A stretch of DNA of 64,000 nucleotides, taken from positions 26,052-90,051 of the IMG/VR virus record IMGVR_UViG_3300028920_000055; one strand, given 5' to 3'. The position numbers were made by a program, and so were the translations under genes. The notes under the pieces are model-generated. The model saw only the letters and a program-made list of their open reading frames with translations, was not told the DNA's origin and did no database searches. The DNA comes from a virus. Of this stretch, positions 1 through 64,000 are shown one piece after another (position 1 is the first letter of the stretch; every line of letters starts with the position of its first letter).

Positions 1-2
1 TC

Positions 3-65
3 TGCTTGGAGTGTGAGAAGCTCAAGAGTAAATTGTACAGCAGCGGTAGAAACTATGTATGGTAG
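3..65 (+). CDS. 3' end of a gene truncated by the window start
   Basis: Open frame CLECEKLKSKLYSSGRNYVW ending TAG at 63-65, which overlaps the GGAGG RBS of the next gene. Confidence 0.45.
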   Translation, partial: CLECEKLKSKLYSSGRNYVW

Positions 66-73
66 GAGGAACA

Positions 74-478
74 ATGCCACACAAAACAGTTGACCAGATG
101 GACAGCAGACTCAGAGAAAGTCGAGTTTGTTTCGGATGCGGGCATCACTTTAAGGAAGGTGAGCAGGAATGGGCAGCGGAGGATGTAGGAAAGTTGTGTA
201 CAGATTGTATCATTGCTCTACTTGTAGAGGTTAATTGCGCTACAAGTAAAATACTTTCCCACTTAAATGTTCGCATGCACAATGATTCTTTCATCAAGGA
301 TTCCATAGCGGATAAGAACAAAGGCTCCGCTATGGATCTGAAAGACATCATCAATGTTCTTGTAAGCGCAAGAAACAGCTCAATGACGTTGATCCAGAAC
401 GTTTCGTTTCAAGCGGGACTAAAAAGATCCAACATCAAAGGGCCGGAAATCCCCGAAGTATCAGAAGAAGATGAATGA
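74..478 (+). CDS. Hypothetical protein with a probable Zn finger
   Basis: CFGC...CTDC; GGAGG at 65-69 favours ATG 74 over 59. Confidence 0.7.
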   Translation: MPHKTVDQMDSRLRESRVCFGCGHHFKEGEQEWAAEDVGKLCTDCIIALLVEVNCATSKILSHLNVRMHNDSFIKDSIADKNKGSAMDLKDIINVLVSARNSSMTLIQNVSFQAGLKRSNIKGPEIPEVSEEDE

Positions 479-488
479 GAGGTGAGAA

Positions 489-1241
489 ATGGGATGGCCA
501 AGTGCTCCAGTTATAGACAAGAAAGATGTTGTAAAGAAGATGAAACTGCAGTTTGGACAAAGTAGTATCGATGTGTGTATTAACACTTACAATCGGTTTC
601 CTTATCTTCAAAAATGCATCTGGTCTATTCTGGCGTCAACGACCATCCCATTTCGTATCTTTGTGTATGATGATCAATCTACTGATGGTACAGTTGATTG
701 GATTAAAGAAATGATAGGAAGGGGATTAATACACAAACTTATACAAAAACCAATAAAGTTAGGTAGCGCCAACAGTCTTAATGAAGTTATTAATTCTTCA
801 AATACACCGTGGTTCGCTTTTGCCAATGACGATATGTGGTTTCATCGTTGGTGGGATTTACTTTCTATTCAACTTGCTATGAAACATTCCGATTGCGGAA
901 TGATTAGTTTATACAATTATACAGCTTTAAAAATTGGAAAAAATTCTAAACAGGTAAATGGTCATTTGAAAGTGGGATCAACTGGACTCGGTGCAGCCTT
1001 ATGTTACCGACCGTCTTTTAAAAAAGCGGGCGGATTCAAATTGAGAACCAATAAAAAGATGGGATTTTTTGCCAATAAATTTTGTAATACTTTTTCAAGA
1101 ATAAATGGAAAGCGTAACGGTATATATCATCATATTCCTTATCTTGTTACAAATATGGATTTACCAAAATGTAATCTTAATGAAAGAGATTATTGTACGA
1201 AAACGGGTTATATCGAATATAGAAAAAGGGAGAAGTTATGA
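489..1241 (+). CDS. Glycosyltransferase family 2 (GT-A)
   Basis: INTYNR, DDQSTDGT, NDD motifs; RBS GAGGTG. Confidence 0.9.
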   Translation: MGWPSAPVIDKKDVVKKMKLQFGQSSIDVCINTYNRFPYLQKCIWSILASTTIPFRIFVYDDQSTDGTVDWIKEMIGRGLIHKLIQKPIKLGSANSLNEVINSSNTPWFAFANDDMWFHRWWDLLSIQLAMKHSDCGMISLYNYTALKIGKNSKQVNGHLKVGSTGLGAALCYRPSFKKAGGFKLRTNKKMGFFANKFCNTFSRINGKRNGIYHHIPYLVTNMDLPKCNLNERDYCTKTGYIEYRKREKL

Positions 1242-1675
1242 AATGGTGGATGAAGCCTCAAATAAGGATTTGGGGAAGGCATTTCAATGATCCTGATGAG
1301 TTAGTAAAAAAAGAAGTTGTAATATTTAAGAATGTAAGGGGATTTTATGTTCCATTCCAACCGTGGCCACAATCATTTTTTATTACAAGAGATTTAACAG
1401 AATATGACATGATGGAATTGAGACCGTTGACATTAACATCCTTTTTCATACACGTATTTAGAAATTTTGTAACAATGAATATAAATCGAATAAAATTGTT
1501 ATTATATTATATGGGGTTTATGCATATTCAACACTTAGGGTGTAGAGATTGGGAGTGGAGATGGAAATTTTGGATAGAATTGAAAGAGAGGAAAAGATCG
1601 AATAAAGTGTATGATGCTTATAATAATTTGATGAGAGTGTTTAAGGAAGAAAAACAAAAAAGGAGTAAACAGTAA
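1238..1675 (+). CDS. Hypothetical protein
   Basis: ATGA overlap with the GT2 stop; GGAG upstream. Confidence 0.65.
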   Translation: MKWWMKPQIRIWGRHFNDPDELVKKEVVIFKNVRGFYVPFQPWPQSFFITRDLTEYDMMELRPLTLTSFFIHVFRNFVTMNINRIKLLLYYMGFMHIQHLGCRDWEWRWKFWIELKERKRSNKVYDAYNNLMRVFKEEKQKRSKQ

Positions 1676-2025
1676 TGAAGAAATCAGAATCTCTTGAGTA
1701 TTTGCTTGAGTGTAGCAACATCGAGCTAAATTATTTGCTCAAGAAAAAGGGCTTGTACGGAGATGGCTTTAATTATCTTACTAAGATTCAAAAAGTTGTT
1801 CTTTTGTACAAGAATGACATGGATGATCCTGAAGTAAGAATTATTGTGAAGAAGTTGAAGAGAAAGTTGAGTACTTTTCGTGAAACACAAGTAAATGCTT
1901 TGCGCAAAGCGGCGCACGATAAAAAAATGTTGGCTAAAAAAATGAGGGAGAAATACGGCAATGGGGAAAAGAAAAGTCAAAAGAGTTCCAAGAAAAGAGT
2001 CAGAAAGACTACAGGAGATGATTGA
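1675..2025 (+). CDS. Hypothetical basic protein
   Basis: TAATG coupling; AGGAG RBS. Confidence 0.7.
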   Translation: MKKSESLEYLLECSNIELNYLLKKKGLYGDGFNYLTKIQKVVLLYKNDMDDPEVRIIVKKLKRKLSTFRETQVNALRKAAHDKKMLAKKMREKYGNGEKKSQKSSKKRVRKTTGDD

Positions 2026-2170
2026 CACAATTGTGAAATATCATCAGTTGGTCTTGGAAGAGGATGAATTGGAATTCGTGGATCGAATGAATAACATCGA
2101 TTGTATCGGTGTTACTAAAAAACAAGCTAAAAAGATTCAAACAATTTATGACCATTGTGTTGTCTATTAA
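1961..2170 (+). CDS. Hypothetical small protein
   Basis: GAGGGAG upstream; fills the gap before an AT-rich intergenic region. Confidence 0.55.
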   Translation: MGKRKVKRVPRKESERLQEMIDTIVKYHQLVLEEDELEFVDRMNNIDCIGVTKKQAKKIQTIYDHCVVY

Positions 2171-2254
2171 ACACCTCTAAATAGGAACGCAGAATTGTTT
2201 TTTTATTTTAAAATTCCATAATTTTTAGTACTTTTACTTATAAAAGGTGGAGTT

Positions 2255-3205
2255 ATGAATCGAAATCCATTGGATTTACCCTTAAAAGCAGCGGATTCAA
2301 GATGCAACGCAAGAACACCAACCGGATATTGCAAGAACAAGGCCGGATTTAATACTACGCATCCAGGAGAAGGTCGCTGTTATTTGCACGGCGGGTTAAG
2401 TCCAACTACTGGACAAGACAATGACGCTCTTAAAGAGGCCATCTATAGTAAGTTTTTACCAACCACACTTGCTATAGAATTAACCGAAGTAAAGCAAGAT
2501 CCAACTTTTACAACTCTTTTTGAAGAGTTGGCTTTGTTGAAGATAGTGTTACAAGGTTTCCTGTTTAAGTTACCTGCTGATATTGCTGCATCTTGGGGCA
2601 GAAGAGTCTGCCCAATATGTGGCGAAAAGATGAAGAAACAAAAAGGTTGGAAAGTTTTATTGCCCAGGAATTGGAGAGGTGAACAAGAAAGATTTAAACA
2701 ACTTCTTAGCACTATTGAAGCGATTGGTAAAACTTTTGAAAGAATATCTAAACATGAAGAGAGGCAAAGAAGATTTGTAACAATATCCGAAATAGAATCG
2801 ATTATGACTCGTTGGGGTCAGATTCTTATGGATGTTCTTGGAGACGATCCAAGAATCAGCATTATCCAACAAAAAATACTAAATGAGGGCTTTACAAGAA
2901 GGCCTGGTACACAGGATACAGAAAAATTAAAATTGATTAGAGAGTTCCAACGAAGAGTGGAAAATCAAAGACACATTGTAAATAATAAAAGAAGTTTGGG
3001 TGATGCTATAAAACGAGTTATTCCAGAATATTTTGAAGATGTGGAGGATGTTACAGAGGAAGAAGATGAGCCTGATAGAAAGACAACTCATACCCGTGTC
3101 AGTAAACAGAAAAGCCATTCCAGAGATGGTAAGGCAAGAAGGCGGGTCAAGAGCAAGCGAAAGAATGGAGCAAATAGCAATGATGACGCACTTTCAAGCT
3201 CTTGA
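2255..3205 (+). CDS. HGGxSTG-domain protein, terminase small subunit candidate
   Basis: RCNAR..CKN...GRCYLHGGLS motif typical of phage TerS-like proteins; helical middle region. Confidence 0.65.
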   Translation: MNRNPLDLPLKAADSRCNARTPTGYCKNKAGFNTTHPGEGRCYLHGGLSPTTGQDNDALKEAIYSKFLPTTLAIELTEVKQDPTFTTLFEELALLKIVLQGFLFKLPADIAASWGRRVCPICGEKMKKQKGWKVLLPRNWRGEQERFKQLLSTIEAIGKTFERISKHEERQRRFVTISEIESIMTRWGQILMDVLGDDPRISIIQQKILNEGFTRRPGTQDTEKLKLIREFQRRVENQRHIVNNKRSLGDAIKRVIPEYFEDVEDVTEEEDEPDRKTTHTRVSKQKSHSRDGKARRRVKSKRKNGANSNDDALSSS

Positions 3206-3557
3206 GGATGAAAAGCGTAAAAAGGAATTGGAGGAGCAAGCGGTTGAAATAATCAAAGCCGCCTCTATTAAATCCAAATCCAATTTTTGTCCCCTCTGTA
3301 AAGGTGAAAATGTCATAAATGAAGTAATCACTCCTGTAGGTGTGCTTGATTATTACGAAGTCAAACATATTTGTCTTGATTGCAAAAAGGGTTGGAAGGC
3401 ATTGGTTGCGATAAATCTTGTTTATGATGAATACATCGAGGTACAAAGAGCCAATGGTATTCCACAAAGAATGTTGATAGAGCGTTTACTTACGGCTTTA
3501 TTAAGAGAAGCGCGGAAAAAAATTCTAAAAAATTTAAAGTCGGAATTCGACATTTAA
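3180..3557 (+). CDS. Hypothetical Zn-ribbon protein
   Basis: CPLC...CLDC; GGAG 9 nt before ATG 3180. Confidence 0.6.
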   Translation: MMTHFQALEDEKRKKELEEQAVEIIKAASIKSKSNFCPLCKGENVINEVITPVGVLDYYEVKHICLDCKKGWKALVAINLVYDEYIEVQRANGIPQRMLIERLLTALLREARKKILKNLKSEFDI

Positions 3558-3651
3558 CTATGGATAATAAAACATTGAATGATTTCGAAAGATCCAAGAT
3601 ACCAATATGTTTGTAAAATAAATTTTCACACTTTAACAGGAGGAAAGGAAA

Positions 3652-4050
3652 ATGGCTATGCCAAGATTTGATCCTAATGATTGGAAGGAGCGGCTTGAAC
3701 AGAATCTCAGTCACATGGGAGTTTCTGTTAACGAGCTGTTTACTGGCCCTTTCAAGTGGACAGAGTTAACTACTTTCTTGCGCGCAGGCATCACTCTCGC
3801 AGAGGATGCTTTTCCAGAAGATGGAAATGGCCAGGCAAAGAGCTTGCTTGTAATGGCTCTTTGGGACTATTACGATAAAAAGTACAATTTGGTCCAACGG
3901 ATTGATGATCTCGTTGATTTCAGGAAATTCTTGGGCACAATGATCGGCACTGTGATTGAACAGTTCGATTCCGCCGCCATTCGTGGAATCATTGAAAGGA
4001 TCATTATTCCGACAATGGTTGGATTGATCTTTCCAAATCCATCCAAATAG
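3652..4050 (+). CDS. Hypothetical protein, probably highly expressed
   Basis: AGGAGG RBS; higher GC3; own terminator. Confidence 0.75.
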   Translation: MAMPRFDPNDWKERLEQNLSHMGVSVNELFTGPFKWTELTTFLRAGITLAEDAFPEDGNGQAKSLLVMALWDYYDKKYNLVQRIDDLVDFRKFLGTMIGTVIEQFDSAAIRGIIERIIIPTMVGLIFPNPSK

Positions 4051-4076
4051 AATCCCTGCGCTGCTGCGCGCCCTCA

Positions 4077-4121
4077 GAGAGGCGGTAATGTTGCCGGTCA
4101 TTGCCGTCTCTCACTTTTTTT
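4077..4121 (+). terminator. Intrinsic terminator
   Basis: 14-bp stem GAGAGGCGGTAATG/CATTGCCGTCTCTC (2 G-U pairs), 8-nt loop, then T7. Confidence 0.8.
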
Positions 4122-4152
4122 GTGTTAATTAACTGTTTGTTGGAGGTGTAAA

Positions 4153-4503
4153 ATGGCTCAGAAAGATACTTTCGTACCCAAGTCAACCGTGATAAACGAT
4201 ACCAATGTGGCTGCTGGAAATCATCAGTATGCTTTTCGCGGTACAGAATTCTTACGTTGGCTTATGCAAGTCAACATCAAAAACATCACGGTGAAAATCT
4301 ATGCTTCATTGTGGGACACACCTGGATCTTATGGATGGATTGATATGACATCCTATTTTACTGGGTCGGCAACTATTACATCCAATTCTATGATCATGAA
4401 TACTACCTTAGTACACATGCCGTGGTGGAAGGTGGTATATACTCGATCTAAAGCCACTAATGTGGTAAGAATCGAATTGATGCAATATGATCGGGAGAAA
4501 TGA
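4153..4503 (+). CDS. Hypothetical beta-rich protein, possibly virion-associated
   Basis: GGAGGT RBS; alternating beta-strand pattern. Confidence 0.7.
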   Translation: MAQKDTFVPKSTVINDTNVAAGNHQYAFRGTEFLRWLMQVNIKNITVKIYASLWDTPGSYGWIDMTSYFTGSATITSNSMIMNTTLVHMPWWKVVYTRSKATNVVRIELMQYDREK

Positions 4504-4871
4504 TGGAAATCGAAATGAGCTTGTTAGCAGAAATTGAGCTGATTTTAGTTCTTGCTCTTTCATTCGTTACGGGCCAAATTTTTCATATCATCAAGAAAAA
4601 CAATCTTGAAGATAAAAAAACATTTAAGTGCTGGTTTGCGGAGAATTGGATTTCATTCGTTGTAAACACAGTAATTGGACTTGGAGCACTCGAAGTGCTT
4701 ATGACTCAGTTAACTAATGCGCCAATCAATATCACCGGTTGGATCGTCATTTTTTATACAGGATTAAATGCGGGAATTGCCTCAAATAGTATCGGTACGG
4801 ATACTAAAGAGGGGCAAGTTCAGTTGAAAAATTATACCCAACAATTGCAGCAAAGGAGAAATGTAAAATGA
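4500..4871 (+). CDS. Small membrane protein, holin candidate
   Basis: Three hydrophobic segments and a basic/polar C-terminus. Confidence 0.5.
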   Translation: MMEIEMSLLAEIELILVLALSFVTGQIFHIIKKNNLEDKKTFKCWFAENWISFVVNTVIGLGALEVLMTQLTNAPINITGWIVIFYTGLNAGIASNSIGTDTKEGQVQLKNYTQQLQQRRNVK

Positions 4872-7800
4872 GAGCAATGAAAGTTTTTGGCGCAACAATA
4901 ATACTCGCAGTCATTATTGTTGGATTAGTTGGATTTATTACAGCCCAAACCAATATCTTTGTTCCGCCTGATGAAAGAGCGCGGATACAGAGAGTCATTG
5001 AGGAAATGGATTTTGAACCCACCGGAGATTGGACTTTCACAGGTTCGGTCACAGGTGCTGGAGGTGGTGGAGGTGGATCTTATGATTTGCCATTGAAAGA
5101 TACTGGAGGAACAGTATCTATTGGTGAAATAAGCGGTTACGGGACGAAGTACGAAGTTCCAAGGATGAATGTTGTAGCTAACGCTATGGAATGGGAACAA
5201 GCCGTTTTTACCAATCAATTTGATGCCCCTCTCCAATACATAGCTCTGGCAGATGTGGTTAATATTGGCGGGTTGGGATCTTTTGGAGCTGTTGGACAAG
5301 TAATGAAAGTAAAAGCTGGAGGTACAGAATTAGAATGGGCTAATGATGACAACAGTACTTATACTTTTAGCGATGATTATCTTGATTTGACTGTAGCAGA
5401 CGTAACTTTTGCCCAGCCAGCTAATATTGTAACTGTTGGGAAAAGTGGTGGTGTCGATTACAATACTATTCAAGGGGCAATTGATGCTATTACAGATAAT
5501 GCTACAGATAAAAGATACACAGTTCTTGTTTATCCAGGCACTTATACTGAAAATATTGCCATGGAAGATTTTGTTTCTCTTCATGGTATAGGCAATAGAA
5601 CCAATGCAATTATAGACGGAACTGTGACTTTTGCTTCTGACGCCGGAGATGAATCTGGTTTATTTAATTTAGGAATTAAGGAGACAGTTTCAGCTGATCT
5701 TTCTGGTCTTATTGTCTCTCCAAGTCAAGATCATTACATTCATAACTGTGTGGTCGTTCTTAATTCCACCACTAATGGTGTTCAAGCTACTATGTTTGAT
5801 ATCGATGCGGGAACTTTTAAAATTATAAATTGTGATATTACTTATAATTTTACAGGATCAACTGATTCTAATCAAGAATGGCAAAGATTTGCTGATGTTG
5901 AAAATAGTACAATAATGGATATTTATAATAATTTAATTGACATCGATATTGGAGATGAAGATGATTATGTAGTTGTATTTGACGAAGCTAATACAGCGGC
6001 ATCAGAAATTCATTTCAGTGGTAATGAGATCCATCTTGATCTAAATCATGCCGGTTACGATGGAACCGCTTCAGTCTGTTATCTTCACGGTACAGGTTCG
6101 GAACATTCTATTGGATTTAATCATTTTCACATGACTTCTAATGGTGGTGCTGGGGATACTGGTTATATTTATTATTCCAACGATTTAGCTAATGGTACAA
6201 TTAACTCTACCAGCAATAGAGCGATTGTGTCAGGATTCGATACAGGTCGGTTTTATTCTATTGCAGTTGGGGATGTTATAAATAGCCATGGAGACGAGGT
6301 CCAAACTTCAGACGCTTCAATTTGTAATGGTAGTTGTAATTACGCATCTTCATTTTCGGACGGGAATTTCAATGTAAGCGGTATATTAACAGCTGCACAG
6401 TATTCTGGTATTATGGGTTCAGGTGGATTGCCTGCTTATGGTGCTGTTGGTCAAGTAATGAAAGTCAAAGCTGGTGGCTCGCAATTAGAATGGGCCAACG
6501 ATGACAACGACAATACTGTTTATATGGCCACAAGTCCATTAAATTTAGTCGGAACATCTTTTAATGTTGGTGGCCTATCTTCATATGGTGCTGTTGGTCA
6601 AGTAATGAAAGTTGCTGCGGGCGGATCAAGTCTCGAATGGGGAGCGGTAAGTGGTGGCCATGTAGCTGTAACAGATAGTTTACGTGGAACCAGTCTTGCT
6701 GATAGTTGCACTATTTATGTCCAACCTGGTCAATCTATTGCCAACGCTATTGCGGCAATTGATGATGAAGCTACTGATAAAAGATATACTGTAGTTTTAA
6801 GGAATGGCCGTCATACTATTTCCAGCGAATTGGTTATGGCTCAATATATTTCATTGAGAGGTGAAGATCGTTCTTCCACTTGGATTTATACTTCATCTGC
6901 TTTGGATCCAATGATCCGGCTTGCCAACAACACTACAATTTCTAATATGACAATTTACCACGATGGTGCAAATGGTGATGACCAAGCTATATTTGATACC
7001 AATGGGGCTGGAGTGACCAGTGCTTGGATTATTAATTGTGATTTGCGCCATGATAATACCAGTTGGGATGGTCAAATAGTTTCTTGTCAAACTGGTTCCA
7101 TGACTGATTTTCGAATATTGAATTGTGAATTAAGAGGGGATGATGAAGTTAATCCTGAAGGAGAGGCGGTTTATATTGGTGTAACAGGAGATCCACAGAA
7201 TCCGTGGATTATCAAAGATTGCCACTTTCAAGGTTGGGAAATTGGTATAAGACGATACAATCCTACAATTCAATACGGCTCTATTGTAGATAATTGTACC
7301 TTTCATAGATGCGTTAATCAAGCCTATTACACTCGAACAAGTTATAGTACCACCTTTTATGATTATATGAGTAATTGTGAATTTCAGGAAAATGGATCTG
7401 ATATTCACATTTACAATGAATCGGGTGGAACATTCAATATGGAGTGTAATGGACTTGGAAATTTTGTTTATACAGAATCTGCCAGTACTAATAATGTCGT
7501 ATTTCGCAATTATTTCGATAAAAATAGCTGGACTGATGAAAATGGTGTTATTAATACAACTGGGCCAGTAGTATACGTTCCTAATGCAGCTTCCAATGCT
7601 GGAACTTCTGTTTCCGATGATGGCGCTATTACAGTTACTGCTAAGTTAATGAGAGTTGTTGGAGCCGACGCTGATGCATTACTTGATACAGCTCCGGCTA
7701 TCAATGATGGAGCATATGATGGTCAAATGGTAATTATCCAAGGAACAGCAGATGGCAATACAGTTACAATAGCAGATAATTGTAATACTGCTCTCGCAGG

Positions 7801-7900
7801 GGATGCCAGTTGTATACTTGGAGATGGACATGTTATTTGTCTTATCTGGGATTCTAATGATAGTAATTGGATTGAACAATATAGAAATACTACAAATTAA
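4868..7900 (+). CDS. Signal-peptide protein with two right-handed beta-helix (pectin lyase-like) domains
   Basis: N-terminal hydrophobic helix; YNTIQGAIDA..YTVLVYPGTYTE and SIANAIAA..YTVVLRNGRH beta-helix caps; I.NC repeats. Confidence 0.75.
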   Translation: MRAMKVFGATIILAVIIVGLVGFITAQTNIFVPPDERARIQRVIEEMDFEPTGDWTFTGSVTGAGGGGGGSYDLPLKDTGGTVSIGEISGYGTKYEVPRMNVVANAMEWEQAVFTNQFDAPLQYIALADVVNIGGLGSFGAVGQVMKVKAGGTELEWANDDNSTYTFSDDYLDLTVADVTFAQPANIVTVGKSGGVDYNTIQGAIDAITDNATDKRYTVLVYPGTYTENIAMEDFVSLHGIGNRTNAIIDGTVTFASDAGDESGLFNLGIKETVSADLSGLIVSPSQDHYIHNCVVVLNSTTNGVQATMFDIDAGTFKIINCDITYNFTGSTDSNQEWQRFADVENSTIMDIYNNLIDIDIGDEDDYVVVFDEANTAASEIHFSGNEIHLDLNHAGYDGTASVCYLHGTGSEHSIGFNHFHMTSNGGAGDTGYIYYSNDLANGTINSTSNRAIVSGFDTGRFYSIAVGDVINSHGDEVQTSDASICNGSCNYASSFSDGNFNVSGILTAAQYSGIMGSGGLPAYGAVGQVMKVKAGGSQLEWANDDNDNTVYMATSPLNLVGTSFNVGGLSSYGAVGQVMKVAAGGSSLEWGAVSGGHVAVTDSLRGTSLADSCTIYVQPGQSIANAIAAIDDEATDKRYTVVLRNGRHTISSELVMAQYISLRGEDRSSTWIYTSSALDPMIRLANNTTISNMTIYHDGANGDDQAIFDTNGAGVTSAWIINCDLRHDNTSWDGQIVSCQTGSMTDFRILNCELRGDDEVNPEGEAVYIGVTGDPQNPWIIKDCHFQGWEIGIRRYNPTIQYGSIVDNCTFHRCVNQAYYTRTSYSTTFYDYMSNCEFQENGSDIHIYNESGGTFNMECNGLGNFVYTESASTNNVVFRNYFDKNSWTDENGVINTTGPVVYVPNAASNAGTSVSDDGAITVTAKLMRVVGADADALLDTAPAINDGAYDGQMVIIQGTADGNTVTIADNCNTALAGDASCILGDGHVICLIWDSNDSNWIEQYRNTTN
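5285..6640 (+). repeat. Three copies of the GAVGQVMKV.AGG..LEW motif
   Basis: Copies at 5285-5353, 6440-6508 and 6587-6640; 29 identical bp at 6437-6465 and 6584-6612. Confidence 0.9.
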
Positions 7901-7912
7901 TGAGGTGATAAA

Positions 7913-9052
7913 ATGACTGTCGGGAATAAAGATCAAGCCTTTCGGCATGCTAAGACACCTGAACAGTTGCGTGCTGAGTTAGAGCCACCTGAAGAAATAC
8001 TGGCACTTCGCAAGAATGTAAAAGATTTGCGCGGTAAAATGACGCAAATGCGGAGCGAATATGGTAGGGTGAAAGAATTGATCCAAGAAGCCGCTTATGA
8101 AATGCCTGTACACAAAGCCGCCGATAGATATTATACACCACCCAAAGGTGGCCGAAAAGTTGAATCTCCGTGTATGGTTGTACAACATCGTACCGATGAT
8201 CATTATGGAGCGGTACAATTGCCGGAAGAAATCGAGTTTTTTGGCAATTACAGTCCTGACATTTTTAAAGAGCGGATTTTTGGCACTCTTGTACCGAAAT
8301 TTGTGGATTGGATCGAAAACAAGAGAAAATCCTACATCATTGATGAATGTGTAATCATCGCAACAGGCGATATGATCTCTGGAGACATCCAGAGATTGTA
8401 TGTAACCAATGCCTTCCCCTCTCCTGTGCAAGCTGTACAGGCTGGTCATTATTTCGGTGAATATGTGGCCAATCTTTCTCCCCATTTCAAAAAAATAAGA
8501 GTGGAATGGATCTGTGCTGACAATCATGGTCGCTTGACCACTCTACCTCAATCTCGTGAGGAAGGCTATAACTCTTGGAATTATGTTGTAGGAGAATTTG
8601 CCAAATCTTCTTTGCGTGATCACGATAATGTAGAATTTAACATCTATCCAATGTATCAAAAAGTGATAGATGTTGTTGGCTGGAAATATCTGTCGATGCA
8701 CGGCCATCAGATAAAAGGTTGGGCTGGATTTCCTTATTATGGATTGGAACGAAAAGCCGCCCGTGAAGCCATTAAACGTATAAAATCAAGACATCAAATG
8801 TATAGATGGGAAGATTATCTGTTTGACAAAGTGTTGATAGGTCATTATCATGCTCCCCTTAATCATCCTGTTTATATGGTTGGTGGAAGTGTAAGTGGTA
8901 CAGACGCTTATGATCATAAAGATGGGCGTCATGCCGGAGCCTCTCAAACTTCTTGGATGGTACACCCCAAGCACGGCGAGTTTGATTGGTTGGCATTTAA
9001 TTTGATGGAGAGGGAGGCGCAGGATGTCACAATTCAGACTGAAGCTGCATAA
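7913..9052 (+). CDS. Calcineurin-like metallophosphoesterase with N-terminal coiled coil
   Basis: TDDHYG, GDMISG, DNHGR, HGH and GHYH motifs. Confidence 0.85.
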   Translation: MTVGNKDQAFRHAKTPEQLRAELEPPEEILALRKNVKDLRGKMTQMRSEYGRVKELIQEAAYEMPVHKAADRYYTPPKGGRKVESPCMVVQHRTDDHYGAVQLPEEIEFFGNYSPDIFKERIFGTLVPKFVDWIENKRKSYIIDECVIIATGDMISGDIQRLYVTNAFPSPVQAVQAGHYFGEYVANLSPHFKKIRVEWICADNHGRLTTLPQSREEGYNSWNYVVGEFAKSSLRDHDNVEFNIYPMYQKVIDVVGWKYLSMHGHQIKGWAGFPYYGLERKAAREAIKRIKSRHQMYRWEDYLFDKVLIGHYHAPLNHPVYMVGGSVSGTDAYDHKDGRHAGASQTSWMVHPKHGEFDWLAFNLMEREAQDVTIQTEAA

Positions 9053-9485
9053 TTACAATCCAGAGAAAGCAGAAAGATTGTTAAAGCTGATTGAGTATAT
9101 TCAGCAGCATCCAACAATCGGAAGGGATAGACTTATGAATGAGACAGGCGCGAATCAATCGGAAGCCAAAGCGGCATTGCAGGAATTCAAAGCATCCGCC
9201 GAAAAAGAAGACAAGCAAGGCCGATTTCGAAGAGCCATTGATGTTAACAAATTTCTTGAAGACAATGATCCCAAGCGGATATTAAGAAGGGGATTGAAAG
9301 AGATCAATGGCAAAATCATTATCGACAATGATTTTCGAATCGCTCTTGGTATTTCTTCAGATAATTGGAGATCATTGAGAGAAGCAGAAGAATTTCTCGA
9401 TTATCAAATTACAATCAAACAGAAGAGGTATTGGGGTTGGCCAGAGGATTTGAAACGGCTCCAAGATTCTCTACAGATAATCTAA
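9024..9485 (+). CDS. Hypothetical protein, possible N-terminal HTH
   Basis: GGAGG RBS; IGRDRLMNETGANQSEAK segment. Confidence 0.65.
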   Translation: MSQFRLKLHNYNPEKAERLLKLIEYIQQHPTIGRDRLMNETGANQSEAKAALQEFKASAEKEDKQGRFRRAIDVNKFLEDNDPKRILRRGLKEINGKIIIDNDFRIALGISSDNWRSLREAEEFLDYQITIKQKRYWGWPEDLKRLQDSLQII

Positions 9486-9497
9486 GGGATTGCCAGA

Positions 9498-9890
9498 ATG
9501 GACACGGAAAAACGTAGACAAAGGGTCACTCTTTCCACCGAAATTCTCGATGTGTTAAGAGAAAGTCGAGATACTTATGTGGAATTCGGTGAACTTCAAG
9601 CAAGCAATAATCAAGAGCTTAAAGCCATTAACAATAAGTTAGGAGATATTAGAATTCAATTTGATAATGGTTTTAAGAAAGAGATTGTAAATGCTCTCAA
9701 AAAACATACACAAGAACATTGCGATATAATGTGTCAATTGATTGAGCAAAATAGCAAGTTGCTATTTTGGCGAATTATTGGTTCAATAACAGCAGTAGCA
9801 ATAGTGTTAGCACTTGTCGTTCAACTTATACTTGCACTAAATGGCATACCTATTCAAGACTCGCCTGTCAATGTAGGAGGATTACAATGA
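9498..9890 (+). CDS. Coiled-coil protein with a C-terminal TM helix
   Basis: WRIIGSITAVAIVLALVVQLILAL. Confidence 0.65.
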   Translation: MDTEKRRQRVTLSTEILDVLRESRDTYVEFGELQASNNQELKAINNKLGDIRIQFDNGFKKEIVNALKKHTQEHCDIMCQLIEQNSKLLFWRIIGSITAVAIVLALVVQLILALNGIPIQDSPVNVGGLQ

Positions 9891-10360
9891 AATATGGGAT
9901 TCTTATTCTTTTATTGCTAATCAGTAGCTGTTATTGTTACGGCTCTGAATGGCAAGTTCCGGCTTTTAATGATTCGAGCCAATGGTTTTTCCCAGCAACC
10001 AAAGATACCATCAAGGTGCTTTGGTTGCAACCTATGGAGACTGATATAGGTAGTTACACCTTGTATTTTACGGAAATACCTGACACATTAGTTGCCGGAG
10101 ATTCTCTTACATTTGCTCCAAAGTTTTCAGAATCTTGGTATGATTGGGAGACTGGTGTGTCTCACAATAGCCAATTGTATTGGGCCAAGATTATTGAAAT
10201 CGAGCTGAATGTAAATAAGTTCATGGCCAATTTAACAGCAATTGATCATGATGGTAATGAAAGTCCACCGAGTGATCCTGTGTGGATGAATGTAAAGGCT
10301 ACACCAGAAGATTATACACCAAGATCACTCACAATCATCATTTACAAATATAAACCGTAA
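9887..10360 (+). CDS. Secreted or lipoprotein with a fibronectin type III-like domain
   Basis: AGGAGG RBS before ATG 9887; MKYGILILLLLISSC signal/lipobox; W..P.E.DI..Y.LY and TAID.DGNES..S FN3 signature. Confidence 0.7.
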   Translation: MKYGILILLLLISSCYCYGSEWQVPAFNDSSQWFFPATKDTIKVLWLQPMETDIGSYTLYFTEIPDTLVAGDSLTFAPKFSESWYDWETGVSHNSQLYWAKIIEIELNVNKFMANLTAIDHDGNESPPSDPVWMNVKATPEDYTPRSLTIIIYKYKP

Positions 10361-10361
10361 A

Positions 10362-12170
10362 ATGCCGCCGAAAAAAGACAATGATGAAAATGCCGAAGTA
10401 GCCTATTTAACAGGGCTTTCAAAAGCATTTAATCAGCCTAATGATTACAGAAAAACGGCTGATGGTGATATTATCACGAGTCATGCTGGTGTTGTGGACG
10501 CTGGGCTTGATTCTTATGATGATATTTGGAAAGTAAAGCCGCCATCTGTCACAACTTTTTTCGGCACATTTGATTCAGATCCAAAGGATGCTTGGTTTTA
10601 TGAGCCTTTATATCCAATACAACAGGATTTTGTAGAAGAAATGATGGGAGAAAATCCTCTTGTATGGAATATTAAATATGATGAAGGTCACGCCTTTTGG
10701 GGGAAAGGTGGCGGTAAAGATCGAACGATTGCAAAAATGTTAATATATGTAATTGTGAAATTACTTTGTATGCATAATCCACAAAAGGGGTTGGAAAAAT
10801 ATGTTGGTGAAGGTACATTGGGACATGACTGTCCTATCGATATTGCTAATGTATCTAAAGATCAGATACAGGCTAAAGATGTGTTTTTCAAAAATTTTAA
10901 GGGAATACTTAAAAATGTACGAAATCCAGAAACAGGAAAAAATTTCTTTGTAGAGCAAGGTGTGGATATTCGAGAGGGACACGATGTACAAACTACAAAT
11001 GTACAGTTCCCTCATAATATTGCTTGTCACTCCCTTAATAGTAAACAATACGCCGGAGAGGGTTTGACTTTGTTCCTTGTAGTTGCTGATGAGATTGGAG
11101 CATCTCCTACGATAAAGGTGCGGAGTCAATTAACAAGTATCAGAGAAACACTTGACTCTCGTTTTCCAAAAGTTGGGAAATTGATGTTGCTTTCTTTTAA
11201 ATACGAGCTTAACTGTGCTATGAGTATCGAGTATAAACTTGGCTTGAAAGATAAAAGAGTGTATTCCTCCAAAGCTGCAACTTGGGAAGTCAATCCTAAG
11301 AAGCACAAAAAGAATTACAAGCGTCATTATGAGAGGAATCCAGAAAAAGCCAAGATGACATTCGAGTGTGAAGATCCAGCTGATGCTGGAGGTGGATATA
11401 TAAAGCGAACATATATTATTCCGTGGAATTTAACTACCGAACAAAATCCTTTTATTGGAGAAACAATAACTACCAATTCTATTCTTTCGGTACAATTTAA
11501 AGAGTGGTTTTGGAATAAAATCGGAACCACACCTTGCGCTATTCATGTTGATTTAGCGAAAGGTGCTGTGGAAGAAGGTCAAGATTGTGCCGGGATTGCC
11601 ATGAGCCATCCGGTACTATTAAACAGACGTATTCATCCCAAGATTTCAAGTTTTTTGGAATCTATGGGTTTTGAAATATCTGAATCCGATACTAAGGCAC
11701 TTAAAAAAGGAATTGTGTTTGATTTTTATCTTCAATTAACGGCTCCACAAGGTGGAGAAATTCCTTTTGCTGATATTATTACATTTATAGCCGGATTGAA
11801 AACAAAAGGTGTAAATGTATTTAAGGTGACTTATGATGGTTGGCAAAGTGTCGGAGAAATTCAACGTATTAACAATCTTGGTATTTTAGCCGATAATCTA
11901 TCCGTTGACAGAGATACAGGCCCATATGATACTTTAGTAGATTTATTGTATTTAGGGCTTGCTCGTGGATATTTTCATCCAATTCTTTTTCGTGAATTAA
12001 AAGAATTGGAGAAATTAGAAAATGGTAAGATTGATCACCCTGAAATGTCTTGGCAAAGATTGGAAGAAGAAGGATATGAACTTGGATCCAAAGACGTTTC
12101 AGATTCTGTTGCTGGTTCGTGTTTTACTTCAATAAAAGAAATTCCAATAACAAGTGGTATTGTATTCTAA
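10362..12170 (+). CDS. terL: Terminase large subunit
   Basis: Walker A GKGGGKD, Walker B VVADE, nuclease motifs HVDLA, YDGWQS, KDVSDSVAG. Confidence 0.9.
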   Translation: MPPKKDNDENAEVAYLTGLSKAFNQPNDYRKTADGDIITSHAGVVDAGLDSYDDIWKVKPPSVTTFFGTFDSDPKDAWFYEPLYPIQQDFVEEMMGENPLVWNIKYDEGHAFWGKGGGKDRTIAKMLIYVIVKLLCMHNPQKGLEKYVGEGTLGHDCPIDIANVSKDQIQAKDVFFKNFKGILKNVRNPETGKNFFVEQGVDIREGHDVQTTNVQFPHNIACHSLNSKQYAGEGLTLFLVVADEIGASPTIKVRSQLTSIRETLDSRFPKVGKLMLLSFKYELNCAMSIEYKLGLKDKRVYSSKAATWEVNPKKHKKNYKRHYERNPEKAKMTFECEDPADAGGGYIKRTYIIPWNLTTEQNPFIGETITTNSILSVQFKEWFWNKIGTTPCAIHVDLAKGAVEEGQDCAGIAMSHPVLLNRRIHPKISSFLESMGFEISESDTKALKKGIVFDFYLQLTAPQGGEIPFADIITFIAGLKTKGVNVFKVTYDGWQSVGEIQRINNLGILADNLSVDRDTGPYDTLVDLLYLGLARGYFHPILFRELKELEKLENGKIDHPEMSWQRLEEEGYELGSKDVSDSVAGSCFTSIKEIPITSGIVF

Positions 12171-12180
12171 GGAGGATGTT

Positions 12181-12477
12181 ATGATACTCTCAACAGGAAA
12201 GTGTTACAAGTACAAAGATAAGTTGTATCATCTTGTCGGAGTGGATCCTGGTCCAAGAGATATTGGTTATCTCAAAGATCCAGCCGCCAAAGACAACCGA
12301 AAGTGGCATGTAAGGGTAAAGTTATCGCTGTTGGAGCCCATCGATGAAGACAAGTTGTCTCTTTATTTGAAAGAAAAACACTTGCGTCCAGTGATTATGG
12401 ACAAAGAAGATGAGGCGGCTTGGAAGAAATATCTCGCCGAATTGAGAGGCGACAAGGACATCATAAATGAATTCTAA
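12181..12477 (+). CDS. Hypothetical protein
   Basis: AAGGAGG RBS before ATG 12181. Confidence 0.65.
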   Translation: MILSTGKCYKYKDKLYHLVGVDPGPRDIGYLKDPAAKDNRKWHVRVKLSLLEPIDEDKLSLYLKEKHLRPVIMDKEDEAAWKKYLAELRGDKDIINEF

Positions 12478-12928
12478 GGGGGAAATTACAATGAGGGAAA
12501 GCGCAATAGCAACTGCCGGAGATGTAATATCCGGGATTGTTGATAGGATTGATGCTGAAAAAAAGCATCCGCCCGGATGTCAATGTACAGAGTGCGTTGA
12601 AAGTATGTTTACTGGAAACATTGAACGCATCAAAGGCGGTAATGGGGATTTGGATGAAAATCAAGAGCTGCTTAAACAAAGCCTTGAAACAGACGAAAAA
12701 GAGAGGGAGTTGGCCAATAAAAAGGCAATTGAAGGAGAAGGCAACAATAAATTGGCCAATTTCTCTCATATTATGAATGTCATTCTTGTCTATTTTACGG
12801 CTTCTGGAATTATGATCGCCGGTTTAAGTATGCTCGTAACATTGATTATTAATCCAACAATCCAGACCAGTTTAGCTCATGCTGTAACTATGATTGTGTT
12901 AGGCATCATCAATGAGAGGATCAAATAA
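12467..12928 (+). CDS. Hypothetical membrane protein
   Basis: HPPGCQCTEC motif; two C-terminal hydrophobic segments. Confidence 0.6.
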   Translation: MNSKGEITMRESAIATAGDVISGIVDRIDAEKKHPPGCQCTECVESMFTGNIERIKGGNGDLDENQELLKQSLETDEKERELANKKAIEGEGNNKLANFSHIMNVILVYFTASGIMIAGLSMLVTLIINPTIQTSLAHAVTMIVLGIINERIK

Positions 12929-14508
12929 TGAGTTTAGGATTTAACAAAGCGTTTACAATAGATGTTTCTACTGATCCTGCAACTCGAAAGGGCAAACTGG
13001 ATAGCTCTGAGTTTTTACAGGGTGGTGCTGGAGTAGGTATTTATGGTGGTGGAAGAAGATTGGAAGGTGGAGATACTCCCAGCAAAGTGATGGTGACTGA
13101 GCTTGATTTTCCCACTATGGAAGCTATGTATCACGGAAACGTATGGGTACGTGCTTGCATTGATAAAATAGTGAGAAGAGCCACCGCCGTAAAGCCAATG
13201 TTACGTCCCATTCTTAGAAAGCCTACAGAAAAGCCTAATCGTGTACAAAGAAAGAGAATGGATCAAATCGAACAACTATTGGCTGTTCCAAACGATATGC
13301 AGGAATCCCACGAAAGCATCCTAAAGAAGATTTTTACAGATGTATTAATTTGGGATGCCGCTGGTTTGGAGCTGGTTGGAGACAATTCCGAAATAGATGA
13401 GATATATGCTGTAAGCGGTGATACAATTCGAAAGAATGTGGATGAAAGGGGGATTTTTCGAAGCCAAAGCAGAGCCTATATCCAAAAAGAGAATTATACG
13501 GGCAAAACAGTGGCTTCTTTTGCTGCTGACGAATTGTGTTACTTTATGCAATATCCAAGAGCAAAACGGGTGTACGGATTTTCTCCACTTGAATCTCTGC
13601 GTCAAACTGTAACATCTGAATTGTATGCCGCAGAATTCAATAAAAATCGATTCGTCAACGATGCCACGCCAAGATTTGCAATGATGTTCGAGAATCTTGG
13701 AATGGGACAAGGTGAACCGGCTATCAAAAGATTACGTCAATGGTGGGATCAAGAATTGAAAGGTAAACCCCACCGACCTATTCTTATTGGTTCCGAAAAT
13801 GGTCAGATTAAATTCGAAAAAATTGGTCTGACCAATGAAGATATGCAATTCCAAGAATATTCTCGTTGGCTTCTTTCAAAGATTATGGCCGTTTATCACA
13901 TGCAAGCCGCCGTTCTTGGAGTAATCGAAATAAATCAAGGTCGCATCAATGCATCTTATCAAGAGGAACAATTCAAAAAAGATGCTTTGCGCCCATTGTT
14001 ACAGATGTATTCTAATCAATTTAACACTCTTCTCATCTGGTCAAATAGTAATTTAGGATATAACGATATTTATTTGACTTGGGAAGGATTAGATGCTCTG
14101 GATAGATTGGCGGAAGCCGAAATACACGAAATATATTTGCGATATGGAGTGTTTACCATTAATATGGTATTGAAAGAATTGGGTATGGAATCTGTTCCTT
14201 GGGGAGATGTTCCATACTTGCTTAATCAAATGCTCCCAATCGAAATGCATCCGGAAGAAAAGCGCGAAACAGAGCCGGGACGTAAGCCTGGTGAAAAGCC
14301 TGAGCTATCCGAAACAACTTATGTTGACGAGAACGGAAAGCTCAATGTGGAGAAATGGTTAAGAGCCGGATTGACGAAAGGTGGGCTTATTCCAACAGGT
14401 TTGGAACGAGTGGAGAAGAGTGAATTGAAAGAAGCCATTTCTCGAATCAAACGAAATAGACAACAAATAAGATCGGCTAAAGTCATTGATTTCACGGAGT
14501 TGGAATAA
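12928..14508 (+). CDS. Portal protein (HK97-like family)
   Basis: WVRACIDKI, YGFSPLE, DMQFQE motifs; lies between TerL and the protease. Confidence 0.92.
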   Translation: MSLGFNKAFTIDVSTDPATRKGKLDSSEFLQGGAGVGIYGGGRRLEGGDTPSKVMVTELDFPTMEAMYHGNVWVRACIDKIVRRATAVKPMLRPILRKPTEKPNRVQRKRMDQIEQLLAVPNDMQESHESILKKIFTDVLIWDAAGLELVGDNSEIDEIYAVSGDTIRKNVDERGIFRSQSRAYIQKENYTGKTVASFAADELCYFMQYPRAKRVYGFSPLESLRQTVTSELYAAEFNKNRFVNDATPRFAMMFENLGMGQGEPAIKRLRQWWDQELKGKPHRPILIGSENGQIKFEKIGLTNEDMQFQEYSRWLLSKIMAVYHMQAAVLGVIEINQGRINASYQEEQFKKDALRPLLQMYSNQFNTLLIWSNSNLGYNDIYLTWEGLDALDRLAEAEIHEIYLRYGVFTINMVLKELGMESVPWGDVPYLLNQMLPIEMHPEEKRETEPGRKPGEKPELSETTYVDENGKLNVEKWLRAGLTKGGLIPTGLERVEKSELKEAISRIKRNRQQIRSAKVIDFTELE

Positions 14509-14611
14509 AACAACTCTAATAAGTTTGTAAAGTTGTCTTAGCTCTTTTAAATGTTATAAATTTTAATTATATTATAATCGTTATAAGTTAACTGCTCATA
14601 AGGGAACAAGG

Positions 14612-16309
14612 ATGCCTTACAGTTATCCCAACAATATACCATCTTGGGCTAAGAATCTGCCAACAGGTGCTCAGAAAAAGGCAATTTCTGCTTTTAATTC
14701 TGTTTTAAGGGACAATGGAACAGAAGAAGAAGCAAGAATAGCCGCTTGGGCAAATGTTAGGCGCGATTATAAAAAGTCTGGTGGTAAATGGGTGAAGAAA
14801 ACTTTTTCAATCCAGATTGATGACATCGTCACCTTGGACGAGTTGACAGATGACATCTTGGAGTTACCTGGTAAGTTACCCGTTGTCTGGATGAAATTGT
14901 TTAATGGCCTGGTTGAGAAACAAGTAAGTGTCCCCCTTGCGAGACAGAAGGTATGGGAAAGCATTAAAAAGTATGTGTATCAAACAAGGGATGGCAGTTG
15001 GAAATTCAAAAAACTGTTACCCGCCGAACGAATACTTTTTAATGACACGAACAAAGAGAGGGTTCCAAAGATGCTGATCTTTAAACAGTCAAATTCCAAA
15101 GATGGCCTCTTCAAAATGTTCATTCCTTTCCAAAAGGGTGTACAAACTGACCCCACTGGGAAAAAATTCTTGAAGGGCATCGCTTCTGGTAATTGGGTTG
15201 ATCGAGAATCCGATCAGATCATGCCCACTTTTATCAAGAAAATGCACAGTGTGGCTATTGGAAAGCCTGTCTTTGTAGATCACAAAAGAGATCAGGATCA
15301 CTTAATCGGAAGTGTTGTAAAGTCAGATGGTGATGATGACAAGTTCATTCCCACCACTGAACTTGAAGATGCTTTCGATAAGGAAAACCAAGAGGGCAAC
15401 ATACAAGTATCCACTCTCTTGAAAAGAATGGATAGGGGAATTAAATTTGCCTATTCCATTGGCGGTAGAATAACCAAAGCCGCAAAAGTTTGGCGCGAAG
15501 ATTTGAAAAAATTTGTGCGTCAAATTTACGATGGAGAGTTGTACGAAGTAAGTGTTGTTCCTGTTGGCGCCCTTCCTGGTTCCGATGTAGTCATGTTTTC
15601 CAAAAATCTCACTGACGAAATGTTCGAAAAAGATGAGTTGGACGAGGAATTCGAACAACTTATGAAGAGTGCTGGTGTGGACATCTCTAAGATCGAAGGA
15701 GATGTGGAGGTTCCTGTCATTGGGAGAATGGAAGAAGATGATTACTTTTGGCTTGATTTTGATAAGGCTGTTGACGCTTTTTCCGATCTAAGTATGGATC
15801 AACCCAAAGTCGAGGATGTTGATGTAGATTCCTTGTCAAAAGAGTGTTTCATACTACAGAAGAGCAAAAGATTCCCTTACAAATTTAATGACAATGAAAG
15901 TGGGGAGAATCTGTTACATCTTGGATTGCTTGACAAGTCTTTCCAAGAAGCTCACGATCAAGCCAAACATGATTCAGAAGCCAAGCTGGCTTATGAGTTA
16001 ATAAATGGTATCCGCAAGACTCTCGGCATCAAGGACAAATATTACAATTTCATCGATTTTCGGAAACTGTTGGTTGGCACAATCGGAGAAGCCATTGAGG
16101 CTCGTCAAGCAAGACAGAGGCTTTACGATGTGTTTGACGAATTCAACAGTTCTGTTTATCAAGTCATTTGGTCGGATGCATCTGTAGCCGAAAAGAAATC
16201 GGATATTGATGGATTGGCGGATCAATTGAAGAATGAGATTGATGAATTGTCGGTCGCTATGTCGCAAGAGGTTGTGGTTGCCATGAAATCGCTATCTGTT
16301 AAGGAGTAA
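14612..16309 (+). CDS. Prohead protease with N-terminal ChaB-like domains
   Basis: LP.GAQ...AFN....AAWANVRRDYKK.GGKW (ChaB-like); GIAS..VDRESD, DH, YSIGG, LYEVSVV (HK97-type protease). Confidence 0.85.
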   Translation: MPYSYPNNIPSWAKNLPTGAQKKAISAFNSVLRDNGTEEEARIAAWANVRRDYKKSGGKWVKKTFSIQIDDIVTLDELTDDILELPGKLPVVWMKLFNGLVEKQVSVPLARQKVWESIKKYVYQTRDGSWKFKKLLPAERILFNDTNKERVPKMLIFKQSNSKDGLFKMFIPFQKGVQTDPTGKKFLKGIASGNWVDRESDQIMPTFIKKMHSVAIGKPVFVDHKRDQDHLIGSVVKSDGDDDKFIPTTELEDAFDKENQEGNIQVSTLLKRMDRGIKFAYSIGGRITKAAKVWREDLKKFVRQIYDGELYEVSVVPVGALPGSDVVMFSKNLTDEMFEKDELDEEFEQLMKSAGVDISKIEGDVEVPVIGRMEEDDYFWLDFDKAVDAFSDLSMDQPKVEDVDVDSLSKECFILQKSKRFPYKFNDNESGENLLHLGLLDKSFQEAHDQAKHDSEAKLAYELINGIRKTLGIKDKYYNFIDFRKLLVGTIGEAIEARQARQRLYDVFDEFNSSVYQVIWSDASVAEKKSDIDGLADQLKNEIDELSVAMSQEVVVAMKSLSVKE

Positions 16310-16314
16310 TTACA

Positions 16315-17046
16315 ATGCCGAAGCAAAAGATTGCCGGTAAGAAGATCACCAAAACAGCAGACGAAGCCATCAACAAGATGCTGGAAAGTATCGCTGATGA
16401 GGCTTTGGGAAAGAGTGCCGATGATGGTGACGATGAGGAATATGTCACCATGGATCAGTTGGAAGAGTTCGGCAAGGGTCTGCTGAAACAGGTGCTTGAT
16501 GGAACAAAAGAGAAATTCGATGGTATCGAAAAGACTCTGAAAGCCATCAAGGACAGCGTGACCGATCAAACCGATGGTGATGAAGAGGATGATGAAGAGG
16601 ATGAGAAGATCAACAAGAAAGCCAAGAAGTCCAAGTCCAAGGACAAGAAGGAGCTGAACAAGTCCAAGGATGAAGACGATGAAGATGAGGATGAAGACGA
16701 GGATGATGAGGATTGGGATGAAAAGGACAAGTCCTCCAAGAAGATCAAGAAGTCCAAGGACAAGAACAAGTCCAAGGATGAGGATGATGAGGATGAAGAC
16801 ACAGCTATCGAAAAGGCTGTGGAGAAAGTTCTTACCAAGGCACTTGGAAAAGGCGTTTCCGGTCGCAAGAGCCATGTCGTTGTCGATGGAAAGTTGGTGA
16901 AGTCTGTTGACGGCGAAGTGCCTGAAAATGCTGTAACAATCGATGTTGATAACATCGATATGGAAGATTGGAACGCTCTGCCTGAAGAGACGAGGAACAA
17001 GATCGTTGCTCGTGAATTCAAAGAGCGAATGTTTGGTTCCAAATAA
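16315..17046 (+). CDS. Capsid scaffolding protein with alternating acidic and basic tracts
   Basis: Between protease and MCP; AAGGAG RBS; KSKD repeats and D/E runs. Confidence 0.7.
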   Translation: MPKQKIAGKKITKTADEAINKMLESIADEALGKSADDGDDEEYVTMDQLEEFGKGLLKQVLDGTKEKFDGIEKTLKAIKDSVTDQTDGDEEDDEEDEKINKKAKKSKSKDKKELNKSKDEDDEDEDEDEDDEDWDEKDKSSKKIKKSKDKNKSKDEDDEDEDTAIEKAVEKVLTKALGKGVSGRKSHVVVDGKLVKSVDGEVPENAVTIDVDNIDMEDWNALPEETRNKIVAREFKERMFGSK

Positions 17047-17097
17047 TCTGGCTGCGGCCAGCACGGATATACTCGAACTGTGATGGAGGATGTAGTC

Positions 17098-18102
17098 ATG
17101 CCGAAACTCGGAACTCTGACAGATGCTATTCAGAAGGCATTGACCACAACCGCTGGTAGTGGTGGTGACTTTCTGCCAACACCACTCGCGGCCACCTACA
17201 TCGATCTTGTTCGGGATTTGACGGTTTTCCGTCAAGTGTTTCGTGTGATACCGATGCCCGGAAAGACTTTTGACTTTCCGAAAATTTTGAGTGGGCCGTC
17301 TGTGTATTACGAAAGCACAGAGCTTACTCAAGAGGCAATCGAAACCACAATGACCACAGGTACAGTCAGGCTAACGGCTCGTAAGTTCATGGCCCAATTG
17401 AAAGCGTCTGAGGAAATCTTTGAAGATTCCTCGCAAAACATGGACGCTATCATTCGGGAGCATTTTGCCCGCGCCATGGCCGAAGCTGAAGAGGAAACCT
17501 GCCTTGTTGGTGACAGAAGCCACACTGCGGCTTCTGGAACCGAAGCCGCAGCCACTGAAGCCAATTGGTACACTAAAGACCATAGGCTCGCGTGGAATGG
17601 AATCCTCACCCTCGCTGGGGACATTGTCGGAACACTTTCTGCCGGAAACCGCGCCGCCAATCGTGTTGATTCGTCTGGTGCTGGAATGTCCACTGCCCTC
17701 ATTCGTCAGCTTCTGTACAATCTCGGAAAGTATGGTCGCCGGATGAGCGATATAGTGGTCTTTTGCAACCCCTGGTCGGTTAACCAGCTGTTGGACGATT
17801 CGAAACTGGTGACTCTTGACAAGTATGGCCCGAAAGCCACCATTTTCACCGGTGAGTTTGGGAAGCTGTACGGAAAGATCACGATGATCAACAGCGATTG
17901 GTGTACTGACGGCTATGCCGTTGGTACGCACAAATCTAATGTGGTTCTTGGTGATCGCCGGAAGATCAAGCTCAAGAGCGAGGAAATGATTGAATACGAT
18001 GCAAGACGTTTCGTCATTTCCCAGCGTGCCGATATGGCATGTGAACACCAAGACGCATTGTGCCAAATCCACGACCTGGATCAGCCGAGCACATGGAGTT
18101 AA
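17098..18102 (+). CDS. Major capsid protein (HK97 fold)
   Basis: ALTT.AGSGG.FLP, SEEIFEDS, LYG motifs; GGAGG at 17085-17089 supports ATG 17098; strong codon bias. Confidence 0.93.
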   Translation: MPKLGTLTDAIQKALTTTAGSGGDFLPTPLAATYIDLVRDLTVFRQVFRVIPMPGKTFDFPKILSGPSVYYESTELTQEAIETTMTTGTVRLTARKFMAQLKASEEIFEDSSQNMDAIIREHFARAMAEAEEETCLVGDRSHTAASGTEAAATEANWYTKDHRLAWNGILTLAGDIVGTLSAGNRAANRVDSSGAGMSTALIRQLLYNLGKYGRRMSDIVVFCNPWSVNQLLDDSKLVTLDKYGPKATIFTGEFGKLYGKITMINSDWCTDGYAVGTHKSNVVLGDRRKIKLKSEEMIEYDARRFVISQRADMACEHQDALCQIHDLDQPSTWS

Positions 18103-18128
18103 TGTGCTGATGTAGTGATTCTGAAACT

Positions 18129-18162
18129 GATGGGCCTCTGTAAAGGGGCCCATCTTTCTTTT
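18129..18162 (+). terminator. Intrinsic terminator after the MCP gene
   Basis: GATGGGCCTCT-GTAA-AGGGGCCCATC 11-bp stem, GNRA loop, then TTTCTTTT. Confidence 0.85.
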
Positions 18163-18179
18163 AACTGTTGAGGAAAGAC

Positions 18180-20420
18180 ATGAACAGACCAGAAGAAGGT
18201 GGTTTTATTTCGGGCAGTAAAAACATTATCAATGTAGGCCCGGAAGGAAAGAAAAAGGCGTATCCATCAGGAATCATTGATACAAAATCATTGGTGGTTC
18301 CGAACGAATCTGCTATTGATGGATCTAATATTTCTATTGGACAAGATGACACTCATTTTATGATTAAATTGTCCAAAGATTTTCTTGTGTCAGCCAGCAG
18401 AGAAGATGTTTTAAATTTAGTAAAAATGGCCTTATCCCCTATGTTTCTCTCCTTACCAAAAGATGATGCTATTCAAAAAGATATTGATGAAGAAAAGAAA
18501 AAACCAATTTCCGGCAAAGGAATTGCTATTTTTATGGACATGTTGTCACATTATACTGGCGGAAGATATAGTGTGGTACATCAAGGGGTGCTGCTCGCAG
18601 AAAATTTTGAAGTAACAATCGTAGCCAATCGAGAAATCCCATTTTTAAAAGATTTTAGGAACTATCCCGGCTATAACAATTTAAAAGTCGTAGTGGATTC
18701 TCAGTGGAGAATGAATGAACCTGAAAATCCTTATTTTCTTGTAATTGGATTGCCCGTAGACGCTGCCCAATATGCTTATGTTTATTGTCAAAAATGGAAA
18801 ATTCCTTTTTTCTGCTATATGTTTGAAAGTCCCAATTATGTATCTGAATATCGATCTGGCCCTGATTCTACAGAGGATTTTTGGGCTAATTTTAAAAAAG
18901 TGATAGAGAAAGCAGATGTTCGTCTTTCTCCCAGTGAAATAAGCAGTAAATATTTACAAGATTGGATCAAATTGTATGATAATAGCTTTCATGTCGTATA
19001 TCCTTGTATGAATACTCTCGTGGCAGATAAAGCCGCCGAAAGACCAATCAAAGAATACGATAAAGACCTTGTGTATGTTTCTCGAATGACTTCTTTTAAA
19101 AATCCATTGACTATCATTAAAGAGTTAGATCGAAGAAATTACAGCGGAACTTTACATATCATTGGAAAGATTTGGCAAGATAATGCTATTCCAGTCGATG
19201 CTTTCAAGAATGTTAAGATAAAAATACATGGTCAATTGGATGATTATGAAAAGTTTCGCATTATTGCTTCTTGCAAAGCATTGATTTTCCCAAGCAAATT
19301 CGAAGGTTTTGGTATGCCACCAATGGAGGCACTGTATTTTAATAAACCTGTAATTTGTTATCGATTGCCTGTATTGGAAGAGGTGTACGGAGACCACCTT
19401 GTTTATGTGGACGGAAATTATCGAACTTTTGTATCAAGAGTGTTCGAAGTATTAAAGAATTATCAATTATACATTCCAAATTGGAAGCCTCCATTTTCTT
19501 CTCCGGATGCTTGTAAGAGAAAATTGCTTAATATAATCCCCAAGCGAAAAATGCAAAAAGTATCTGTAGGAATTTTGGCTTTTAATTGTAATGATTATTT
19601 GCCATACGTTATAAAATCTTGTTATGACGAAGTGGATGAAATAGTCATTTGTGAAGGGCCAGTAAAAGGATTCGAATATGGTGCTACAGAAGAATATCAC
19701 AGCTCCGATGGTACTTGGGAGTGGCTCACGGATGATACTGGTCTCGGAATTGAAGATCCAAAGAATAAAGTTAGAATTATAGCAAGAAATGATAAAAGAG
19801 CTTGGTATGATAAAATAGAAATGCAGAACGCTATTGCGGAACGAGTAACAGGAGATATTTATATCAAGATGGATTCCGATGAAGTTTGGGATCCAAGAAC
19901 AATAAGGTCTGTTGTAGAATATATGATTATGAATAAAAATGTAGATATTATTCGAATGCCTTTTCTACATTTTTGGACATCTTTTGATAAAGTCGCTGTG
20001 GATGCTGGTGGTAAATGGGGAACTTGTCACCCACGAATATGGAGATGGCGCAGAAGTTTCCGACATCGTAAAACATTTAATGCTTTTCAAGATACTGCTC
20101 ACGATAATAGAATGGTAGCAGAACCATTCTTTGTTGAGCATACTTGGGAGGCTGAAGAGGGTGTAATATTTCATTTTGGTTATGCGAGAAAATTATACTA
20201 TGTGAATCAAAAATTGAGATATTATGCCGGAAGGCAAATAGAAAAAGTTGTAAAAACTGGTACATACGAGAATTGGAGAACACTTAAAGATTCTACCCAA
20301 CCTACACAAAATGTTAGAAGTTGGGCTGTCAAATTTAATAAGGAATTGTTGCCTCCAATAATGAAGGAGCATCCTTATTACGAGATAGACGACATAAGGA
20401 AACTGGAAGATGAAGGATAA
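18180..20420 (+). CDS. Two-domain glycosyltransferase: GT4 (GT-B) fused to GT2 (GT-A)
   Basis: FPSKFEGFGMPPMEA (GT4 E-x7-E); SSDGT and MDSDE (GT2); GAGG RBS before ATG 18180. Confidence 0.9.
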   Translation: MNRPEEGGFISGSKNIINVGPEGKKKAYPSGIIDTKSLVVPNESAIDGSNISIGQDDTHFMIKLSKDFLVSASREDVLNLVKMALSPMFLSLPKDDAIQKDIDEEKKKPISGKGIAIFMDMLSHYTGGRYSVVHQGVLLAENFEVTIVANREIPFLKDFRNYPGYNNLKVVVDSQWRMNEPENPYFLVIGLPVDAAQYAYVYCQKWKIPFFCYMFESPNYVSEYRSGPDSTEDFWANFKKVIEKADVRLSPSEISSKYLQDWIKLYDNSFHVVYPCMNTLVADKAAERPIKEYDKDLVYVSRMTSFKNPLTIIKELDRRNYSGTLHIIGKIWQDNAIPVDAFKNVKIKIHGQLDDYEKFRIIASCKALIFPSKFEGFGMPPMEALYFNKPVICYRLPVLEEVYGDHLVYVDGNYRTFVSRVFEVLKNYQLYIPNWKPPFSSPDACKRKLLNIIPKRKMQKVSVGILAFNCNDYLPYVIKSCYDEVDEIVICEGPVKGFEYGATEEYHSSDGTWEWLTDDTGLGIEDPKNKVRIIARNDKRAWYDKIEMQNAIAERVTGDIYIKMDSDEVWDPRTIRSVVEYMIMNKNVDIIRMPFLHFWTSFDKVAVDAGGKWGTCHPRIWRWRRSFRHRKTFNAFQDTAHDNRMVAEPFFVEHTWEAEEGVIFHFGYARKLYYVNQKLRYYAGRQIEKVVKTGTYENWRTLKDSTQPTQNVRSWAVKFNKELLPPIMKEHPYYEIDDIRKLEDEG

Positions 20421-21675
20421 GATATATTACAACGAAATGAAACCGGATGGCGACAAAAATTTTGTGGATAAAAATGCCGAACCAGTTAAAAGCAAAATTT
20501 TTGTTCAAAACGAATGGGTTGTTTCTCCATCTTCTACAAGGGATGTAATTGAAAAATTTCAATCTGTTATGATAGGAACAAAAGTAAAAAGTTTGAGACA
20601 AGTAATGGAAGAAAATGATAATCCCGATATGCCCTTTCAGGGATGGAGAGTAAATGTGGTGACTTGGGCGGATGTCGATAGCCGCACATATATGTGTTGG
20701 GGAGATTATTGGGTAAAGAAACAAATGGAAAATCATTTAAAGAAAATGGGATGTGTACTTAATGTTGGTCTTGAAGAAGCTGATGTATCGATATACCTTT
20801 TTGGATCCCCTTTTAATTACCGACCTGTTAGACCCTATCAATACAATCCTCTTTCCTACAATGTAGTTTGGTTTTATAGCCATCCTGACAAGATGAATGT
20901 CACAGAATCTGCTAAATACGATTATTTGTTTTGTCTTTCGGAGCCTTATATCGAAAAAATAAAAAAACAACACTTTAATGTACACCCTGAACCACTGCTT
21001 TCTTGTACGGATTTTAAACAGCCAGATGTAATTAAATATGGTGAACATCGAGATATTGTTATGGTCGCTAATGCTCGTGGAGCCGGTGCTCCTTATGGGC
21101 GTCAAATTGTAAAATTGTTAACTAACATTAATTTAAAAGGATTGAAAGTAAGTGTTTGGGGGCATAAATGGAATGATAGTAAGAAATATCATAAATTTCC
21201 ATCTAAATGGTATAAAGGTCAATATTGGGACTATAATCAGTTGCCGGAGCTTTATAGAGGGGCCAAAGCTGTTCTTATAGACGGTCACACTGACATGGAA
21301 CGTGAAGGCTTTGTTCCTATGAAATTGTTTGATATATTCGCTTCTGGTGGATTACCTATCATACATAAAAATCCCGGTATAAAAAAGATATTTGGTGATT
21401 ATGTTCTTCAATATCGTGACGAGGAATCTTTACATCAATGCATTACAATTCTTTCCAATAAAGAGAAGTGTTTAAGAATCATTAAAAGGGGGCAAAAGAT
21501 TGCTTTGCAACATACATTTAAAGATCGAGTAAATACTATTATGAATACAATACGAGATAATGTAGTAAAATCTGATGCTCTAAGAGGGGATTCGAGAGCA
21601 ATGATATTTAGAAGTTCGAAGACAAGTACTGTTAAAAGAACAGGCAAAATAGAATGGGTAGGAAATGTCGATTAA
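20410..21675 (+). CDS. GT-B glycosyltransferase (CgeB/Glyco_trans_1_2-like)
   Basis: WGHKW, LPELYRGAK, MKLFDIFASG, HTFKDRV. Confidence 0.85.
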   Translation: MKDKIYYNEMKPDGDKNFVDKNAEPVKSKIFVQNEWVVSPSSTRDVIEKFQSVMIGTKVKSLRQVMEENDNPDMPFQGWRVNVVTWADVDSRTYMCWGDYWVKKQMENHLKKMGCVLNVGLEEADVSIYLFGSPFNYRPVRPYQYNPLSYNVVWFYSHPDKMNVTESAKYDYLFCLSEPYIEKIKKQHFNVHPEPLLSCTDFKQPDVIKYGEHRDIVMVANARGAGAPYGRQIVKLLTNINLKGLKVSVWGHKWNDSKKYHKFPSKWYKGQYWDYNQLPELYRGAKAVLIDGHTDMEREGFVPMKLFDIFASGGLPIIHKNPGIKKIFGDYVLQYRDEESLHQCITILSNKEKCLRIIKRGQKIALQHTFKDRVNTIMNTIRDNVVKSDALRGDSRAMIFRSSKTSTVKRTGKIEWVGNVD

Positions 21676-22414
21676 GCACGTAAAATATGAAGCCTTGATA
21701 ATCACTTATAACAGATTGAAATATCTAACACAATGTATCGAATCTCTTAATAAACAATCTGTTAGAGTGATGATAAATGTGTGGGATAACGGTTCCGCTG
21801 ATGGAACGAAAAAGTGGATTAAACAAAATATATCCAAATTGAATGGCGGAGATTTTTTTGATAATGGGAGAAATGTTGGAACAGCAGACGCGAGAAATAT
21901 TGGTCTTTCGAGACTTCAATCAGATATTGTATTATTAACAGACGATGATATGTGGTATCCAAGAGATTTTATGGAAGCCGCTTATGGAGTGTTCGAAGTA
22001 AAAGACGATGCAGGTGTAGTTACCGCCTACAATCCTCATACAGAGGCTCGATATAAGAAAAAATTTCTTAAAATGAGAACACACGAAGCTGATATATATA
22101 TGATTGATTTGATACAATCTTGTCCACCTGGATGTTGGGTTTGTGACAGAGAATTAATATTAAGTTGTGGAGGATTCTTTTTACCCAAAGGAAAGTTAAT
22201 GGGTTATTCTTCAAGATTTTTGGTAAGAAGCATATATGGCGAGGGAAAGAAATTTTATGGTATTTATAAATACAAAGGAAAGCCGATGAAAGTGGAGCAT
22301 ATGGATACTCTTAGCAATAAAAGATCACATTTGTTATATTATAAGGATATAGGATATGTAGATTTTAGATTGAGACAGAAGTATGGAAGTAAATACAAAA
22401 GTAGAAAGAAATGA
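21665..22414 (+). CDS. Glycosyltransferase family 2
   Basis: TYNR, DNGSADGT, NVG.ADARN.GL, DDD. Confidence 0.9.
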   Translation: MSIKHVKYEALIITYNRLKYLTQCIESLNKQSVRVMINVWDNGSADGTKKWIKQNISKLNGGDFFDNGRNVGTADARNIGLSRLQSDIVLLTDDDMWYPRDFMEAAYGVFEVKDDAGVVTAYNPHTEARYKKKFLKMRTHEADIYMIDLIQSCPPGCWVCDRELILSCGGFFLPKGKLMGYSSRFLVRSIYGEGKKFYGIYKYKGKPMKVEHMDTLSNKRSHLLYYKDIGYVDFRLRQKYGSKYKSRKK

Positions 22415-22415
22415 T

Positions 22416-23387
22416 ATGAGAATTTTATACGCAGGTACATTTACTGGTTTTTGGGTTTCAGATCACCATAGAGCAAATTCTTTCAAGAAGTATTTTGATA
22501 GAGTTGTTCAATTCGATTATCGCACTGTCGGCAAAGGTGATAATCTAAAGATGTGTTCTATTTTACACCAATCTATAGGAAGCCTTAATCCTCATGTTTT
22601 ATTTGTAAACAAAGGTGAACAAATTATACCGAATACTTTACATAGAATTAAATTGAATTTTCCCAATACCTTTATTGTAGCCTTTAACGGTGATCAAAGG
22701 GGAAAGGCTTCAAATATGACCGCAGCATTGGGAAGGGTTGCAGATGGTATTCTTATAAACAACCAACACGAGCCTCAATGGAAAGAATATAAAGATATGG
22801 GGGTTAGAGCGATATATGAATATCATACAGCTTCTGATCCCTCTGTGTTTAAACCAATAAGAGGAATCGATAAAAAATTCGATATAGTTTTTGTCGGTGG
22901 AAATTATGGAGATAAGTTTCCGCTAAGTAAATTTAGATTAAATTGTATAAGAGAGTTGGCTAAGGATTTTAAAGTTGCTATTTCCGGCACAACTAATTGG
23001 AGAAATGTACCTGGTATTCATTTTCTTGGCCGCAATTATGATGTAAAATTTTCAGAAATTGCTGCACAAGCTCGATGTATACTTGGAGTAAATGCTTTCG
23101 ATAATGTAAATCATTATACAAGCAATCGAACTTGGAATAGTATGGCTTGTGGAAGGCCATATGTTTGTCATTATTATCAAGGGGCTGAACATTTTTTTGA
23201 TGATAAGAAAAACATATTGTTTTTTAGGAATATAGATGATTTAAAGCAAATTGTAAGTTGGATAAAAGCGAATGAGAAGCAAGCTGACCAGATTGGAGCG
23301 GCTGGAAGAAAATTGATTCAAACCCAACATACTTACGATCATAGAACTGAACAATTATTAAGGATATATGAACAATGGAAAAAATGA
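22416..23387 (+). CDS. GT-B glycosyltransferase (CgeB-like)
   Basis: FDIVFVG, SNRTWNSMACG, HTYDHR. Confidence 0.85.
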   Translation: MRILYAGTFTGFWVSDHHRANSFKKYFDRVVQFDYRTVGKGDNLKMCSILHQSIGSLNPHVLFVNKGEQIIPNTLHRIKLNFPNTFIVAFNGDQRGKASNMTAALGRVADGILINNQHEPQWKEYKDMGVRAIYEYHTASDPSVFKPIRGIDKKFDIVFVGGNYGDKFPLSKFRLNCIRELAKDFKVAISGTTNWRNVPGIHFLGRNYDVKFSEIAAQARCILGVNAFDNVNHYTSNRTWNSMACGRPYVCHYYQGAEHFFDDKKNILFFRNIDDLKQIVSWIKANEKQADQIGAAGRKLIQTQHTYDHRTEQLLRIYEQWKK

Positions 23388-24112
23388 TTGACTTTTTTGT
23401 ACTTACTTATAATCGATTAAAATATCTTAACCAGTGTGTTCGATCTGTAGTAGATCAAACAGTTGATATTAGGATTAATGTGTGGAATAATGGGTCTACA
23501 GATGAAACTACCGAATGGTTAATTAACCATTCGGAATTGCTAAATAGGGGACTACTTTTCAACAGTCCCGTTAATTTGGGAGTTGCAGATGCTCGTAATG
23601 TCATGATCGATTTAATAGATGCTAATTGGATATTTATTAGTGATGATGATATGTGGTATGATACTAATTGTATGAAGTATAATTGGGAAATGTTACAAGC
23701 CTATGAAAATAAGTTTGGAAAATCTAAAATTGGTTTTGTTGGCTTGAACATGCCTTGGAGAAGAAGTAAATATGATGATGAAATATTTATTAAAAAAGTA
23801 AATGTTGATAAATTCGAAATACACGAAGTTAGAACAACTCCACCCAATGCTTGGCTTATTAATAAAAAGGCTCTTTTTAAAATGGGCGGGTTTAAATTGC
23901 CGCCAAATCGATTGATGGGATATACAGCTTTTCATTTGCCAAATCAGTTAAGACAAAATGGTTACAAGGTGATTAGACTCGATAAAGTGAATGGAAAATT
24001 ATACAACGGTTGCGAACATACTGATAATATAGGTCACGAAAAAGGATTTAGAGATCATTACGAGGAATACAATGAGTGGAGATCCAAAGAAAAAAGATTG
24101 CCCACTGCCTGA
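23375..24112 (+). CDS. Glycosyltransferase family 2
   Basis: TYNR, NNGSTDET, NLGVADARN, DDD. Confidence 0.9.
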   Translation: MEKMIDFFVLTYNRLKYLNQCVRSVVDQTVDIRINVWNNGSTDETTEWLINHSELLNRGLLFNSPVNLGVADARNVMIDLIDANWIFISDDDMWYDTNCMKYNWEMLQAYENKFGKSKIGFVGLNMPWRRSKYDDEIFIKKVNVDKFEIHEVRTTPPNAWLINKKALFKMGGFKLPPNRLMGYTAFHLPNQLRQNGYKVIRLDKVNGKLYNGCEHTDNIGHEKGFRDHYEEYNEWRSKEKRLPTA

Positions 24113-24791
24113 TGCTGTAGAGTTAAAAAATCTTGCAAAAAGGTATAAAACAGATAAAGTCAGGCATGGATTTATACCAATTTATTCCAGTTATTTAAAG
24201 TCATTCCGTCAAAAGGCTAAATTTGTAATTGAAATTGGAATAAAATATGGTGCCTCTTTAAAGATGTGGCACGATTATTTCCCTAAAGCCACTATCGTAG
24301 GCATTGATAATATGGTAAAACACGATCCATCTATTTGGGCTAAATCAGAATTTGAATCAAGAGTGATTGTTTGGAAAGCAGATCAATCAAATCCAAAAGA
24401 CTTGAGCCGGTTTATTTATCAATCTCAAGGGATGATGGGAAAGGTTGATCTGATTGTTGATGATGGTAGCCACAAGATGTACGATCAACAGCTAACGCTG
24501 GCTAAATTGTTTGTAATGCTAAGGCCAGGCGGAATATATGTAATAGAGGATTTGGATACATCTTTGGCAGGTGGTCCAAAAAATAAATTTGGGATAATAA
24601 AAGATGACCAAGATACCACATTACGTGTACTTGAAAGGGCCAGAATTAAAAAGAAGATACAAGTTACATCTCGTCACTTGGCTAATTTGGAAGTTAATAG
24701 GATTTATCTTTGTAAGCATATTGCTGGTATTGACATTTATCGCTTACATGATTGCAGGAATATTATTGCTTTTATTAGGAAAATCAAATGA
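24072..24791 (+). CDS. Class I SAM-dependent sugar O-methyltransferase (MycE/TylE-like)
   Basis: TDK..HG, IEIG..YGASLKMW.DYFP.A.IVGID, IVDDGSH, GGIYVIED. Confidence 0.85.
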   Translation: MSGDPKKKDCPLPDAVELKNLAKRYKTDKVRHGFIPIYSSYLKSFRQKAKFVIEIGIKYGASLKMWHDYFPKATIVGIDNMVKHDPSIWAKSEFESRVIVWKADQSNPKDLSRFIYQSQGMMGKVDLIVDDGSHKMYDQQLTLAKLFVMLRPGGIYVIEDLDTSLAGGPKNKFGIIKDDQDTTLRVLERARIKKKIQVTSRHLANLEVNRIYLCKHIAGIDIYRLHDCRNIIAFIRKIK

Positions 24792-25513
24792 ATCTTGAAG
24801 AAATTACAACAGCCGTTATTACCTATAACAGACCACTTTGTGTAGGCAATTTTTTAAAATCCGCTCGCAAGCATCTTGACGATATGCCAGTGTTGGTAAT
24901 AGATGGTTCGAGCGAGATAGGTGATGGATGTATTACTTTCGATTCCGCAATATTTACACATAATAGACCATTATCAATCAATCTCAATAACGCTATCTTG
25001 TTCTCTCGAACAAGATATGTAATGATTTGCAATGACGATATTTATTTCAAAGATGGAATCATGCCTTTTTTGTTTAAGTTAAACGGGGCAGGATTGCATA
25101 TCTTGAGCAATTGGAGCTGTTTTGTAATAGATAAAGCAATTATTCCTACAGTTGGTTGGTTTGATCCAAGATTAGAGTCAGCAGGATACGATGGGAAAGA
25201 TTACGGTTCCAGAATGAAAATCTGTGGAATCGAAATGAAAAGGTATGATTGTAGAGAGTTTATACATCACGATCAGTATACAAGAAGGAAACATTATAAA
25301 TCAGTAAGATGGAATTATCGTCAATCTTTTGATTTTTTTAGAAAAAAGTGGGATGTAGTAAATAGTAAAACTACTGTGAATAGTAAAACTACTGTGAATT
25401 TAAAAAAGTTAAGTGGTGCTAAGTTGAAGCAGATGAAGAAAATGGATGATCCTGATTGGTATCCTTATTATACAGAATTATACAGGAAAGGTATCTGGTC
25501 AGATGAAATCTAA
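24788..25513 (+). CDS. Glycosyltransferase family 2
   Basis: ITYNRP, IDGS, CNDD, VGWFD.R. Confidence 0.8.
   Translation: MNLEEITTAVITYNRPLCVGNFLKSARKHLDDMPVLVIDGSSEIGDGCITFDSAIFTHNRPLSINLNNAILFSRTRYVMICNDDIYFKDGIMPFLFKLNGAGLHILSNWSCFVIDKAIIPTVGWFDPRLESAGYDGKDYGSRMKICGIEMKRYDCREFIHHDQYTRRKHYKSVRWNYRQSFDFFRKKWDVVNSKTTVNSKTTVNLKKLSGAKLKQMKKMDDPDWYPYYTELYRKGIWSDEI
25361..25399 (+). repeat. Perfect in-frame 18-bp tandem duplication (NSKTTV x2)
   Basis: AATAGTAAAACTACTGTG at 25361-25378 and 25379-25396. Confidence 0.95.
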
Positions 25514-26306
25514 TGCAGAACTTACAGTTGCACTGGCCTTGTTCAAGGGAAAAGAGATTTCCTGGCTTGGTATGGAATCTTTATGTAATCAAGTTACAAT
25601 TCCTGCTTCTTGGGAATTGCTGATAGCAGAAGAACAGTGCTCTGGAAGAACAGGAGCTGATGAAATCTTAAAATATCACAAGCGATTAAGGGAAATTGGT
25701 TGTGAAAGAATTGAATATTATCCCCTTACGAAAACTATGGGATTGGTAAATAAGTTTGTATTTTTAGCCAGTAACGCTGCAGAGACTTCAAAAATGTTTT
25801 TACTTTGGGCACAGGATGATTATTATGTGTCTACAAGGATAAGAGAAACTTATGATGCTATGATGTCTTATCCTTATCATATGTATACAAGAGATAACAA
25901 TTTCGATTATAGTTTTGCAACAGGAAATTTAACTTACAGACATTATAACAATAGGATTTTCAGACCTTACATTGAATTGGCTTATCGTCCACACGCTTTA
26001 AAAAGAATTATTTTAACAGGCGATGCAAGGCGGAGAAGTCATTCAGATATGACTCTGTTTAAATTGTATCAAGAAGTCGTCAAGAAGAAAAAGATTACAA
26101 GATTTATAAACACATTGCCCAATAATTCTGTTTATACTACAGGATTTAATTATTATAACAAGCCAAGAATTAAAAAATTGAAGCCAAGTAAAATGTTTCA
26201 ATATACAGAAGCTATATTGGAAGATGTTGTACCTGTAGATATAGCTATGAGACTTAGAGAATTAAAAAAGGTGTATGATGAAAGAACGCAAAAATATCAA
26301 CACTGA
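25503..26306 (+). CDS. Divergent GT-A glycosyltransferase
   Basis: LTVAL..F, MESLCNQ...WELLIAE, AQDD.Y...RI. Confidence 0.7.
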   Translation: MKSNAELTVALALFKGKEISWLGMESLCNQVTIPASWELLIAEEQCSGRTGADEILKYHKRLREIGCERIEYYPLTKTMGLVNKFVFLASNAAETSKMFLLWAQDDYYVSTRIRETYDAMMSYPYHMYTRDNNFDYSFATGNLTYRHYNNRIFRPYIELAYRPHALKRIILTGDARRRSHSDMTLFKLYQEVVKKKKITRFINTLPNNSVYTTGFNYYNKPRIKKLKPSKMFQYTEAILEDVVPVDIAMRLRELKKVYDERTQKYQH

Positions 26307-26943
26307 AACTTATTGGGACGGAAAGTATTCCAGAAATTATTGGAGTAATCCCAATAATTTGGTAAAAGGTGCACACAAGCCTCTTTATGAAAAAGTTGTA
26401 GACATAATATTCGAGGTGCGTCATGATTATATTGTGGACTTGGGGGCCGGAATTGGTCCAGTCCCATTTTTACTATCAAAACGGGGTTTTGATTTTAATA
26501 AAAGAATATACATATGCGTGGATCAGTCAACCGTTGGACTTGATAGGGCTAAAAAATTCAGTCCCTCAGTGAAAGTATTGCCCGCCAAAGTTGATGAGCC
26601 TATTACTCAGCTTGAGAAAAGCAAAGCTGATCTTGTAATATGTTGCGAAGTGCTTGAACATTTAACCAATCCAATAAATGCTTTAAAAAATGCTTATGAA
26701 CTTGTGAGCGATACAGGATTGGTTGTAGTTTCTGTTCCTCACGGAATAAGCAAGCATCAAGAACACGTACACTGGAGCATAAGGCAGGATTTGTTGGAGC
26801 GTTTTCATGAAGCGGTTGGGCTCAATGTTTATGGGGTTACAATCGCAGATCGCTGGCGAGTTGTAAAAAGCAGAAGAATGTGGAGGAAGAAAAATGTCGA
26901 GCATCCAACAGTTCAGAAAGCCGATCTTTGTATTTCAGACTAA
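26275..26943 (+). CDS. Class I SAM-dependent methyltransferase
   Basis: VDLGAGIG, VDQS, DLVICCEVLEHL, VSVP. Confidence 0.9.
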   Translation: MMKERKNINTETYWDGKYSRNYWSNPNNLVKGAHKPLYEKVVDIIFEVRHDYIVDLGAGIGPVPFLLSKRGFDFNKRIYICVDQSTVGLDRAKKFSPSVKVLPAKVDEPITQLEKSKADLVICCEVLEHLTNPINALKNAYELVSDTGLVVVSVPHGISKHQEHVHWSIRQDLLERFHEAVGLNVYGVTIADRWRVVKSRRMWRKKNVEHPTVQKADLCISD

Positions 26944-28084
26944 GATCGAAAAAGATAAAGTATTGGCTACAATATCTGATTCAATTGATAAAGGTTGGAT
27001 TGGACTCGGTAAGGTAACTGAAGCGTTCGAGCGAGAATTTGCTGAATATGTTGGAGCAAAGTATGCGGTTGGTTTGAATAGTGCCACAGCTGGACTCCAT
27101 CTTGCTCTTATTTTAGCCGGAGTAAAAAAACACCAGCAGGTTATAACTACACCAATGACTTTTGTTTCAACCAATGCTGCTATTCTTTATGTAGACGCGA
27201 ATCCCTTTTTTGTAGATGTTGGTGAATATTTACATATAAAAATCGATGATATACTTAATCCCGAAATAAGTCCAAACAGTGCTAAAGCTATAATGTTAGT
27301 ACATTTCGGCGGGATTCCTATTGAAAAGAAAAAAATTATACAGCTTCAGAATAATTGTCCCCATACAGCTATTATACAAGATTGCGCTCATGCTACAGGG
27401 GCGAAATTTGAAGATGGATCGATGGTAGGAAGTTTTGGAGATTATAACATCTTTTCGTTCCATGCTGTAAAAAATTTACCATCACCTGATGGCGGAATGT
27501 TGGTAACTAACGATGCATCTATTGCCGCAGAAGCAAAAAAGTTGAGGTGGATGGGTATCGATAAAGATACGGCTTCAAGAACGCACCATCTACACAACGT
27601 TGGATATAGCTGGTATTATAATGTTGGGAAGCTCGGATATAAATATCACATGAACGATATAACTGCTGCATTTGGATTAGCTGGACTCGATACAATCAAT
27701 AGAGATAATGACCGGCGCGGAGAAATTCGACAGGCTTATTATGACAAAATAGACAAAAATTATGCCAAGTTGGTAATGGCAGATACTAATGTAAAGTCTG
27801 CTAATCATATGGCTACATTAATACTAAGACAAGGTATTGATCGAAATACTCTTATCCAACGATTGAAAGATAATTGGAATATTCATCCTGGAGTACATTA
27901 TACTCCAAATAATTATTTTGAGCCGTTTTCTAATTATCCAGGCGGAACTATAATGGCTTGGAACGTATATAAACAGATTGTGACTTTGCCTTGTCATCTC
28001 GAAATGACCGATGAAGATGTGGCAAGAGTTATAACGGCGGTAAACTCTGAGATAGATAGAATATTAGAAAAATCACTACAATGA
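26894..28084 (+). CDS. DegT/DnrJ/EryC1/StrS NDP-sugar aminotransferase
   Basis: NSATAGLHLAL, TFVST, QDCAHA, FSFHAVKNL (PLP Lys), GYKYHM. Confidence 0.95.
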   Translation: MSSIQQFRKPIFVFQTKIEKDKVLATISDSIDKGWIGLGKVTEAFEREFAEYVGAKYAVGLNSATAGLHLALILAGVKKHQQVITTPMTFVSTNAAILYVDANPFFVDVGEYLHIKIDDILNPEISPNSAKAIMLVHFGGIPIEKKKIIQLQNNCPHTAIIQDCAHATGAKFEDGSMVGSFGDYNIFSFHAVKNLPSPDGGMLVTNDASIAAEAKKLRWMGIDKDTASRTHHLHNVGYSWYYNVGKLGYKYHMNDITAAFGLAGLDTINRDNDRRGEIRQAYYDKIDKNYAKLVMADTNVKSANHMATLILRQGIDRNTLIQRLKDNWNIHPGVHYTPNNYFEPFSNYPGGTIMAWNVYKQIVTLPCHLEMTDEDVARVITAVNSEIDRILEKSLQ

Positions 28085-28150
28085 AACCAATCATATTTGC
28101 TCTCTAAGAGCAAATTACCTTAAATTCATAGTAGGATACAGGAGGAAAAT

Positions 28151-28438
28151 ATGTCTACAATAAGAGGATTTTCGTTGGTGGAGCCGCCGAAGGCGGAGAG
28201 CTTCATAAAATATGTACACCACGGCATTAATATGTGGGTACGTAATGCCTTGAAAGGAAAGCATCGGTTGGTGTGTTGTTGCTATCATTGTGATAAATTT
28301 CATCCAGGCAAGGAGAACAATTGTCCAATAGCTCAAGCTCTTTATGAGTTTGATGTGGATAATAGTGTAACAACTCCTGTTTGGGAGTGCGAAGGTTTCG
28401 AATTTACCGATACGCCTGATGTGGAGGAAACAAAATGA
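28151..28438 (+). CDS. Small Cys-rich hypothetical protein
   Basis: AGGAGG RBS; CCCYHC...NCPIA...VWEC. Confidence 0.7.
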   Translation: MSTIRGFSLVEPPKAESFIKYVHHGINMWVRNALKGKHRLVCCCYHCDKFHPGKENNCPIAQALYEFDVDNSVTTPVWECEGFEFTDTPDVEETK

Positions 28439-28962
28439 GTAATTGTAAATACGACATCGTTCTGGTTCCTGTAAACAAAGATGTAGCTGGAGATTCTCAG
28501 TTTATTTACAACGTCAGGAACCATCCGGCCATCCGGAAAAATCTCATCAACGAAAGTGAAATTCCAATCTCGAAACACAATCAGTATTGGAGTAAACTCA
28601 TTCTCTCCAATGACGTTGTGCTCTATAAAATCGAAATGATGGATCCGATTACTCATCAATTCATCTCGGTTGGATATTGTGATACTAAAGTAATCGGTGA
28701 TGAGATGGAATTCGGTTGGAAGATTTTACCGGATTATCAAGGTCTTGGACTTGGCCGGAAAGCCGTTGAAGCTCTGCTCAACGCCAATGAAGGCTATATT
28801 CAGATCAAAGGCTTAACACCATCTTTGACAGTATTCGATGATAATTTTCCAGCCATTAAGTTATATCAATCTTTTGGTTTTGAAACAGTAGATCAAAAGA
28901 AATTGAAGAGACTTGATGGTACAATTCGTGTCCTTTTGAAGATGAAACTCACCTCTAATTAG
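28435..28962 (+). CDS. GNAT N-acetyltransferase (PseH-like)
   Basis: FIYNVRNHP.IR...I....H..YW; YQGLGLG acetyl-CoA loop; N.PAI.LYQSFGF. Confidence 0.85.
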   Translation: MSNCKYDIVLVPVNKDVAGDSQFIYNVRNHPAIRKNLINESEIPISKHNQYWSKLILSNDVVLYKIEMMDPITHQFISVGYCDTKVIGDEMEFGWKILPDYQGLGLGRKAVEALLNANEGYIQIKGLTPSLTVFDDNFPAIKLYQSFGFETVDQKKLKRLDGTIRVLLKMKLTSN

Positions 28963-29040
28963 AAAAGGATATTGGATATAATATAGTAAATTTGTAAAAT
29001 ATTTATTATATTATTCTTAGAGTAAACTTGAGGAACAAAA

Positions 29041-29733
29041 ATGGCAACTGGAGAATTAACAGCTTCTTATATCGATTGGGAAGATGCTTGTTATATGGTC
29101 GGGGCCGATCCTACGGCCATAGACAATATTAAGGATCCAATCATTCAATGGGTTGAAACGCTCGGTATTGAGTTGGAGCTTGGAAGAGACATCTCTACGG
29201 CATTTCAGGAAAATACTGTTAGCTCAAGTGATCCAGAGCTTCACAGTATTGAGCGCGATGATCAGGATACCCTTATAGCCAAGCATTTTCCTATCATAAG
29301 TGTAACTCGCCTGCGAGATAATATTCAAGCAAGCAATTCCAACAACATATTAACTCTAACGGAACATACTAATTTCGAGATCGAAAAAGAAACTGGACTC
29401 ATAAGGCTCACAGGCGAGTTACAAGACAGCAACCTGATGAAGAAAATCGAGTTCTTCACACAGGGTTATAATACAGTGGATCTGTGTTACGTGTGGGGAT
29501 TTACTTCAATTCCAAACGATGTAAAGGCTTTCGCTAATTTGATGGCTGCTGCTTTGTTGAGACAATACGATAAAATGGTAGCCAGTGGAGAATCTGCTGG
29601 ATTGAAGCGATTACAGATGGGCGATTATGAAGAAGAAGTGGGAGATATGTACAAGAACGCACAGAACGAGTTTATGGCATCTGTAAAGTTGTCTTCATAT
29701 CGGTTAAAGAGTAAATACGGAAATTATGTTTGA
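29041..29733 (+). CDS. Head-tail adaptor (SPP1 gp15-like)
   Basis: FP..SVT.L, GLIR, Y.WGF..IP.DVK.A, MGDY; first gene of the neck module. Confidence 0.75.
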   Translation: MATGELTASYIDWEDACYMVGADPTAIDNIKDPIIQWVETLGIELELGRDISTAFQENTVSSSDPELHSIERDDQDTLIAKHFPIISVTRLRDNIQASNSNNILTLTEHTNFEIEKETGLIRLTGELQDSNLMKKIEFFTQGYNTVDLCYVWGFTSIPNDVKAFANLMAAALLRQYDKMVASGESAGLKRLQMGDYEEEVGDMYKNAQNEFMASVKLSSYRLKSKYGNYV

Positions 29734-30092
29734 TGTCGATAGATGAATCAAAACTGCCTCAATCGGTGACTATATCTGAACCATCATCTTCACTCGATGC
29801 TTATGGTAATCCAGATGGAACGCTGGCTGTTATTAATTCGAGCGTTCCTTGTCGGATAACAAGAAATAAACATTACAATGCAGAAGCGGGAAGTGAAGCG
29901 GGATTTTTGAGTCGATCAACGCATTTGATTTTTATGAATCATACTTATAACAGCATTACTAATACTGTAAAGACTGGTTTTCAAATATCTACTGGATCTG
30001 ACATCTATATAGTTCAATTTGTAGACGATGCTCCCGGTGGAGTTGAAGATCATCATCAACAAATATATTGTACTAAGCAGGTAAAAGATTAA
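29730..30092 (+). CDS. Head closure/stopper protein
   Basis: D.YGNP, VPCRI, Y.V..V...HH.QI pattern; position. Confidence 0.7.
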   Translation: MMSIDESKLPQSVTISEPSSSLDAYGNPDGTLAVINSSVPCRITRNKHYNAEAGSEAGFLSRSTHLIFMNHTYNSITNTVKTGFQISTGSDIYIVQFVDDAPGGVEDHHQQIYCTKQVKD

Positions 30093-30670
30093 TGCCAAGA
30101 CCAGTAAGGATAACAGGAGCAAAAGGGCGGAGAGCCACTGGGGCATTGGTAAAAGCTCCTGGTCGAGCACCTGCGGCTTTCAGAGGAAAGAAACTTACAC
30201 CTCCGAAAATACAAATAGTTGTACACGGAGCGAAACAAGCAGAAAAAGTTTTTAAATTAATCAATAAAGCCTCTAAATCCTGGACACAAAAAGGTGTAGA
30301 GGCGACCCTGAAGATGTTCCTTAAACAAGCTCAAGCGAATGTACTTTCTAATCCTCAATTAAGAGCTTATGACAAGGGCAATCTTTACAAGGATTTAAAG
30401 TATAAAATTGAAGTTGTAAAAGATGGATTTGTACAAGGTTCTGCTGGAAACTGGGGTGAACAAGCAACGGGCGGTACAAATCCAGCTTATGTGACTTATC
30501 ATATATATGTACACGAAGGCACAAGAAAAATGCCTAAAAGACCTTATCTACATTATGCCTATTTATGGAAAGTAAATCTTGCAATAAAACATCTGGAGAA
30601 AAGCATTCAAAAGGATGCTATCGAAGGATCAGCACCAAGAATTGGAATAGCGAATAGGCTCGCAAGATGA
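30092..30670 (+). CDS. HK97 gp10-like neck/tail completion protein
   Basis: DKGNL, YVHEGTRKMPKRPYL. Confidence 0.85.
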   Translation: MPRPVRITGAKGRRATGALVKAPGRAPAAFRGKKLTPPKIQIVVHGAKQAEKVFKLINKASKSWTQKGVEATLKMFLKQAQANVLSNPQLRAYDKGNLYKDLKYKIEVVKDGFVQGSAGNWGEQATGGTNPAYVTYHIYVHEGTRKMPKRPYLHYAYLWKVNLAIKHLEKSIQKDAIEGSAPRIGIANRLAR

Positions 30671-31134
30671 GTGTATCATACGATTTAGAATTAGTCAAAG
30701 CGATTAAGGCTTTATTTGTTGCCGATAATGTTGATCCAGACGCATCAAATAATGAGCTATGTATACACTCATTTGTTGCTGATAGAATCGTCCAAGGTGA
30801 TGTGCCGCTTCAAGATGTCGATCTGCCGCAAATTTCTATATCTGTTACAGTTGGACCAGGTGTAGAAGAAGGTTTACCGGCAGAGCACGCAATGATGGAC
30901 ATCAAAGCTTGGTATCCACGTACCACTGCTGGTGCTTCTTTATCTGTTTCAAGATGCGGAGCAAGAATAAGAGGATTGTTGGATCACAAGCCTCAAGTGG
31001 TTTTTCAATACAATTCTGCTTTGCATTGCTATTTACTTGATCGGATAGATGGAAGTAAGTACTTGGGTGAGGAAGAAGAGTGTTACGTGTACCAAAATCT
31101 CTTTGATGTCGTCATGGAAAGGTCATTCTCTTAA
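30667..31134 (+). CDS. Tail terminator-like protein
   Basis: V.DRI..G...LP.ISI; position before the tail tube gene. Confidence 0.65.
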   Translation: MSVSYDLELVKAIKALFVADNVDPDASNNELCIHSFVADRIVQGDVPLQDVDLPQISISVTVGPGVEEGLPAEHAMMDIKAWYPRTTAGASLSVSRCGARIRGLLDHKPQVVFQYNSALHCYLLDRIDGSKYLGEEEECYVYQNLFDVVMERSFS

Positions 31135-31155
31135 TCATGATCATAGGAGAATAAC

Positions 31156-31611
31156 ATGTCAGTCCAATTCGGATTGGCCATCATGCGCTTGGATTCTGTG
31201 ACTCTGGGTTATATGCAGGGTGTGTCGCTCGATTTTAATTTCGAGCAAGCACTGTTGTATAGCGGGTCTCAGATTTTCCCTGTAGACGTTCGAGTTCACA
31301 CTGGAAGCATTGCTGGTAATGCTGAATTTGCGGATTTGAACGCCTTGGGAATTCACAAGCTAATTGGCGGCACAAGATCCAGCTATGGCGTTATCACTCT
31401 GACATCCACTTCATATCCCGGCACGTGGGAATGTTTGTTACACATGACCACGGATAACAAGACGTTCCGTATCGTGTTGGAGAAATGCAGGAGTACCAAG
31501 TTGAGTTTCGCTTGGGCAAGGGATGCTCACATTATTCCCAACTTCGATTTTCAAGCGTTCGATGATGGCTCCGGTAACATTGGAACCATCACGCTTGAGG
31601 ATGTTTCGTGA
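31156..31611 (+). CDS. Major tail tube protein
   Basis: AGGAG RBS; beta-rich; codon bias like the MCP; followed by a hairpin and the chaperone genes. Confidence 0.75.
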   Translation: MSVQFGLAIMRLDSVTLGYMQGVSLDFNFEQALLYSGSQIFPVDVRVHTGSIAGNAEFADLNALGIHKLIGGTRSSYGVITLTSTSYPGTWECLLHMTTDNKTFRIVLEKCRSTKLSFAWARDAHIIPNFDFQAFDDGSGNIGTITLEDVS

Positions 31612-31632
31612 TGATTGCCTCCTGCTAAGGTG

Positions 31633-31691
31633 AGGATGGGCGATGAAGCTCGGTTAATGGTCTGGCCTTGTGGATTCGCCCATCTTATTTT
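31633..31691 (+). terminator. Terminator-like hairpin after the tail tube gene
   Basis: AGGATGGGCGA...TCGCCCATCTT stem with a 32-nt loop, then ATTTT. Confidence 0.5.
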
Positions 31692-31726
31692 ATCTCGTCA
31701 AATCAGACCACGTTGAGAGGGACATT

Positions 31727-32185
31727 ATGTTAAAGAAAGATGATTTTGAAGAGTTGGAAGCCATTGTTGGCGAAACCAAAAAAGTCAAAGTAAGAGGGAA
31801 AATTTGGAAGATCACGGCATGTCCACTGTCTGATATTCCGACATTACAGAAATTGATCCGGCAATTTGAAAGTCTCAACAATGAAGAAGTCATTATGGAA
31901 AGGGGACGTGTTCTAATGGCGGAAATCATTTGGCATGGTATAAAAGAGGAACACTCCAAGGAAGTTGAGAAAGAAAAGGTAATGGATCATTTCACATTAG
32001 GAGCTTTTCCAGTAATTCTTAACATTATGCTGGATCTGAATGATTTTTTATCAGGCATGCGGGAAGTGAGGAATCTGGGCCAAGCCGGAGCGAATCTCGC
32101 CGCTCCAAGCGGAAGTTTGGAATCAATGTTGCCGATGGAAAAATCAAGGGCCAACCGTGGCGCGAACTCAAAGAAGAAGAAATAA
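31727..32185 (+). CDS. Tail assembly chaperone (G)
   Basis: GAGAGGG RBS before ATG 31727; lies between tube and tape measure. Confidence 0.8.
   Translation: MLKKDDFEELEAIVGETKKVKVRGKIWKITACPLSDIPTLQKLIRQFESLNNEEVIMERGRVLMAEIIWHGIKEEHSKEVEKEKVMDHFTLGAFPVILNIMLDLNDFLSGMREVRNLGQAGANLAAPSGSLESMLPMEKSRANRGANSKKKK
32044..32050 (+). other. -1 programmed ribosomal frameshift site T TTT TTA
   Basis: Correctly phased XXXYYYZ; the -1 frame has TGA immediately before it and stays open to 32613. Confidence 0.85.
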
Positions 32186-32613
32186 GAAATCTAACAGAGC
32201 GCCAACAGATAAAGTATGAGGTGTTAAGAGCACAACATCGAGCAAGTGAAGTAAGAAAGGCGATACCAAGCAGTGAAAGAATAAGTTACAAACGATTGTT
32301 TTATGTTCTGGCTACCGAATGTGGCTGGACCATTGATTATATAGCAGGTCTTAAATCTAAACAAATAAGATTGTTTTGGGAAGGAAGGAAAGATCATTTT
32401 GAATCGTTGGAGAAGTCCAAAGGTGAAGTAGAAACAAGGAAATCTAATTTAAGCAACCAACTACAGTCGGCTTCTGGTGGAAAATTTAAAAAACCATTTC
32501 CGAAGTCACGGGCCATGGCTGTACCGCCAACTCCTGATATAACAGATACGAAAGATATGTTAAGATCGGGAATGTTTAAGGTCGGTGACATGAGGAAGAA
32601 GAAAAATGGCTAA
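32047..32613 (+). CDS. C-terminal (T) part of the frameshifted tail assembly chaperone GT
   Basis: In frame with track ORF 32221..32613; LATECGWTIDYI..L...QI motif typical of T regions. Confidence 0.75.
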   Translation, partial: FIRHAGSEESGPSRSESRRSKRKFGINVADGKIKGQPWRELKEEEIRNLTERQQIKYEVLRAQHRASEVRKAIPSSERISYKRLFYVLATECGWTIDYIAGLKSKQIRLFWEGRKDHFESLEKSKGEVETRKSNLSNQLQSASGGKFKKPFPKSRAMAVPPTPDITDTKDMLRSGMFKVGDMRKKKNG

Positions 32614-35600
32614 GAAACGATACACAGTTGCCGAATTAGTTGTAACAGTCAAAGGCGATGTAACAAGCCTTGTCAATGAACTTGACAAGGGTGTCTCCGA
32701 TATAAAGAAATTTTCAGGAGACATGACCCGCGTTAATCGTGATTTGGTTAAGGTTGGTGCGGGAATGACAGTTGCTGCCGGAGCTATTATCGGGGCCGGA
32801 GCCGCAGCTGTTAAAGTGTTTGCTGATTTGGAACAATCGATAGCGAACACTGCCTCAGTTACCGGCGATACATCAAGAGGTCTGAAGGAACTTGAAGCCT
32901 TTGCTCGTAAGATGGGCCGTACAACTATTTATACGGCTACACAAGCGGGCGAGGCTATGTATTATCTTGCCTCTGCTGGTTATAATGCTCAACAGATTTT
33001 TGATGGTTTAGAGGGCATCCTTGCTCTTGCCGCCGCTACACAATTCGATCTTGCCGAAACGACCGCCACAGTAGTTTCTACATTACGTGCTTTTAATATG
33101 GAGGCTTCAGAAGCCTCAAGGGTGGCCAACGTATTTGCCGCCGCTATATCTTCATCTCAGGCGACAATGTTTAAATTGTCGGAGTCTATGAAATACGTGG
33201 CTCCAGTTTTCGCCAGCTTAGATTGGAATATCGAATCTACAGTTGCTGCCTTATCTAAATTGTATGACAGTGGTCTCGAAGCCTCTATGTCAGGTACACA
33301 ATTGCGTATGGCCATGACAAGGCTTCAAAAGCCTACCAGAGCCGCCCGTCAAGCCATTTCCGATCTTGGTGTAAAATTTAATGATTTGGATCCAGCCGCC
33401 AATAGTCTTGTTGACATTATATGGGCACTGGAAGAAGCCAACGCCGGAGCCGCCGAAAAAGGAAGGCTCATGTCAGAGATTTTCGGTGTTCGTTCTAAGA
33501 ACGCAATGACTATCCTTGTAAGGACTGGAAGTTCTGCGCTTGCCGAAATGGTAGACAATATTACAAATACTACCAAAGCCGCTGATATGCAGCAACGTCA
33601 GATTGATACGTTGAAAGGTACTTGGAGGCTGATGACATCAGCATTACAAGAAACATCTATTATTATCGGAACCAATTTGGAACCGGCTCTTAAAGCCATA
33701 ATGGAGTCGATACGTCAATTGAATCTTTCGTTCAGTGCTTTACCCGATTTTGTTAAAACGATAATTGTAGGATTTACAGCACTTTCGGCTGTATTTTTAG
33801 CTGTGGGCGGGGCAGTTACTATGATTGTTGGTAACTTACCAAGATTAATTGAAGGGTTGACTTTATTGAGAGCTGTGGCCGCAGGATTAGGATGGCAAAT
33901 ATCAGCGGTAACTGTTGGTATTATGGCATTGTTGGCTGCTTTCGGATATTTGGCTTCTGCTCAAGAGAGGCAAAAGCGGCTGTTTGAAGAGAACATTTTG
34001 GAAATGAAGAATGCTATCAATTTGCGGAGAAAAGAAGAAAAAGCTATTGTTAATTCTGTAAAACAGTTAGAAAAATTGGTAGATGTACAAGAGGATAATA
34101 AAACGCTCTATGGACAGCAACAAAGAGCTATCAATAGGCTTAACAGTGTCGTACCTGGTCTTGTAGATAAAAATAAAAGTCTTGCGGAACAAATGGACAA
34201 GCTAAAAGACGCAGCAAATGAAGCCGAAAAAGAAGTTGAGGAATTGGGAGATCAATTGGAACGTGTGGAGGGTATTAAATTAAAGCGCACACTTTCTGAA
34301 AACAGAGAAGAAATAAAGAAATTGGAAGAGGATTTAAGAACTGGTGCAGGGTTGAAAGATTGGGTAAATGATGCTAAAGAATTCAAGTTAGAATCTTCTA
34401 TGGTTCCGAAGGATTGGGATCATTTACAGAAAACAATGAATGGCGTATCCAAAGGTGCTTTCAAGAACATATTGGAAAATTCGAAATCTATATCTATACT
34501 TAATAGAGGTATTGGTGTAGACGTATCGAAATACAGAGATAATATGGAAAAAATTGCTTATGACGGTACAACTTATACTAATTTATTGGAGTATCAAGAT
34601 CGGCTTTCAGATACAAGATTGGATGCTCAACAGAAATTTTTTGAACTCCAAGATAAACTTAACAATAGAAGCGAAAGCATGACATCTTATGAAGCCGAGC
34701 AACTTGTGCTTCTACAAAGAGAATATGCGATATTAAAAATGATGGACGATGTTACTGCTGAAACTGTAAATAAAGTCGATACAATAAGGCAATTGAGACA
34801 AGAAAACAAAGAAATAGAAGAAGGAACAAAACCAACTGAAGAAGTTGATGGTGAAGGTGGAGAGGATGAAAAATTGGCGAGACAACGAGAAGCATTGGAA
34901 TTGGAGATTGCTGCTTATGGAGCCAAGAACAGGAGAGAAGTCAGAGAAAAGGAGCTTAAAAAATGGGAAAATACAATGAGGAATCGTCTTCATGAGCTTC
35001 AAATGGACGAAACTGAACTGAATAGAGTGGTGGCTATTAAAAAGAAAGAAATTGAAAGAGAAGCGGCTATTGATATAGCCACATACGAAAAAATGGTAAT
35101 GATGAAAACCAGCAAAGATATATTTCAATCAAAGATAGCTGAATTAGATATATGGGTGGAACAAGCTGTTGAAAGAGGAAGGGAAGTTGGTTTAAGCGAG
35201 GCGGAATCTCGTATCAATGCTGAAAAAGCCTATGCTGCTGAAAAATTAAGAATTGAAAGAGATATTAATCAAGCAATCGAAAAAATGTCAAAAGATGTAA
35301 GTCTCGAATTACAAGAGGCAAGACTTGACAGTATTCGTAATACACAAGAGAGAGCTATAGCAGAGGAACAGTTAAAATATAATCAGGAAATAGCCAGTGC
35401 TAAATATGCTCTCAATGAAGAAACAAAAGCTGTTGAACAAGGATTAATAACCAAAGAGCAAGTCCAACAGAATTATAGAAGTAGGATGGAGGCGGCTGAA
35501 GCGTCTCATACGGAAAGATTGAGACAATTGAATTATGATTATACAATGCAAGTGGAAAATGATCGTGCTACTTTGGCGGCGAGAATTAAAGAGATACAAG

Positions 35601-36739
35601 CCAAAACAGATACAAGCTCTCTTTACCAAAGAGACATCGAAATGTTAAGAGCCGCTAATATTGAAAAACTTAACAGTGTAGATCAATATTATGCTCAATT
35701 AATGGAGAAATATGTTGGAGACGAAGAAACAATAATTGATCTTGAAAAGAAACACAATGCTGAAAGAGAAGCCGCCAAAGATGAACTTAATGATAACATA
35801 TTAGCTTTGCAAGTTGAATATGAAGTAAGGCGGCTTGAGATCGAGCTTGCTGGATTGGATAAAGACGATAGGATGTACAAAAAGAGATTGGAGCAACATA
35901 AAGAATTTTTAGAAAATAAATTGGAACAAATGAAAACTTACGGTGAAGGTAGAGAGGAAGTGGAAGAGGAATTAAATGCCACAGAAGAAGATTTGGAAGA
36001 TCAAAGGAAAAGACGTGAAAAGAGAATCGAAAAACACGCCGCAAAGACATTTGAGCTTATTGAAAAGGCGGCTGTAGCTTCTTCTGTTGGTCAAGCGGAT
36101 GCTTGGAGAGAAGCGGCAAAAGAATATATCGCCCTACAGGCAGCATCACTCAAAGGTGAGATTATATTAAAACTTGCCAAAGATACTGCTTCTTTTAATT
36201 GGTTTGGCGTAGCTAAGTGGACAGCTGCTTACGCCGCTGTAACTGCTGCTGAACATGCTGCTTATGCTTTATTGGGTAAAAGACAAAGACCAACTGCAGC
36301 TTATGGTGGAGAAATAGAAAGTGGTGGAGAGGCTTGGGTACACCCTGGAGAATGGATATTTCCAAGAGGTGTTGTAAATGAATTGAAGGGGGCAAATATA
36401 ACAAGAAAGCCATGGCATGAATATCGCAATACTATGGCTGAAGGATTGAATTTACCAATATCTTCTAATCCTATGGCTAATGCAGGAGCAGTTGGTGGAA
36501 CAAATGAAGTTATAAAACAACAAGAAAGAACTGTTAATATTAAATTCGAAATAGACGCCAATGGTGCCATAATAACTCCTGCTAATGTGGATGAACAAGA
36601 TGCTTTTTATGAGAGAATAATAAAGCCAGCAGAAGAAAGATTTAAAGAAGCCATTGGTGAAATGGAAGATAATTCTCAACACGGCGATCCTATTGGTTAT
36701 TTGGATAGTTTTCACAGTCTTATAGTTAAAAAACTTTGA
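32606..36739 (+). CDS. Tape measure protein (TP901 family)
   Basis: TIYTATQAGEAMYYLASAG, L.ESMKYVAP, SMSGTQLR; long coiled coil. Confidence 0.95.
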   Translation: MAKKRYTVAELVVTVKGDVTSLVNELDKGVSDIKKFSGDMTRVNRDLVKVGAGMTVAAGAIIGAGAAAVKVFADLEQSIANTASVTGDTSRGLKELEAFARKMGRTTIYTATQAGEAMYYLASAGYNAQQIFDGLEGILALAAATQFDLAETTATVVSTLRAFNMEASEASRVANVFAAAISSSQATMFKLSESMKYVAPVFASLDWNIESTVAALSKLYDSGLEASMSGTQLRMAMTRLQKPTRAARQAISDLGVKFNDLDPAANSLVDIIWALEEANAGAAEKGRLMSEIFGVRSKNAMTILVRTGSSALAEMVDNITNTTKAADMQQRQIDTLKGTWRLMTSALQETSIIIGTNLEPALKAIMESIRQLNLSFSALPDFVKTIIVGFTALSAVFLAVGGAVTMIVGNLPRLIEGLTLLRAVAAGLGWQISAVTVGIMALLAAFGYLASAQERQKRLFEENILEMKNAINLRRKEEKAIVNSVKQLEKLVDVQEDNKTLYGQQQRAINRLNSVVPGLVDKNKSLAEQMDKLKDAANEAEKEVEELGDQLERVEGIKLKRTLSENREEIKKLEEDLRTGAGLKDWVNDAKEFKLESSMVPKDWDHLQKTMNGVSKGAFKNILENSKSISILNRGIGVDVSKYRDNMEKIAYDGTTYTNLLEYQDRLSDTRLDAQQKFFELQDKLNNRSESMTSYEAEQLVLLQREYAILKMMDDVTAETVNKVDTIRQLRQENKEIEEGTKPTEEVDGEGGEDEKLARQREALELEIAAYGAKNRREVREKELKKWENTMRNRLHELQMDETELNRVVAIKKKEIEREAAIDIATYEKMVMMKTSKDIFQSKIAELDIWVEQAVERGREVGLSEAESRINAEKAYAAEKLRIERDINQAIEKMSKDVSLELQEARLDSIRNTQERAIAEEQLKYNQEIASAKYALNEETKAVEQGLITKEQVQQNYRSRMEAAEASHTERLRQLNYDYTMQVENDRATLAARIKEIQAKTDTSSLYQRDIEMLRAANIEKLNSVDQYYAQLMEKYVGDEETIIDLEKKHNAEREAAKDELNDNILALQVEYEVRRLEIELAGLDKDDRMYKKRLEQHKEFLENKLEQMKTYGEGREEVEEELNATEEDLEDQRKRREKRIEKHAAKTFELIEKAAVASSVGQADAWREAAKEYIALQAASLKGEIILKLAKDTASFNWFGVAKWTAAYAAVTAAEHAAYALLGKRQRPTAAYGGEIESGGEAWVHPGEWIFPRGVVNELKGANITRKPWHEYRNTMAEGLNLPISSNPMANAGAVGGTNEVIKQQERTVNIKFEIDANGAIITPANVDEQDAFYERIIKPAEERFKEAIGEMEDNSQHGDPIGYLDSFHSLIVKKL

Positions 36740-36746
36740 GGAAATA

Positions 36747-39700
36747 ATGCAAACAGTAAGCGATGAATCATTAGTCCAACAAGAGAATCAAGTAACTCCT
36801 GTTCACCACGCAGATTGTTACGCTTATAAGCAATGGGTTGGATATATTACGGATACAGCTGCCGGATCAATAACTGTGCTCGGTGATGCTACCAGTTTTG
36901 TATCAACAGGAGATGAAATTATAATAAGTAGTTCCAATCTTAACATAGATTATGAAGTTGAATCTGTATCTTATAATGAGACCACAGGTGAGACTACAAT
37001 TACTTGTGATGGATTGGGAGATTTAGGTGTTAATATTCCGAATGGTGACTATTTTTATTTAAAAAAAGATTTAACAGAATATTTAATCAACGATGGAATA
37101 GGTGATATTCGAAAAGAATTTGAATCAAAAACATTTGGTACATTAAGACCCTGGCAAGTAAATCTTCAGTTTATTGATGATGGATATGATTATCTTTTGA
37201 CTGGAACGAGATTAAGTCCACAATTCTTTTTTAAAGACGTATATACATCAACTGTAATTAGTGCTACTGATGTCGGGAATTTTACCCAAATCGATCTTAA
37301 CGAACATACTTATGAATTGTTTAATACAAATCTATTAAAACAATATGAAATAAGGATATTGAATGGTAAGGCTCGTAATCAAAAAGCAAAAATATGTAAA
37401 GTGTCTGCAATATTTAAGAGAATTTGGGTATATGGTAATTTTGGAGATACTATCAAGGAAGGTGATAGTATCTCTATCAATATGCAAAATAAATTTATGT
37501 TTAAAATTAGATTTGGTATGAAAGGATTTCCATCAGATCGATTAAACATATTTTTTGGTATGGCTTATCCAAAAACCATTACAAGAGCGAATAGAAGAGT
37601 TGATGTAATAGCATATAGTTTCGTGAAAGATTGGGAAGCCAGATATGCTTGGCAAGTATCACGTGAAACCAATAGATTTGCTAAAATTCCTGGAATTAAA
37701 GTATATTCTTACGATACCAATTTAAAATCTTATGGAGAAGAAAGACTTGTTAAAGTGAAATATAAATTTCCAGATGGATCATTGCAAGGTGTTACAGGGG
37801 TAAGTATTAAAGAGGCTTCTGTTGACGTTGGAACGAAAGCAAGATTGTTAAGGTTCAAAAGGCCAAATTATTTACAATGGGATGGTGGAAGTTGGACACA
37901 AAAGGCATCTGAAGCAGATGCTCAAACTCTTACAGCATCTGATAGTTCTACCATAACTGTAGACGTAAGGCCATCAGATTATCCACCAATAGATACAGAA
38001 GAAATTATATTTTTTGACGCACAATCGAGAATGGATGTAAAGGTGCTTGATCAAGGGCCGGCTGGAATAAAAATCGATGATGGAGAAGTTGTACCATTAT
38101 ATTCCAAATTATTTAGAATATGGGTTGATGAGAGTTATACAGCTGGAACGATCGCAGATCAAGTCGATATGACTGATAGAGCAAATAGTAGTCCCATAGA
38201 AGTAATTCCGGATGTTAATGCTAATGTAGCAATATATTTCGGATTAACAGAAAGATTTGGTGCAATAGAAATAAAAGGATTGCGCCAACTTGGAAATGCG
38301 ATTAGTGACTCTACATTGGAGTGGGAATATTCGTTGTCTTACGGTACAGATCCAAGCTGTTTTCAAAGTCTAACTGTTACAGATGGGACTAATGGTTTTA
38401 GTCAAGACGGAATCATCTCTTGGGAAGTACCTGACGATTGGGGAAAGAAATCTAAGATTGGTGATTCGAGTGACTTTCATATGTATTGGATAAGATTAAA
38501 GATAGCTTGCGGTGGAGCAAACGATTTAAGAGAATGCGATGAAATTGTTCCTTATATGACTGTTCTTGGATCAAAACAAGATACATTTACATTAAATTCT
38601 GATTGGAGAAATTTCGGAAAAGAAAGTATAGACGATGAAGTGATTGTTCGTAAAGATGATGATGGAAATTATGTTCTTGCTACTTGGAAACAAAATGTAA
38701 GAGCAATTGACATACTTGATGAATTGATTGAAGAATCTGGATATGGAGTAAATGAAGAAATTGACGAAGCATTAATAGATTTACCATCTCCATCATTGAA
38801 TATTTGGGGCAAACCATTTAGTGCAGAATTAAATAAACCAACTGCTGTAGCAGTTGGAACAGGCAATGCTGATGGATATATTTTTGTAGCCTATAAAAAT
38901 GTAATATTTAGATTAAAAAGTTCAGATGATGAATGGAAAGAAATAGCAAGATGTAATTACGATTATACAATACACTCCATTGCTTATTTCGATAGTATCG
39001 ATGGTGCCGAAAGGAATTTCATTCTTTGTATTGGTTATAAGGATATTCAACCTCCTGGTTCCATGTCAGGAGATGATTATCATGTACAACCAGCACAAAT
39101 AATGATGAGAATAGATGATGTAGAAGGAGATGATTATTTTACAACATTCGATACTTGTGATGATGGCGGAGATATTTACAACCATGACAGTTATACAGAT
39201 GGAGATGGATTGATAGATAATCTTCATTTGTTTAGATCAGGATTAAGTAAAGAAATAACAATTAGTGTTACCAATTATTATTATCTTGCGTGTGGTCACG
39301 TCAATGAAGCAGGTGCTGTTGGTGCAGCTAATTTTGATTCAGAACATATTTGTGTACCTTATCATCAATTGGTTGCAAGATTGAATATTTCTACTGATCC
39401 GGTTATAGAAGCTATTTCTGATGGAGATATTGATTTTGATGAACCTACACTTATAAATGAGCAAACTGGTCAAACAAGTGCTTGGACGCCTGTTTGGCTG
39501 GATCCTGGATATGGACCAGTTATTTGGATGTGGAGATCGGCAGAATATAGTCAATGGGGCGATCTCGGTGTAAGATATTCGCTTGGTCAAAAGGGTGGAT
39601 ATTGTGGAGTTCATTTCCCTGGTATACCAAATCCACAATACGGAATATATGGCCAAAAACCTTTAGACGTAAGTCCAATAACTTGGAGCAATAGACCAAG

Positions 39701-41561
39701 ATATTTTCTATTTCAAACATTGTATTATGGCAAGGGAGCTAATTATGGCACTTTAACAGATTCTACAAGATTTCTTGGAATGGGAAATTATCCTCAAACA
39801 GCTTGGGCACCAGCAGATGGAAGTCTCAACAATGCTAAGTTTTTTGCTCGTACAGAATTACTTGACGCTTTGCAAATACCGGCAACCGACCAGATAAATG
39901 ATTGGATCATACAATCAACTTATTGTGATTGGTATAATAGAGCTGATTTAACTTATAAAACCAATCATACATATGAGATGATTAATCAAAAGCGAATCGA
40001 AGTTACAACGGCTCGAAAAGATCGTAACAACATGTTAACTACTACTAATCTCGATGTAAAGCATTATGATCATTCTGGTGGAAGTTGGGCTAATAAAGGA
40101 AATCCACCTGTTTGGCCAATTAGCGCGCAACTTGACCAGAATGATTATCTTATCGTAGCAGATGATATGAGTTTCGCTCGATTATGGATGGAAGCAACAA
40201 TAGCTGGCAATGTTAATCTTGAGTGTTATATTTCAGATGGAAATGGAGATTGGGAGGCGGTAACTTGTAGAGAAGATCCATTTTCCGGTTATCCAGCAGG
40301 AGCGCAAACTGGAATATTAGATTTTCCCATTTCTGGAAGTTGGTTCAGAGATGATATAGCTGGAAAATTCAACGATACATTTATGTTTAAAATAGTTCAA
40401 ACAGGAACAGGATCATTAACTGTTACTCGTGTTGCTCCAACAAGAAGAACTATCTGGTGGAATTATGATGATCGTTATTATACTAACGATGGAGGAGTTG
40501 GAGAGTCACGAACAGAAGATATGGTTCCGCTCGAAATGTGTTATGATTCTGTAAACGATATAACATATGGATGTATGTTAGATCAAATGACTATGGAATA
40601 TTATGTATTCGCTTTACTTGATGTAAAAAATACTCGGTTAACAGATAGTAATCAATATAGCAATACATTTATGAAACATGTACAAATATCCGATTATGAC
40701 GGTGATCAAAATATGCAACTTGTTGGATTCGCCATAGATGAAGATACTGATTATTGTTATTTTGTTGCCGCTGATCGAAGATTTAGAAGAAAATCAGCAC
40801 AATTATGGAGAGCTAAATATTCAGGCGGAGCTTGGACTGTTGAAAAACTCGATGATATTATGGCCGGAGAATGGGATTGTCCAGTAAGACTTATTGTAAC
40901 AGGTGAAAATAGAGTGTGCGGATTTACTGGTCCAAATTACGGATATTTTTGGGAATGGAGTGATCAATTTTATATAAGACTTCCTATAGCAAAATTTGGT
41001 AATAAAACTATAAAACAAGAAATTCAGGATGTTGGCCAATTACTTAATCTTGTATCATTTACAGACGAAATAGGGAAAACTATTGTAAGAAAGAGATTGA
41101 CTGAAAATCCAACTGTAGATATAGAATGGGATACTCCACATCTTAAAAGTGTAGAATTTGTAAGAGAAGCAAAAAGCCAGTTGGATGGAGTTATAGTTTC
41201 ATGGGAGCATGAAGATTTTAGCGGAGATATAAAAATTGGAGAAACAGGTCTTGGGAATGAAATGTTAGAGATAAACAATCCTCATATTTTCTTTCCTCAA
41301 ACAGCTATATTGGTTGGAGAAGAGCTGTGGAAATTTTTTGTGAAGAGGCGGAGAGAAGTTGAAGGAATATTAACATTTCTTTATCAACATCAAATGTTTG
41401 ATACAGTTCAATTATTAGCTGAATGGATCGAAAATTTAAAAAATTATAACATAGAAGAAGCTGATTTGTGGCAATTAATTCATATGACTGTATCTTGGAA
41501 GCGAAAAAACATTCGATTCGTTTTGTTAGAGAACAAGACAGAAGAAACGCCTACTTCATAA
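36747..41561 (+). CDS. Large tail tip/hub protein
   Basis: 1604 aa, beta-rich, directly after the TMP; LTVTDGTNGFSQDG.ISW..P.DW...YWIR module. Confidence 0.7.
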   Translation: MQTVSDESLVQQENQVTPVHHADCYAYKQWVGYITDTAAGSITVLGDATSFVSTGDEIIISSSNLNIDYEVESVSYNETTGETTITCDGLGDLGVNIPNGDYFYLKKDLTEYLINDGIGDIRKEFESKTFGTLRPWQVNLQFIDDGYDYLLTGTRLSPQFFFKDVYTSTVISATDVGNFTQIDLNEHTYELFNTNLLKQYEIRILNGKARNQKAKICKVSAIFKRIWVYGNFGDTIKEGDSISINMQNKFMFKIRFGMKGFPSDRLNIFFGMAYPKTITRANRRVDVIAYSFVKDWEARYAWQVSRETNRFAKIPGIKVYSYDTNLKSYGEERLVKVKYKFPDGSLQGVTGVSIKEASVDVGTKARLLRFKRPNYLQWDGGSWTQKASEADAQTLTASDSSTITVDVRPSDYPPIDTEEIIFFDAQSRMDVKVLDQGPAGIKIDDGEVVPLYSKLFRIWVDESYTAGTIADQVDMTDRANSSPIEVIPDVNANVAIYFGLTERFGAIEIKGLRQLGNAISDSTLEWEYSLSYGTDPSCFQSLTVTDGTNGFSQDGIISWEVPDDWGKKSKIGDSSDFHMYWIRLKIACGGANDLRECDEIVPYMTVLGSKQDTFTLNSDWRNFGKESIDDEVIVRKDDDGNYVLATWKQNVRAIDILDELIEESGYGVNEEIDEALIDLPSPSLNIWGKPFSAELNKPTAVAVGTGNADGYIFVAYKNVIFRLKSSDDEWKEIARCNYDYTIHSIAYFDSIDGAERNFILCIGYKDIQPPGSMSGDDYHVQPAQIMMRIDDVEGDDYFTTFDTCDDGGDIYNHDSYTDGDGLIDNLHLFRSGLSKEITISVTNYYYLACGHVNEAGAVGAANFDSEHICVPYHQLVARLNISTDPVIEAISDGDIDFDEPTLINEQTGQTSAWTPVWLDPGYGPVIWMWRSAEYSQWGDLGVRYSLGQKGGYCGVHFPGIPNPQYGIYGQKPLDVSPITWSNRPRYFLFQTLYYGKGANYGTLTDSTRFLGMGNYPQTAWAPADGSLNNAKFFARTELLDALQIPATDQINDWIIQSTYCDWYNRADLTYKTNHTYEMINQKRIEVTTARKDRNNMLTTTNLDVKHYDHSGGSWANKGNPPVWPISAQLDQNDYLIVADDMSFARLWMEATIAGNVNLECYISDGNGDWEAVTCREDPFSGYPAGAQTGILDFPISGSWFRDDIAGKFNDTFMFKIVQTGTGSLTVTRVAPTRRTIWWNYDDRYYTNDGGVGESRTEDMVPLEMCYDSVNDITYGCMLDQMTMEYYVFALLDVKNTRLTDSNQYSNTFMKHVQISDYDGDQNMQLVGFAIDEDTDYCYFVAADRRFRRKSAQLWRAKYSGGAWTVEKLDDIMAGEWDCPVRLIVTGENRVCGFTGPNYGYFWEWSDQFYIRLPIAKFGNKTIKQEIQDVGQLLNLVSFTDEIGKTIVRKRLTENPTVDIEWDTPHLKSVEFVREAKSQLDGVIVSWEHEDFSGDIKIGETGLGNEMLEINNPHIFFPQTAILVGEELWKFFVKRRREVEGILTFLYQHQMFDTVQLLAEWIENLKNYNIEEADLWQLIHMTVSWKRKNIRFVLLENKTEETPTS

Positions 41562-41573
41562 AGGGAAAGTACA

Positions 41574-42545
41574 ATGCCAAACTATCAAATGAGCCAACTT
41601 GTAGTTGGCGGAATTGGAAAGCATCGATTCTCTATTATAACTGGAAGACAACTAATAACTCCTGTAGTAAATAGATCATTCGAATCAGGTCTTGGAGATT
41701 GGAGTTATAGTGGCAACGGCGTAATCAGTAGGGTACAAGATGATGATACTTATTTCGGCGATTATTGTATGAAAGTACAAGATAATCAAGCCGGAAGTGA
41801 AGAATATGCTGATTACACTGTAAGTCTTACAGAGTCTATCGATAATAGAAAATTTGCCGTATACTTTTGGGCAAGATGTGATTCAGCCGATACTGCTCAT
41901 GTCCAATTGTATTCAGATTCTTCAGATGCTGATGATAAAGAGTTGGGTACAACCGATATTTCTTTGACTACAAATTGGAAGCCTTATATTGCTATCGCTA
42001 AAGCAAATGCTGGAGCAGATGGCACAACTCTTTATGTTCGTATAAAACCGTATGGAAGTACAGAAGGAAATGCTGGTCTTGGAACAATGTATGTAGACAA
42101 TATACAGTGTTGGGAAATTAGTTTTGATTTCTGGCTTAAACAAGCTACAAGATTTTCTCAAAATTGGAAAGAATCTGTAGATGCCGAATATGAACTTGTA
42201 AGCAGAAATTTAAAAGTATATCCCTCTGGATCAAGATACCACGCAGAGTTGTATTGGGATTATCTTGAACCGCCAGAAGAACTGGTAAAACACAAGATAT
42301 ATGCGGCTCGATACTTGCTTTTCATGCCTCATATTGATTATAATTGGGCTATACTTTGTAGGAAAGATGGAGATAATGTAAGAGATTATTTCCACGATAA
42401 ATACATAGGCCATCATGGATATATTCGATTGAAAGGATTGGAATTGCTTGAAAGCGATCCACCTGAAATTCCAGCAGGAGCCGGAGCGGGCGATATGTTC
42501 GGTTCTGGTACAGTTACTATGGACGATGTTATCATCTCTGAATAA
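41574..42545 (+). CDS. Tail protein with a carbohydrate-binding (CBM4/9-like) domain; possible distal tail protein
   Basis: N.SFESGLGDW, FWAR, LTTNWKPY, MYVDNIQ. Confidence 0.7.
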   Translation: MPNYQMSQLVVGGIGKHRFSIITGRQLITPVVNRSFESGLGDWSYSGNGVISRVQDDDTYFGDYCMKVQDNQAGSEEYADYTVSLTESIDNRKFAVYFWARCDSADTAHVQLYSDSSDADDKELGTTDISLTTNWKPYIAIAKANAGADGTTLYVRIKPYGSTEGNAGLGTMYVDNIQCWEISFDFWLKQATRFSQNWKESVDAEYELVSRNLKVYPSGSRYHAELYWDYLEPPEELVKHKIYAARYLLFMPHIDYNWAILCRKDGDNVRDYFHDKYIGHHGYIRLKGLELLESDPPEIPAGAGAGDMFGSGTVTMDDVIISE

Positions 42546-42562
42546 GGAGACAGGCCATGAAA
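42545..42562 (+). repeat. 18-bp direct repeat, copy 1 (RBS plus start)
   Basis: AGGAGACAGGCCATGAAA, identical at 47768-47785. Confidence 0.9.
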
Positions 42563-43249
42563 TTAAAAAAGATTTATGATAGCGAATTGACTAAAGAACA
42601 ACTTGATTTACTCGATAAAACATTCGAGCTGTTTCCTGATATACCGAAAGGAATGACGCAGTTTCAAATCGAACAATTTGTTTTAAATTCATCGGATTTC
42701 CCAACATGGTATTCAGTTTATCATCAATGTGTACTCGAATTGTGGACTCGATTGACTTCTGTAATGGATTCTCTTGATCATGTAAAGACAATGGAGTTAC
42801 AAGCGGAAGTTTATGAAGCAACAGCCTCAGAATTGATAGATGATGGATCCAGGAAATCTAAAGCCAGAGCAAATTTATTGGCTCACAAGGCGTCTATTCT
42901 CAGAAGGCGTGTTGTGTTTGAAAGGAGAGAGTTAGAGAGCAAGATTGAAGAAATGAAAGTGTTTGAAAGTGCCCGCAAAACTGCAGAAAAGCGTGGTAAA
43001 ATTAAGCCATATGGAGACAATGAAGCTGAAAGGATTCGCTGGTATCTGCGCTTTGTGTTTCAGAAACACCAAATGAGACGCTCTCTTGTTGCGGGCTATC
43101 AAGACGGGAAAGAAACACTTGAAGCTGTCGCTGGAGAATTAAATCAAATGACCGATGGTGAAAAGCGATTGCTCGGTGTGGATAACGGTGTAGTAAAACC
43201 AATGAGACCAACGAGGCGTGAATTTTTAAAAGAAACAAGAAGGGAATAA
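42557..43249 (+). CDS. Hypothetical coiled-coil protein in the tail-fibre module
   Basis: AGGAG RBS; FQIEQFVLN..FPT....Y.QC..EL..R followed by heptad repeats. Confidence 0.7.
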   Translation: MKLKKIYDSELTKEQLDLLDKTFELFPDIPKGMTQFQIEQFVLNSSDFPTWYSVYHQCVLELWTRLTSVMDSLDHVKTMELQAEVYEATASELIDDGSRKSKARANLLAHKASILRRRVVFERRELESKIEEMKVFESARKTAEKRGKIKPYGDNEAERIRWYLRFVFQKHQMRRSLVAGYQDGKETLEAVAGELNQMTDGEKRLLGVDNGVVKPMRPTRREFLKETRRE

Positions 43250-43250
43250 A

Positions 43251-45791
43251 ATGGCAGATAGTGGCGAAAAAGATTTTATATTAGGGGGAAATCCAGCTAA
43301 CAATGTAATGACCAATGCTGTGGAGCGTTTTAACACTTATGATAAAACGTGGACGGCAATAGCCACAACTATTGTTCGTCAAAAAGGCTATTTCAATACA
43401 GCCATGGAATTACAAGGATCGAGCGATCAATCTGTAATAGTTATGACTGATGGTTATTGGAGTGGTCCACCTGCTACTTATTATCATGAAACTGAAGCAT
43501 TTGATACATCTACAGAAACTTGTGCTTCCAAAGCAGCAAGTCCACACGGATCAGCAACAAGAATGGGCAATATTCAAGGGGCCCATACGGGGAAAACGGG
43601 ACTTCAATCTGGTGGACAGCAAGCTGACGCTTCTACGATGGATGAACAATATGAATACAGATTATTACAGGATAGTTGGATTACATTTAATAGTTTGTAT
43701 GCTGCGGTTAAGGAAGGAACCAATAGCAGATATTATTATGATACGGATTACAATACAGGCAGATTTTTACTTTTTTATGGAAGGTCAGGCAATCCAGCAT
43801 CAATTCGTAATAAATTATATGATATAGAGCTTTATTATGGAACACAGAAATATATTGGAGCAAAAAATTATACAGGATATAGAAATTCTGCGATAACAGG
43901 GCCGGATGGTCCACTTTGTACCGCTGGTCGAATTGCTACCGGTACAGACGATGGTCTCGAACACGTTGATGTTGATAGTCTTACTTTTACAACCAAACAA
44001 GATATGACTGCCAAGAGGGATAGTGGTGGAATAACACAGAATGAAGTCGCCGGAGATGCCCCATATAATAATGATGAATATTACGAATTTTTCGGTGGAT
44101 ATACCAGTGTAGATGCAAATAGGCACAATGATGTATATATCTATAGATATTCTACAAATACTTGGGCAGCTCTTGGTGCTACAATGAACACCGCTAATAT
44201 GGTTTTTGCTTATGGATCGAATCGGAGAGCGAAAACTTGGAAGCAATTAAGTGATTTGAAATTTGGATTTCTTGACGATGAAGTATTTCATAATATTTAT
44301 CAATCTGGAGCAGGATATGTTTGGCCAAGTTTAACTATGGCAGAAGAAGATGGTGAATGGCATTTACTCGGAGGATCAGGAACAGGGTGTGGAGGATTGG
44401 CAGGATATTCAAGAGAACATATGGGTTATCATGCGAGTCACGAATGTATATATTATGAAGACGGTGATACATGGTGGTCGATGTGGAGAAAAACAGCAGA
44501 TAGTACTCTACATCTTTTTAAATCTTCTAATCGAAAAGATTGGTCATTAGTATGGTCAGCAGATTGGGATAATGATAGTAGTTGTACATATTCTTTTGAA
44601 ATATCTAATCAATATCTATACATTGCTTGTAATACGATGAATACAGAACCTCTTGCTACAAGAGGAATAAATATTGTAAAATTTAATTTAGCCACAGAAG
44701 CGAAAGTGTCTACTTTACATGTTCACGATGATTCAGATACTGATGTTTGTTTATCAATAGATCGTAATAACACTAATAATATGGTTGTAACTTATAACTC
44801 CGTTGGAAGATTATATAAATATTCTACAGACGGCGGATCAACTTGGTCTGCTGAAAAAAATATGAGTAGTACTGAAAAGCCACCAGAAGAAAGTACAAGA
44901 AGTTATGCAGGAAATTCTTTTGTACATTGTTGGAACGAGCCTGCTAATGCTATATATGGAGTATTTGGTAATGATGCTCCTGGTGAAGATTATCTTGACG
45001 TATTGTATTATAGTTTTGTTGATAATTATTGGCATAATGTAGAAAAGAAAAAGAGAAATATGGTAAAATTAGTTGATATTGCTATTGATCAAAATAATGG
45101 AGATATTTATATTGGACATATGTACGGCTTGCATGATAACCAATATTGGTTCGAAGTGTGGATGTTAGATTATAGCGATAGTTGGTCTTGGACAGGATTA
45201 TCTCATAATCAAACCGCAGTATATGTAGGGATGGGCCAACCAAGATTTGGAATGGCTTGGTCAGAAAGTGTGTGGACATTTTGGGGATACCAAGTTATGA
45301 TTGGGGATCTTGCGGATGGAGCAAGATTTCAATGGGACGGTTGGTTTCCTGAATATAGTGGTGAAGGATCATTCTTTTGGGGCGAAAGTTTTATACCAGG
45401 ATATGATTTCCTACAAATAAAAAATAGTGATAATAATTTATCTATGGATGATCACCAACCATTGGTATTTAATTATTTATGGCCATATGGTAATCCATAT
45501 TATTCAGAAGATGATACTCCTGCTGGCCCTGCTATATTAATTTATAAAAATCTAATTGATAAAACTACAAGAAGGCCACTAACAGGTAAGACAGTAGTAT
45601 TGAAGGATCATGCTACTGGAAGTACTGTAGTAACAATGACTGAGCATAGCACTTATCCTGGATTGTATTATGGATCATTTCATACTCAATTCGTAAGATT
45701 TGTAGATGTATTCGTGGATGGAGTCGAGGCAACCTATTTTGGTCCAATTGCCTTGGTTCCATCCGATAAATATCCAAAATACAGGAGTTAA
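43251..45791 (+). CDS. Kelch-repeat plus BNR/Asp-box beta-propeller protein with a C-terminal prealbumin-like domain
   Basis: GG...VERFN....W Kelch repeats; YSTDGGSTWS Asp-box. Confidence 0.75.
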   Translation: MADSGEKDFILGGNPANNVMTNAVERFNTYDKTWTAIATTIVRQKGYFNTAMELQGSSDQSVIVMTDGYWSGPPATYYHETEAFDTSTETCASKAASPHGSATRMGNIQGAHTGKTGLQSGGQQADASTMDEQYEYRLLQDSWITFNSLYAAVKEGTNSRYYYDTDYNTGRFLLFYGRSGNPASIRNKLYDIELYYGTQKYIGAKNYTGYRNSAITGPDGPLCTAGRIATGTDDGLEHVDVDSLTFTTKQDMTAKRDSGGITQNEVAGDAPYNNDEYYEFFGGYTSVDANRHNDVYIYRYSTNTWAALGATMNTANMVFAYGSNRRAKTWKQLSDLKFGFLDDEVFHNIYQSGAGYVWPSLTMAEEDGEWHLLGGSGTGCGGLAGYSREHMGYHASHECIYYEDGDTWWSMWRKTADSTLHLFKSSNRKDWSLVWSADWDNDSSCTYSFEISNQYLYIACNTMNTEPLATRGINIVKFNLATEAKVSTLHVHDDSDTDVCLSIDRNNTNNMVVTYNSVGRLYKYSTDGGSTWSAEKNMSSTEKPPEESTRSYAGNSFVHCWNEPANAIYGVFGNDAPGEDYLDVLYYSFVDNYWHNVEKKKRNMVKLVDIAIDQNNGDIYIGHMYGLHDNQYWFEVWMLDYSDSWSWTGLSHNQTAVYVGMGQPRFGMAWSESVWTFWGYQVMIGDLADGARFQWDGWFPEYSGEGSFFWGESFIPGYDFLQIKNSDNNLSMDDHQPLVFNYLWPYGNPYYSEDDTPAGPAILIYKNLIDKTTRRPLTGKTVVLKDHATGSTVVTMTEHSTYPGLYYGSFHTQFVRFVDVFVDGVEATYFGPIALVPSDKYPKYRS

Positions 45792-45795
45792 ACAA

Positions 45796-47769
45796 ATGGC
45801 TTTGGGATATTTCGATACAGAAACAGGCAATGGTTGGAGAACAGGCGGTTCACGTCACGATTTCGTCTTTCCAGAGGGTTATGATACATTTATTCCACCC
45901 TGTGATCTTGTGCCTGGTAATTCTATTGTAGATAGTTATTTGGATCTACCCTATCCACAAATTCCATCTGGCGGAGAAATTATTAACAATAAGCCAAGTT
46001 TAAATCCAAATCCGAATGGTGTAGCATTTAACACAAGAATTTGGCGTCTTACGCGAGATGGTTATGATCATCCAGAATATCGTGGAGCTTGGACATTTAA
46101 TAGCGAAGTTTGCTATTGGAATAAAAATGGTACACGATTAATTTTAAAAGACTGGGATCCAGATGTAGGAATAGCCAATAAGCAATCCACTTGGCTTTTT
46201 GACGGAAATGGTAAAAGAGATCGAAAAGTTACTGTAAATAATCCAGGAGCGAATGTAGCTTGGCAACAAAGTAATTGGCGTTGGGCTTTAGCCAATTATT
46301 ATGTTGACGGTGGGAACCAATCTTTTGATCCCGATGATACATTTTATTATGTAAAAGGAGATGGAGTTTATATCTATACATTAGATGCTACCGCATCAGG
46401 ATATACCCTGCTAAAGAAATGGAGTTGGGCTGGTTACAATAGTTATGATACAGCAGGGAAAGAGGGCGACATCTCCTATGATGGTCAATATATGGTAATT
46501 GGAGCCACAAGAGCATCGGATTCAAAATATGTAATTTTTCGAATTAATCTTATTACAGGGGCGAAAAGTAGCGATAGTCATACATCAAGAGATTTATCCA
46601 CCTATCTTGATTATGCTCGTGTTTCTCCAAGCGGAGATTATGTTATAATTGCTTGGAATACCAATTACAATGATCGTAACGATATGGGAACTGAAAAGGG
46701 AATGGAAATATATGAAGCCTCCACTATGAATCGAATCCGATCTGCTTGTCCAGGCATTAATCATTGGGACATGTATATGGATGCCGATGGAGTAGATTGG
46801 GTAATTTCTAATGCTGTATTTACGCACCATGACATTCTTTTCGGATACACCAGTCCATTAATACAACCTGCTGATTTTTTCAAATGTAAGGTTGATAGCA
46901 ATTCTACGGAATCCTGGAATAATACCAGCTTGATACGAGATCGGTTTCAAGGATTGCTGAAATGGTTCGGTAATGGTACTTATCCCAATAAAACATATGG
47001 ATGTTGCCATTGCTTGAATGATCCAACTTGTATTTATATCGGCACTTGGAAGATGGATGCAAGAGGTTGGAATAGCAATCACTTTAACGAAGGATGGTGG
47101 TGGCCTCTTTACGGGGAAATTATTGAAACACCTACCAGTGGATCGGCTTTTGGAGAACATACCAATACAGCTCGAAGATTATGCCATACAAGAGCAAGAC
47201 AATTTGTTAAATATGATGGCTCGAATTATTTAACAGGGAAAGCAGCTCAGCCTGACTTTAACATCAATCGTCAAGGAACCAAGATAGTGTTCTGTTCTAC
47301 AATGGGTCAATTAGCAAGAGATGTTTTCATGTTTAATGTAAATAAAGGTGAGAATTATGATGATTGGAGGCCCGATAATCCACCCAGCGAATATGATGAT
47401 ATGGATGATCCGCCTGAAGACAGTGATCCAGATATACATGATTTTGAACCTCCACAGCCGCCCACTCCGCCGAAAAATAATAATGATTCTGATGGTCCAG
47501 GCGGAAGCGGAAACAATCAAACTCTTATCTCAGGAGATGTTAAGAAAGCCATTAAGTTATATCAAGATACTGGTGCTCCAATAGATGAAGATAAAATTGT
47601 GAAATGGAAAGACGAGGATGGTAAAGAAGTAAATGCTATTCGAGTGGATAATAGAGGAAATTATGTAGCTGGTTTTAAGAAAAGTGGTGTTCATCAATTA
47701 ATGGTTGACGATGAAGATGATGCCGAAATTGATAGTGCCGGAATAGAAACAGACGATGTTGTAGAATAG
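45796..47769 (+). CDS. TolB/oligogalacturonate-lyase-like beta-propeller protein
   Basis: IWRLT, WNKNGTRL, SYDGQY, SPSGDY, NRQGTKIVF; Pro/Asp linker; AGGAG before ATG 45796. Confidence 0.7.
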   Translation: MALGYFDTETGNGWRTGGSRHDFVFPEGYDTFIPPCDLVPGNSIVDSYLDLPYPQIPSGGEIINNKPSLNPNPNGVAFNTRIWRLTRDGYDHPEYRGAWTFNSEVCYWNKNGTRLILKDWDPDVGIANKQSTWLFDGNGKRDRKVTVNNPGANVAWQQSNWRWALANYYVDGGNQSFDPDDTFYYVKGDGVYIYTLDATASGYTLLKKWSWAGYNSYDTAGKEGDISYDGQYMVIGATRASDSKYVIFRINLITGAKSSDSHTSRDLSTYLDYARVSPSGDYVIIAWNTNYNDRNDMGTEKGMEIYEASTMNRIRSACPGINHWDMYMDADGVDWVISNAVFTHHDILFGYTSPLIQPADFFKCKVDSNSTESWNNTSLIRDRFQGLLKWFGNGTYPNKTYGCCHCLNDPTCIYIGTWKMDARGWNSNHFNEGWWWPLYGEIIETPTSGSAFGEHTNTARRLCHTRARQFVKYDGSNYLTGKAAQPDFNINRQGTKIVFCSTMGQLARDVFMFNVNKGENYDDWRPDNPPSEYDDMDDPPEDSDPDIHDFEPPQPPTPPKNNNDSDGPGGSGNNQTLISGDVKKAIKLYQDTGAPIDEDKIVKWKDEDGKEVNAIRVDNRGNYVAGFKKSGVHQLMVDDEDDAEIDSAGIETDDVVE

Positions 47770-47785
47770 GAGACAGGCCATGAAA
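47768..47785 (+). repeat. 18-bp direct repeat, copy 2
   Basis: AGGAGACAGGCCATGAAA. Confidence 0.9.
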
Positions 47786-48355
47786 ATTTTATCTACAGCA
47801 CACCCAAGAAGCGGTACGGGATATATGAGCGAATTCTACAAAAGGCTTGGGTTCGATATACCACATGAAGTGAAGATTGGTAAAGATGGGATTTCGTCAT
47901 GGAAGCATATTGCCCGATCAGATTTAAAGTGGGATTTTATCATTCACCACGTAAGAAGCCCACTTGATACAATCATTTCTTCATGGGGCTTATTGCCTTC
48001 ATCAATCAATTGGTTTATGAAACATTTGAACAGACCTGACTTAACCAAGTTAGATCGTATCAGTAGAGCAAGTGTGACTTGGCTTCTTTGGAACGAATTG
48101 ATTGAATCAAAAGAGCCGATATATACATTTCGAATTGAAGACATTGAAAAGCCTGATGTATTTAATACAATATGTAGGCTTCTTGGCATAGAGCCTCCAA
48201 AGAATTTTAAATTTCCTCCAACTAACGTTAATACAAGAAAGCATCGCCGTGAAAAAAAGGGAATTCATAACATTAGTTGGAGAGATTTAAGTAATTTGGA
48301 TATGAACATATACAGAAAAGTAAAAGCAATGTCAGAAAGGTACGGATATGGCTGA
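47780..48355 (+). CDS. Sulfotransferase-family protein
   Basis: PRSGT 5'-PAPS loop; VRSPLDTIIS 3'-phosphate motif; FRIEDI. Confidence 0.8.
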   Translation: MKILSTAHPRSGTGYMSEFYKRLGFDIPHEVKIGKDGISSWKHIARSDLKWDFIIHHVRSPLDTIISSWGLLPSSINWFMKHLNRPDLTKLDRISRASVTWLLWNELIESKEPIYTFRIEDIEKPDVFNTICRLLGIEPPKNFKFPPTNVNTRKHRREKKGIHNISWRDLSNLDMNIYRKVKAMSERYGYG

Positions 48356-48635
48356 TCCATCGAGTGTAAGATTTTGCAGACCATTTTATGATGGTATGGG
48401 AGCACCTCTCGTAGGTGCTACAATAACGCTCCGAAATGACGCCGGGACGGTAACTTATTACACTCTTATTGAAATAACCGGAGAAGATGGTTTAACCGGA
48501 GTATATTATTGTGATGTGACGGTATCAAGAAAGTACTACATATGGGTAAAAGTAAACAATTACTCAGATGCTGTTTGTATAGGTGAATGGTCTCCGCCAT
48601 TTATTCCGGCTCCCGATATAGGGGACGACATCTAA
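48348..48635 (+). CDS. Stand-alone prealbumin/carboxypeptidase-regulatory-like beta-sandwich protein
   Basis: D..GAPL.GATITL.....G.Y......Y.I.V. Confidence 0.6.
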   Translation: MADPSSVRFCRPFYDGMGAPLVGATITLRNDAGTVTYYTLIEITGEDGLTGVYYCDVTVSRKYYIWVKVNNYSDAVCIGEWSPPFIPAPDIGDDI

Positions 48636-48653
48636 ATGTAGGAAAAATTTTCC

Positions 48654-48682
48654 TTTACTTTTAAAAAATTTTTCCTTATCTT
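48654..48682 (+). promoter_or_regulatory. Sigma70-type promoter for the replication module
   Basis: TTTACT-N17-TATCTT; near-copy at 54573. Confidence 0.7.
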
Positions 48683-48725
48683 TCTAAAACCGGAAATTTA
48701 ACTTCATGGAAACCAATACATTACA

Positions 48726-50624
48726 ATGATACTTCTCAGACCAGTGTTATTGGATGGTGATTACTATGCTATAGTAAACATAAGAGACAGAAATTTCAAC
48801 CAAATCTTGGATGTTGTAAAAGATTTGGAAGTGAGAGAGTACATAAGGCCGATGAGAAAATATGCCATCGGCTTTTCCAGTGTTAAGGAACTTGTAAGAA
48901 ATTTAAAGAAGAAGAAAATAAATACACCTATAATTTACAATGATGATTTTTATTATCATTATTTACAATGGCTTGGGGAACGAAAAGAATTGATGTCCAT
49001 AAAGAATGAAATTCCTGTAGATGTAGAAATTCCTGGCTATAATGAGCATGTAGGAACAGAGTTTAAACTTTTCCCTTTTCAAACCATAGGATCACATTTC
49101 CTATACACTGGAAGAAAAGTTCTACTGGCAGATGTAGTAGGATTGGGGAAAACTCCTCAAAGTATCATAGCCTCACAAAAACTTCTCATAGAAGAAAATT
49201 ACGATGGAGTTATTGTTGTAGTTCCCGCCTCTTTAAAAAGAAAATGGAGAAAAGACATCTATAAATTCCTTGGGGTTCAAACAAGAGTCACCCTTATTGA
49301 AGGATCTAAAAAGGAGCGCATCGAACAGTATGGTAAGTTTTTTGGATTGTTAAATCTAAAAAATGTGGAAAATCTCAAGGTGTCCGATTCGTTAGAAAAA
49401 AATACTAAAAAAAATAAAATTAAAAATATTAATATTAATTTAAAAGATAGTAGGGGTATAAGTCTTTTTAGTGTAGGAAATTACTTGGTTTTAAATTATG
49501 ACATAGCCCATAGGGACATTGAAGATGTAATAATCCCATTATTGGAGGAAAACAAAAAGAAGAAATACGTTATTGTGTTCGATGAGATACAATACTTAAA
49601 GAATTATCAAACAAAGAGACACGAAGCTTGTTTAGAAATGGCCAAATATTGTAAGTCAATATTTGGTTTATCGGCAACATTAGTGGAAACCACTATAATG
49701 GATATATTTAACATCTTATTGGTTGTTAATGATACTCTATTGGGTACTCAGGGGGGCAGATTCTACAATCGTCACACTGAACAAGATTATTTCGGAAACG
49801 TTAAATTTTTTAAAGATACCAAGTATGTTGAGGAAATAACATTCCCTTATCGATTAAGGCGACATAAGGAACAAGTGTTCGATCAATTGCCTGAAAGAGT
49901 GGAAATGACTTATTGGTGCGAACTGGCTCCGCCTCAAAGAAAATTGTACGAAAATGTGATTGATAATATTGCGAAAGACATTAAAAGTGATCATCGCAAA
50001 ACAGGAATTTCTACAGCAGATGTACTAAGTAAGGTACAATATTTAATACAAGCTTGTCTTCATACTGAGCTATTGGATTACAAAGAATCTATATCTTCCA
50101 AAGTAGAATTGTTGAAACAAGTCATGGAAGATATGGGTGAGAAAAAATACGTTATTTTCTGCCGATACACTAAAATGTTAGAAATATTAAAAAGGGAATT
50201 GGAAAAGAAGTATGATGGAGTGGTGACGGCACACGGAAAGAATATGCCCCAAAAGAAACGACAAGAGCTTATTGATGATTTTAATGATAGCGAAGGCTTC
50301 ACTAAAATATTACTTACATCCGATATATTTAAACAAGGTGTTGATCTTGTTGGGGCAAGCGTACTAATCCATTATGATTTGCTATGGAATCCAGCTGTTA
50401 TGGAGCAAAGAAGCGGTCGGATTGATCGGATTGGTCAAAAAGCCAATAAAATAGCGATTGTGTACTTAGTTACGTCTGATACTATAGAACATCGGATGTA
50501 TAACATATTGGAAGAGAGAAAAGAATTAATCGATCAATTGATTGAAGAGGGATTTAAAAGTGATCGAATAAAATCTGTAAACAAACGTTTGCGTAGAGAG
50601 TTGTATATGGAGTTGGGATTATGA
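48726..50624 (+). CDS. SNF2-family helicase
   Basis: LADVVGLGKT, VPASL, DEIQ, LSAT, GVDL, WNP...EQR.GR.DRIGQ. Confidence 0.95.
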   Translation: MILLRPVLLDGDYYAIVNIRDRNFNQILDVVKDLEVREYIRPMRKYAIGFSSVKELVRNLKKKKINTPIIYNDDFYYHYLQWLGERKELMSIKNEIPVDVEIPGYNEHVGTEFKLFPFQTIGSHFLYTGRKVLLADVVGLGKTPQSIIASQKLLIEENYDGVIVVVPASLKRKWRKDIYKFLGVQTRVTLIEGSKKERIEQYGKFFGLLNLKNVENLKVSDSLEKNTKKNKIKNININLKDSRGISLFSVGNYLVLNYDIAHRDIEDVIIPLLEENKKKKYVIVFDEIQYLKNYQTKRHEACLEMAKYCKSIFGLSATLVETTIMDIFNILLVVNDTLLGTQGGRFYNRHTEQDYFGNVKFFKDTKYVEEITFPYRLRRHKEQVFDQLPERVEMTYWCELAPPQRKLYENVIDNIAKDIKSDHRKTGISTADVLSKVQYLIQACLHTELLDYKESISSKVELLKQVMEDMGEKKYVIFCRYTKMLEILKRELEKKYDGVVTAHGKNMPQKKRQELIDDFNDSEGFTKILLTSDIFKQGVDLVGASVLIHYDLLWNPAVMEQRSGRIDRIGQKANKIAIVYLVTSDTIEHRMYNILEERKELIDQLIEEGFKSDRIKSVNKRLRRELYMELGL

Positions 50625-51226
50625 TAAAATTAAAACACGGAGCTGTTATTAGGATACCAGAGGGCTACACTTTCGATACTGTGAAACACGGAAGCCGGAT
50701 AAAATTTATCATTGTAAGAAAAATGACTGAAAGAGAAACCAAAGGATCATTTGAAGATGTCGGTGAACAAGCAAAGCCTAAGATGCCTCGCTACAATAGA
50801 GCCAATAGAGATAGAAGCAACGCCAATGTAAATTACAATAGAGTTAATCCCGCCGAATGGAAACCAAAGCATATAGTTCAGTATTTAAAATATTTGTATA
50901 TAACAAACTTGGGTCAATTGCCTTTGTCACTAAGATGGAATGATCACGGATACACGAAAAATGCTAAGGAAAGATCGAAAGCTTGGTTGAATGGTCGTTT
51001 TATCAAAGATAAATTCGCAGCCTTACAATTAAATCAAAGAGAAATCAAAGATTACATACGTTGGGCTTGGGATACCCAAAGCATTACTCCTACCATGTCA
51101 CTATTGTCTTGTAACGATTGGATCGATAAATATAACATCGAGCGGAGAAAGAATCACGAGTTGGATGAAGACACAGAGATGGAAAATTGGAGTGAAACGG
51201 TACACCACCTACAGGATGAGAAATGA
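50621..51226 (+). CDS. Hypothetical protein, possible replication initiator or helicase loader
   Basis: ATGA-coupled between SNF2 and DnaB; function inferred from position only. Confidence 0.55.
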   Translation: MIKLKHGAVIRIPEGYTFDTVKHGSRIKFIIVRKMTERETKGSFEDVGEQAKPKMPRYNRANRDRSNANVNYNRVNPAEWKPKHIVQYLKYLYITNLGQLPLSLRWNDHGYTKNAKERSKAWLNGRFIKDKFAALQLNQREIKDYIRWAWDTQSITPTMSLLSCNDWIDKYNIERRKNHELDEDTEMENWSETVHHLQDEK

Positions 51227-52740
51227 CAAAGACCAAGTACGATGATTTAAGGATGGAGCGATCTTTTCTTAGGGCTATGTTATCCGATGATAAAGTGACC
51301 AAAGAAACCAGCGAGGACACAACTTTTGGGTATAGAGCTTTCAATGACAAAGTTAATCAGAACATTTATAAAGCAATAGTGCGACATCACCGGAAATATA
51401 GTGCATTGCCTACAGCAGATGTACTTAAAAGAATTGTTATGAGGTATGTGGAGAAATCTTCTCTGTATAGTCGTGGACAACAAGCCGAAAAATATGGATT
51501 AATCATAGAAAAATTATTATCAAGAGAATCAACCAATAAGGAATTGGCCAACTTGCCCGAAATAAGAAACCAATTATTAACTTACGCGAAAGGGCGAGAT
51601 TTAAGAATGGCTATAATGAAAAGTGCCGATATGTTAGATGATGGAGATATAGACGGGGCATCGAATGTATTTTACAATTTTAAAAGCGATATGATGAGTG
51701 CTGCTGATTTATCGGATGAAGGGGACTACATATCGGATTGGACAGAGAGATGGAAACTTGTAAAGAAAAAAGAAAAGCATCCGGAATTGTTCAAGGCAAT
51801 ACCTACAGGGATTTATGGTTGGAATCCTTACGATCCATTTAAAGACAGTAACACTATTGATTTCGATGTATTTCTCGATGGCGGTCATTACGATGGAGAA
51901 TTAGAGATCGTGGTAGGGGATAGTGGAGGTGGTAAAAGCAATACATTATTAGAGTTTGCTCATAATGCCGCAATAGCGGGCAAGAATGTAATGTTATTCA
52001 CAATAGAGATGAGTCGATGGAAGATGCAAACCCGCCTTGACAGTCGCATTACAGGCATCCCTTTTCGAAAATTTCGTACTGCTACATTGACAGAAAAGGA
52101 TTGGGAGAGATGGGAAAGAAAAATGAAGGCTTGGAAGGAAAAGGTTGGAAAGGGATCGATCTATGTGGTCGGATTTCCTCAGCAGTGTACGGTAGCAACC
52201 ATAGAGGCCAAAATTAAAGAAAGGCAACAACAAAGCGGAAACAAAGTTGATCTCGTTGTGGTTGATTATCTTAATGATATAAAACCTAATGGAAGATATG
52301 AAACAGATAAGGATTGGAAGGCACAAGGAGAAATTTCTTGGGATTTAAAGCAAATGGCGGGTTTATTTAAGATACCTGTAGTCACCGCCAATCAAGGAAA
52401 GTCAAGCTCGATATTGTCCAAGTTCAAAGTCAGTGAAAGCGGAGTGCCCAAATTTCGGAGAATGATGTGGAATGATGCCGCTTTTAGCCCATTGCCCTCT
52501 CATCACTCTACAACAATAATTGGTTTGTTGTTAAGTAAAAAAGTTGATAATGGTATATGGGACATTCTTAATTCTCAAGTTATCAAGCATCGAGACGGAG
52601 AGACTACACTTGGCGTAGTAAGTGTACCTGATCTGTCAAGATGCCGGATATGTACCACTTATGCTTACGCCAAAGCAAAAGAGAGACTTGAAGAGGGCAG
52701 TGTAGAAAACTTTGAGGGCTTGACCAATGATGGAAAATAA
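51223..52740 (+). CDS. dnaB: Replicative DnaB-like helicase
   Basis: GDSGGGKS, FTIEMS, VVVDYL, VVTANQ, KHRDGE. Confidence 0.92.
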   Translation: MTKTKYDDLRMERSFLRAMLSDDKVTKETSEDTTFGYRAFNDKVNQNIYKAIVRHHRKYSALPTADVLKRIVMRYVEKSSLYSRGQQAEKYGLIIEKLLSRESTNKELANLPEIRNQLLTYAKGRDLRMAIMKSADMLDDGDIDGASNVFYNFKSDMMSAADLSDEGDYISDWTERWKLVKKKEKHPELFKAIPTGIYGWNPYDPFKDSNTIDFDVFLDGGHYDGELEIVVGDSGGGKSNTLLEFAHNAAIAGKNVMLFTIEMSRWKMQTRLDSRITGIPFRKFRTATLTEKDWERWERKMKAWKEKVGKGSIYVVGFPQQCTVATIEAKIKERQQQSGNKVDLVVVDYLNDIKPNGRYETDKDWKAQGEISWDLKQMAGLFKIPVVTANQGKSSSILSKFKVSESGVPKFRRMMWNDAAFSPLPSHHSTTIIGLLLSKKVDNGIWDILNSQVIKHRDGETTLGVVSVPDLSRCRICTTYAYAKAKERLEEGSVENFEGLTNDGK

Positions 52741-53620
52741 AGCAAGCAAGATGAGCAGAATAGCGGGAGCAATATTCGGAGCCGCCATAGGGGATGTGTT
52801 CGGCTCAATGATTTCCAGCATAAATGAATATAACAATACCGAATTGTATGGAGAATGGCCAATAAAACATTTTAAAAGACCACATGGTAAAAATGCCTTT
52901 CTCGTAAAAGGCCAATATAGCTGGCCCTTTCAGGTAATGAAGATGTTCATAAGATCAATTATAGGAGTTGGTGATAATTGGAATTCCGGCTATACCGATT
53001 TGGATGTAGCATCGGCAGTTATGGGTGGATTTTCCATTCGATATGAAAAACACACAAAAGAGGATTCTTTTCTTGGAACCGATTCAACTTATGTTATGTT
53101 GGGATCAAAAATGTTAGATAGTGGAGAGGATATACCAAGTTTTGAATTTTATCACACTGCTATGGATTCCTTTTTGCCTAAAATAATGCTTACATCATTA
53201 ATATTCGCTCCACCTTATATGAATGCCATTAGAATGTTAAAAAGCAAAATTAGTTACATGTTTAATATACCAGAGGGTCGAGATAAAAGAGAATTGTATA
53301 TGATTCCTGATTATATGATTGGGGAATCAGTAATGCATTTGTTCTCTATATCAAGTAAAATCAGTCGAATATTAAGTGATATATCAGAGATAGAGGAAAA
53401 GGCTGAGAATTTTTATGATGCCATGGTAAATTTTACAAGTTCAGGTGTATACTATCATTATGGAAACGATAGTAATTGTTTCGGTTGTATGCTTGGGGCG
53501 AGGTTGGGTTGGAGATTCGGAGTAAATAGCACAGAATTTTTCGCACACCAATTGGAGGAATTCGCAGAAATCGATAGGATGATAGATAACTTGTTAACAT
53601 TTTGGAGGGATCATGTCTAA
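52727..53620 (+). CDS. ADP-ribosylglycohydrolase-fold protein with degenerate catalytic motifs
   Basis: GAIFGAAIGDVFG and GNDSNCFGCMLGARLG match the ARH/DraG termini; TDD is absent. Confidence 0.65.
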   Translation: MMENKASKMSRIAGAIFGAAIGDVFGSMISSINEYNNTELYGEWPIKHFKRPHGKNAFLVKGQYSWPFQVMKMFIRSIIGVGDNWNSGYTDLDVASAVMGGFSIRYEKHTKEDSFLGTDSTYVMLGSKMLDSGEDIPSFEFYHTAMDSFLPKIMLTSLIFAPPYMNAIRMLKSKISYMFNIPEGRDKRELYMIPDYMIGESVMHLFSISSKISRILSDISEIEEKAENFYDAMVNFTSSGVYYHYGNDSNCFGCMLGARLGWRFGVNSTEFFAHQLEEFAEIDRMIDNLLTFWRDHV

Positions 53621-54554
53621 TTTCAAATTCCGTACAGGCGAAATTGAGTCGGTGTTTGAAAGGTCAGGGATAGATTTTACAAGAACGGGACATTGGATTA
53701 TGATTAATTGTCCCTTTCACGAAGAAGAAGTTCCAAGTTGCGGGATTCATACACTAAATGGAGGATTTAATTGTTTTGGATGTGGGAAAAGAGGAAACTT
53801 TGCCGATCTGTGTAAAAAATTAAACATAACTCCAGAATTGAATGAGGTAGAGGGGCCAAGCGAAGCCGATTTTAATGCGAAAATTTCTAAGTTACGAAGC
53901 AACAATAATACACCTAAAAAATTAAAATTGTATGAAAAACATTTCAAATCATTAAATAGCAGAAGAAATCGTAACACCGAATGTGGAGAGGATATAATCG
54001 ATTATCTACACAATAGGGGAGTTGGTCTTACCACTATCGTAGATTTTGAAATAGGCTATATCAATTATGGCCCTTATATAGGGCGTGTAGCCATACCTGT
54101 ATACGATATTACAGGAAAAGAAATTATTTGGTTTGAAGGTAGGGCAATTAAAAAAACGATGATGCCGCCCTATTTCCGACCAAAGGGAAGTCCAAAGAAA
54201 AGTACAGTATTTAATTATCATAGAGTACACGATAAAGATTCAGTCATTGTTACAGAGGGAATAATGGATGCTATTGTTCTTCATTCTTGGGGCTATCCCT
54301 CTGTATGCGTTTTTGGAACAAATTATAATATCGATCAGTTGATATTGCTTTCTTCATTTGAGAAAGTACATTTTTGTTTCGATGGAGATGGCCCTGGGCG
54401 AAATGCCGCCGCCTCTATACGAAGATCCAGAGAATTGGAGACAGGATCGAATTATTACATTATTCCTATGCCGGATGGTCGCGATCCGGCTTCTTTGACG
54501 CGGGATGAATTTAAATATCAACTAAAGCGCACTCGCCGCATTTCTATATCTTAA
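53613..54554 (+). CDS. dnaG: DNA primase (CHC2 Zn finger plus TOPRIM)
   Basis: CPFH...CFGC, YL.NRG, F.GR, TEG.MDA, FDGDGPG, DP. Confidence 0.93.
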   Translation: MSNFKFRTGEIESVFERSGIDFTRTGHWIMINCPFHEEEVPSCGIHTLNGGFNCFGCGKRGNFADLCKKLNITPELNEVEGPSEADFNAKISKLRSNNNTPKKLKLYEKHFKSLNSRRNRNTECGEDIIDYLHNRGVGLTTIVDFEIGYINYGPYIGRVAIPVYDITGKEIIWFEGRAIKKTMMPPYFRPKGSPKKSTVFNYHRVHDKDSVIVTEGIMDAIVLHSWGYPSVCVFGTNYNIDQLILLSSFEKVHFCFDGDGPGRNAAASIRRSRELETGSNYYIIPMPDGRDPASLTRDEFKYQLKRTRRISIS

Positions 54555-54572
54555 TCTATGTAGAAATTTTCC

Positions 54573-54601
54573 TTTACTTTTTGAAAAAAAATCCTTATAT
54601 T
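54573..54601 (+). promoter_or_regulatory. Sigma70-type promoter
   Basis: TTTACT-N17-TATATT, homologous to the 48654 element. Confidence 0.75.
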
Positions 54602-54721
54602 ATATTACGCGGATGTAAGATAAAACTTAATGAAAACCAACATTGGAGGGCCAAAATGAGACGTTAAAGACTTGTAAGTTTTGTGTTGTTTTTAACTTCA
54701 CCTTAACAGGAGGAAAGTACT

Positions 54722-55495
54722 GTGGCAAATCTCAAGAAGATGACAGTGGCACAGCTTCAAAAGTTGTGCAAAAAGGAAGGCATCGAAGGCTATGAAGACA
54801 TGAAGAAATCCGATCTCATAGCCGTGTTGGAGTCAGTGGATGAGGAAGCAGAAGAGGCTGAAGTGGACGAGGAAGTGGAAGATGAGGATGAGGATTGGGA
54901 AGATGATGAGGATGATGAAGAAGGGGACGATGAAGACGAGGACGATGAGGATGATGATGATTGGGAGGAAGATGAGGATGAAGACGAGGATGAGGAAGAT
55001 GAGGAAGATGAGGATGAGGAAGATGAGGATGAGGATGATGAGGATGAAGAGGTGGTGGAAGAGAAGCCCAAGAAAAAGCCCTCAAAGAAAGCATCCAAGG
55101 CTCGAAAAGAGGGTGGTGAGCGTCTGCGTCCCTTCATCAACGAACAGATCGATCTGAACGCCAAGCTCAAGAAAAAGAATCTGTGGGTCAAGAACGCACA
55201 GTTTCTGTCCCGTGATGAGAAGAAACAGCTTCTCAAGGCCAAGAATCAAAAAGATCCCATCGCCAAAAAGGTGTACAAGCTCCTTGATAAAAAGGTCGCC
55301 GGTTTCCGCTCGAAACAGAAGGAAAAGACCAAAGCCGCCAAGACCACTACCAAGGCAGCTTCACCTTATGCCGATAAGTCTCACATCGAACTGGCCAAGG
55401 AAGTGGTGAAGCGAAAGCTGAAGCCGAAAGCCGAAGCCAAAAAGATGAGTGACTCCAAATTGATCAAGCTGCTTGAATTCGATGATGCGGAATGA
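54722..55495 (+). CDS. Rho-N/HeH-domain protein with a very long D/E tract
   Basis: LKKMTVAQLQKLCKKEGIEGYEDMKKSDLI; ~75-residue acidic run; AGGAGG RBS, GTG start. Confidence 0.8.
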   Translation: MANLKKMTVAQLQKLCKKEGIEGYEDMKKSDLIAVLESVDEEAEEAEVDEEVEDEDEDWEDDEDDEEGDDEDEDDEDDDDWEEDEDEDEDEEDEEDEDEEDEDEDDEDEEVVEEKPKKKPSKKASKARKEGGERLRPFINEQIDLNAKLKKKNLWVKNAQFLSRDEKKQLLKAKNQKDPIAKKVYKLLDKKVAGFRSKQKEKTKAAKTTTKAASPYADKSHIELAKEVVKRKLKPKAEAKKMSDSKLIKLLEFDDAE

Positions 55496-55528
55496 TCCCT
55501 GGCCTGACTGACTGATTCCAACCGGATT

Positions 55529-55561
55529 GGGCGGCTCCTTTGTGGGCCGCCCTTTCTATTT
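55529..55561 (+). terminator. Intrinsic terminator
   Basis: GGGCGGCTC-CTTTGT-GGGCCGCCC followed by TTTCTATTT. Confidence 0.8.
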
Positions 55562-55579
55562 AGTTTGCGGAGAAAGACA

Positions 55580-56383
55580 ATGGTACTTATTGATGGAAAT
55601 AATCTTTTGTATAAAGATTATTTCTCCTACAAGGGCGCGGATTACAAACAATTAAAAGATTTTTTCATTAGACATCTTCATTCGCTTGCTTCATCAGGAA
55701 TACACGATCTTGTGGTGATTTGGGATAGTGCTTTCGGATCGTGGCGCAATATTGCTTATCCATCTTACAAAGGCACAAGGACTATGTCTTTGTTCGAATG
55801 TGATAGTGAAGCAAAGAAATTTTACCACTGGAGAATAAAATTAAGACAATTTTTATACACTCGAACATCAATAAGACAAACCCATATAAATCGATTCGAA
55901 GCAGATGATATAATAGCTCTTTATGTTAGAAATAGAATCAAGAAAAAGATTGATGTTAATATAACAATAGTATCCAACGACAAAGACTTCTATCAATTGC
56001 TACATTCTTATCGTCCCACCGTGAATATTCTCCGTGTAGGTAGAAACAAACAACGTGTATTAACTCGTGAAGATTTCGAAGAAGAATACGAAATCAGACC
56101 AGCATTATGGTCTGATGTGAGAGCACTTAGTGGTGATACATCAGATAATATTCCTGGTATTGAAGGAATTGGCCCAGTAAGGGCTGTTGAAATAATAAAA
56201 ACATACGGGCCATTGAAAAAATGGATCAATTCCGTAGCTCCCAATGATAAAATAAAAATCAGCAAGTGGGCATTTAAAGCTCGCCTTAAACGTAAAAAGG
56301 TGATGTTTTATTACAAGCTTGTAGATTTAAAGAGAAATCATAGTGGTCTTAGATTGGAATTGAGTAACAATACTTACAAGTGA
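55580..56383 (+). CDS. 5'-3' exonuclease/flap endonuclease (PolA N-terminal/T5-like)
   Basis: LIDGNN, YKGTR, EADD, SNDKDFYQL, GDTSDNIPGIEGIG. Confidence 0.93.
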   Translation: MVLIDGNNLLYKDYFSYKGADYKQLKDFFIRHLHSLASSGIHDLVVIWDSAFGSWRNIAYPSYKGTRTMSLFECDSEAKKFYHWRIKLRQFLYTRTSIRQTHINRFEADDIIALYVRNRIKKKIDVNITIVSNDKDFYQLLHSYRPTVNILRVGRNKQRVLTREDFEEEYEIRPALWSDVRALSGDTSDNIPGIEGIGPVRAVEIIKTYGPLKKWINSVAPNDKIKISKWAFKARLKRKKVMFYYKLVDLKRNHSGLRLELSNNTYK

Positions 56384-57171
56384 GGCGTATCGTGAATTAT
56401 GTAAAAAATAGTTTTAAAATGGGCCCATTTCGCGTAATATCTTACAGCAGAAGAGAAATGGAACATATGACGATTGTTCCAGATGGTTGTCACTCGGATT
56501 ACGTAATACACGGCGACCTTTCTGTCGCAGCAAGTTACGAATTTGCTTCTTATTTGTTTTATAGAGGATTGGCTAAAAAATCTAATAAAATTAACAGTGT
56601 ATTAGAAGTTTTTGGCGGTTCAGGTTGGGAATCTCATCTTATTGGTAGAGTAATAAAACCAGAAAAACATTACGTATTAGAAATGTATGAACAAGGGTGC
56701 AAATCGATTGAAGAGAATTGCAATCCTACAAGTGTTATGCAAGTGGATAGTTATTACTTTTGTAGTATTCTAAAAAAACATTTTGATTTAATTGTAGCAG
56801 ATTTTAACGCATTTACATTTCGTAAAATGGAGCAAGATAGAAACATTAAGGAAGCCGTAAAAGGGATGTTTCGATCATCTAACAAATACGTTAAAATAAG
56901 CGATTCTACATTTTTCGGAATATACAGATTCCCAAAAAATATTACAAGTTACGATTTATATTTAGATGGACACGCCAAAGATTATAAACATTTTTATTCT
57001 TTAATTCAAAAGAAATTTTATAAGTTGTACGGATTTAGTCTCATTAAAGTTATAATTCCAAAAGGTAAAACTGTGGCTTTGTTAATATTTAAAAAAGGGA
57101 AATACAGCAATTTAACATTTAAGTCTGTAAATGAAAAATTTGACATGAAGATTTTGCGAGGTGTATCATGA
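56380..57171 (+). CDS. Class I SAM-binding (methyltransferase/aminopropyltransferase-like) fold protein
   Basis: VLEVFGGSG motif I, VLE motif II, FDLIVADF; no (D/N)PPY or PC motif. Confidence 0.6.
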   Translation: MRRIVNYVKNSFKMGPFRVISYSRREMEHMTIVPDGCHSDYVIHGDLSVAASYEFASYLFYRGLAKKSNKINSVLEVFGGSGWESHLIGRVIKPEKHYVLEMYEQGCKSIEENCNPTSVMQVDSYYFCSILKKHFDLIVADFNAFTFRKMEQDRNIKEAVKGMFRSSNKYVKISDSTFFGIYRFPKNITSYDLYLDGHAKDYKHFYSLIQKKFYKLYGFSLIKVIIPKGKTVALLIFKKGKYSNLTFKSVNEKFDMKILRGVS

Positions 57172-57611
57172 GACATTGGTTAAAAGCCCGTCAAGCGATT
57201 GCTTACATAAAGCATTTTATTGGATTGCCTTATATCTATGGCGGCGATGATCCAATGGCAGGATTTGATTGTAGCGGTCTTGCCATCGAAATGCTTAAAA
57301 GCGTGGGACTTTTTCCGCTTTATAGCGATATGACAGCGCAAGATTTATTTCATTATCATAGCAATTACATTGTAGATATGACTAAGCCATTTAAACCAGG
57401 CATGTTGATATTTTATGGAACAGCTCTAAACGAAATTTCTCATGTTTCGATTGTGTTAAATAAAAATCAAATTCTTGAGGCGGGTGGCGGAAGAAGTACA
57501 ACGAAAACAATTGGGGATGCAATCCGGCAAAATGCTTATATTATGTGTAGGCCCATTAGTAAAAGAGAAAACGAAATTATTGGAGTAGTTGATCCTTTTA
57601 TTAAGAGGTGA
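57168..57611 (+). CDS. NlpC/P60 cysteine peptidase (cell-wall hydrolase)
   Basis: G.PYIYGG...GFDCSG, PG.LIFY, SHV. Confidence 0.9.
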   Translation: MRHWLKARQAIAYIKHFIGLPYIYGGDDPMAGFDCSGLAIEMLKSVGLFPLYSDMTAQDLFHYHSNYIVDMTKPFKPGMLIFYGTALNEISHVSIVLNKNQILEAGGGRSTTKTIGDAIRQNAYIMCRPISKRENEIIGVVDPFIKR

Positions 57612-57615
57612 TAAA

Positions 57616-58767
57616 ATGAATCCGCCACAATTCGTTGTACTCGGATTAGGCATTAATGGCCTATTGACTTGCTTTTATCTTAGAAAAAAGTATCCCACTT
57701 GTAAAATTATCGTAATCAGCAAAGGGCCATATTGTAAGTCATTTCTCGATCATCAATATGGTGTACCAATATATTTATATTGGTCGGTTGCTACACATGA
57801 ATTGTTAAAAGATTTACTCGATTTTCGTACAAGGAGATTGAAGATAGGATTGGTGTCTGGTAATAATGTATCATCAATTAAAAAGTTTCCAGAATTTGTT
57901 ATGGATAGAATGGAGTATCTTAAATCTTATTATTACAAATGTAATTTAACAAATGATGGATATGATCCGAAAACTTACAGAGGAATGTCAGATTTCGGTC
58001 ATAATAATTTTATGGTGTGTTCTTTTAATTATCAACAATTAGTAAATAAATTGTATTCAAGGGCAAATGTGGAAGTAATTTATAATACAACAGATTATTG
58101 CATTGACACTTATGGAAGAAAAATTATAATCGAGGAAGGAGATAACAAGGCATTTTGTATTAAATACGATAAATTATTTAGTACAATTCCATTATATTCA
58201 TTGTTGGTCAATCATTATACTGCCGGAGTTCAAAAATTTTCAAAAGATTCTCAATTGGGAATTATTCAAAATCTATATAGTGAAGTAAAAAAAGTATACA
58301 ATGATGCTAACAAGGCTACAAAAGCAAGTTGTATCGTTGATACAAGCGATGTCGGTTTCCCACAATATCAAGGTGGTGGGAAAACAAAAGATTATGATTA
58401 CATTTATGTTGCGTCGCATCCACACTCAATAACTCCAATAAGGAGAATTTCATTTTCGGAAGATGGTAATTATATGTTCATTGAAATCGTAGGTAGTGTC
58501 ACTAATAGTTCATTTAGCTCTCCAACTCAATGTAGAGGATGGATTACATCTCTTTTTAATAATGAAGTTTCTATCGATGGCAAAATGGTAGATTTTGTAC
58601 ACAAAGATTGTAAAATCGTGTTGCCACATATCGTAGACAATATTATAACCGAAGAAATATTGGAAGCATTTAAATGTTTCGGAATTCATTTGTATGGTAG
58701 ATATTCGAGAATGAATACGAGGGGGTTGATTCATCATACCATAGAGCAACTTGAAAAGGAGCTATAA
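57616..58767 (+). CDS. FAD-dependent oxidoreductase-like (UGM/protoporphyrinogen-oxidase fold)
   Basis: VVLGLGINGL dinucleotide loop, YDKLFSTIPL, GI.LYGRY. Confidence 0.7.
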   Translation: MNPPQFVVLGLGINGLLTCFYLRKKYPTCKIIVISKGPYCKSFLDHQYGVPIYLYWSVATHELLKDLLDFRTRRLKIGLVSGNNVSSIKKFPEFVMDRMEYLKSYYYKCNLTNDGYDPKTYRGMSDFGHNNFMVCSFNYQQLVNKLYSRANVEVIYNTTDYCIDTYGRKIIIEEGDNKAFCIKYDKLFSTIPLYSLLVNHYTAGVQKFSKDSQLGIIQNLYSEVKKVYNDANKATKASCIVDTSDVGFPQYQGGGKTKDYDYIYVASHPHSITPIRRISFSEDGNYMFIEIVGSVTNSSFSSPTQCRGWITSLFNNEVSIDGKMVDFVHKDCKIVLPHIVDNIITEEILEAFKCFGIHLYGRYSRMNTRGLIHHTIEQLEKEL

Positions 58768-59702
58768 TGATAGAGAAAATGTGGGAAGCACAAGAGGAAC
58801 AACAAAAGCTGTGGGTGGAAGATTATGATAGTCTTTCAGATAAGGAACAGCTTGAGCTTTTACAGGAATATATTTTATCAATTATGACCAATTCGAGTCG
58901 TGTGTTAGATGAAGTAAATTGGAAATCTAATATATTGTCTCGAAAACAAATTAACACCGATAATATTACCGAACACTGTGTAGATATTTTAAAATACGTC
59001 ATTAACACATTGTTGATATTCGGAGTGTCACCGGTAGACTTTACTAAAAAATTCGATGAAAAAACGGATGCGGTTCAAAAGAAATGGGATTGGGAAAGAA
59101 AAAGAGATCGTCTCAGCGATACAGATTCGATCATTACTATTGATATAGATGGTGTAATAGCTAATTTTAGTGAGTCTTTTACCAGTTTTATTGAAAATAA
59201 AACTGGAAAGCCTCTTGTAACTGATAGAAAATACTTTCATTATTATATGAATGTTGAGGGACTTACTGCCACAGAAGAAGAAAGATTGATGGATGAATTT
59301 ATTAGGGATGGTGGTTTTTGCAGACCAAAAATCTATCCAGGCGCAAAAGATTCTATCGATGTATTAAAATCTGTGGGATTTCATATTGTATTCTTAACAG
59401 CAAGGCCATATAATAAATACAGAAGAATTTTTCGTGACACAACTTGGTGGATGGAAAAGCATAAAGTAAATTATGACGCCATTTTGTGGGATAAAGATAA
59501 AGCGGATGCTATTAAAGCATTACATCCTGCTTTCGTTTTATTTCATGTGGAAGATCGAGATAAACATGCTGTGGAAGTTGCAAACAGCGGAGTTGATGTA
59601 TTGTTATTTGATAAACCCTATAATCAAACCGTAATCCACGATAAAGTACAACGGATTACACGATGGAGCGAAGTAATTGAACGAGCATGTTCGGAGGTGT
59701 AA
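58767..59702 (+). CDS. All-alpha dUTPase/MazG-like domain fused to a HAD 5'(3')-nucleotidase
   Basis: VLDEVNWK and E..VD.LKY; DIDGV, LTARP, VEDR. Confidence 0.8.
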   Translation: MIEKMWEAQEEQQKLWVEDYDSLSDKEQLELLQEYILSIMTNSSRVLDEVNWKSNILSRKQINTDNITEHCVDILKYVINTLLIFGVSPVDFTKKFDEKTDAVQKKWDWERKRDRLSDTDSIITIDIDGVIANFSESFTSFIENKTGKPLVTDRKYFHYYMNVEGLTATEEERLMDEFIRDGGFCRPKIYPGAKDSIDVLKSVGFHIVFLTARPYNKYRRIFRDTTWWMEKHKVNYDAILWDKDKADAIKALHPAFVLFHVEDRDKHAVEVANSGVDVLLFDKPYNQTVIHDKVQRITRWSEVIERACSEV

Positions 59703-59703
59703 G

Positions 59704-60657
59704 ATGAAAGAAATGGAAGTCAAGATGCTTTCTGGAACACAACAGCCGGTAGTTACGGCTATAAAGATTTGGAAAGCATCAAAGGGAGAGGATTTTACTG
59801 ATGTAACTGAAGAAGAATCCAAGGAGTTGTGGCCTCAGTTAGTGTTACAAGATGTACCGGTGCTTGAAAATCTTCATTATCAGTTTCTTTTTCAAAATGT
59901 TCCAGTGTCTTGGCGTGAACAGGCAGTGAGGCATCGCATCGGTGTAAAAGCAGGAGAAAATTATGGTATAGACATTATACCAGATTTTCCAGGATCATCT
60001 TGGTGGAGTCAATCGATGAGGATCAAGAATGTAGGCGGATTTTACCATCGAGGCGATTTTTACATTCCTGAATCGATAAGAGGAAATAAAGAATTACAAG
60101 ACGTGTATACTCACGTTTTGGAATCTATTGGAAATGCTTACACAACTTTGGTGAATTTCGGAATTCCAATGGAAGATGCTCGCAATCTTATCCCTCTTGG
60201 AGCCACACACGATATAAGTTGGGATTTAAGTCATAAAGCAATGCTTTACATTGTAAATAAAAGATCGTGTTGGATACTTCAAGCCGGATTGTGGGTTCCT
60301 ATCATAAAAGAAATGATGTTATCACTTCTTAACTTTTATGGAAGCGAGCAGTTATTGTACGGAATGGGAAAGCCGCCTTGTTACGATCCAAAAGAGGGTA
60401 AGATCGCCGATTGTATTTTCAATTTGGAAAATGAAAGAAGATGGTCTGGGAAAGATAATCTGCCACCATGTCCCATATGGGTATATCTTGCTTGTTACAA
60501 AATAAAATATGGGAACAGCATAGAGATGGCTCACAGATGTTATCCAGAGACTCCACCAGAGGGTTCAGACATAAAAACTTTTGTTAAAGATTTTAAAAGA
60601 CGGTTGAGCCTATATTCAGAAATTTGGGGCGGTGAGATAACTGATATTTTGCTTTAA
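59704..60657 (+). CDS. Divergent ThyX-like flavin-dependent thymidylate synthase homologue
   Basis: REQAVRHR...SQSMR, EDAR.LIP, KR.C...Q; insertion inside the RHR-x7-S motif. Confidence 0.8.
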   Translation: MKEMEVKMLSGTQQPVVTAIKIWKASKGEDFTDVTEEESKELWPQLVLQDVPVLENLHYQFLFQNVPVSWREQAVRHRIGVKAGENYGIDIIPDFPGSSWWSQSMRIKNVGGFYHRGDFYIPESIRGNKELQDVYTHVLESIGNAYTTLVNFGIPMEDARNLIPLGATHDISWDLSHKAMLYIVNKRSCWILQAGLWVPIIKEMMLSLLNFYGSEQLLYGMGKPPCYDPKEGKIADCIFNLENERRWSGKDNLPPCPIWVYLACYKIKYGNSIEMAHRCYPETPPEGSDIKTFVKDFKRRLSLYSEIWGGEITDILL

Positions 60658-60722
60658 TTAGTACAATAATCCCAATCATATTTGCTTTCTCTCGCATTTG
60701 AAACATGAGTATGGAGGGTATT

Positions 60723-61865
60723 ATGAGTTATTTAATGAATACAATAAAAACCATTCCCGGTTTGGAAATAGAGCATGCCGAAGACAGTTATCTTTATGGT
60801 ACACTTAACGGAGAAGTAATGAAATGGATCGATCTTTTTAACGATAGTGGTGTTTGCTCATTGGGATACGATAATCATATTAAATATCATCTTAAAAGAG
60901 CTTTAACACCTCATATGCCCAATATAGTCAGTTTTAAATTCAGAGAAAATGTAGCCGAAGAATTATGTGACATGACAAAAATGAATAAAGTATTTTTTTG
61001 TAACAGTGGTACAGAAGCGATTGAGTCGGCTATTAAAATAATGAGAAAGGCTTCTACAGATACAAAGAAAAGATATATTTATACATATGCGAATGACTTC
61101 CACGGGAGAACATATGGAGCATTGGCGGCAAGTGATGGGCCATCTTATCATTACGAAGGATTTGGTCCACATTTACAAGGATTTAAACATTTCAAATATC
61201 CTCATCAAATTGATTGGGACGTTTGTTCCGGTATTCTCATGTCTACAGTATTCGGTAATCATGATGTAATGGATCACGGCATAGCGGAACTTAAATATTT
61301 AAGATCAATGTGTGATAGGCATAGAATACCACTTTGTTTGGACGAAATACAATGCGGAGCAGGAAGATGTGGAACGTTTAATGCTTTTGATCGATATGCA
61401 ATTGTACCGGATATTCTTTGTCTTGCAAAAGGAATTGCTTGTGGAAATACGTTGGGTGCTTGTTTAGCAAGAGGCAGATATGCTAACACACTTACTCCAG
61501 GTTCACATTTTTCTACATTTGGTGGCGGAATATATGGGTTGTTAGGAGTATTCGAATATATATCAAAGTGGAGAAATGGTGATTTAAATTATCAAGATAT
61601 TGAAAACAAAGCACATTTGTTCAAAATAAAATTGGAAGTAATAAAAGAAATAGACGAAATAAGGCAAGTGGGATTGATGATCGCTGTAAAAGTAAAAGAT
61701 GATACCGCGAAATTGGTTTCAAGAAAATTGTTAGAAAAGGGAGTATTCTTACCAACATTCAGAAGTGATGTTTTAAAAATGGCTCCGGCATTAACAATAA
61801 AAGCAGAAGAAATAGAGTTGTCAATGAATACTTTACAAGACGTAATGGAGGAGGTGTACTCATGA
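60723..61865 (+). CDS. Class III PLP aminotransferase (ArgD-like fold)
   Basis: FFCNSGTEA.E.AIK, FHGRT, DEIQCG.GR.G, PDI...AKG (PLP Lys), STFGG; GGAGGG before ATG 60723. Confidence 0.9.
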   Translation: MSYLMNTIKTIPGLEIEHAEDSYLYGTLNGEVMKWIDLFNDSGVCSLGYDNHIKYHLKRALTPHMPNIVSFKFRENVAEELCDMTKMNKVFFCNSGTEAIESAIKIMRKASTDTKKRYIYTYANDFHGRTYGALAASDGPSYHYEGFGPHLQGFKHFKYPHQIDWDVCSGILMSTVFGNHDVMDHGIAELKYLRSMCDRHRIPLCLDEIQCGAGRCGTFNAFDRYAIVPDILCLAKGIACGNTLGACLARGRYANTLTPGSHFSTFGGGIYGLLGVFEYISKWRNGDLNYQDIENKAHLFKIKLEVIKEIDEIRQVGLMIAVKVKDDTAKLVSRKLLEKGVFLPTFRSDVLKMAPALTIKAEEIELSMNTLQDVMEEVYS

Positions 61866-62509
61866 TTATTGTAATGGAAGGAATCCAGGGAAGTGGTAAA
61901 ACCAGTATTGCAAGAGCATTGGTATCAGAAAGTAAATTTAGATTCAATTTAAAAGGCGTATATTATCATTCATTTGAAAGTAAACCATCATTTTATAATA
62001 ATGGCCTTTGTAGAAAGGCTTTTCAAGACGTAGTTTTTGCTGATTTTCTTAACAAGGTTCCAATTGACGCCGATTTTATCATATTTGATAGATCAATCTT
62101 TTCAGGTTTTGTGTATGATAAATTCGAAAAGGAAAAAACCAAGACAGGCGGAGATAAAACAATACACAAAGATTATTTCCAATTTTGTCTTGAAAAATTT
62201 CACAACGGAGTAAATGGTCCATTAGTAATATTTTATCTCAATACAAAAGTAAATATTGCTCAAAAGAGATTTGATGAAAATAATAGACCGGATAGATTGT
62301 TTCTCGATACTTCTGTACAATATAAAAGATTTTGGAGCTATTATGGCAACCATCTTTCTAATATGGGAATAAAGTTATACATATATCGTAATGATAATAA
62401 TGCAGATTACGTTAATGTTTTGCAAATGGCTCGTTCAGAAATTGTAAGGACAATTAAAATAACGGAAAAGAGGCGACATGACGTACAATCCGAAAGAGAA
62501 AGTGGATGA
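61862..62509 (+). CDS. dNMP (thymidylate-like) kinase
   Basis: EGIQGSGKTS P-loop; IFDRSIFSG.VY. Confidence 0.85.
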   Translation: MIIVMEGIQGSGKTSIARALVSESKFRFNLKGVYYHSFESKPSFYNNGLCRKAFQDVVFADFLNKVPIDADFIIFDRSIFSGFVYDKFEKEKTKTGGDKTIHKDYFQFCLEKFHNGVNGPLVIFYLNTKVNIAQKRFDENNRPDRLFLDTSVQYKRFWSYYGNHLSNMGIKLYIYRNDNNADYVNVLQMARSEIVRTIKITEKRRHDVQSERESG

Positions 62510-64000
62510 ATCAAAGGTATCAAGAGTTGGTTTTGTATTCGATTATCATTCGCCACCTAAAGAAAAGGAACCGAAAGGTTGTGACAGATTTGTAAATTTA
62601 CATAATCATAGTGAATATAGCTTGCTTGATGGAATGTCAAGGATAGAGCGTGGAGTGCTTTCTCTTGACATGGATCGCCTTTATGATACACAAGTAACTC
62701 TTGTAAGAAAGGCGGATTATAATAAGCAACCTGGTGTAGGATTATCAGATCATGGCACATTAGGGGGATTTTTTCGCTTTCATACCGAAGCAGTATCTCA
62801 CAATATAAATCCTATCATTGGTATCGAATTATATGTAATTCCAGATTTAAAAAATTTGTTTAATGTGGATAGTAAGTTTTCTATGCACATGACTATGTTT
62901 GCGAAGTCTTATGATGGATTGCTTAATCTATTTAAGTTGAATAAAATCGCTTGGACAAAGGGATTTTATCGTAAACCAAAGGTTGATTATGAATCTATGA
63001 TCAATTGCAAAGGCGATACAATTCTTCTTTCCGGTTGCGGCGGAGATAGCCCATATTTAAATATTTTGAATAATGAAAATTTATCAAAGCAAGATAAGTG
63101 GGCCAAGATGTGTAAGCTCACAGAGTTTTTTATAATAAATTGGGGAGATGATTTTTATTTTGAAGTCATGCCACACAAATACGATCAACAAGTGATACTT
63201 AATAAGGCATTAATAAAATTGTCAAAGAAGTTTGATGTAAAGTTAGTAGCAACCAACGATACACATTATGCTCGAAAAGAAGATGAGATAACACACGAAG
63301 TGTTGTTGGCGATTCAAGTGCATGATAAATGGGACGATCCTAATAGGTGGACTTTTGGTGTACACGAATTGTATCCGAAAACAAGAAAAGAAATGTTTCG
63401 AGCATTTATGAAATATCATTCCTACATGGGTAAAAATAAAATTAAAGAAGCTCTTGATTCCACTATGGAGATACACGGAAAGGTTTATATCGATATACCA
63501 AAAAGAAAAGAGATGTTGCCTGAACCACTTGTACCAGATGGAATGACTAAGAAAAAATACTTTTTTAAGTTGTTGAGGAAAGGTTGGAGCATTCGTAAAA
63601 TCGAAAGTAAGCAAGCTGTGCTGCTTTCTGAAAAATTAGGAATAAGTCACAAAGAAGCTGTACAAATGTATAAAGATCGTATCAAACACGAATGGAATTT
63701 GATTGATGAATTAGGATTTCCCAATTATTTTCTAATCGTTAGAGAGGTTGTGAATTTTGCTCGAAAAAATAATATAGCTGTAGGGCCTGGAAGAGGATCG
63801 GCGGCGGCATCGGTGATTTGTTATTTGCTTGGTATCACCTCCATTGATCCGCTTGTATATGATCTAATGTTTGAGAGATTTATTTCTAAATATAAAGTTA
63901 CATTGCCAGACATCGATATGGATTTTGAAGATACCAGAAGAGATGAAATAATAGAATGGCTCAAGAAAAGATTCGGAGAGAATAATTTAGTAAACATTGG
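62478..64000 (+). CDS. dnaE: DNA polymerase III alpha subunit (family C), truncated by the window end and absent from the ORF track
   Basis: Manual translation from ATG 62478: LHNHSEYSLLDG, SDHG, GIE, ATNDTHY (PHP); VGPGRGSAA, FERF, PDIDMDF (catalytic core). Confidence 0.95.
   Translation, partial: MTYNPKEKVDESKVSRVGFVFDYHSPPKEKEPKGCDRFVNLHNHSEYSLLDGMSRIERGVLSLDMDRLYDTQVTLVRKADYNKQPGVGLSDHGTLGGFFRFHTEAVSHNINPIIGIELYVIPDLKNLFNVDSKFSMHMTMFAKSYDGLLNLFKLNKIAWTKGFYRKPKVDYESMINCKGDTILLSGCGGDSPYLNILNNENLSKQDKWAKMCKLTEFFIINWGDDFYFEVMPHKYDQQVILNKALIKLSKKFDVKLVATNDTHYARKEDEITHEVLLAIQVHDKWDDPNRWTFGVHELYPKTRKEMFRAFMKYHSYMGKNKIKEALDSTMEIHGKVYIDIPKRKEMLPEPLVPDGMTKKKYFFKLLRKGWSIRKIESKQAVLLSEKLGISHKEAVQMYKDRIKHEWNLIDELGFPNYFLIVREVVNFARKNNIAVGPGRGSAAASVICYLLGITSIDPLVYDLMFERFISKYKVTLPDIDMDFEDTRRDEIIEWLKKRFGENNLVNI

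Follow-up and report, generated by a model that had tools for sequence, protein, structure and literature searches.

A capsid-linked, glycosyltransferase-rich gene island in an uncultured marine-sediment phage: probable glycosylation of the virion

The fibrils of Mimivirus and the capsids of chloroviruses are decorated by virus-encoded glycosyltransferases (GTs), a sugar aminotransferase, an acetyltransferase and methyltransferases, without recourse to the host secretory glycosylation route. Virion glycosylation is also known in tailed phages: in the mycobacteriophages Che8 and Corndog and in those of clusters O and F, the capsid and tail tube subunits carry the glycans at their C-termini, as the work of Freeman et al. 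(2023) is summarized in PMC11600133 and PMC12619734. A further precedent comes from Bacillus subtilis, in which CgeB, a soluble enzyme and the namesake of family PF13524, is reported to attach sugar to Thr112 of CgeA, a hexameric protein of the spore crust, acting on the assembled shell in the mother-cell cytoplasm with neither a lipid carrier nor a flippase (PMC13577073).

The locus analyzed here belongs to a 90-kb record of an uncultured phage from marine sediment and occupies positions 18180-28962 of the window, i.e., of the whole stretch of 64,000 nucleotides that was analyzed. It consists of 12 genes in one orientation, encoding seven GTs (eight GT domains), two methyltransferases, a DegT aminotransferase, a GNAT and a 95-aa Cys-rich ORF, and it lies 3' of a hairpin following the HK97-fold capsid gene and 5' of a 230-aa connector-like gene and the head-tail adaptor. 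The features of the region are the following:

489..1241, + strand: extra GT2 gene, outside the island (Pfam 67.8 bits)
17080..18102, + strand: major capsid protein, HK97 fold (Pfam Phage_capsid 69.5 bits; phrog_10)
18129..18154, + strand: terminator-like hairpin and T-run between capsid gene and island (11-bp stem, 7 GC pairs)
18180..20420, + strand: ORF1, GT4+GT2 fusion, 746 aa (Pfam Glycos_transf_1 53.7 bits, Glycos_transf_2 25.9 bits)
20410..21675, + strand: ORF2, CgeB-family GT (Pfam Glyco_trans_1_2, PF13524, 59.5 bits)
21665..22414, + strand: ORF3, GT2 (GT-A fold) with DDD motif (Pfam 75.8 bits)
22383..23387, + strand: ORF4, second CgeB-family GT (Pfam Glyco_trans_1_2, 86.4 bits), with homologs in most relatives
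23375..24112, + strand: ORF5, GT2 (Pfam 60.4 bits)
24072..24791, + strand: ORF6, MycE/TylE-like sugar O-methyltransferase, catalytic domain only (Methyltransf_24, phrog_21658)
24788..25513, + strand: ORF7, divergent GT2-like GT-A enzyme (Pfam GT2 22.7 bits, just below the 23.3 cut-off)
25503..26306, + strand: ORF8, divergent GT2-like GT-A enzyme (protein atlas)
26275..26943, + strand: ORF9, class I SAM methyltransferase (Methyltransf_23/11/12)
26894..28084, + strand: ORF10, DegT-family PLP sugar aminotransferase (Pfam 275 bits)
28151..28438, + strand: ORF11, Cys-rich protein, 95 aa (no family match)
28435..28962, + strand: ORF12, GNAT acetyltransferase (Acetyltransf_1, Acetyltransf_7)
29041..29733, + strand: connector-like protein, 230 aa, at the tail-side end of the island, with homologs at the same place in relatives
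29730..30092, + strand: head-tail adaptor (phrog_793, E 5e-6)
31156..31611, + strand: putative major tail (tube) protein, flanked by the neck genes on one side and by the chaperone pair and tape measure on the other

All the components listed in an earlier note on this DNA were recovered where it had placed them, and its count of seven GT genes with eight domains (GT4, GT2 and CgeB-like) is upheld by Pfam and by placement in the protein atlas. The genes do mostly overlap, as it had claimed (10 of the 11 junctions), and the block does follow a terminator-like element, the strong hairpin that comes right after the capsid stop codon. Its gene list lacked the Cys-rich ORF between DegT and GNAT, and the head-tail adaptor that it placed next to the island is indeed downstream, with the conserved 230-aa gene in between; the latter matched nothing in family searches (Pfam, PHROGs) or in the PDB. 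The closest homologs of the extra GT2, which lies 17 kb from the island beside unrelated genes, are found within the islands of relatives (35-37% identity to the GT2 of L103 and L024).

The first gene of the island deserves particular attention. ORF1 is composed of a disordered N-terminal peptide with a GSKNIIN motif, a small alpha/beta domain, a retaining GT4 domain (GT-B fold) and a GT2 domain (GT-A fold); in its AF2 model (pLDDT 84.6), residues 1-47 are disordered. The motifs EX7E and DxDE, both catalytic, are invariant in 23 homologs. The best solved folds are those of MshA, PglA and WsaF; the GT4 fold matches are generic and carry no pointer to a protein acceptor. As for the other GTs, ORF2 has an N-terminal extension carrying DKNFVD and homologs in the same position in six relatives (L002, L008, L103, L011, L013 and L024). 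ORF7 and ORF8 both reach a feature score of 0.98 in the protein atlas, with TM values of about 0.7 to viral GT2 clusters and of 0.76-0.81 to GT2 clusters, respectively; ORF8, which has no Pfam match, likely starts at Met20 of the longest ORF (opening at 25446), and its atlas record begins at residue 20.

The comparison with related phages showed that, wherever a contig extends far enough past the capsid gene (31 contigs, capsid identity 41-80%), an ORF1 homolog lies 3' of that gene; these are 29 IMG/VR contigs (capsid identity 41-78%), in which the two genes are 0.1-4 kb apart, and two MAG-binned phage contigs. No homolog of ORF1 or of any other island gene was detected in about 22 outgroup contigs (capsid identity of at most 38.6%, at least 3 kb of downstream sequence). 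The earlier note had made its reading depend on linkage to structural genes in relatives, and wherever the sequence of a relative reaches far enough, the first island gene does come immediately after the capsid gene. Pairwise distances of capsid and ORF1 are strongly correlated (Mantel r 0.88, p 1e-4, n=16), which argues that ORF1 belongs to the head module and has been passed on vertically, rather than being a recent moron. Such co-divergence is expected for any vertically inherited gene. Judging from the databases searched, the family is rare and apparently phage-only: about 43 full-length members, all metagenomic, occur in 5.8 billion proteins, and 185,579 species genomes yielded just two matches, both on phage-like contigs. 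Among 50,697 phage records, neither a cultured relative of this phage nor a detectable relative of ORF1 in mycobacteriophages or other cultured phages was found.

The remaining island genes vary among relatives in the manner of an O-antigen locus, and the additions found in the relatives' islands are confined to enzymes of glycan tailoring (pyruvyl transferases, methyltransferases and GNATs). In a distant branch (e.g., L025, L016 and L019), whose ORFs were judged without a scan against families, ORF1 appears to be the sole sugar gene between the capsid and the apparent neck/tail genes, which fits a priming role; we propose, then, that this lineage-core gene encodes the priming enzyme. It must be added that the post-capsid slot is an insertion hot spot, in which relatives hold unrelated ORFs for small membrane proteins, so that position alone is weaker evidence than it appears.

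A second line of evidence concerns the C-termini of the two candidate acceptors. The major capsid protein, whose AF2 model resembles the capsids of T5, DT57C and HK97, ends in LDQPSTWS, and a tail of the form [PAG]-S/T-x(x)-S is kept in all capsid proteins of the ORF1-carrying relatives. However, the co-occurrence of Ser tail and ORF1 counts as a single phylogenetic event, and about 7 of 30 outgroup capsid proteins end in Ser as well. The confidence of the model is medium (pLDDT 67), and it does not show on which face the tail lies. The tail tube candidate, whose profile weakly matches a 158-aa tail tube protein (9fkb, E 0.05), ends in LEDVS; in 10 homologs, S151 is invariant and D149 nearly so, the homologs ending in D-x-S. 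The Ser tail of the capsid protein is thus a candidate glycan acceptor and the terminal Ser of the tube a candidate second one. Both tails resemble the mycobacteriophage case, in which the subunits are C-terminally glycosylated, since here, too, the capsid and the putative tube end in a conserved Ser.

Concerning the sugars themselves, the tailoring enzymes claimed earlier are largely borne out. The best solved structures for ORF6 are TylE (8ia9, E 1e-18) and MycE (3ssm, E 1.2e-16), in keeping with a MycE-like sugar O-methyltransferase; the second SAM methyltransferase is ORF9, with homologs in the islands of L008, L103 and L024; and the DegT aminotransferase is ORF10, nearest to PseC and ArnB (the latter being its best solved relative, E 7e-47), even though it falls below the NCBIfam equivalog cut-offs (265.7 bits against the PseC model, under the cut-off of 423.5). 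ORF12, presumed to N-acetylate the amino sugar, also comes after DegT in L008, L013 and L103; it is a GNAT, but the label "PseH-like" is weakly backed, the best solved match being PA1377 (E 4e-6) and PseH (4xpk) reaching only E 0.027. The Cys-rich ORF11 has no tblastn match in any relative and is missing from the islands of L008 and L103. The 90-kb record lacks an SDR-type 4,6-dehydratase or epimerase, and it lacks a nucleotidyltransferase, too; hence, the NDP-4-keto-sugar must be supplied by the host, and the phage encodes the last tailoring steps only. The idea that the phage builds its own N-acetylated, O-methylated 4-amino-deoxysugar therefore finds partial support, for the late steps but not for the precursor, and scores at this level (PseC 266 bits versus 423; PseH E 0.027) settle neither where the amino group sits nor which sugar it is nor the PseH assignment. 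Given the incomplete pathway and these low scores, the proposed likeness to the Mimivirus sugar is a functional analogy at best, with no pathway match.

On these grounds, we suggest, with a probability of roughly 60%, that the island serves to coat the phage particle itself with a complex glycan. It would act as a late-expressed, entirely cytoplasmic glycosylation machine, in which read-through of the post-capsid hairpin would give low-level expression of the 12 translationally coupled genes. ORF1, docking through its disordered N-terminal peptide, might place the first sugars directly on a virion protein, most likely at the Ser tail of the capsid and possibly also at the terminal Ser of the tail tube; the two CgeB-type GTs and the four small GT-A enzymes would then extend and branch the chain. 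DegT and GNAT might convert the host-made NDP-4-keto-sugar into an N-acetylated amino sugar donor, while the MycE-like enzyme and the second methyltransferase would cap hydroxyl groups. No lipid carrier, flippase or polymerase would be needed, as the substrate would be a protein shell assembling in the cytoplasm. The benefit might lie in shielding or in surface properties, and the variable downstream cassette, if this reading is true, would give related phages different coats. What is new here is the linkage and co-divergence of ORF1 and the capsid gene, the absence of membrane machinery and the conserved Ser at both C-termini.

Other readings have to be considered. It is possible, though unlikely, that the island remodels a glycan of the host envelope (O-antigen, capsule, teichoic acid or S-layer glycan) on lipid-linked intermediates, masking the receptor and thereby keeping progeny off debris or shutting out rival phages. 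Most cellular relatives of the island GT families use lipid-linked or polymer acceptors (the weak NCBIfam matches are PglJ, EpsD and TuaG, and the folds PglA, WaaG and WsaF), PHROGs classes such GTs under morons and host takeover, and host glycans are the likely receptor in view of the phage's depolymerase-type tailspike and its carbohydrate-binding module. However, the island enzymes are soluble, none of its proteins having a membrane helix, and the absence of flippase, Wzy and GtrAB pointed out in the earlier note not only holds but extends further: the 90-kb record contains no Bac_transf priming enzyme, no flippase or polymerase candidate, no GtrA/B-like membrane protein and no protein with at least five predicted membrane helices. 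Moreover, the position in a late operon would leave little time for exporting a new surface polymer, and the co-inheritance of ORF1 and capsid across hosts whose DNA ranges from 33 to 63% GC would be left unexplained. Since no integrase or lysogeny module was seen among the genes scanned, in a search that was not systematic, classical lysogenic seroconversion is unlikely rather than excluded.

It also seems rather improbable that the acceptor is the phage DNA, with an oligosaccharide placed on a hydroxymethyl- or amine-bearing pyrimidine from a ThyX module in order to block host nucleases. ThyX, an NT5C-like nucleotidase and a class III aminotransferase, encoded near the polymerase, may hypermodify the DNA, and a distant ORF1-like GT (24% identity) on a 147-kb jumbo phage contig lies 2.5 kb from a thymidylate synthase gene, with RNR and UvsX genes as further neighbors. 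There are known cases of DNA hypermodification by phage GT-A and GT-B enzymes, but intact pathways usually cluster with the base-modifying enzyme (bioRxiv 10.1101/2023.12.21.572611), while the island is about 31 kb from ThyX, inside the head-tail operon. Furthermore, ThyX is missing from the complete relative G003 (locus L011) despite its island of 11 kb, ORF1 is fixed beside the capsid gene over 41-80% capsid identity, and no island protein matches the T4-type DNA GT families in Pfam or PHROGs. Finally, the DNA glycans known to us are all simpler than eight GT domains plus amino-sugar tailoring would imply.

That the glycan is destined for some other acceptor (tail fibers, portal, scaffold, a soluble glycoside or a host protein that the phage would inactivate), the capsid adjacency being a historical accident, is very improbable: the sequences do not themselves name the acceptor, the post-capsid slot accepts unrelated insertions and one island-type GT2 stands far off, but this would leave unaccounted for both the conserved terminal Ser of the two most abundant virion subunits and the fact that the whole lineage has kept ORF1 in its head module.

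If virion glycosylation is accepted as the best explanation, the island can be set beside the known systems. With the giant viruses it shares GTs, a sugar aminotransferase, an acetyltransferase and methyltransferases; it differs in belonging to a tailed phage with an HK97-fold capsid and in lacking a 4,6-dehydratase or nucleotidyltransferase, so that its pathway is incomplete, and the likeness is one of shared superfamilies. The sugar-hypermodification clusters of phage DNA likewise combine GT-A and GT-B enzymes with a thymidylate-synthase-type enzyme in the genome, but their GTs stand beside C5-MT, 5mYOX or ThyS (bioRxiv 10.1101/2023.12.21.572611) rather than in a head-tail operon. Two island GTs fall in the same Pfam family as CgeB of B. 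subtilis, and the logic of a soluble GT acting on a cytoplasmic shell is that proposed here, even though CgeB works on the crust of a spore, not on a viral capsid, and the sequence similarity is at the family level only. The mycobacteriophages, as described in the accounts cited above, also use GTs of their own and a sugar O-methyltransferase and modify their own structural proteins in the cytoplasm, as we propose for the island, at the C-termini of those two proteins that end here in a conserved Ser. In those accounts, however, there are three tandem GTs and one methyltransferase, in contrast with the seven GT genes (eight domains), two methyltransferases, DegT and GNAT of the island, whose hosts are marine-sediment bacteria; a further difference is that throughout this lineage the first GT keeps its place beside the capsid gene as a core gene.

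The twelve + strand genes (ORF1 to ORF12, 18180-28962) that directly follow the capsid gene contain all the components listed in the earlier note: Pfam and a protein atlas recognized seven glycosyltransferase (GT) genes with eight GT domains, accompanied by two methyltransferases, a DegT aminotransferase and a GNAT. ORF1 encodes 746 aa from the ATG at 18180 and combines a GT4-type GT-B domain with a C-terminal GT2 domain. ORF2 and ORF4 belong to the CgeB family PF13524 (Glyco_trans_1_2), with 59.5 and 86.4 bits, respectively, both above the gathering threshold of 25 bits, and ORF3 and ORF5 are clear GT2 members by Pfam. ORF7, with 22.7 bits, falls just short of the GT2 cut-off (23.3), and Pfam recognized nothing in ORF8; both sit in virus-specific GT2 clusters of the protein atlas (feature score 0.98; predicted-structure TM 0.7-0.8), and a DD motif is seen in both sequences.

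As for the tailoring enzymes, the label "MycE-like" is apt for the catalytic domain of ORF6, because TylE (E 1e-18) and MycE (E 1.2e-16) are its best matches among solved structures. Residues 17-168 of this 239-aa protein align to 158-307 of 8ia9 (E 1e-18), and the first ~150 residues of the solved MycE/TylE enzymes, which have an N-terminal auxiliary domain, are missing from it. ORF9 is the second SAM methyltransferase, of generic class I. ORF10 matches the DegT family with 275 bits and lies nearest to the PseC and ArnB models, below their equivalog cut-offs (for PseC, TIGR03588 of NCBIfam, 265.7 bits vs 423.5). ORF12 is indeed a GNAT; the resemblance to PseH that had been suggested for it is marginal (4xpk, E 0.027 over near full length), the best match being the generic GNAT PA1377. 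Between the DegT and GNAT genes lies ORF11 (28151-28438), a 95-aa Cys-rich protein (CCCYHC...C...C) with no family match, which is missing from the otherwise similar islands of two relatives (L008 and L103).

The island is embedded in the head-tail module of a record of 90,051 bp (CheckV completeness 92%; the window corresponds to bases 26052-90051), whose long genes are all on the + strand. The sequencing runs containing the stretch are only marine-sediment metagenomes, all of DNA, with no RNA run on record among those listed, and a tRNA search of the window found none. The genes flanking the island are the following:

Head-tail genes around the island (window coordinates, strand, feature)
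12928-14508, +, portal
14612-16309, +, prohead protease with an N-terminal ChaB fusion (ChaB 49.7 bits; weak Peptidase_S78 match, residues 271-330)
16315-17046, +, scaffold-like protein, 243 aa, highly charged, with long D/E and K/S runs
17080-18102, +, major capsid protein, HK97 fold (model matches T5, DT57C and HK97 capsids)
29041-29733, +, conserved connector-like protein, 230 aa, between island and adaptor
29730-30092, +, head-tail adaptor

After the adaptor come, in order, Neck1, two small proteins, the putative tail tube protein (151 aa), a pair of chaperone-like proteins and the tape measure protein (1377 aa). The island does precede the adaptor, as had been noted, yet the connector-like gene intervenes; a sequence search of its product against solved structures gave nothing significant. 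Where a terminator had been reported after the capsid gene, there is a hairpin whose 11-bp stem includes 7 GC pairs and which is followed by a T-run; it lies 27 bases past the capsid stop codon. Within the island, 10 of the 11 gene junctions overlap. The GC content of the island (0.33-0.37) is similar to that of the whole genome, only the scaffold/capsid stretch being richer. Promoter-like sites (58 in the island vs 52.6 +/- 8.7 in shuffled sequence) are no commoner than expected and hence uninformative on internal promoters. The ChaB-protease fusion is conserved in relatives (42-45% identity), and the scaffold-like region is the most GC-rich DNA of the window (0.476), an antisense ORF of 369 aa within it (16222-17331, -) being probably spurious.

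Outside the island, 17 kb upstream and amid unannotated small genes, a 250-aa GT2 protein encoded at 489-1241 contributes a ninth GT domain. Since its closest homologs (35-37% identical) are located inside the capsid-linked islands of L103 and of another relative, L024, it looks like a displaced member of the island. A family search of the surrounding genes (59-4871) gave no matches and no second sugar cluster.

To what extent this organization is shared was evaluated in about 100 IMG/VR loci retrieved with the capsid protein, ORF1 and profiles of both, onto which the window proteins were mapped by tblastn. The linkage to structural genes turned out to be constant: in 29 of 29 distinct IMG/VR contigs having a capsid protein 41-78% identical to the one of the window and sufficient downstream sequence, an ORF1 homolog (27-48% identical) starts 0.1-4 kb past the capsid stop. 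In the seven contigs that gave no ORF1 hit, the available sequence stops within 1 kb of the capsid gene, and neither ORF1 nor any other island homolog was detected in about 22 contigs with a capsid protein of at most 38.6% identity and at least 3 kb of downstream sequence. Four of the relatives are complete genomes (88-93 kb), three of them with terminal repeats. Moreover, pairwise distances of the capsid protein and of ORF1 are correlated (Mantel r 0.88, p 1e-4, 16 genomes). Two MAG-binned phage-like contigs have a GC content of 33% and 63%, which indicates that the lineage infects very different hosts.

Downstream of ORF1 the gene content varies. L008 and L103 (capsid identity 78-80%) have, in the same order, ORF1, ORF2, a GT2 gene, ORF4, an ORF9-type methyltransferase, DegT and GNAT; they lack ORF6, ORF7, ORF8 and ORF11 and possess one GT2 gene vs the two (ORF3 and ORF5) of the window. 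Three loci (L013-L015) retain ORF1, ORF2, ORF4, DegT and GNAT; two ORF2-like genes occur in L011, together with two GT2 genes, and L006 has ORF1 with a CgeB-type GT and a polysaccharide pyruvyl transferase. The unknown ORFs tallied in the islands of relatives include further pyruvyl transferases, methyltransferases and GNATs, and no dehydratase. In the branch farthest from the window (L016, L019, L025 and others), small ORFs and a very long one, which resemble neck/tail genes, come after ORF1; the module there seems to contain no sugar gene besides ORF1. The island of the window is the largest among those found.

In some relatives, unrelated ORFs of 150-230 aa with C-terminal or multiple membrane helices lie between the capsid gene and the ORF1 homolog:

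Membrane-helix ORFs between capsid gene and ORF1 homolog (locus, coordinates)
L006, 2876-3487
L009, 9186-9869
L012, 9359-9895
L013, 9197-9787
L022, 6114-6662

They were considered as decoration proteins that might act as acceptors, an idea dropped because they are mutually unrelated and mostly carry membrane helices. Their presence implies that the slot after the capsid gene is an insertion hot spot, which calls for caution with every positional argument.

The ORF1 protein itself appears to be confined to such phages. Its full-length architecture is found in ~43 proteins among 5.8 billion, none of them named beyond "glycosyltransferase", and in 185,579 prokaryote species (one genome each) it gave two hits, both in phage-like MAG-binned contigs with a capsid gene directly upstream. 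Protein searches revealed no relative of ORF1 or of the capsid protein in cultured phages, a megablast of the island gave no match there, and a tblastn of ORF1 against 50,697 phage records returned no mycobacteriophage, its only matches being two weak, partial ones to contigs of gut phages. ORF1 homologs are binned in a Hodarchaeales MAG (P0012) and in a Chloroherpeton thalassium MAG (L103); the latter binning is probably wrong, as L103 is a phage-type contig (33% GC) with a whole head-tail module. The archaeal (Asgard) host that the former might evoke was discarded, the replication genes being of bacterial type (DnaB, DnaG-type primase, 5'-3' exonuclease, Rho_N domain).

More distant ORF1-like genes exist in other settings. 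A GT4+GT2 protein of 634 aa (24% identity) is encoded at 9977-11881 of L027, a 147-kb contig, and similar ones in other jumbo-phage contigs (L026, L028, L030); the L027-type gene lies amid thymidylate synthase, ribonucleotide reductase, UvsX and PhoH genes, with structural genes not nearby. In a 111-kb contig, the gene after the capsid gene (L049, 7043-8455) matches the GT4 half of ORF1 only and is followed by a separate GT2-like piece, and a second GT4 paralog (L029, 10001-10957) lies just upstream of the terminase gene.

In 23 homologs of ORF1 the EX7E motif of the GT4 domain (E375, E383) and the DxDE motif of the GT-A domain (D565, D567, E568) are invariant. The AF2 model (pLDDT 84.6) consists of 47 disordered N-terminal residues, a small two-strand/two-helix domain and the two GT domains; its Foldseek matches are generic retaining GT4 enzymes (MshA, PglA, WsaF and PimA) and therefore do not identify the acceptor. 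The disordered stretch (18180-18320; columns 1-60 of the homolog alignment A1) carries the motif G-x-K-N-[IF]-[ILV]-[ND], kept in most homologs, and a similar motif, DKNFVD, opens ORF2 (20410-20500) and its homologs, again within a disordered stretch; one idea is that the N-terminal stretch of ORF1 and ORF2 might serve for docking or targeting. RKNLIN is present at residue 35 of the GNAT, ORF12. As a genome-wide signal, KN[IF][IV][ND] was rejected (4 matches vs ~1.4 expected); it is retained for ORF1 and ORF2 alone, where it is conserved at the N-terminus.

We then consider what the phage does not encode. The absence of a flippase, of Wzy and of GtrAB, pointed out previously, holds in our searches: no island protein has a membrane helix (hydrophobic stretch at the usual 19-residue threshold), no protein of the record has five or more predicted helices, so that a candidate flippase or polymerase is lacking, and no priming enzyme of the Bac_transf family occurs in the 90-kb record. 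No family match was obtained for a membrane protein with 4 helices encoded immediately upstream of the window, and a GtrA-like partner was not found. Without these priming and export functions, the enzymes alone would be unable to start and export a lipid-linked polymer. Also missing from the record are SDR-type dehydratases/epimerases (PF01370, PF16363) and nucleotidyltransferases (PF00483), whereas these searches and the one for Bac_transf matched 10 to 14 of 14 control genomes. The NDP-4-keto-sugar used by DegT must consequently be host-made. The idea that the phage makes its own N-acetylated, O-methylated amino sugar is thus supported in part, for the finishing enzymes (DegT, GNAT and methyltransferases), and fails for the 4,6-dehydratase.

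Soluble GTs could chemically act on host lipid carriers as well, in which case the island would remodel a glycan of the host envelope. The phage encodes a 323-aa protein with a CBM_4_9 carbohydrate-binding domain in the tail-fibre region (41574-42545) and, ahead of the terminase gene (4868-7900), a 1010-aa protein that has a phage depolymerase domain at its C-terminus; the phage probably recognizes and cuts a host glycan. A phage with a depolymerase-type spike and a carbohydrate-binding module would fit envelope remodelling; this explanation, however, does not account for ORF1 and the capsid gene being inherited together in phages of widely differing hosts, and we deem it unlikely. Slightly less likely still is phage DNA as the acceptor: a module at 57-62 kb that encodes ThyX, a nucleotidase and a class III aminotransferase (ThyX, 59734-60270, corresponding to 85785-86321 of the whole record, G000) and the jumbo-phage ORF1-like gene amid nucleotide-metabolism genes speak for it, but known DNA-glycosylation pathways cluster with a base-modifying enzyme (bioRxiv 10.1101/2023.12.21.572611), the GT adjoining C5-MT, 5mYOX or ThyS/ThyX, whereas ThyX is here ~31 kb from the island and the complete relative G003 (L011) has an 11-kb island and no ThyX.

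Glycosylation of the phage's own virion by the island is the reading that we favour, with a probability of roughly 60% on the basis of gene content and comparative data; the interpretation of the earlier note is in this sense partly supported, and the observation from which it started is confirmed. Candidate acceptors can be proposed. In the clade that carries ORF1, the capsid proteins terminate with a short tail rich in Ser (PSTWS, PSTAS, ASTES, PSSTS, PGSGS, PSAS, PPSAS and others), the last Ser of which is invariant in all, while the ten preceding residues vary between branches; outgroup capsid C-termini differ, and still ~7 of 30 end in Ser. In the capsid model (pLDDT 67) the C-terminal nine residues are coil, and the face carrying them is not indicated. 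In 10 of 10 aligned homologs of the putative tail tube protein the C-terminus is D-x-S, with an invariant last Ser, and the C-termini of the connector-like protein, adaptor and scaffold are unconserved. PMC12619734 and PMC11600133 place mycobacteriophage glycans at the C-termini of capsid and tail tube subunits. The parallel with these sites is suggestive, bearing in mind that it concerns a single clade and a tube assigned by gene position, size and a weak profile match (E 0.05), a sequence search against solved structures having given nothing significant for this protein.

According to this model of virion glycosylation, the hairpin past the capsid gene would let a fraction of transcripts through, keeping the island enzymes below the level of the capsid protein. 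ORF1 would prime a virion protein directly in the cytoplasm and the CgeB-type and GT-A enzymes would extend the chain; DegT and GNAT would turn a keto-sugar of the host into an N-acetylated amino sugar, and the two methyltransferases would cap hydroxyls. A more specific version, to which we attach considerably less credence, is that a ~90-kb uncultured siphovirus lineage possesses a self-contained virion O-glycosylation system in which ORF1, as a phage-only bifunctional GT, would dock via the disordered peptide at its N-terminus and start the glycan on the C-terminal serine of both capsid and tail tube, and a swappable cassette (CgeB-type GTs, GT2s and amino-sugar, methyl, pyruvyl and acetyl tailoring) would give each phage a glycan "serotype".

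If such lineage-wide O-glycosylation were true, it would represent a viral counterpart of the bacterial O-antigen locus, without a lipid carrier. Should the island simply work as proposed, an environmental phage lineage with host DNA of 33-63% GC would have self-glycosylation among its conserved core traits. This glycosylation would be far more elaborate than known cases, with an enzyme complexity at giant-virus level, and would be organized as a fixed priming gene followed by a variable cassette. Further gains would be a directly testable carrier-free protein O-glycosylation that needs a single GT and a single short C-terminal peptide, a means of coating capsids or virus-like particles with glycans, and, in the ORF1 family, a marker gene for glycosylated phages in metagenomes. 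As to the advantage conferred, PMC11600133 reports that mycobacteriophage virion glycans shield from antibodies; in sediment, the benefit could equally be protease protection, altered adhesion or masking from carbohydrate-binding defences.

As far as we could find in the literature, the demonstrated cases of virion glycosylation in tailed phages are limited to a few clusters of mycobacteriophages and involve three or four enzymes. The island shares with that system the phage-encoded GTs and a sugar O-methyltransferase in one gene block; for ORF1, no homology to mycobacteriophage GTs was seen (tblastn, 50,697 phage records). Glycans seen by mass spectrometry on capsid and tail tube define that system; what the genes here display are conserved C-terminal serines. 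We infer that the present system would differ from known virion glycosylation in being much larger, in joining a core gene to a variable cassette and in being a core trait of an uncultured lineage. Seroconversion systems (Wzx/Wzy, GtrABC) share none of their defining features with the island or the record (priming by Bac_transf, flippase/polymerase and GtrA/GtrB functions searched). The likeness to giant-virus glycosylation is one of logic: the viosamine-type NDP-4-amino-4,6-dideoxy-sugar pathway is complete in Mimivirus, whereas a virus-encoded 4,6-dehydratase is absent from the 90-kb record. The nearest working analogue that we found, again alike in logic, is the Bacillus spore crust, where the soluble CgeB reportedly attaches sugar to Thr112 of CgeA, on the outer face of the hexamer (PMC13577073).

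Follow-up and report, generated by a model that had tools for sequence, protein, structure and literature searches.

Comparative analyses support the existence, in an uncultured marine-sediment phage, of one conserved phage-only enzyme module which sits just 5' of the phage's own DNA polymerase gene. The window analysed here, a stretch of 64,000 nucleotides whose end is also the contig end, contains it within a plus-strand run of eight tightly packed genes at 56380-64000. Judged from sequence, there is about an even chance (0.5) that this locus is a pre-replicative pool route to an amine-bearing, C5-substituted dUMP, which would replace part or all of the thymidylate in the phage DNA.

Gene content of the locus

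The eight genes all lie on the plus strand, with the identities and the packing that had been assigned to them in the preliminary description. Their borders overlap or nearly abut (coordinate pairs 56380/56383, 57168/57171, 57589/57611, 58767/58767, 59677/59702, 61862/61865 and 62478/62509), the sole gap in the run being one of 47 nt directly 5' of the aminotransferase gene.

The first gene (56380..57171) encodes a class I SAM methyltransferase-fold protein of 263 aa. It has no Pfam or NCBIfam match; its fold is indicated by Atlas features (0.96 to methyltransferase clusters) and by structural similarity to the tRNA m6A37 MTS family (TM 0.6-0.68), and it carries the motifs FGGSGW and ADFN. Homologues with 28-29% identity occur in the related loci L012, L020 and L023, and in a comparison limited to 4 relatives the protein matches only 23 of the 49 columns conserved in the family. 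The gene is found in 6/24 loci of a first set and 6/33 of a second, in some relatives between the HAD fusion and the ThyX-like gene. The SAM fold proposed earlier thus stands, as that of an optional rather than a constant member of the module. The second gene (57168..57611, 147 aa) encodes an NlpC/P60 papain-like hydrolase (PF00877, 43.9 bits), with both the catalytic Cys (FDCSG) and His (SHV) present; its closest solved relative is the cell-wall hydrolase 7cfl (E 1.5e-8). It had been counted within the cluster, from which it has now to be removed: no homologue was found in any of 24 related loci, and it appears as an insertion private to this phage.

The product of the third gene (57589..58767, 392 aa) is a strongly diverged flavoprotein of the amine-oxidase/PPO/UGM fold. 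Foldseek relates it with a probability of 1.0 to UGM, protoporphyrinogen oxidase and monoamine oxidase, using a structure model of moderate quality (pLDDT 65.7), and hhalign matches residues 11-389 to the family A3 of its relatives (95.9% probability, E 5.3e-9). The GxGxxG motif is retained, yet only 15 of the 30 columns conserved at >=95% are kept. The next gene (58767..59702, 311 aa) encodes a fusion of a MazG-like all-alpha NTP pyrophosphohydrolase with an NT5C-type HAD 5'-deoxynucleotidase. The C-terminal part (residues 121-304) matches NT5C/HAD at 36 bits, and its DxD motif (D126, D128) is invariant in the fusion family. The N-terminal domain was assigned to the MazG / PRA-PH / dimeric dUTPase superfamily through relatives, which match MazG (2.1e-7), dUTPase_2 (9.5e-5) and PDB 2q73 (3e-5). 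In the window copy the glutamate pair is gone (E41->T, E42->N), and the MazG domain of this phage looks inactive. Together with the columns lost in the flavoprotein, this suggests that the pathway copy in this phage may be altered or partly decayed.

The ThyX-like flavin enzyme (59677..60657, 326 aa) belongs to a phage-only clade. It scores 54.6 bits with Thy1 and 38 bits with TIGR02170 (cut-off 87.9), and its AF2 model (pLDDT 81.8) has T. maritima ThyX as top Foldseek matches (prob 1.0, TMt 0.76), structures with formaldehyde and an N5-carbinolamine flavin (7ndw, 7ndz) being among the structure matches. In the family alignment (A2), 49 of 55 conserved columns are kept. The RHR, Ser/Arg, R147 and R174 equivalents are retained, leaving the dUMP- and FAD-binding residues intact, whereas the equivalent of His53, the folate-stacking histidine, is missing. 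The signature motif is interrupted by an insert of ~18-20 aa, four Cys are invariant, and the protein is extended at its C-terminus.

The class III (fold type I) PLP aminotransferase (60705..61865, 386 aa) forms a module-specific clade. It matches Aminotran_3 at 191.6 bits and the ArgD models at 232 bits, under every ArgD cut-off (372-410). The PLP machinery is intact, with K242, D213, Q216, FHGRT and T271 invariant and 40/44 conserved columns kept, and the substrate motif is remodelled, the canonical EPxQGExG being replaced. The altered active-site motifs reported earlier are real. A literature search found no description of an aminotransferase in such a nucleotide or base-modification pathway, in agreement with the earlier statement that none had been characterised.

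The P-loop nucleotide kinase of the TMK/dNK fold (61862..62509, 215 aa) matches Thymidylate_kin (28.5 bits), dNK (23 bits) and PHROG 761 (6.9e-13). Homologues were found in 46 related loci, where they follow the aminotransferase or the ThyX-like gene and precede DnaE. The last gene (62478..63998) is interrupted by the contig end and encodes the N-terminal 507 aa of a phage DnaE-type polymerase (Pfam PHP, 82 bits, and DNA_pol3_alpha, 160 bits; PHROG 405, 1.4e-127).

Conservation of the module

Searching IMG/VR with the ThyX-like protein gave 24 loci, of which 16 retain the flavoprotein, the MazG::NT5C fusion, the ThyX-like enzyme, the class III aminotransferase, the kinase and DnaE, a synteny which persists at a mere 26-44% protein identity. 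The reverse search gives the same picture: every aminotransferase of the clade (>=365 bits on the clade profile) with enough flanking sequence adjoins the flavoprotein, HAD fusion and ThyX-like genes (26 contigs, ~20 of them non-identical), and the ~50 generic ArgD-like viral genes (<=328 bits) all lack this trio as neighbours. Co-conservation of the ThyX-like, aminotransferase and kinase genes, for which a check in IMG/VR had been proposed, is thus seen in both directions. The ThyX-like clade was not found in 185,579 prokaryote species genomes and comprises >311 metagenomic clusters. This phage and four complete relatives have only one Thy1 gene each, no ThyA was found in these five genomes, and a dCMP deaminase is present in two of the four relatives. 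Of the base-modification cluster as originally drawn, a conserved phage-only module next to the polymerase remains, with the SAM-fold gene as an option and without the NlpC/P60 gene.

The ThyX-like proteins from aminotransferase contexts and from radical-SAM/PolA contexts are intermixed on short branches, so that a single reaction, possibly an ordinary one, may be common to them. In cultured Pbunavirus and Wifcevirus the flavoprotein is paired with ThyX without any aminotransferase. The FAD oxidoreductase recognised earlier is thus a flavoprotein indeed, whose partner is ThyX rather than the aminotransferase.

Comparison with known systems

The locus resembles the pre-replicative systems of T4 (5-hm-dC) and SPO1/SP8/phi-e (5-hm-dU) in logic and layout: an enzyme of the thymidylate-synthase type with a dNMP as substrate, a kinase dedicated to the dNMP and the destruction of canonical dNTP/dNMP, all beside the phage's own polymerase. 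However, the hydroxymethylases of these phages are of the ThyA family, instead of a divergent flavin-dependent ThyX, and no described counterpart was found for the class III aminotransferase and the amine-oxidase/UGM-fold flavoprotein. Phages M6, ViI and PaMx11 (Lee et al.) hypermodify thymidine after replication (PMC5889632, PMC8989533), and an FAD enzyme, gp47, does give 5-aminomethyl-dU in PaMx11, as stated earlier (PMC8989533). Amine-bearing C5 thymidine derivatives are their end products, as proposed here, and PLP and radical SAM enzymes serve as tailoring steps. Yet the starting point there is ThyA-type 5-hm-dUMP, and the modification takes place on DNA via a 5-hmdU DNA kinase and aGPT-Pplase. 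The present enzymes all appear to work on nucleotides (kinase, nucleotidase, dNTPase), and their PLP enzyme belongs to the class III transaminases instead of the decarboxylases.

The closest cultured relatives of the ThyX-like protein lie elsewhere. Hypermodified thymidine has recently been shown in the DNA of Pbunavirus F8 and 14-1, without assignment to genes (PMC12191111). Pbunavirus (PB1, F8, 14-1, EPa61) encodes a homologous flavoprotein (EPa61 gp32, hhalign 96.3%, E 1.5e-9) and a ThyX of the phage type, extended at the C-terminus (gp38, 68 bits), and shares with Wifcevirus the order flavoprotein, ThyX, HAD phosphatase, exonuclease, DnaE. The part from ThyX to DnaE being an old arrangement of the replication module in cultured phages, the adjacency of ThyX to a polymerase is not special in itself. 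Both groups lack the class III aminotransferase, the MazG fusion and the TMK-fold kinase, and carry a HAD of the PNKP type and a ThyX with RTR in place of RHR and no insert. The side chains reported resemble sugars rather than amines. In Wifcevirus an SDR reductase occupies the slot after ThyX/HAD. Among cultured phages, the ThyX-like clade is matched best by LIS04 gp124 of the SP-15 group (119 bits on the profile, 27% identity), likely equivalent to SP-15 gp130. The SP-15 base is 5-(4',5'-dihydroxypentyl)uracil, and the sequencers of this phage proposed that its divergent ThyX makes a modified dUMP (PMC5977210); the base is reportedly made at the triphosphate level. LIS04 gp124 has the C-terminal extension in common with the clade, but RHR, the insert and the Cys set are all missing; its neighbourhood contains neither an aminotransferase nor a homologous flavoprotein, and the polymerase is PolA.

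The tRNA mnm5U pathway (MnmE/MnmG, MnmC) offers an analogy, not a membership: uracil C5 is aminomethylated with flavin and folate, an FAD oxidoreductase step being followed by a SAM N-methyltransferase. Its substrate is tRNA, it involves no aminotransferase, and no MnmG, MnmE or MnmC homology was seen in the present proteins.

Candidate chemistry and alternatives

We infer the following chemical steps, the product and the presence of a modified base from these patterns. The ThyX-like enzyme and the flavoprotein would install a carbonyl-ended carbon substituent on C5 of dUMP, most simply through 5-hydroxymethyl- and then 5-formyl-dUMP. The class III enzyme would transaminate this carbonyl to a primary amine, in the simplest case 5-aminomethyl-dUMP, which the SAM-fold protein, where encoded, could N-methylate. 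The kinase would phosphorylate the new dNMP, the HAD 5'-deoxynucleotidase would clear the competing canonical nucleotide, assisted in relatives by the fused MazG dNTPase, and DnaE would incorporate the product. The sequence put forward initially (5-formyl-dUMP, 5-aminomethyl-dUMP, extension by the SAM enzyme) is one among reaction orders that fit equally well. Several observations weigh against the amine route: the nearest families of the aminotransferase have C4-C5 omega-amino acids rather than nucleotides as substrates, the usual target of oxidation by flavoproteins of the amine-oxidase fold is a C-N bond rather than an alcohol, and the flavoprotein, which pairs with ThyX even without the aminotransferase, may simply serve ThyX.

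An ordinary thymidylate supply is possible, though rather unlikely. The DNA would then be canonical and the ThyX-like protein the dTMP synthase of the lineage, helped by the flavoprotein (e.g. flavin reduction or one-carbon supply), with a dTMP kinase, pool sanitation by MazG::NT5C and an aminotransferase accessory to amino-acid, polyamine or C1-donor metabolism. With a single Thy1 and no ThyA in five genomes, the phage may bring no source of dTMP other than the ThyX-like enzyme; its preserved dUMP- and FAD-binding residues, its small difference between the aminotransferase and radical-SAM contexts, the fit of the kinase to the dTMP-kinase family and the ThyX/HAD/exonuclease/DnaE layout shared with cultured phages agree with this. 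However, such a supply gives no role to an aminotransferase clade found only, and always, in the module, and leaves unexplained why the folate-stacking His is lost and why the insert and the four invariant Cys are there. The dNTPase::5'-deoxynucleotidase, which destroys deoxynucleotides, better matches exclusion than supply, and thymidine is hypermodified in those cultured phages whose ThyX comes closest (PMC12191111, PMC5977210).

The order of the steps could also be reversed, which we consider unlikely. The aminotransferase, perhaps with the flavoprotein, would act upstream and make an aldehyde from a small omega-amine (ornithine, acetylornithine, putrescine or a GABA-like compound); this aldehyde, or likewise a sugar aldehyde, would be trapped as an N5-iminium by reduced flavin on the ThyX-like enzyme and transferred to C5 of dUMP, giving a long-chain 5-alkyl or 5-aminoalkyl dUMP. 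The C4-C5 omega-amino substrates of the nearest aminotransferase families, the invariant FHGRT arginine, which binds a distal carboxylate, the missing folate-stacking His and the T. maritima ThyX structures with formaldehyde and with an N5-carbinolamine flavin would all suit this chemistry, and UGM-fold flavoproteins are known to work via a flavin N5-sugar iminium. Still, we know of no flavin-dependent C5 alkylation with more than one carbon, the aminotransferase is missing from Pbunavirus and Wifcevirus, and the whole scheme is one that we infer. In favour of it, titles cited in PMC5977210 and PMC8989533 point to a ribose-labelled five-carbon side chain and triphosphate-level synthesis in SP-15. 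Likewise, by our arithmetic, dU 228 + pentose 150 - 16 = 362, the nucleoside mass reported for phage F8 (PMC12191111), but the Pbunavirus masses fit O-linked 5-hydroxymethyl-dU derivatives too. It is very improbable that the product is a modified nucleotide or nucleoside other than a DNA building block, such as a host-enzyme inhibitor, a signal or decoy against nucleotide-based defence, or a capsid-glycan-island precursor. The 5'-nucleotidase domain could free a nucleoside, and nucleoside natural-product pathways do pair ThyX-like or TS-like enzymes with aminotransferases; yet the module always lies amid replication genes directly 5' of DnaE, includes a dNMP-kinase-fold enzyme and has no transporter or export function nearby.

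The amine-bearing dUMP reading is favoured by synteny at such low identity, by an aminotransferase clade confined to the module and by a ThyX-like clade with many metagenomic clusters and absent from the prokaryote genomes searched. The residue patterns point the same way: dUMP/FAD sites kept in the ThyX-like protein while His53 is missing and the insert and Cys are present, and PLP machinery kept in a sub-ArgD aminotransferase with a remodelled substrate motif. So do the single Thy1 without ThyA, the dCMP deaminase of two relatives, the proven thymidine hypermodification in phages with the nearest cultured ThyX, and the Wifcevirus SDR reductase, another carbonyl-acting enzyme. Finally, known base-replacing phages likewise have a dNTPase/dNMPase and a dedicated kinase adjoining the polymerase.

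The gene run upstream of DnaE

The window is the final 64 kb of a 90,051-bp IMG/VR virus contig with a CheckV completeness of 92%. No terminal repeats were found on this contig. It starts within an SbcC-like gene and ends within dnaE, so a few kilobases between them are missing. The window sequence is known from assembled contigs alone, found through Logan in three 2019 marine-sediment metagenomes, two of which are probably its source.

The eight genes listed in the preliminary description are all present, on the plus strand and with overlapping or abutting boundaries. The run starts with a class I SAM methyltransferase-fold protein (56380-57171, +), which carries FGGSGW and ADFN motifs. It has no Pfam match and is placed by Atlas features (0.96) and by structural similarity to tRNA m6A37-type amino-methyltransferases (TM 0.6-0.68). 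An NlpC/P60 protein with its catalytic Cys and His follows (57168-57611, +), then a flavoprotein of the amine-oxidase/protoporphyrinogen-oxidase/UGM fold (57589-58767, +) and a fusion that joins a MazG-type NTP pyrophosphohydrolase domain with an NT5C/HAD 5'-deoxynucleotidase (58767-59702, +). Next come a ThyX-fold protein (59677-60657, +), a class III aminotransferase (60705-61865, +), a TMK/dNK-fold kinase (61862-62509, +) and the N-terminal part of DnaE (62478-63998, +). The NlpC/P60 protein had been listed, in brackets, as part of the run. Membership of the conserved module is not borne out, as no homologue occurs in any related locus, and the gene is treated here as an insertion. Its candidacy as the pathway's gamma-glutamyl or amide hydrolase was dropped because the gene is unique to this phage.

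On the 5' side, the module adjoins an ordinary phage replication block made of an SNF2 helicase, DnaB, an ADP-ribosylglycohydrolase-like ORF, a primase, a Rho_N/SAP protein and a 5'-3' exonuclease. The ADP-ribosylglycohydrolase-like ORF (297 aa, 52727-53620) lies between DnaB and the primase and overlaps both; its N-terminal match, at 24 bits, is below cut-off. The Rho_N/SAP protein (257 aa, 54722-55495), between the primase and the exonuclease, has its DNA/RNA-binding motif at the N-terminus. Farther 5', at bases 3692-4090 of the contig and outside the window, a DUF550 gene encodes a MazZ-like dATP/dGTP pyrophosphohydrolase (46 bits). A purine-replacement (Z-genome) reading of this gene is not supported, since PurZ and ribonucleotide reductase are both absent from the five genomes searched, namely this one and four complete relatives.

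Conservation in uncultured phages

A scan of IMG/VR for the ThyX-like protein retrieved 24 loci with identities of 36-44%. The same genes recur in 16 of these loci, in the order flavoprotein, MazG::NT5C fusion, (methyltransferase), ThyX-like protein, aminotransferase, kinase, small ExoX_C-like protein and DnaE, the aminotransferase preceding the ThyX-like gene in some. One further contig (L010), cut off upstream, keeps the ThyX-like protein, aminotransferase, kinase and DnaE. The reverse test consisted of a scan with the aminotransferase alignment, the loci being scored on a clade profile. The scores are bimodal, at least 365 bits versus at most 328 bits. All aminotransferases of the upper group with enough flanking sequence (26 contigs, about 20 of them non-identical) adjoin the flavoprotein, the HAD fusion and the ThyX-like gene. 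Among the roughly 50 generic ArgD-like viral genes of the lower group, many from giant-virus bins, none has any of these three neighbours. The co-conservation that the preliminary description had proposed as a check is therefore found in IMG/VR from the ThyX-like side and from the aminotransferase side, and the module is more than a chance neighbourhood.

This two-way conservation defines a core of five genes, the flavoprotein, the MazG::NT5C fusion, the ThyX-like protein, the aminotransferase and the kinase, which always lie directly upstream of the polymerase. The kinase occupies the equivalent place in 46 loci. Metagenome protein catalogues contain more than 311 clusters of the ThyX-like clade, encoded on contigs that reach about 116 kb, and a pattern scan of 185,579 prokaryote species genomes found no relative. 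A nucleotide search with the 7.6-kb stretch gave no match among 50,697 phage records. The aminotransferase relatives retrieved from the phage collection by tblastn were set aside as generic ArgD-like proteins of at most 32% identity, mostly from bacterial DNA filed as phage. The module is widely distributed among uncultured phages about 100 kb in size, which come from sediment, soil and estuaries.

Some variations were seen around it. On a 105.8-kb contig, two paralogous aminotransferases of the module clade stand in tandem (L041:7010-9835; 474 and 401 bits). Other relatives carry, a few genes 5' of the module, a MoxR/CbbQ-type AAA ATPase together with a CobT/VWA protein, and a sigma-70 region-2-like ORF immediately before the flavoprotein (L007:1831-4865 and L011:2973-4211).

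Enzyme features and divergence of this copy

The ThyX-like protein matches PF02511 (Thy1) with 54.6 bits against a cut-off of 24.8, and its AF2 model (pLDDT 81.8) resembles Thermotoga maritima ThyX (Foldseek probability 1.0, TMt 0.76). The thyX equivalog model TIGR02170 gives 38 bits, below its cut-off of 87.9. The RHR motif is kept (R85 H86 R87), as are R169 and R196, the equivalents of R147 and R174 of the T. maritima enzyme, and SQSMRI corresponds to the canonical Ser-x-Arg segment for dUMP binding. Between the RHR motif and this segment lie about 18-20 inserted residues. The folate-stacking His (His53 in T. maritima) of the HxSxxE segment is absent; the family reads (I/V)PVxE there, with only the Glu (E64) retained. 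A C-terminal extension is also present, and four cysteines (C198, C235, C246 and C265) are invariant, for which a metal site is our guess. From these residues we infer that the enzyme would still bind dUMP and FAD, and that it may use a different carbon donor or stop at a different product.

This genome and its four complete relatives have one Thy1 gene each. In some PolA-type phages (L005:319-3330 and L026:7736-10918) a radical SAM/SPASM gene has a ThyX-like paralogue on either side; the additional paralogue is devoid of the insert and of part of the RHR motif while keeping the Cys set. Another context of the ThyX-like clade is found at L018:4236-12786, with UDG, a PD-(D/E)XK nuclease, AAA_24, DUF669, a nucleoside deoxyribosyltransferase-like protein, an HD YfbR-like 5'-deoxynucleotidase, DUF6378, radical SAM/SPASM, the ThyX-like protein and PolA among its genes.

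The aminotransferase (Aminotran_3, 191.6 bits) belongs to a clade in which the PLP lysine K242, D213, Q216, the phosphate-binding T271 and the FHGRT arginine are invariant. It reaches 232.4 bits with the ArgD models TIGR00707 and NF002325, the curated cut-offs of which are 372 and 410. The near-universal EPxQGExG motif is replaced by xPVxGNxD, and the column of the C-terminal Arg that binds the 2-oxoglutarate/glutamate carboxylate in T. maritima ArgD varies between R and K, with K in the window; nearby, R353 is invariant in the clade. Intact PLP residues, together with the remodelled motif and the sub-cut-off ArgD score, suggest that it is likely an active transaminase with a non-standard substrate pair.

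The flavoprotein has a two-domain FAD fold with an N-terminal GxGxxG motif. It is placed at the superfamily level (PF01593 clan, Foldseek probability 1.0), where UGM and amine oxidase are not separable. A typical family member reaches an Atlas TM of about 0.8 to Amino_oxidase clusters, and the window protein matches no Pfam model at or above cut-off. With 392 residues, versus 320-370 in relatives, it shows homology to them at the profile level only (hhalign 95.9%, E 5.3e-9); of 30 columns with a conservation of 95% or more among the relatives, it retains 15. The EExxE glutamate pair of the MazG-like domain is gone (E41 to T, E42 to N), and the HAD DxD motif of the same fusion is intact. The ThyX-like protein forms a long branch on its tree. 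The diverged flavoprotein, the altered MazG domain and this long branch indicate that the window copy is a divergent variant of the module. Its ThyX-like protein and aminotransferase look intact, with 49 of 55 and 40 of 44 conserved columns kept, respectively, and two accessory activities may have been changed or lost.

Cultured relatives and proposed chemistry

A typical member of the ThyX-like clade matches first gp124 of the SP-15-group Listeria phage LIS04, then ThyX proteins of Pbunavirus, Wifcevirus, Rhizobium and other phages, at about 27% identity. The gene order in Pbunavirus EPa61 is gp32, and farther on gp38 (ThyX), gp40 (HAD-PNKP), gp41 (exonuclease) and gp42 (DnaE), gp32 being a homologue of the module flavoprotein (hhalign 96.3%, E 1.5e-9) that shares its C-terminal LGRFAxW motif. 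About 300 Pbunavirus records contain this flavoprotein, which Wifcevirus, Xanthomonas, Serratia and Rhizobium phages encode too. The Escherichia phage SP13, a Wifcevirus, has the flavoprotein followed by a small ORF, ThyX, HAD-PNKP, an SDR reductase, an exonuclease and DnaE. Its SDR reductase gene (adh_short, 108 bits), together with a weak glyoxalase-like ORF, separates the ThyX/HAD-PNKP pair from the polymerase genes (L115:9194-10525). The flavoprotein-ThyX pair, shared with these cultured phages, therefore predates the aminotransferase. Behind ThyX/HAD, the slot is occupied by varying, predicted carbonyl-acting enzymes, an SDR in Wifcevirus and a transaminase in this module.

Modified thymidines are documented in two of these groups. 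In SP-15, about half of the thymine is replaced by 5-(4',5'-dihydroxypentyl)uracil. Its sequencers proposed that a divergent ThyX, gp130, makes a modified dUMP; gene 129, numbered just ahead, is annotated 'acyl carrier protein reductase' (PMC5977210). According to a 2025 preprint (PMC12191111), about a quarter of the thymidine in virion DNA of Pbunavirus F8 and 14-1 is replaced by derivatives of 362 U and 390 U, which its authors take for a sugar-alcohol derivative and an aldopentose derivative. By our own mass arithmetic, dU (228) plus pentose (150) minus O (16) gives 362, which fits a 5-(tetrahydroxypentyl) side chain, and fits an O-linked tetritol on 5-hydroxymethyl-dU as well, so that the mass does not discriminate. 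Our literature search retrieved no paper assigning genes to the SP-15 or Pbunavirus modifications, or describing a ThyX-aminotransferase module.

To our knowledge, all characterised pyrimidine hypermodifications begin with ThyA-family enzymes. No PF00303 match to such a hydroxymethylase was found in this genome or its four complete relatives, and control genomes matched. Neither a 5-hmdU DNA kinase nor an aGPT-Pplase was found when the module genes were scanned with Pfam and PHROG. A dCMP deaminase is present in two of the four complete relatives. As in systems of the T4 and SPO1 type, a dedicated dNMP kinase, a dNTP/dNMP-degrading enzyme and the phage's own polymerase form one block, a likeness of homology and synteny only; in this phage, the MazG half of the degrading enzyme is without its EE pair.

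The best-supported reading, to which we give a probability of about one half, is that an amine-bearing dU analogue would be made at the nucleotide level for DNA. The ThyX-like protein and the flavoprotein would put a carbonyl-bearing substituent on C5 of dUMP, and the aminotransferase would turn this carbonyl into a primary amine, to be methylated by the methyltransferase where present. The kinase would activate the product, the nucleotidase, plus a dNTPase in relatives, would remove the canonical competitor, and DnaE would incorporate the analogue. The specific version of the preliminary description, 5-formyl to 5-aminomethyl, is unlikely.

Several features count against an amine-bearing analogue. 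ThyX, HAD and DnaE stand in a layout that is ordinary for replication genes, and on the tree the ThyX-like proteins from aminotransferase contexts are mixed with those from radical-SAM contexts. An ordinary supply of dTMP with an accessory aminotransferase is a rival reading, if a rather improbable one. The aminotransferase relatives use small omega-amino acids, and the fold of the flavoprotein usually serves to oxidise C-N bonds, not alcohols. In a reversed order of events, doubtful to a slightly greater degree, the aminotransferase would supply an aldehyde that the ThyX-like protein transfers to dUMP. It is very improbable that the product is not destined for DNA.

Beyond the amine-bearing analogue, a more general scheme is conceivable, and as a whole unlikely: phage-type ThyX and its UGM/amine-oxidase-fold partner might form a unit, common to the SP-15 group, Pbunavirus, Wifcevirus and the uncultured phages, that adds carbonyl-bearing carbon chains to C5 of dUMP. 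Interchangeable enzymes would then tailor the carbonyl, an SDR reductase giving polyols, a class III aminotransferase amines, and radical SAM something else. If true, this scheme would identify the orphan genes behind the biosynthesis of dihydroxypentyluracil and of the Pbunavirus thymidine hypermodifications, and nucleotide C-alkylating flavoenzymes would be a new enzyme class.

Modified bases enable phages to evade restriction as well as CRISPR-type nucleases, and are a source of biotechnology enzymes. The kind of system is a known one, a phage pathway replacing thymidine. Three aspects of its enzymology would be novel: a C5 enzyme of the ThyX rather than the ThyA type, an amine-oxidase/UGM-fold flavoprotein partner and a transaminase step. 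If the amine-analogue reading is true, the module would be the first pyrimidine hypermodification to start from a ThyX-type flavoenzyme and also the first using a transaminase. The present analysis adds a divergent member of the module and a tested link between the module and two cultured groups, Pbunavirus and Wifcevirus. Pbunaviruses infect Pseudomonas and are therapeutic phages, and the flavoprotein-ThyX pair that they share with the module offers a cultured, genetically tractable handle: this homology makes the gene origin of their hypermodified thymidine directly testable.
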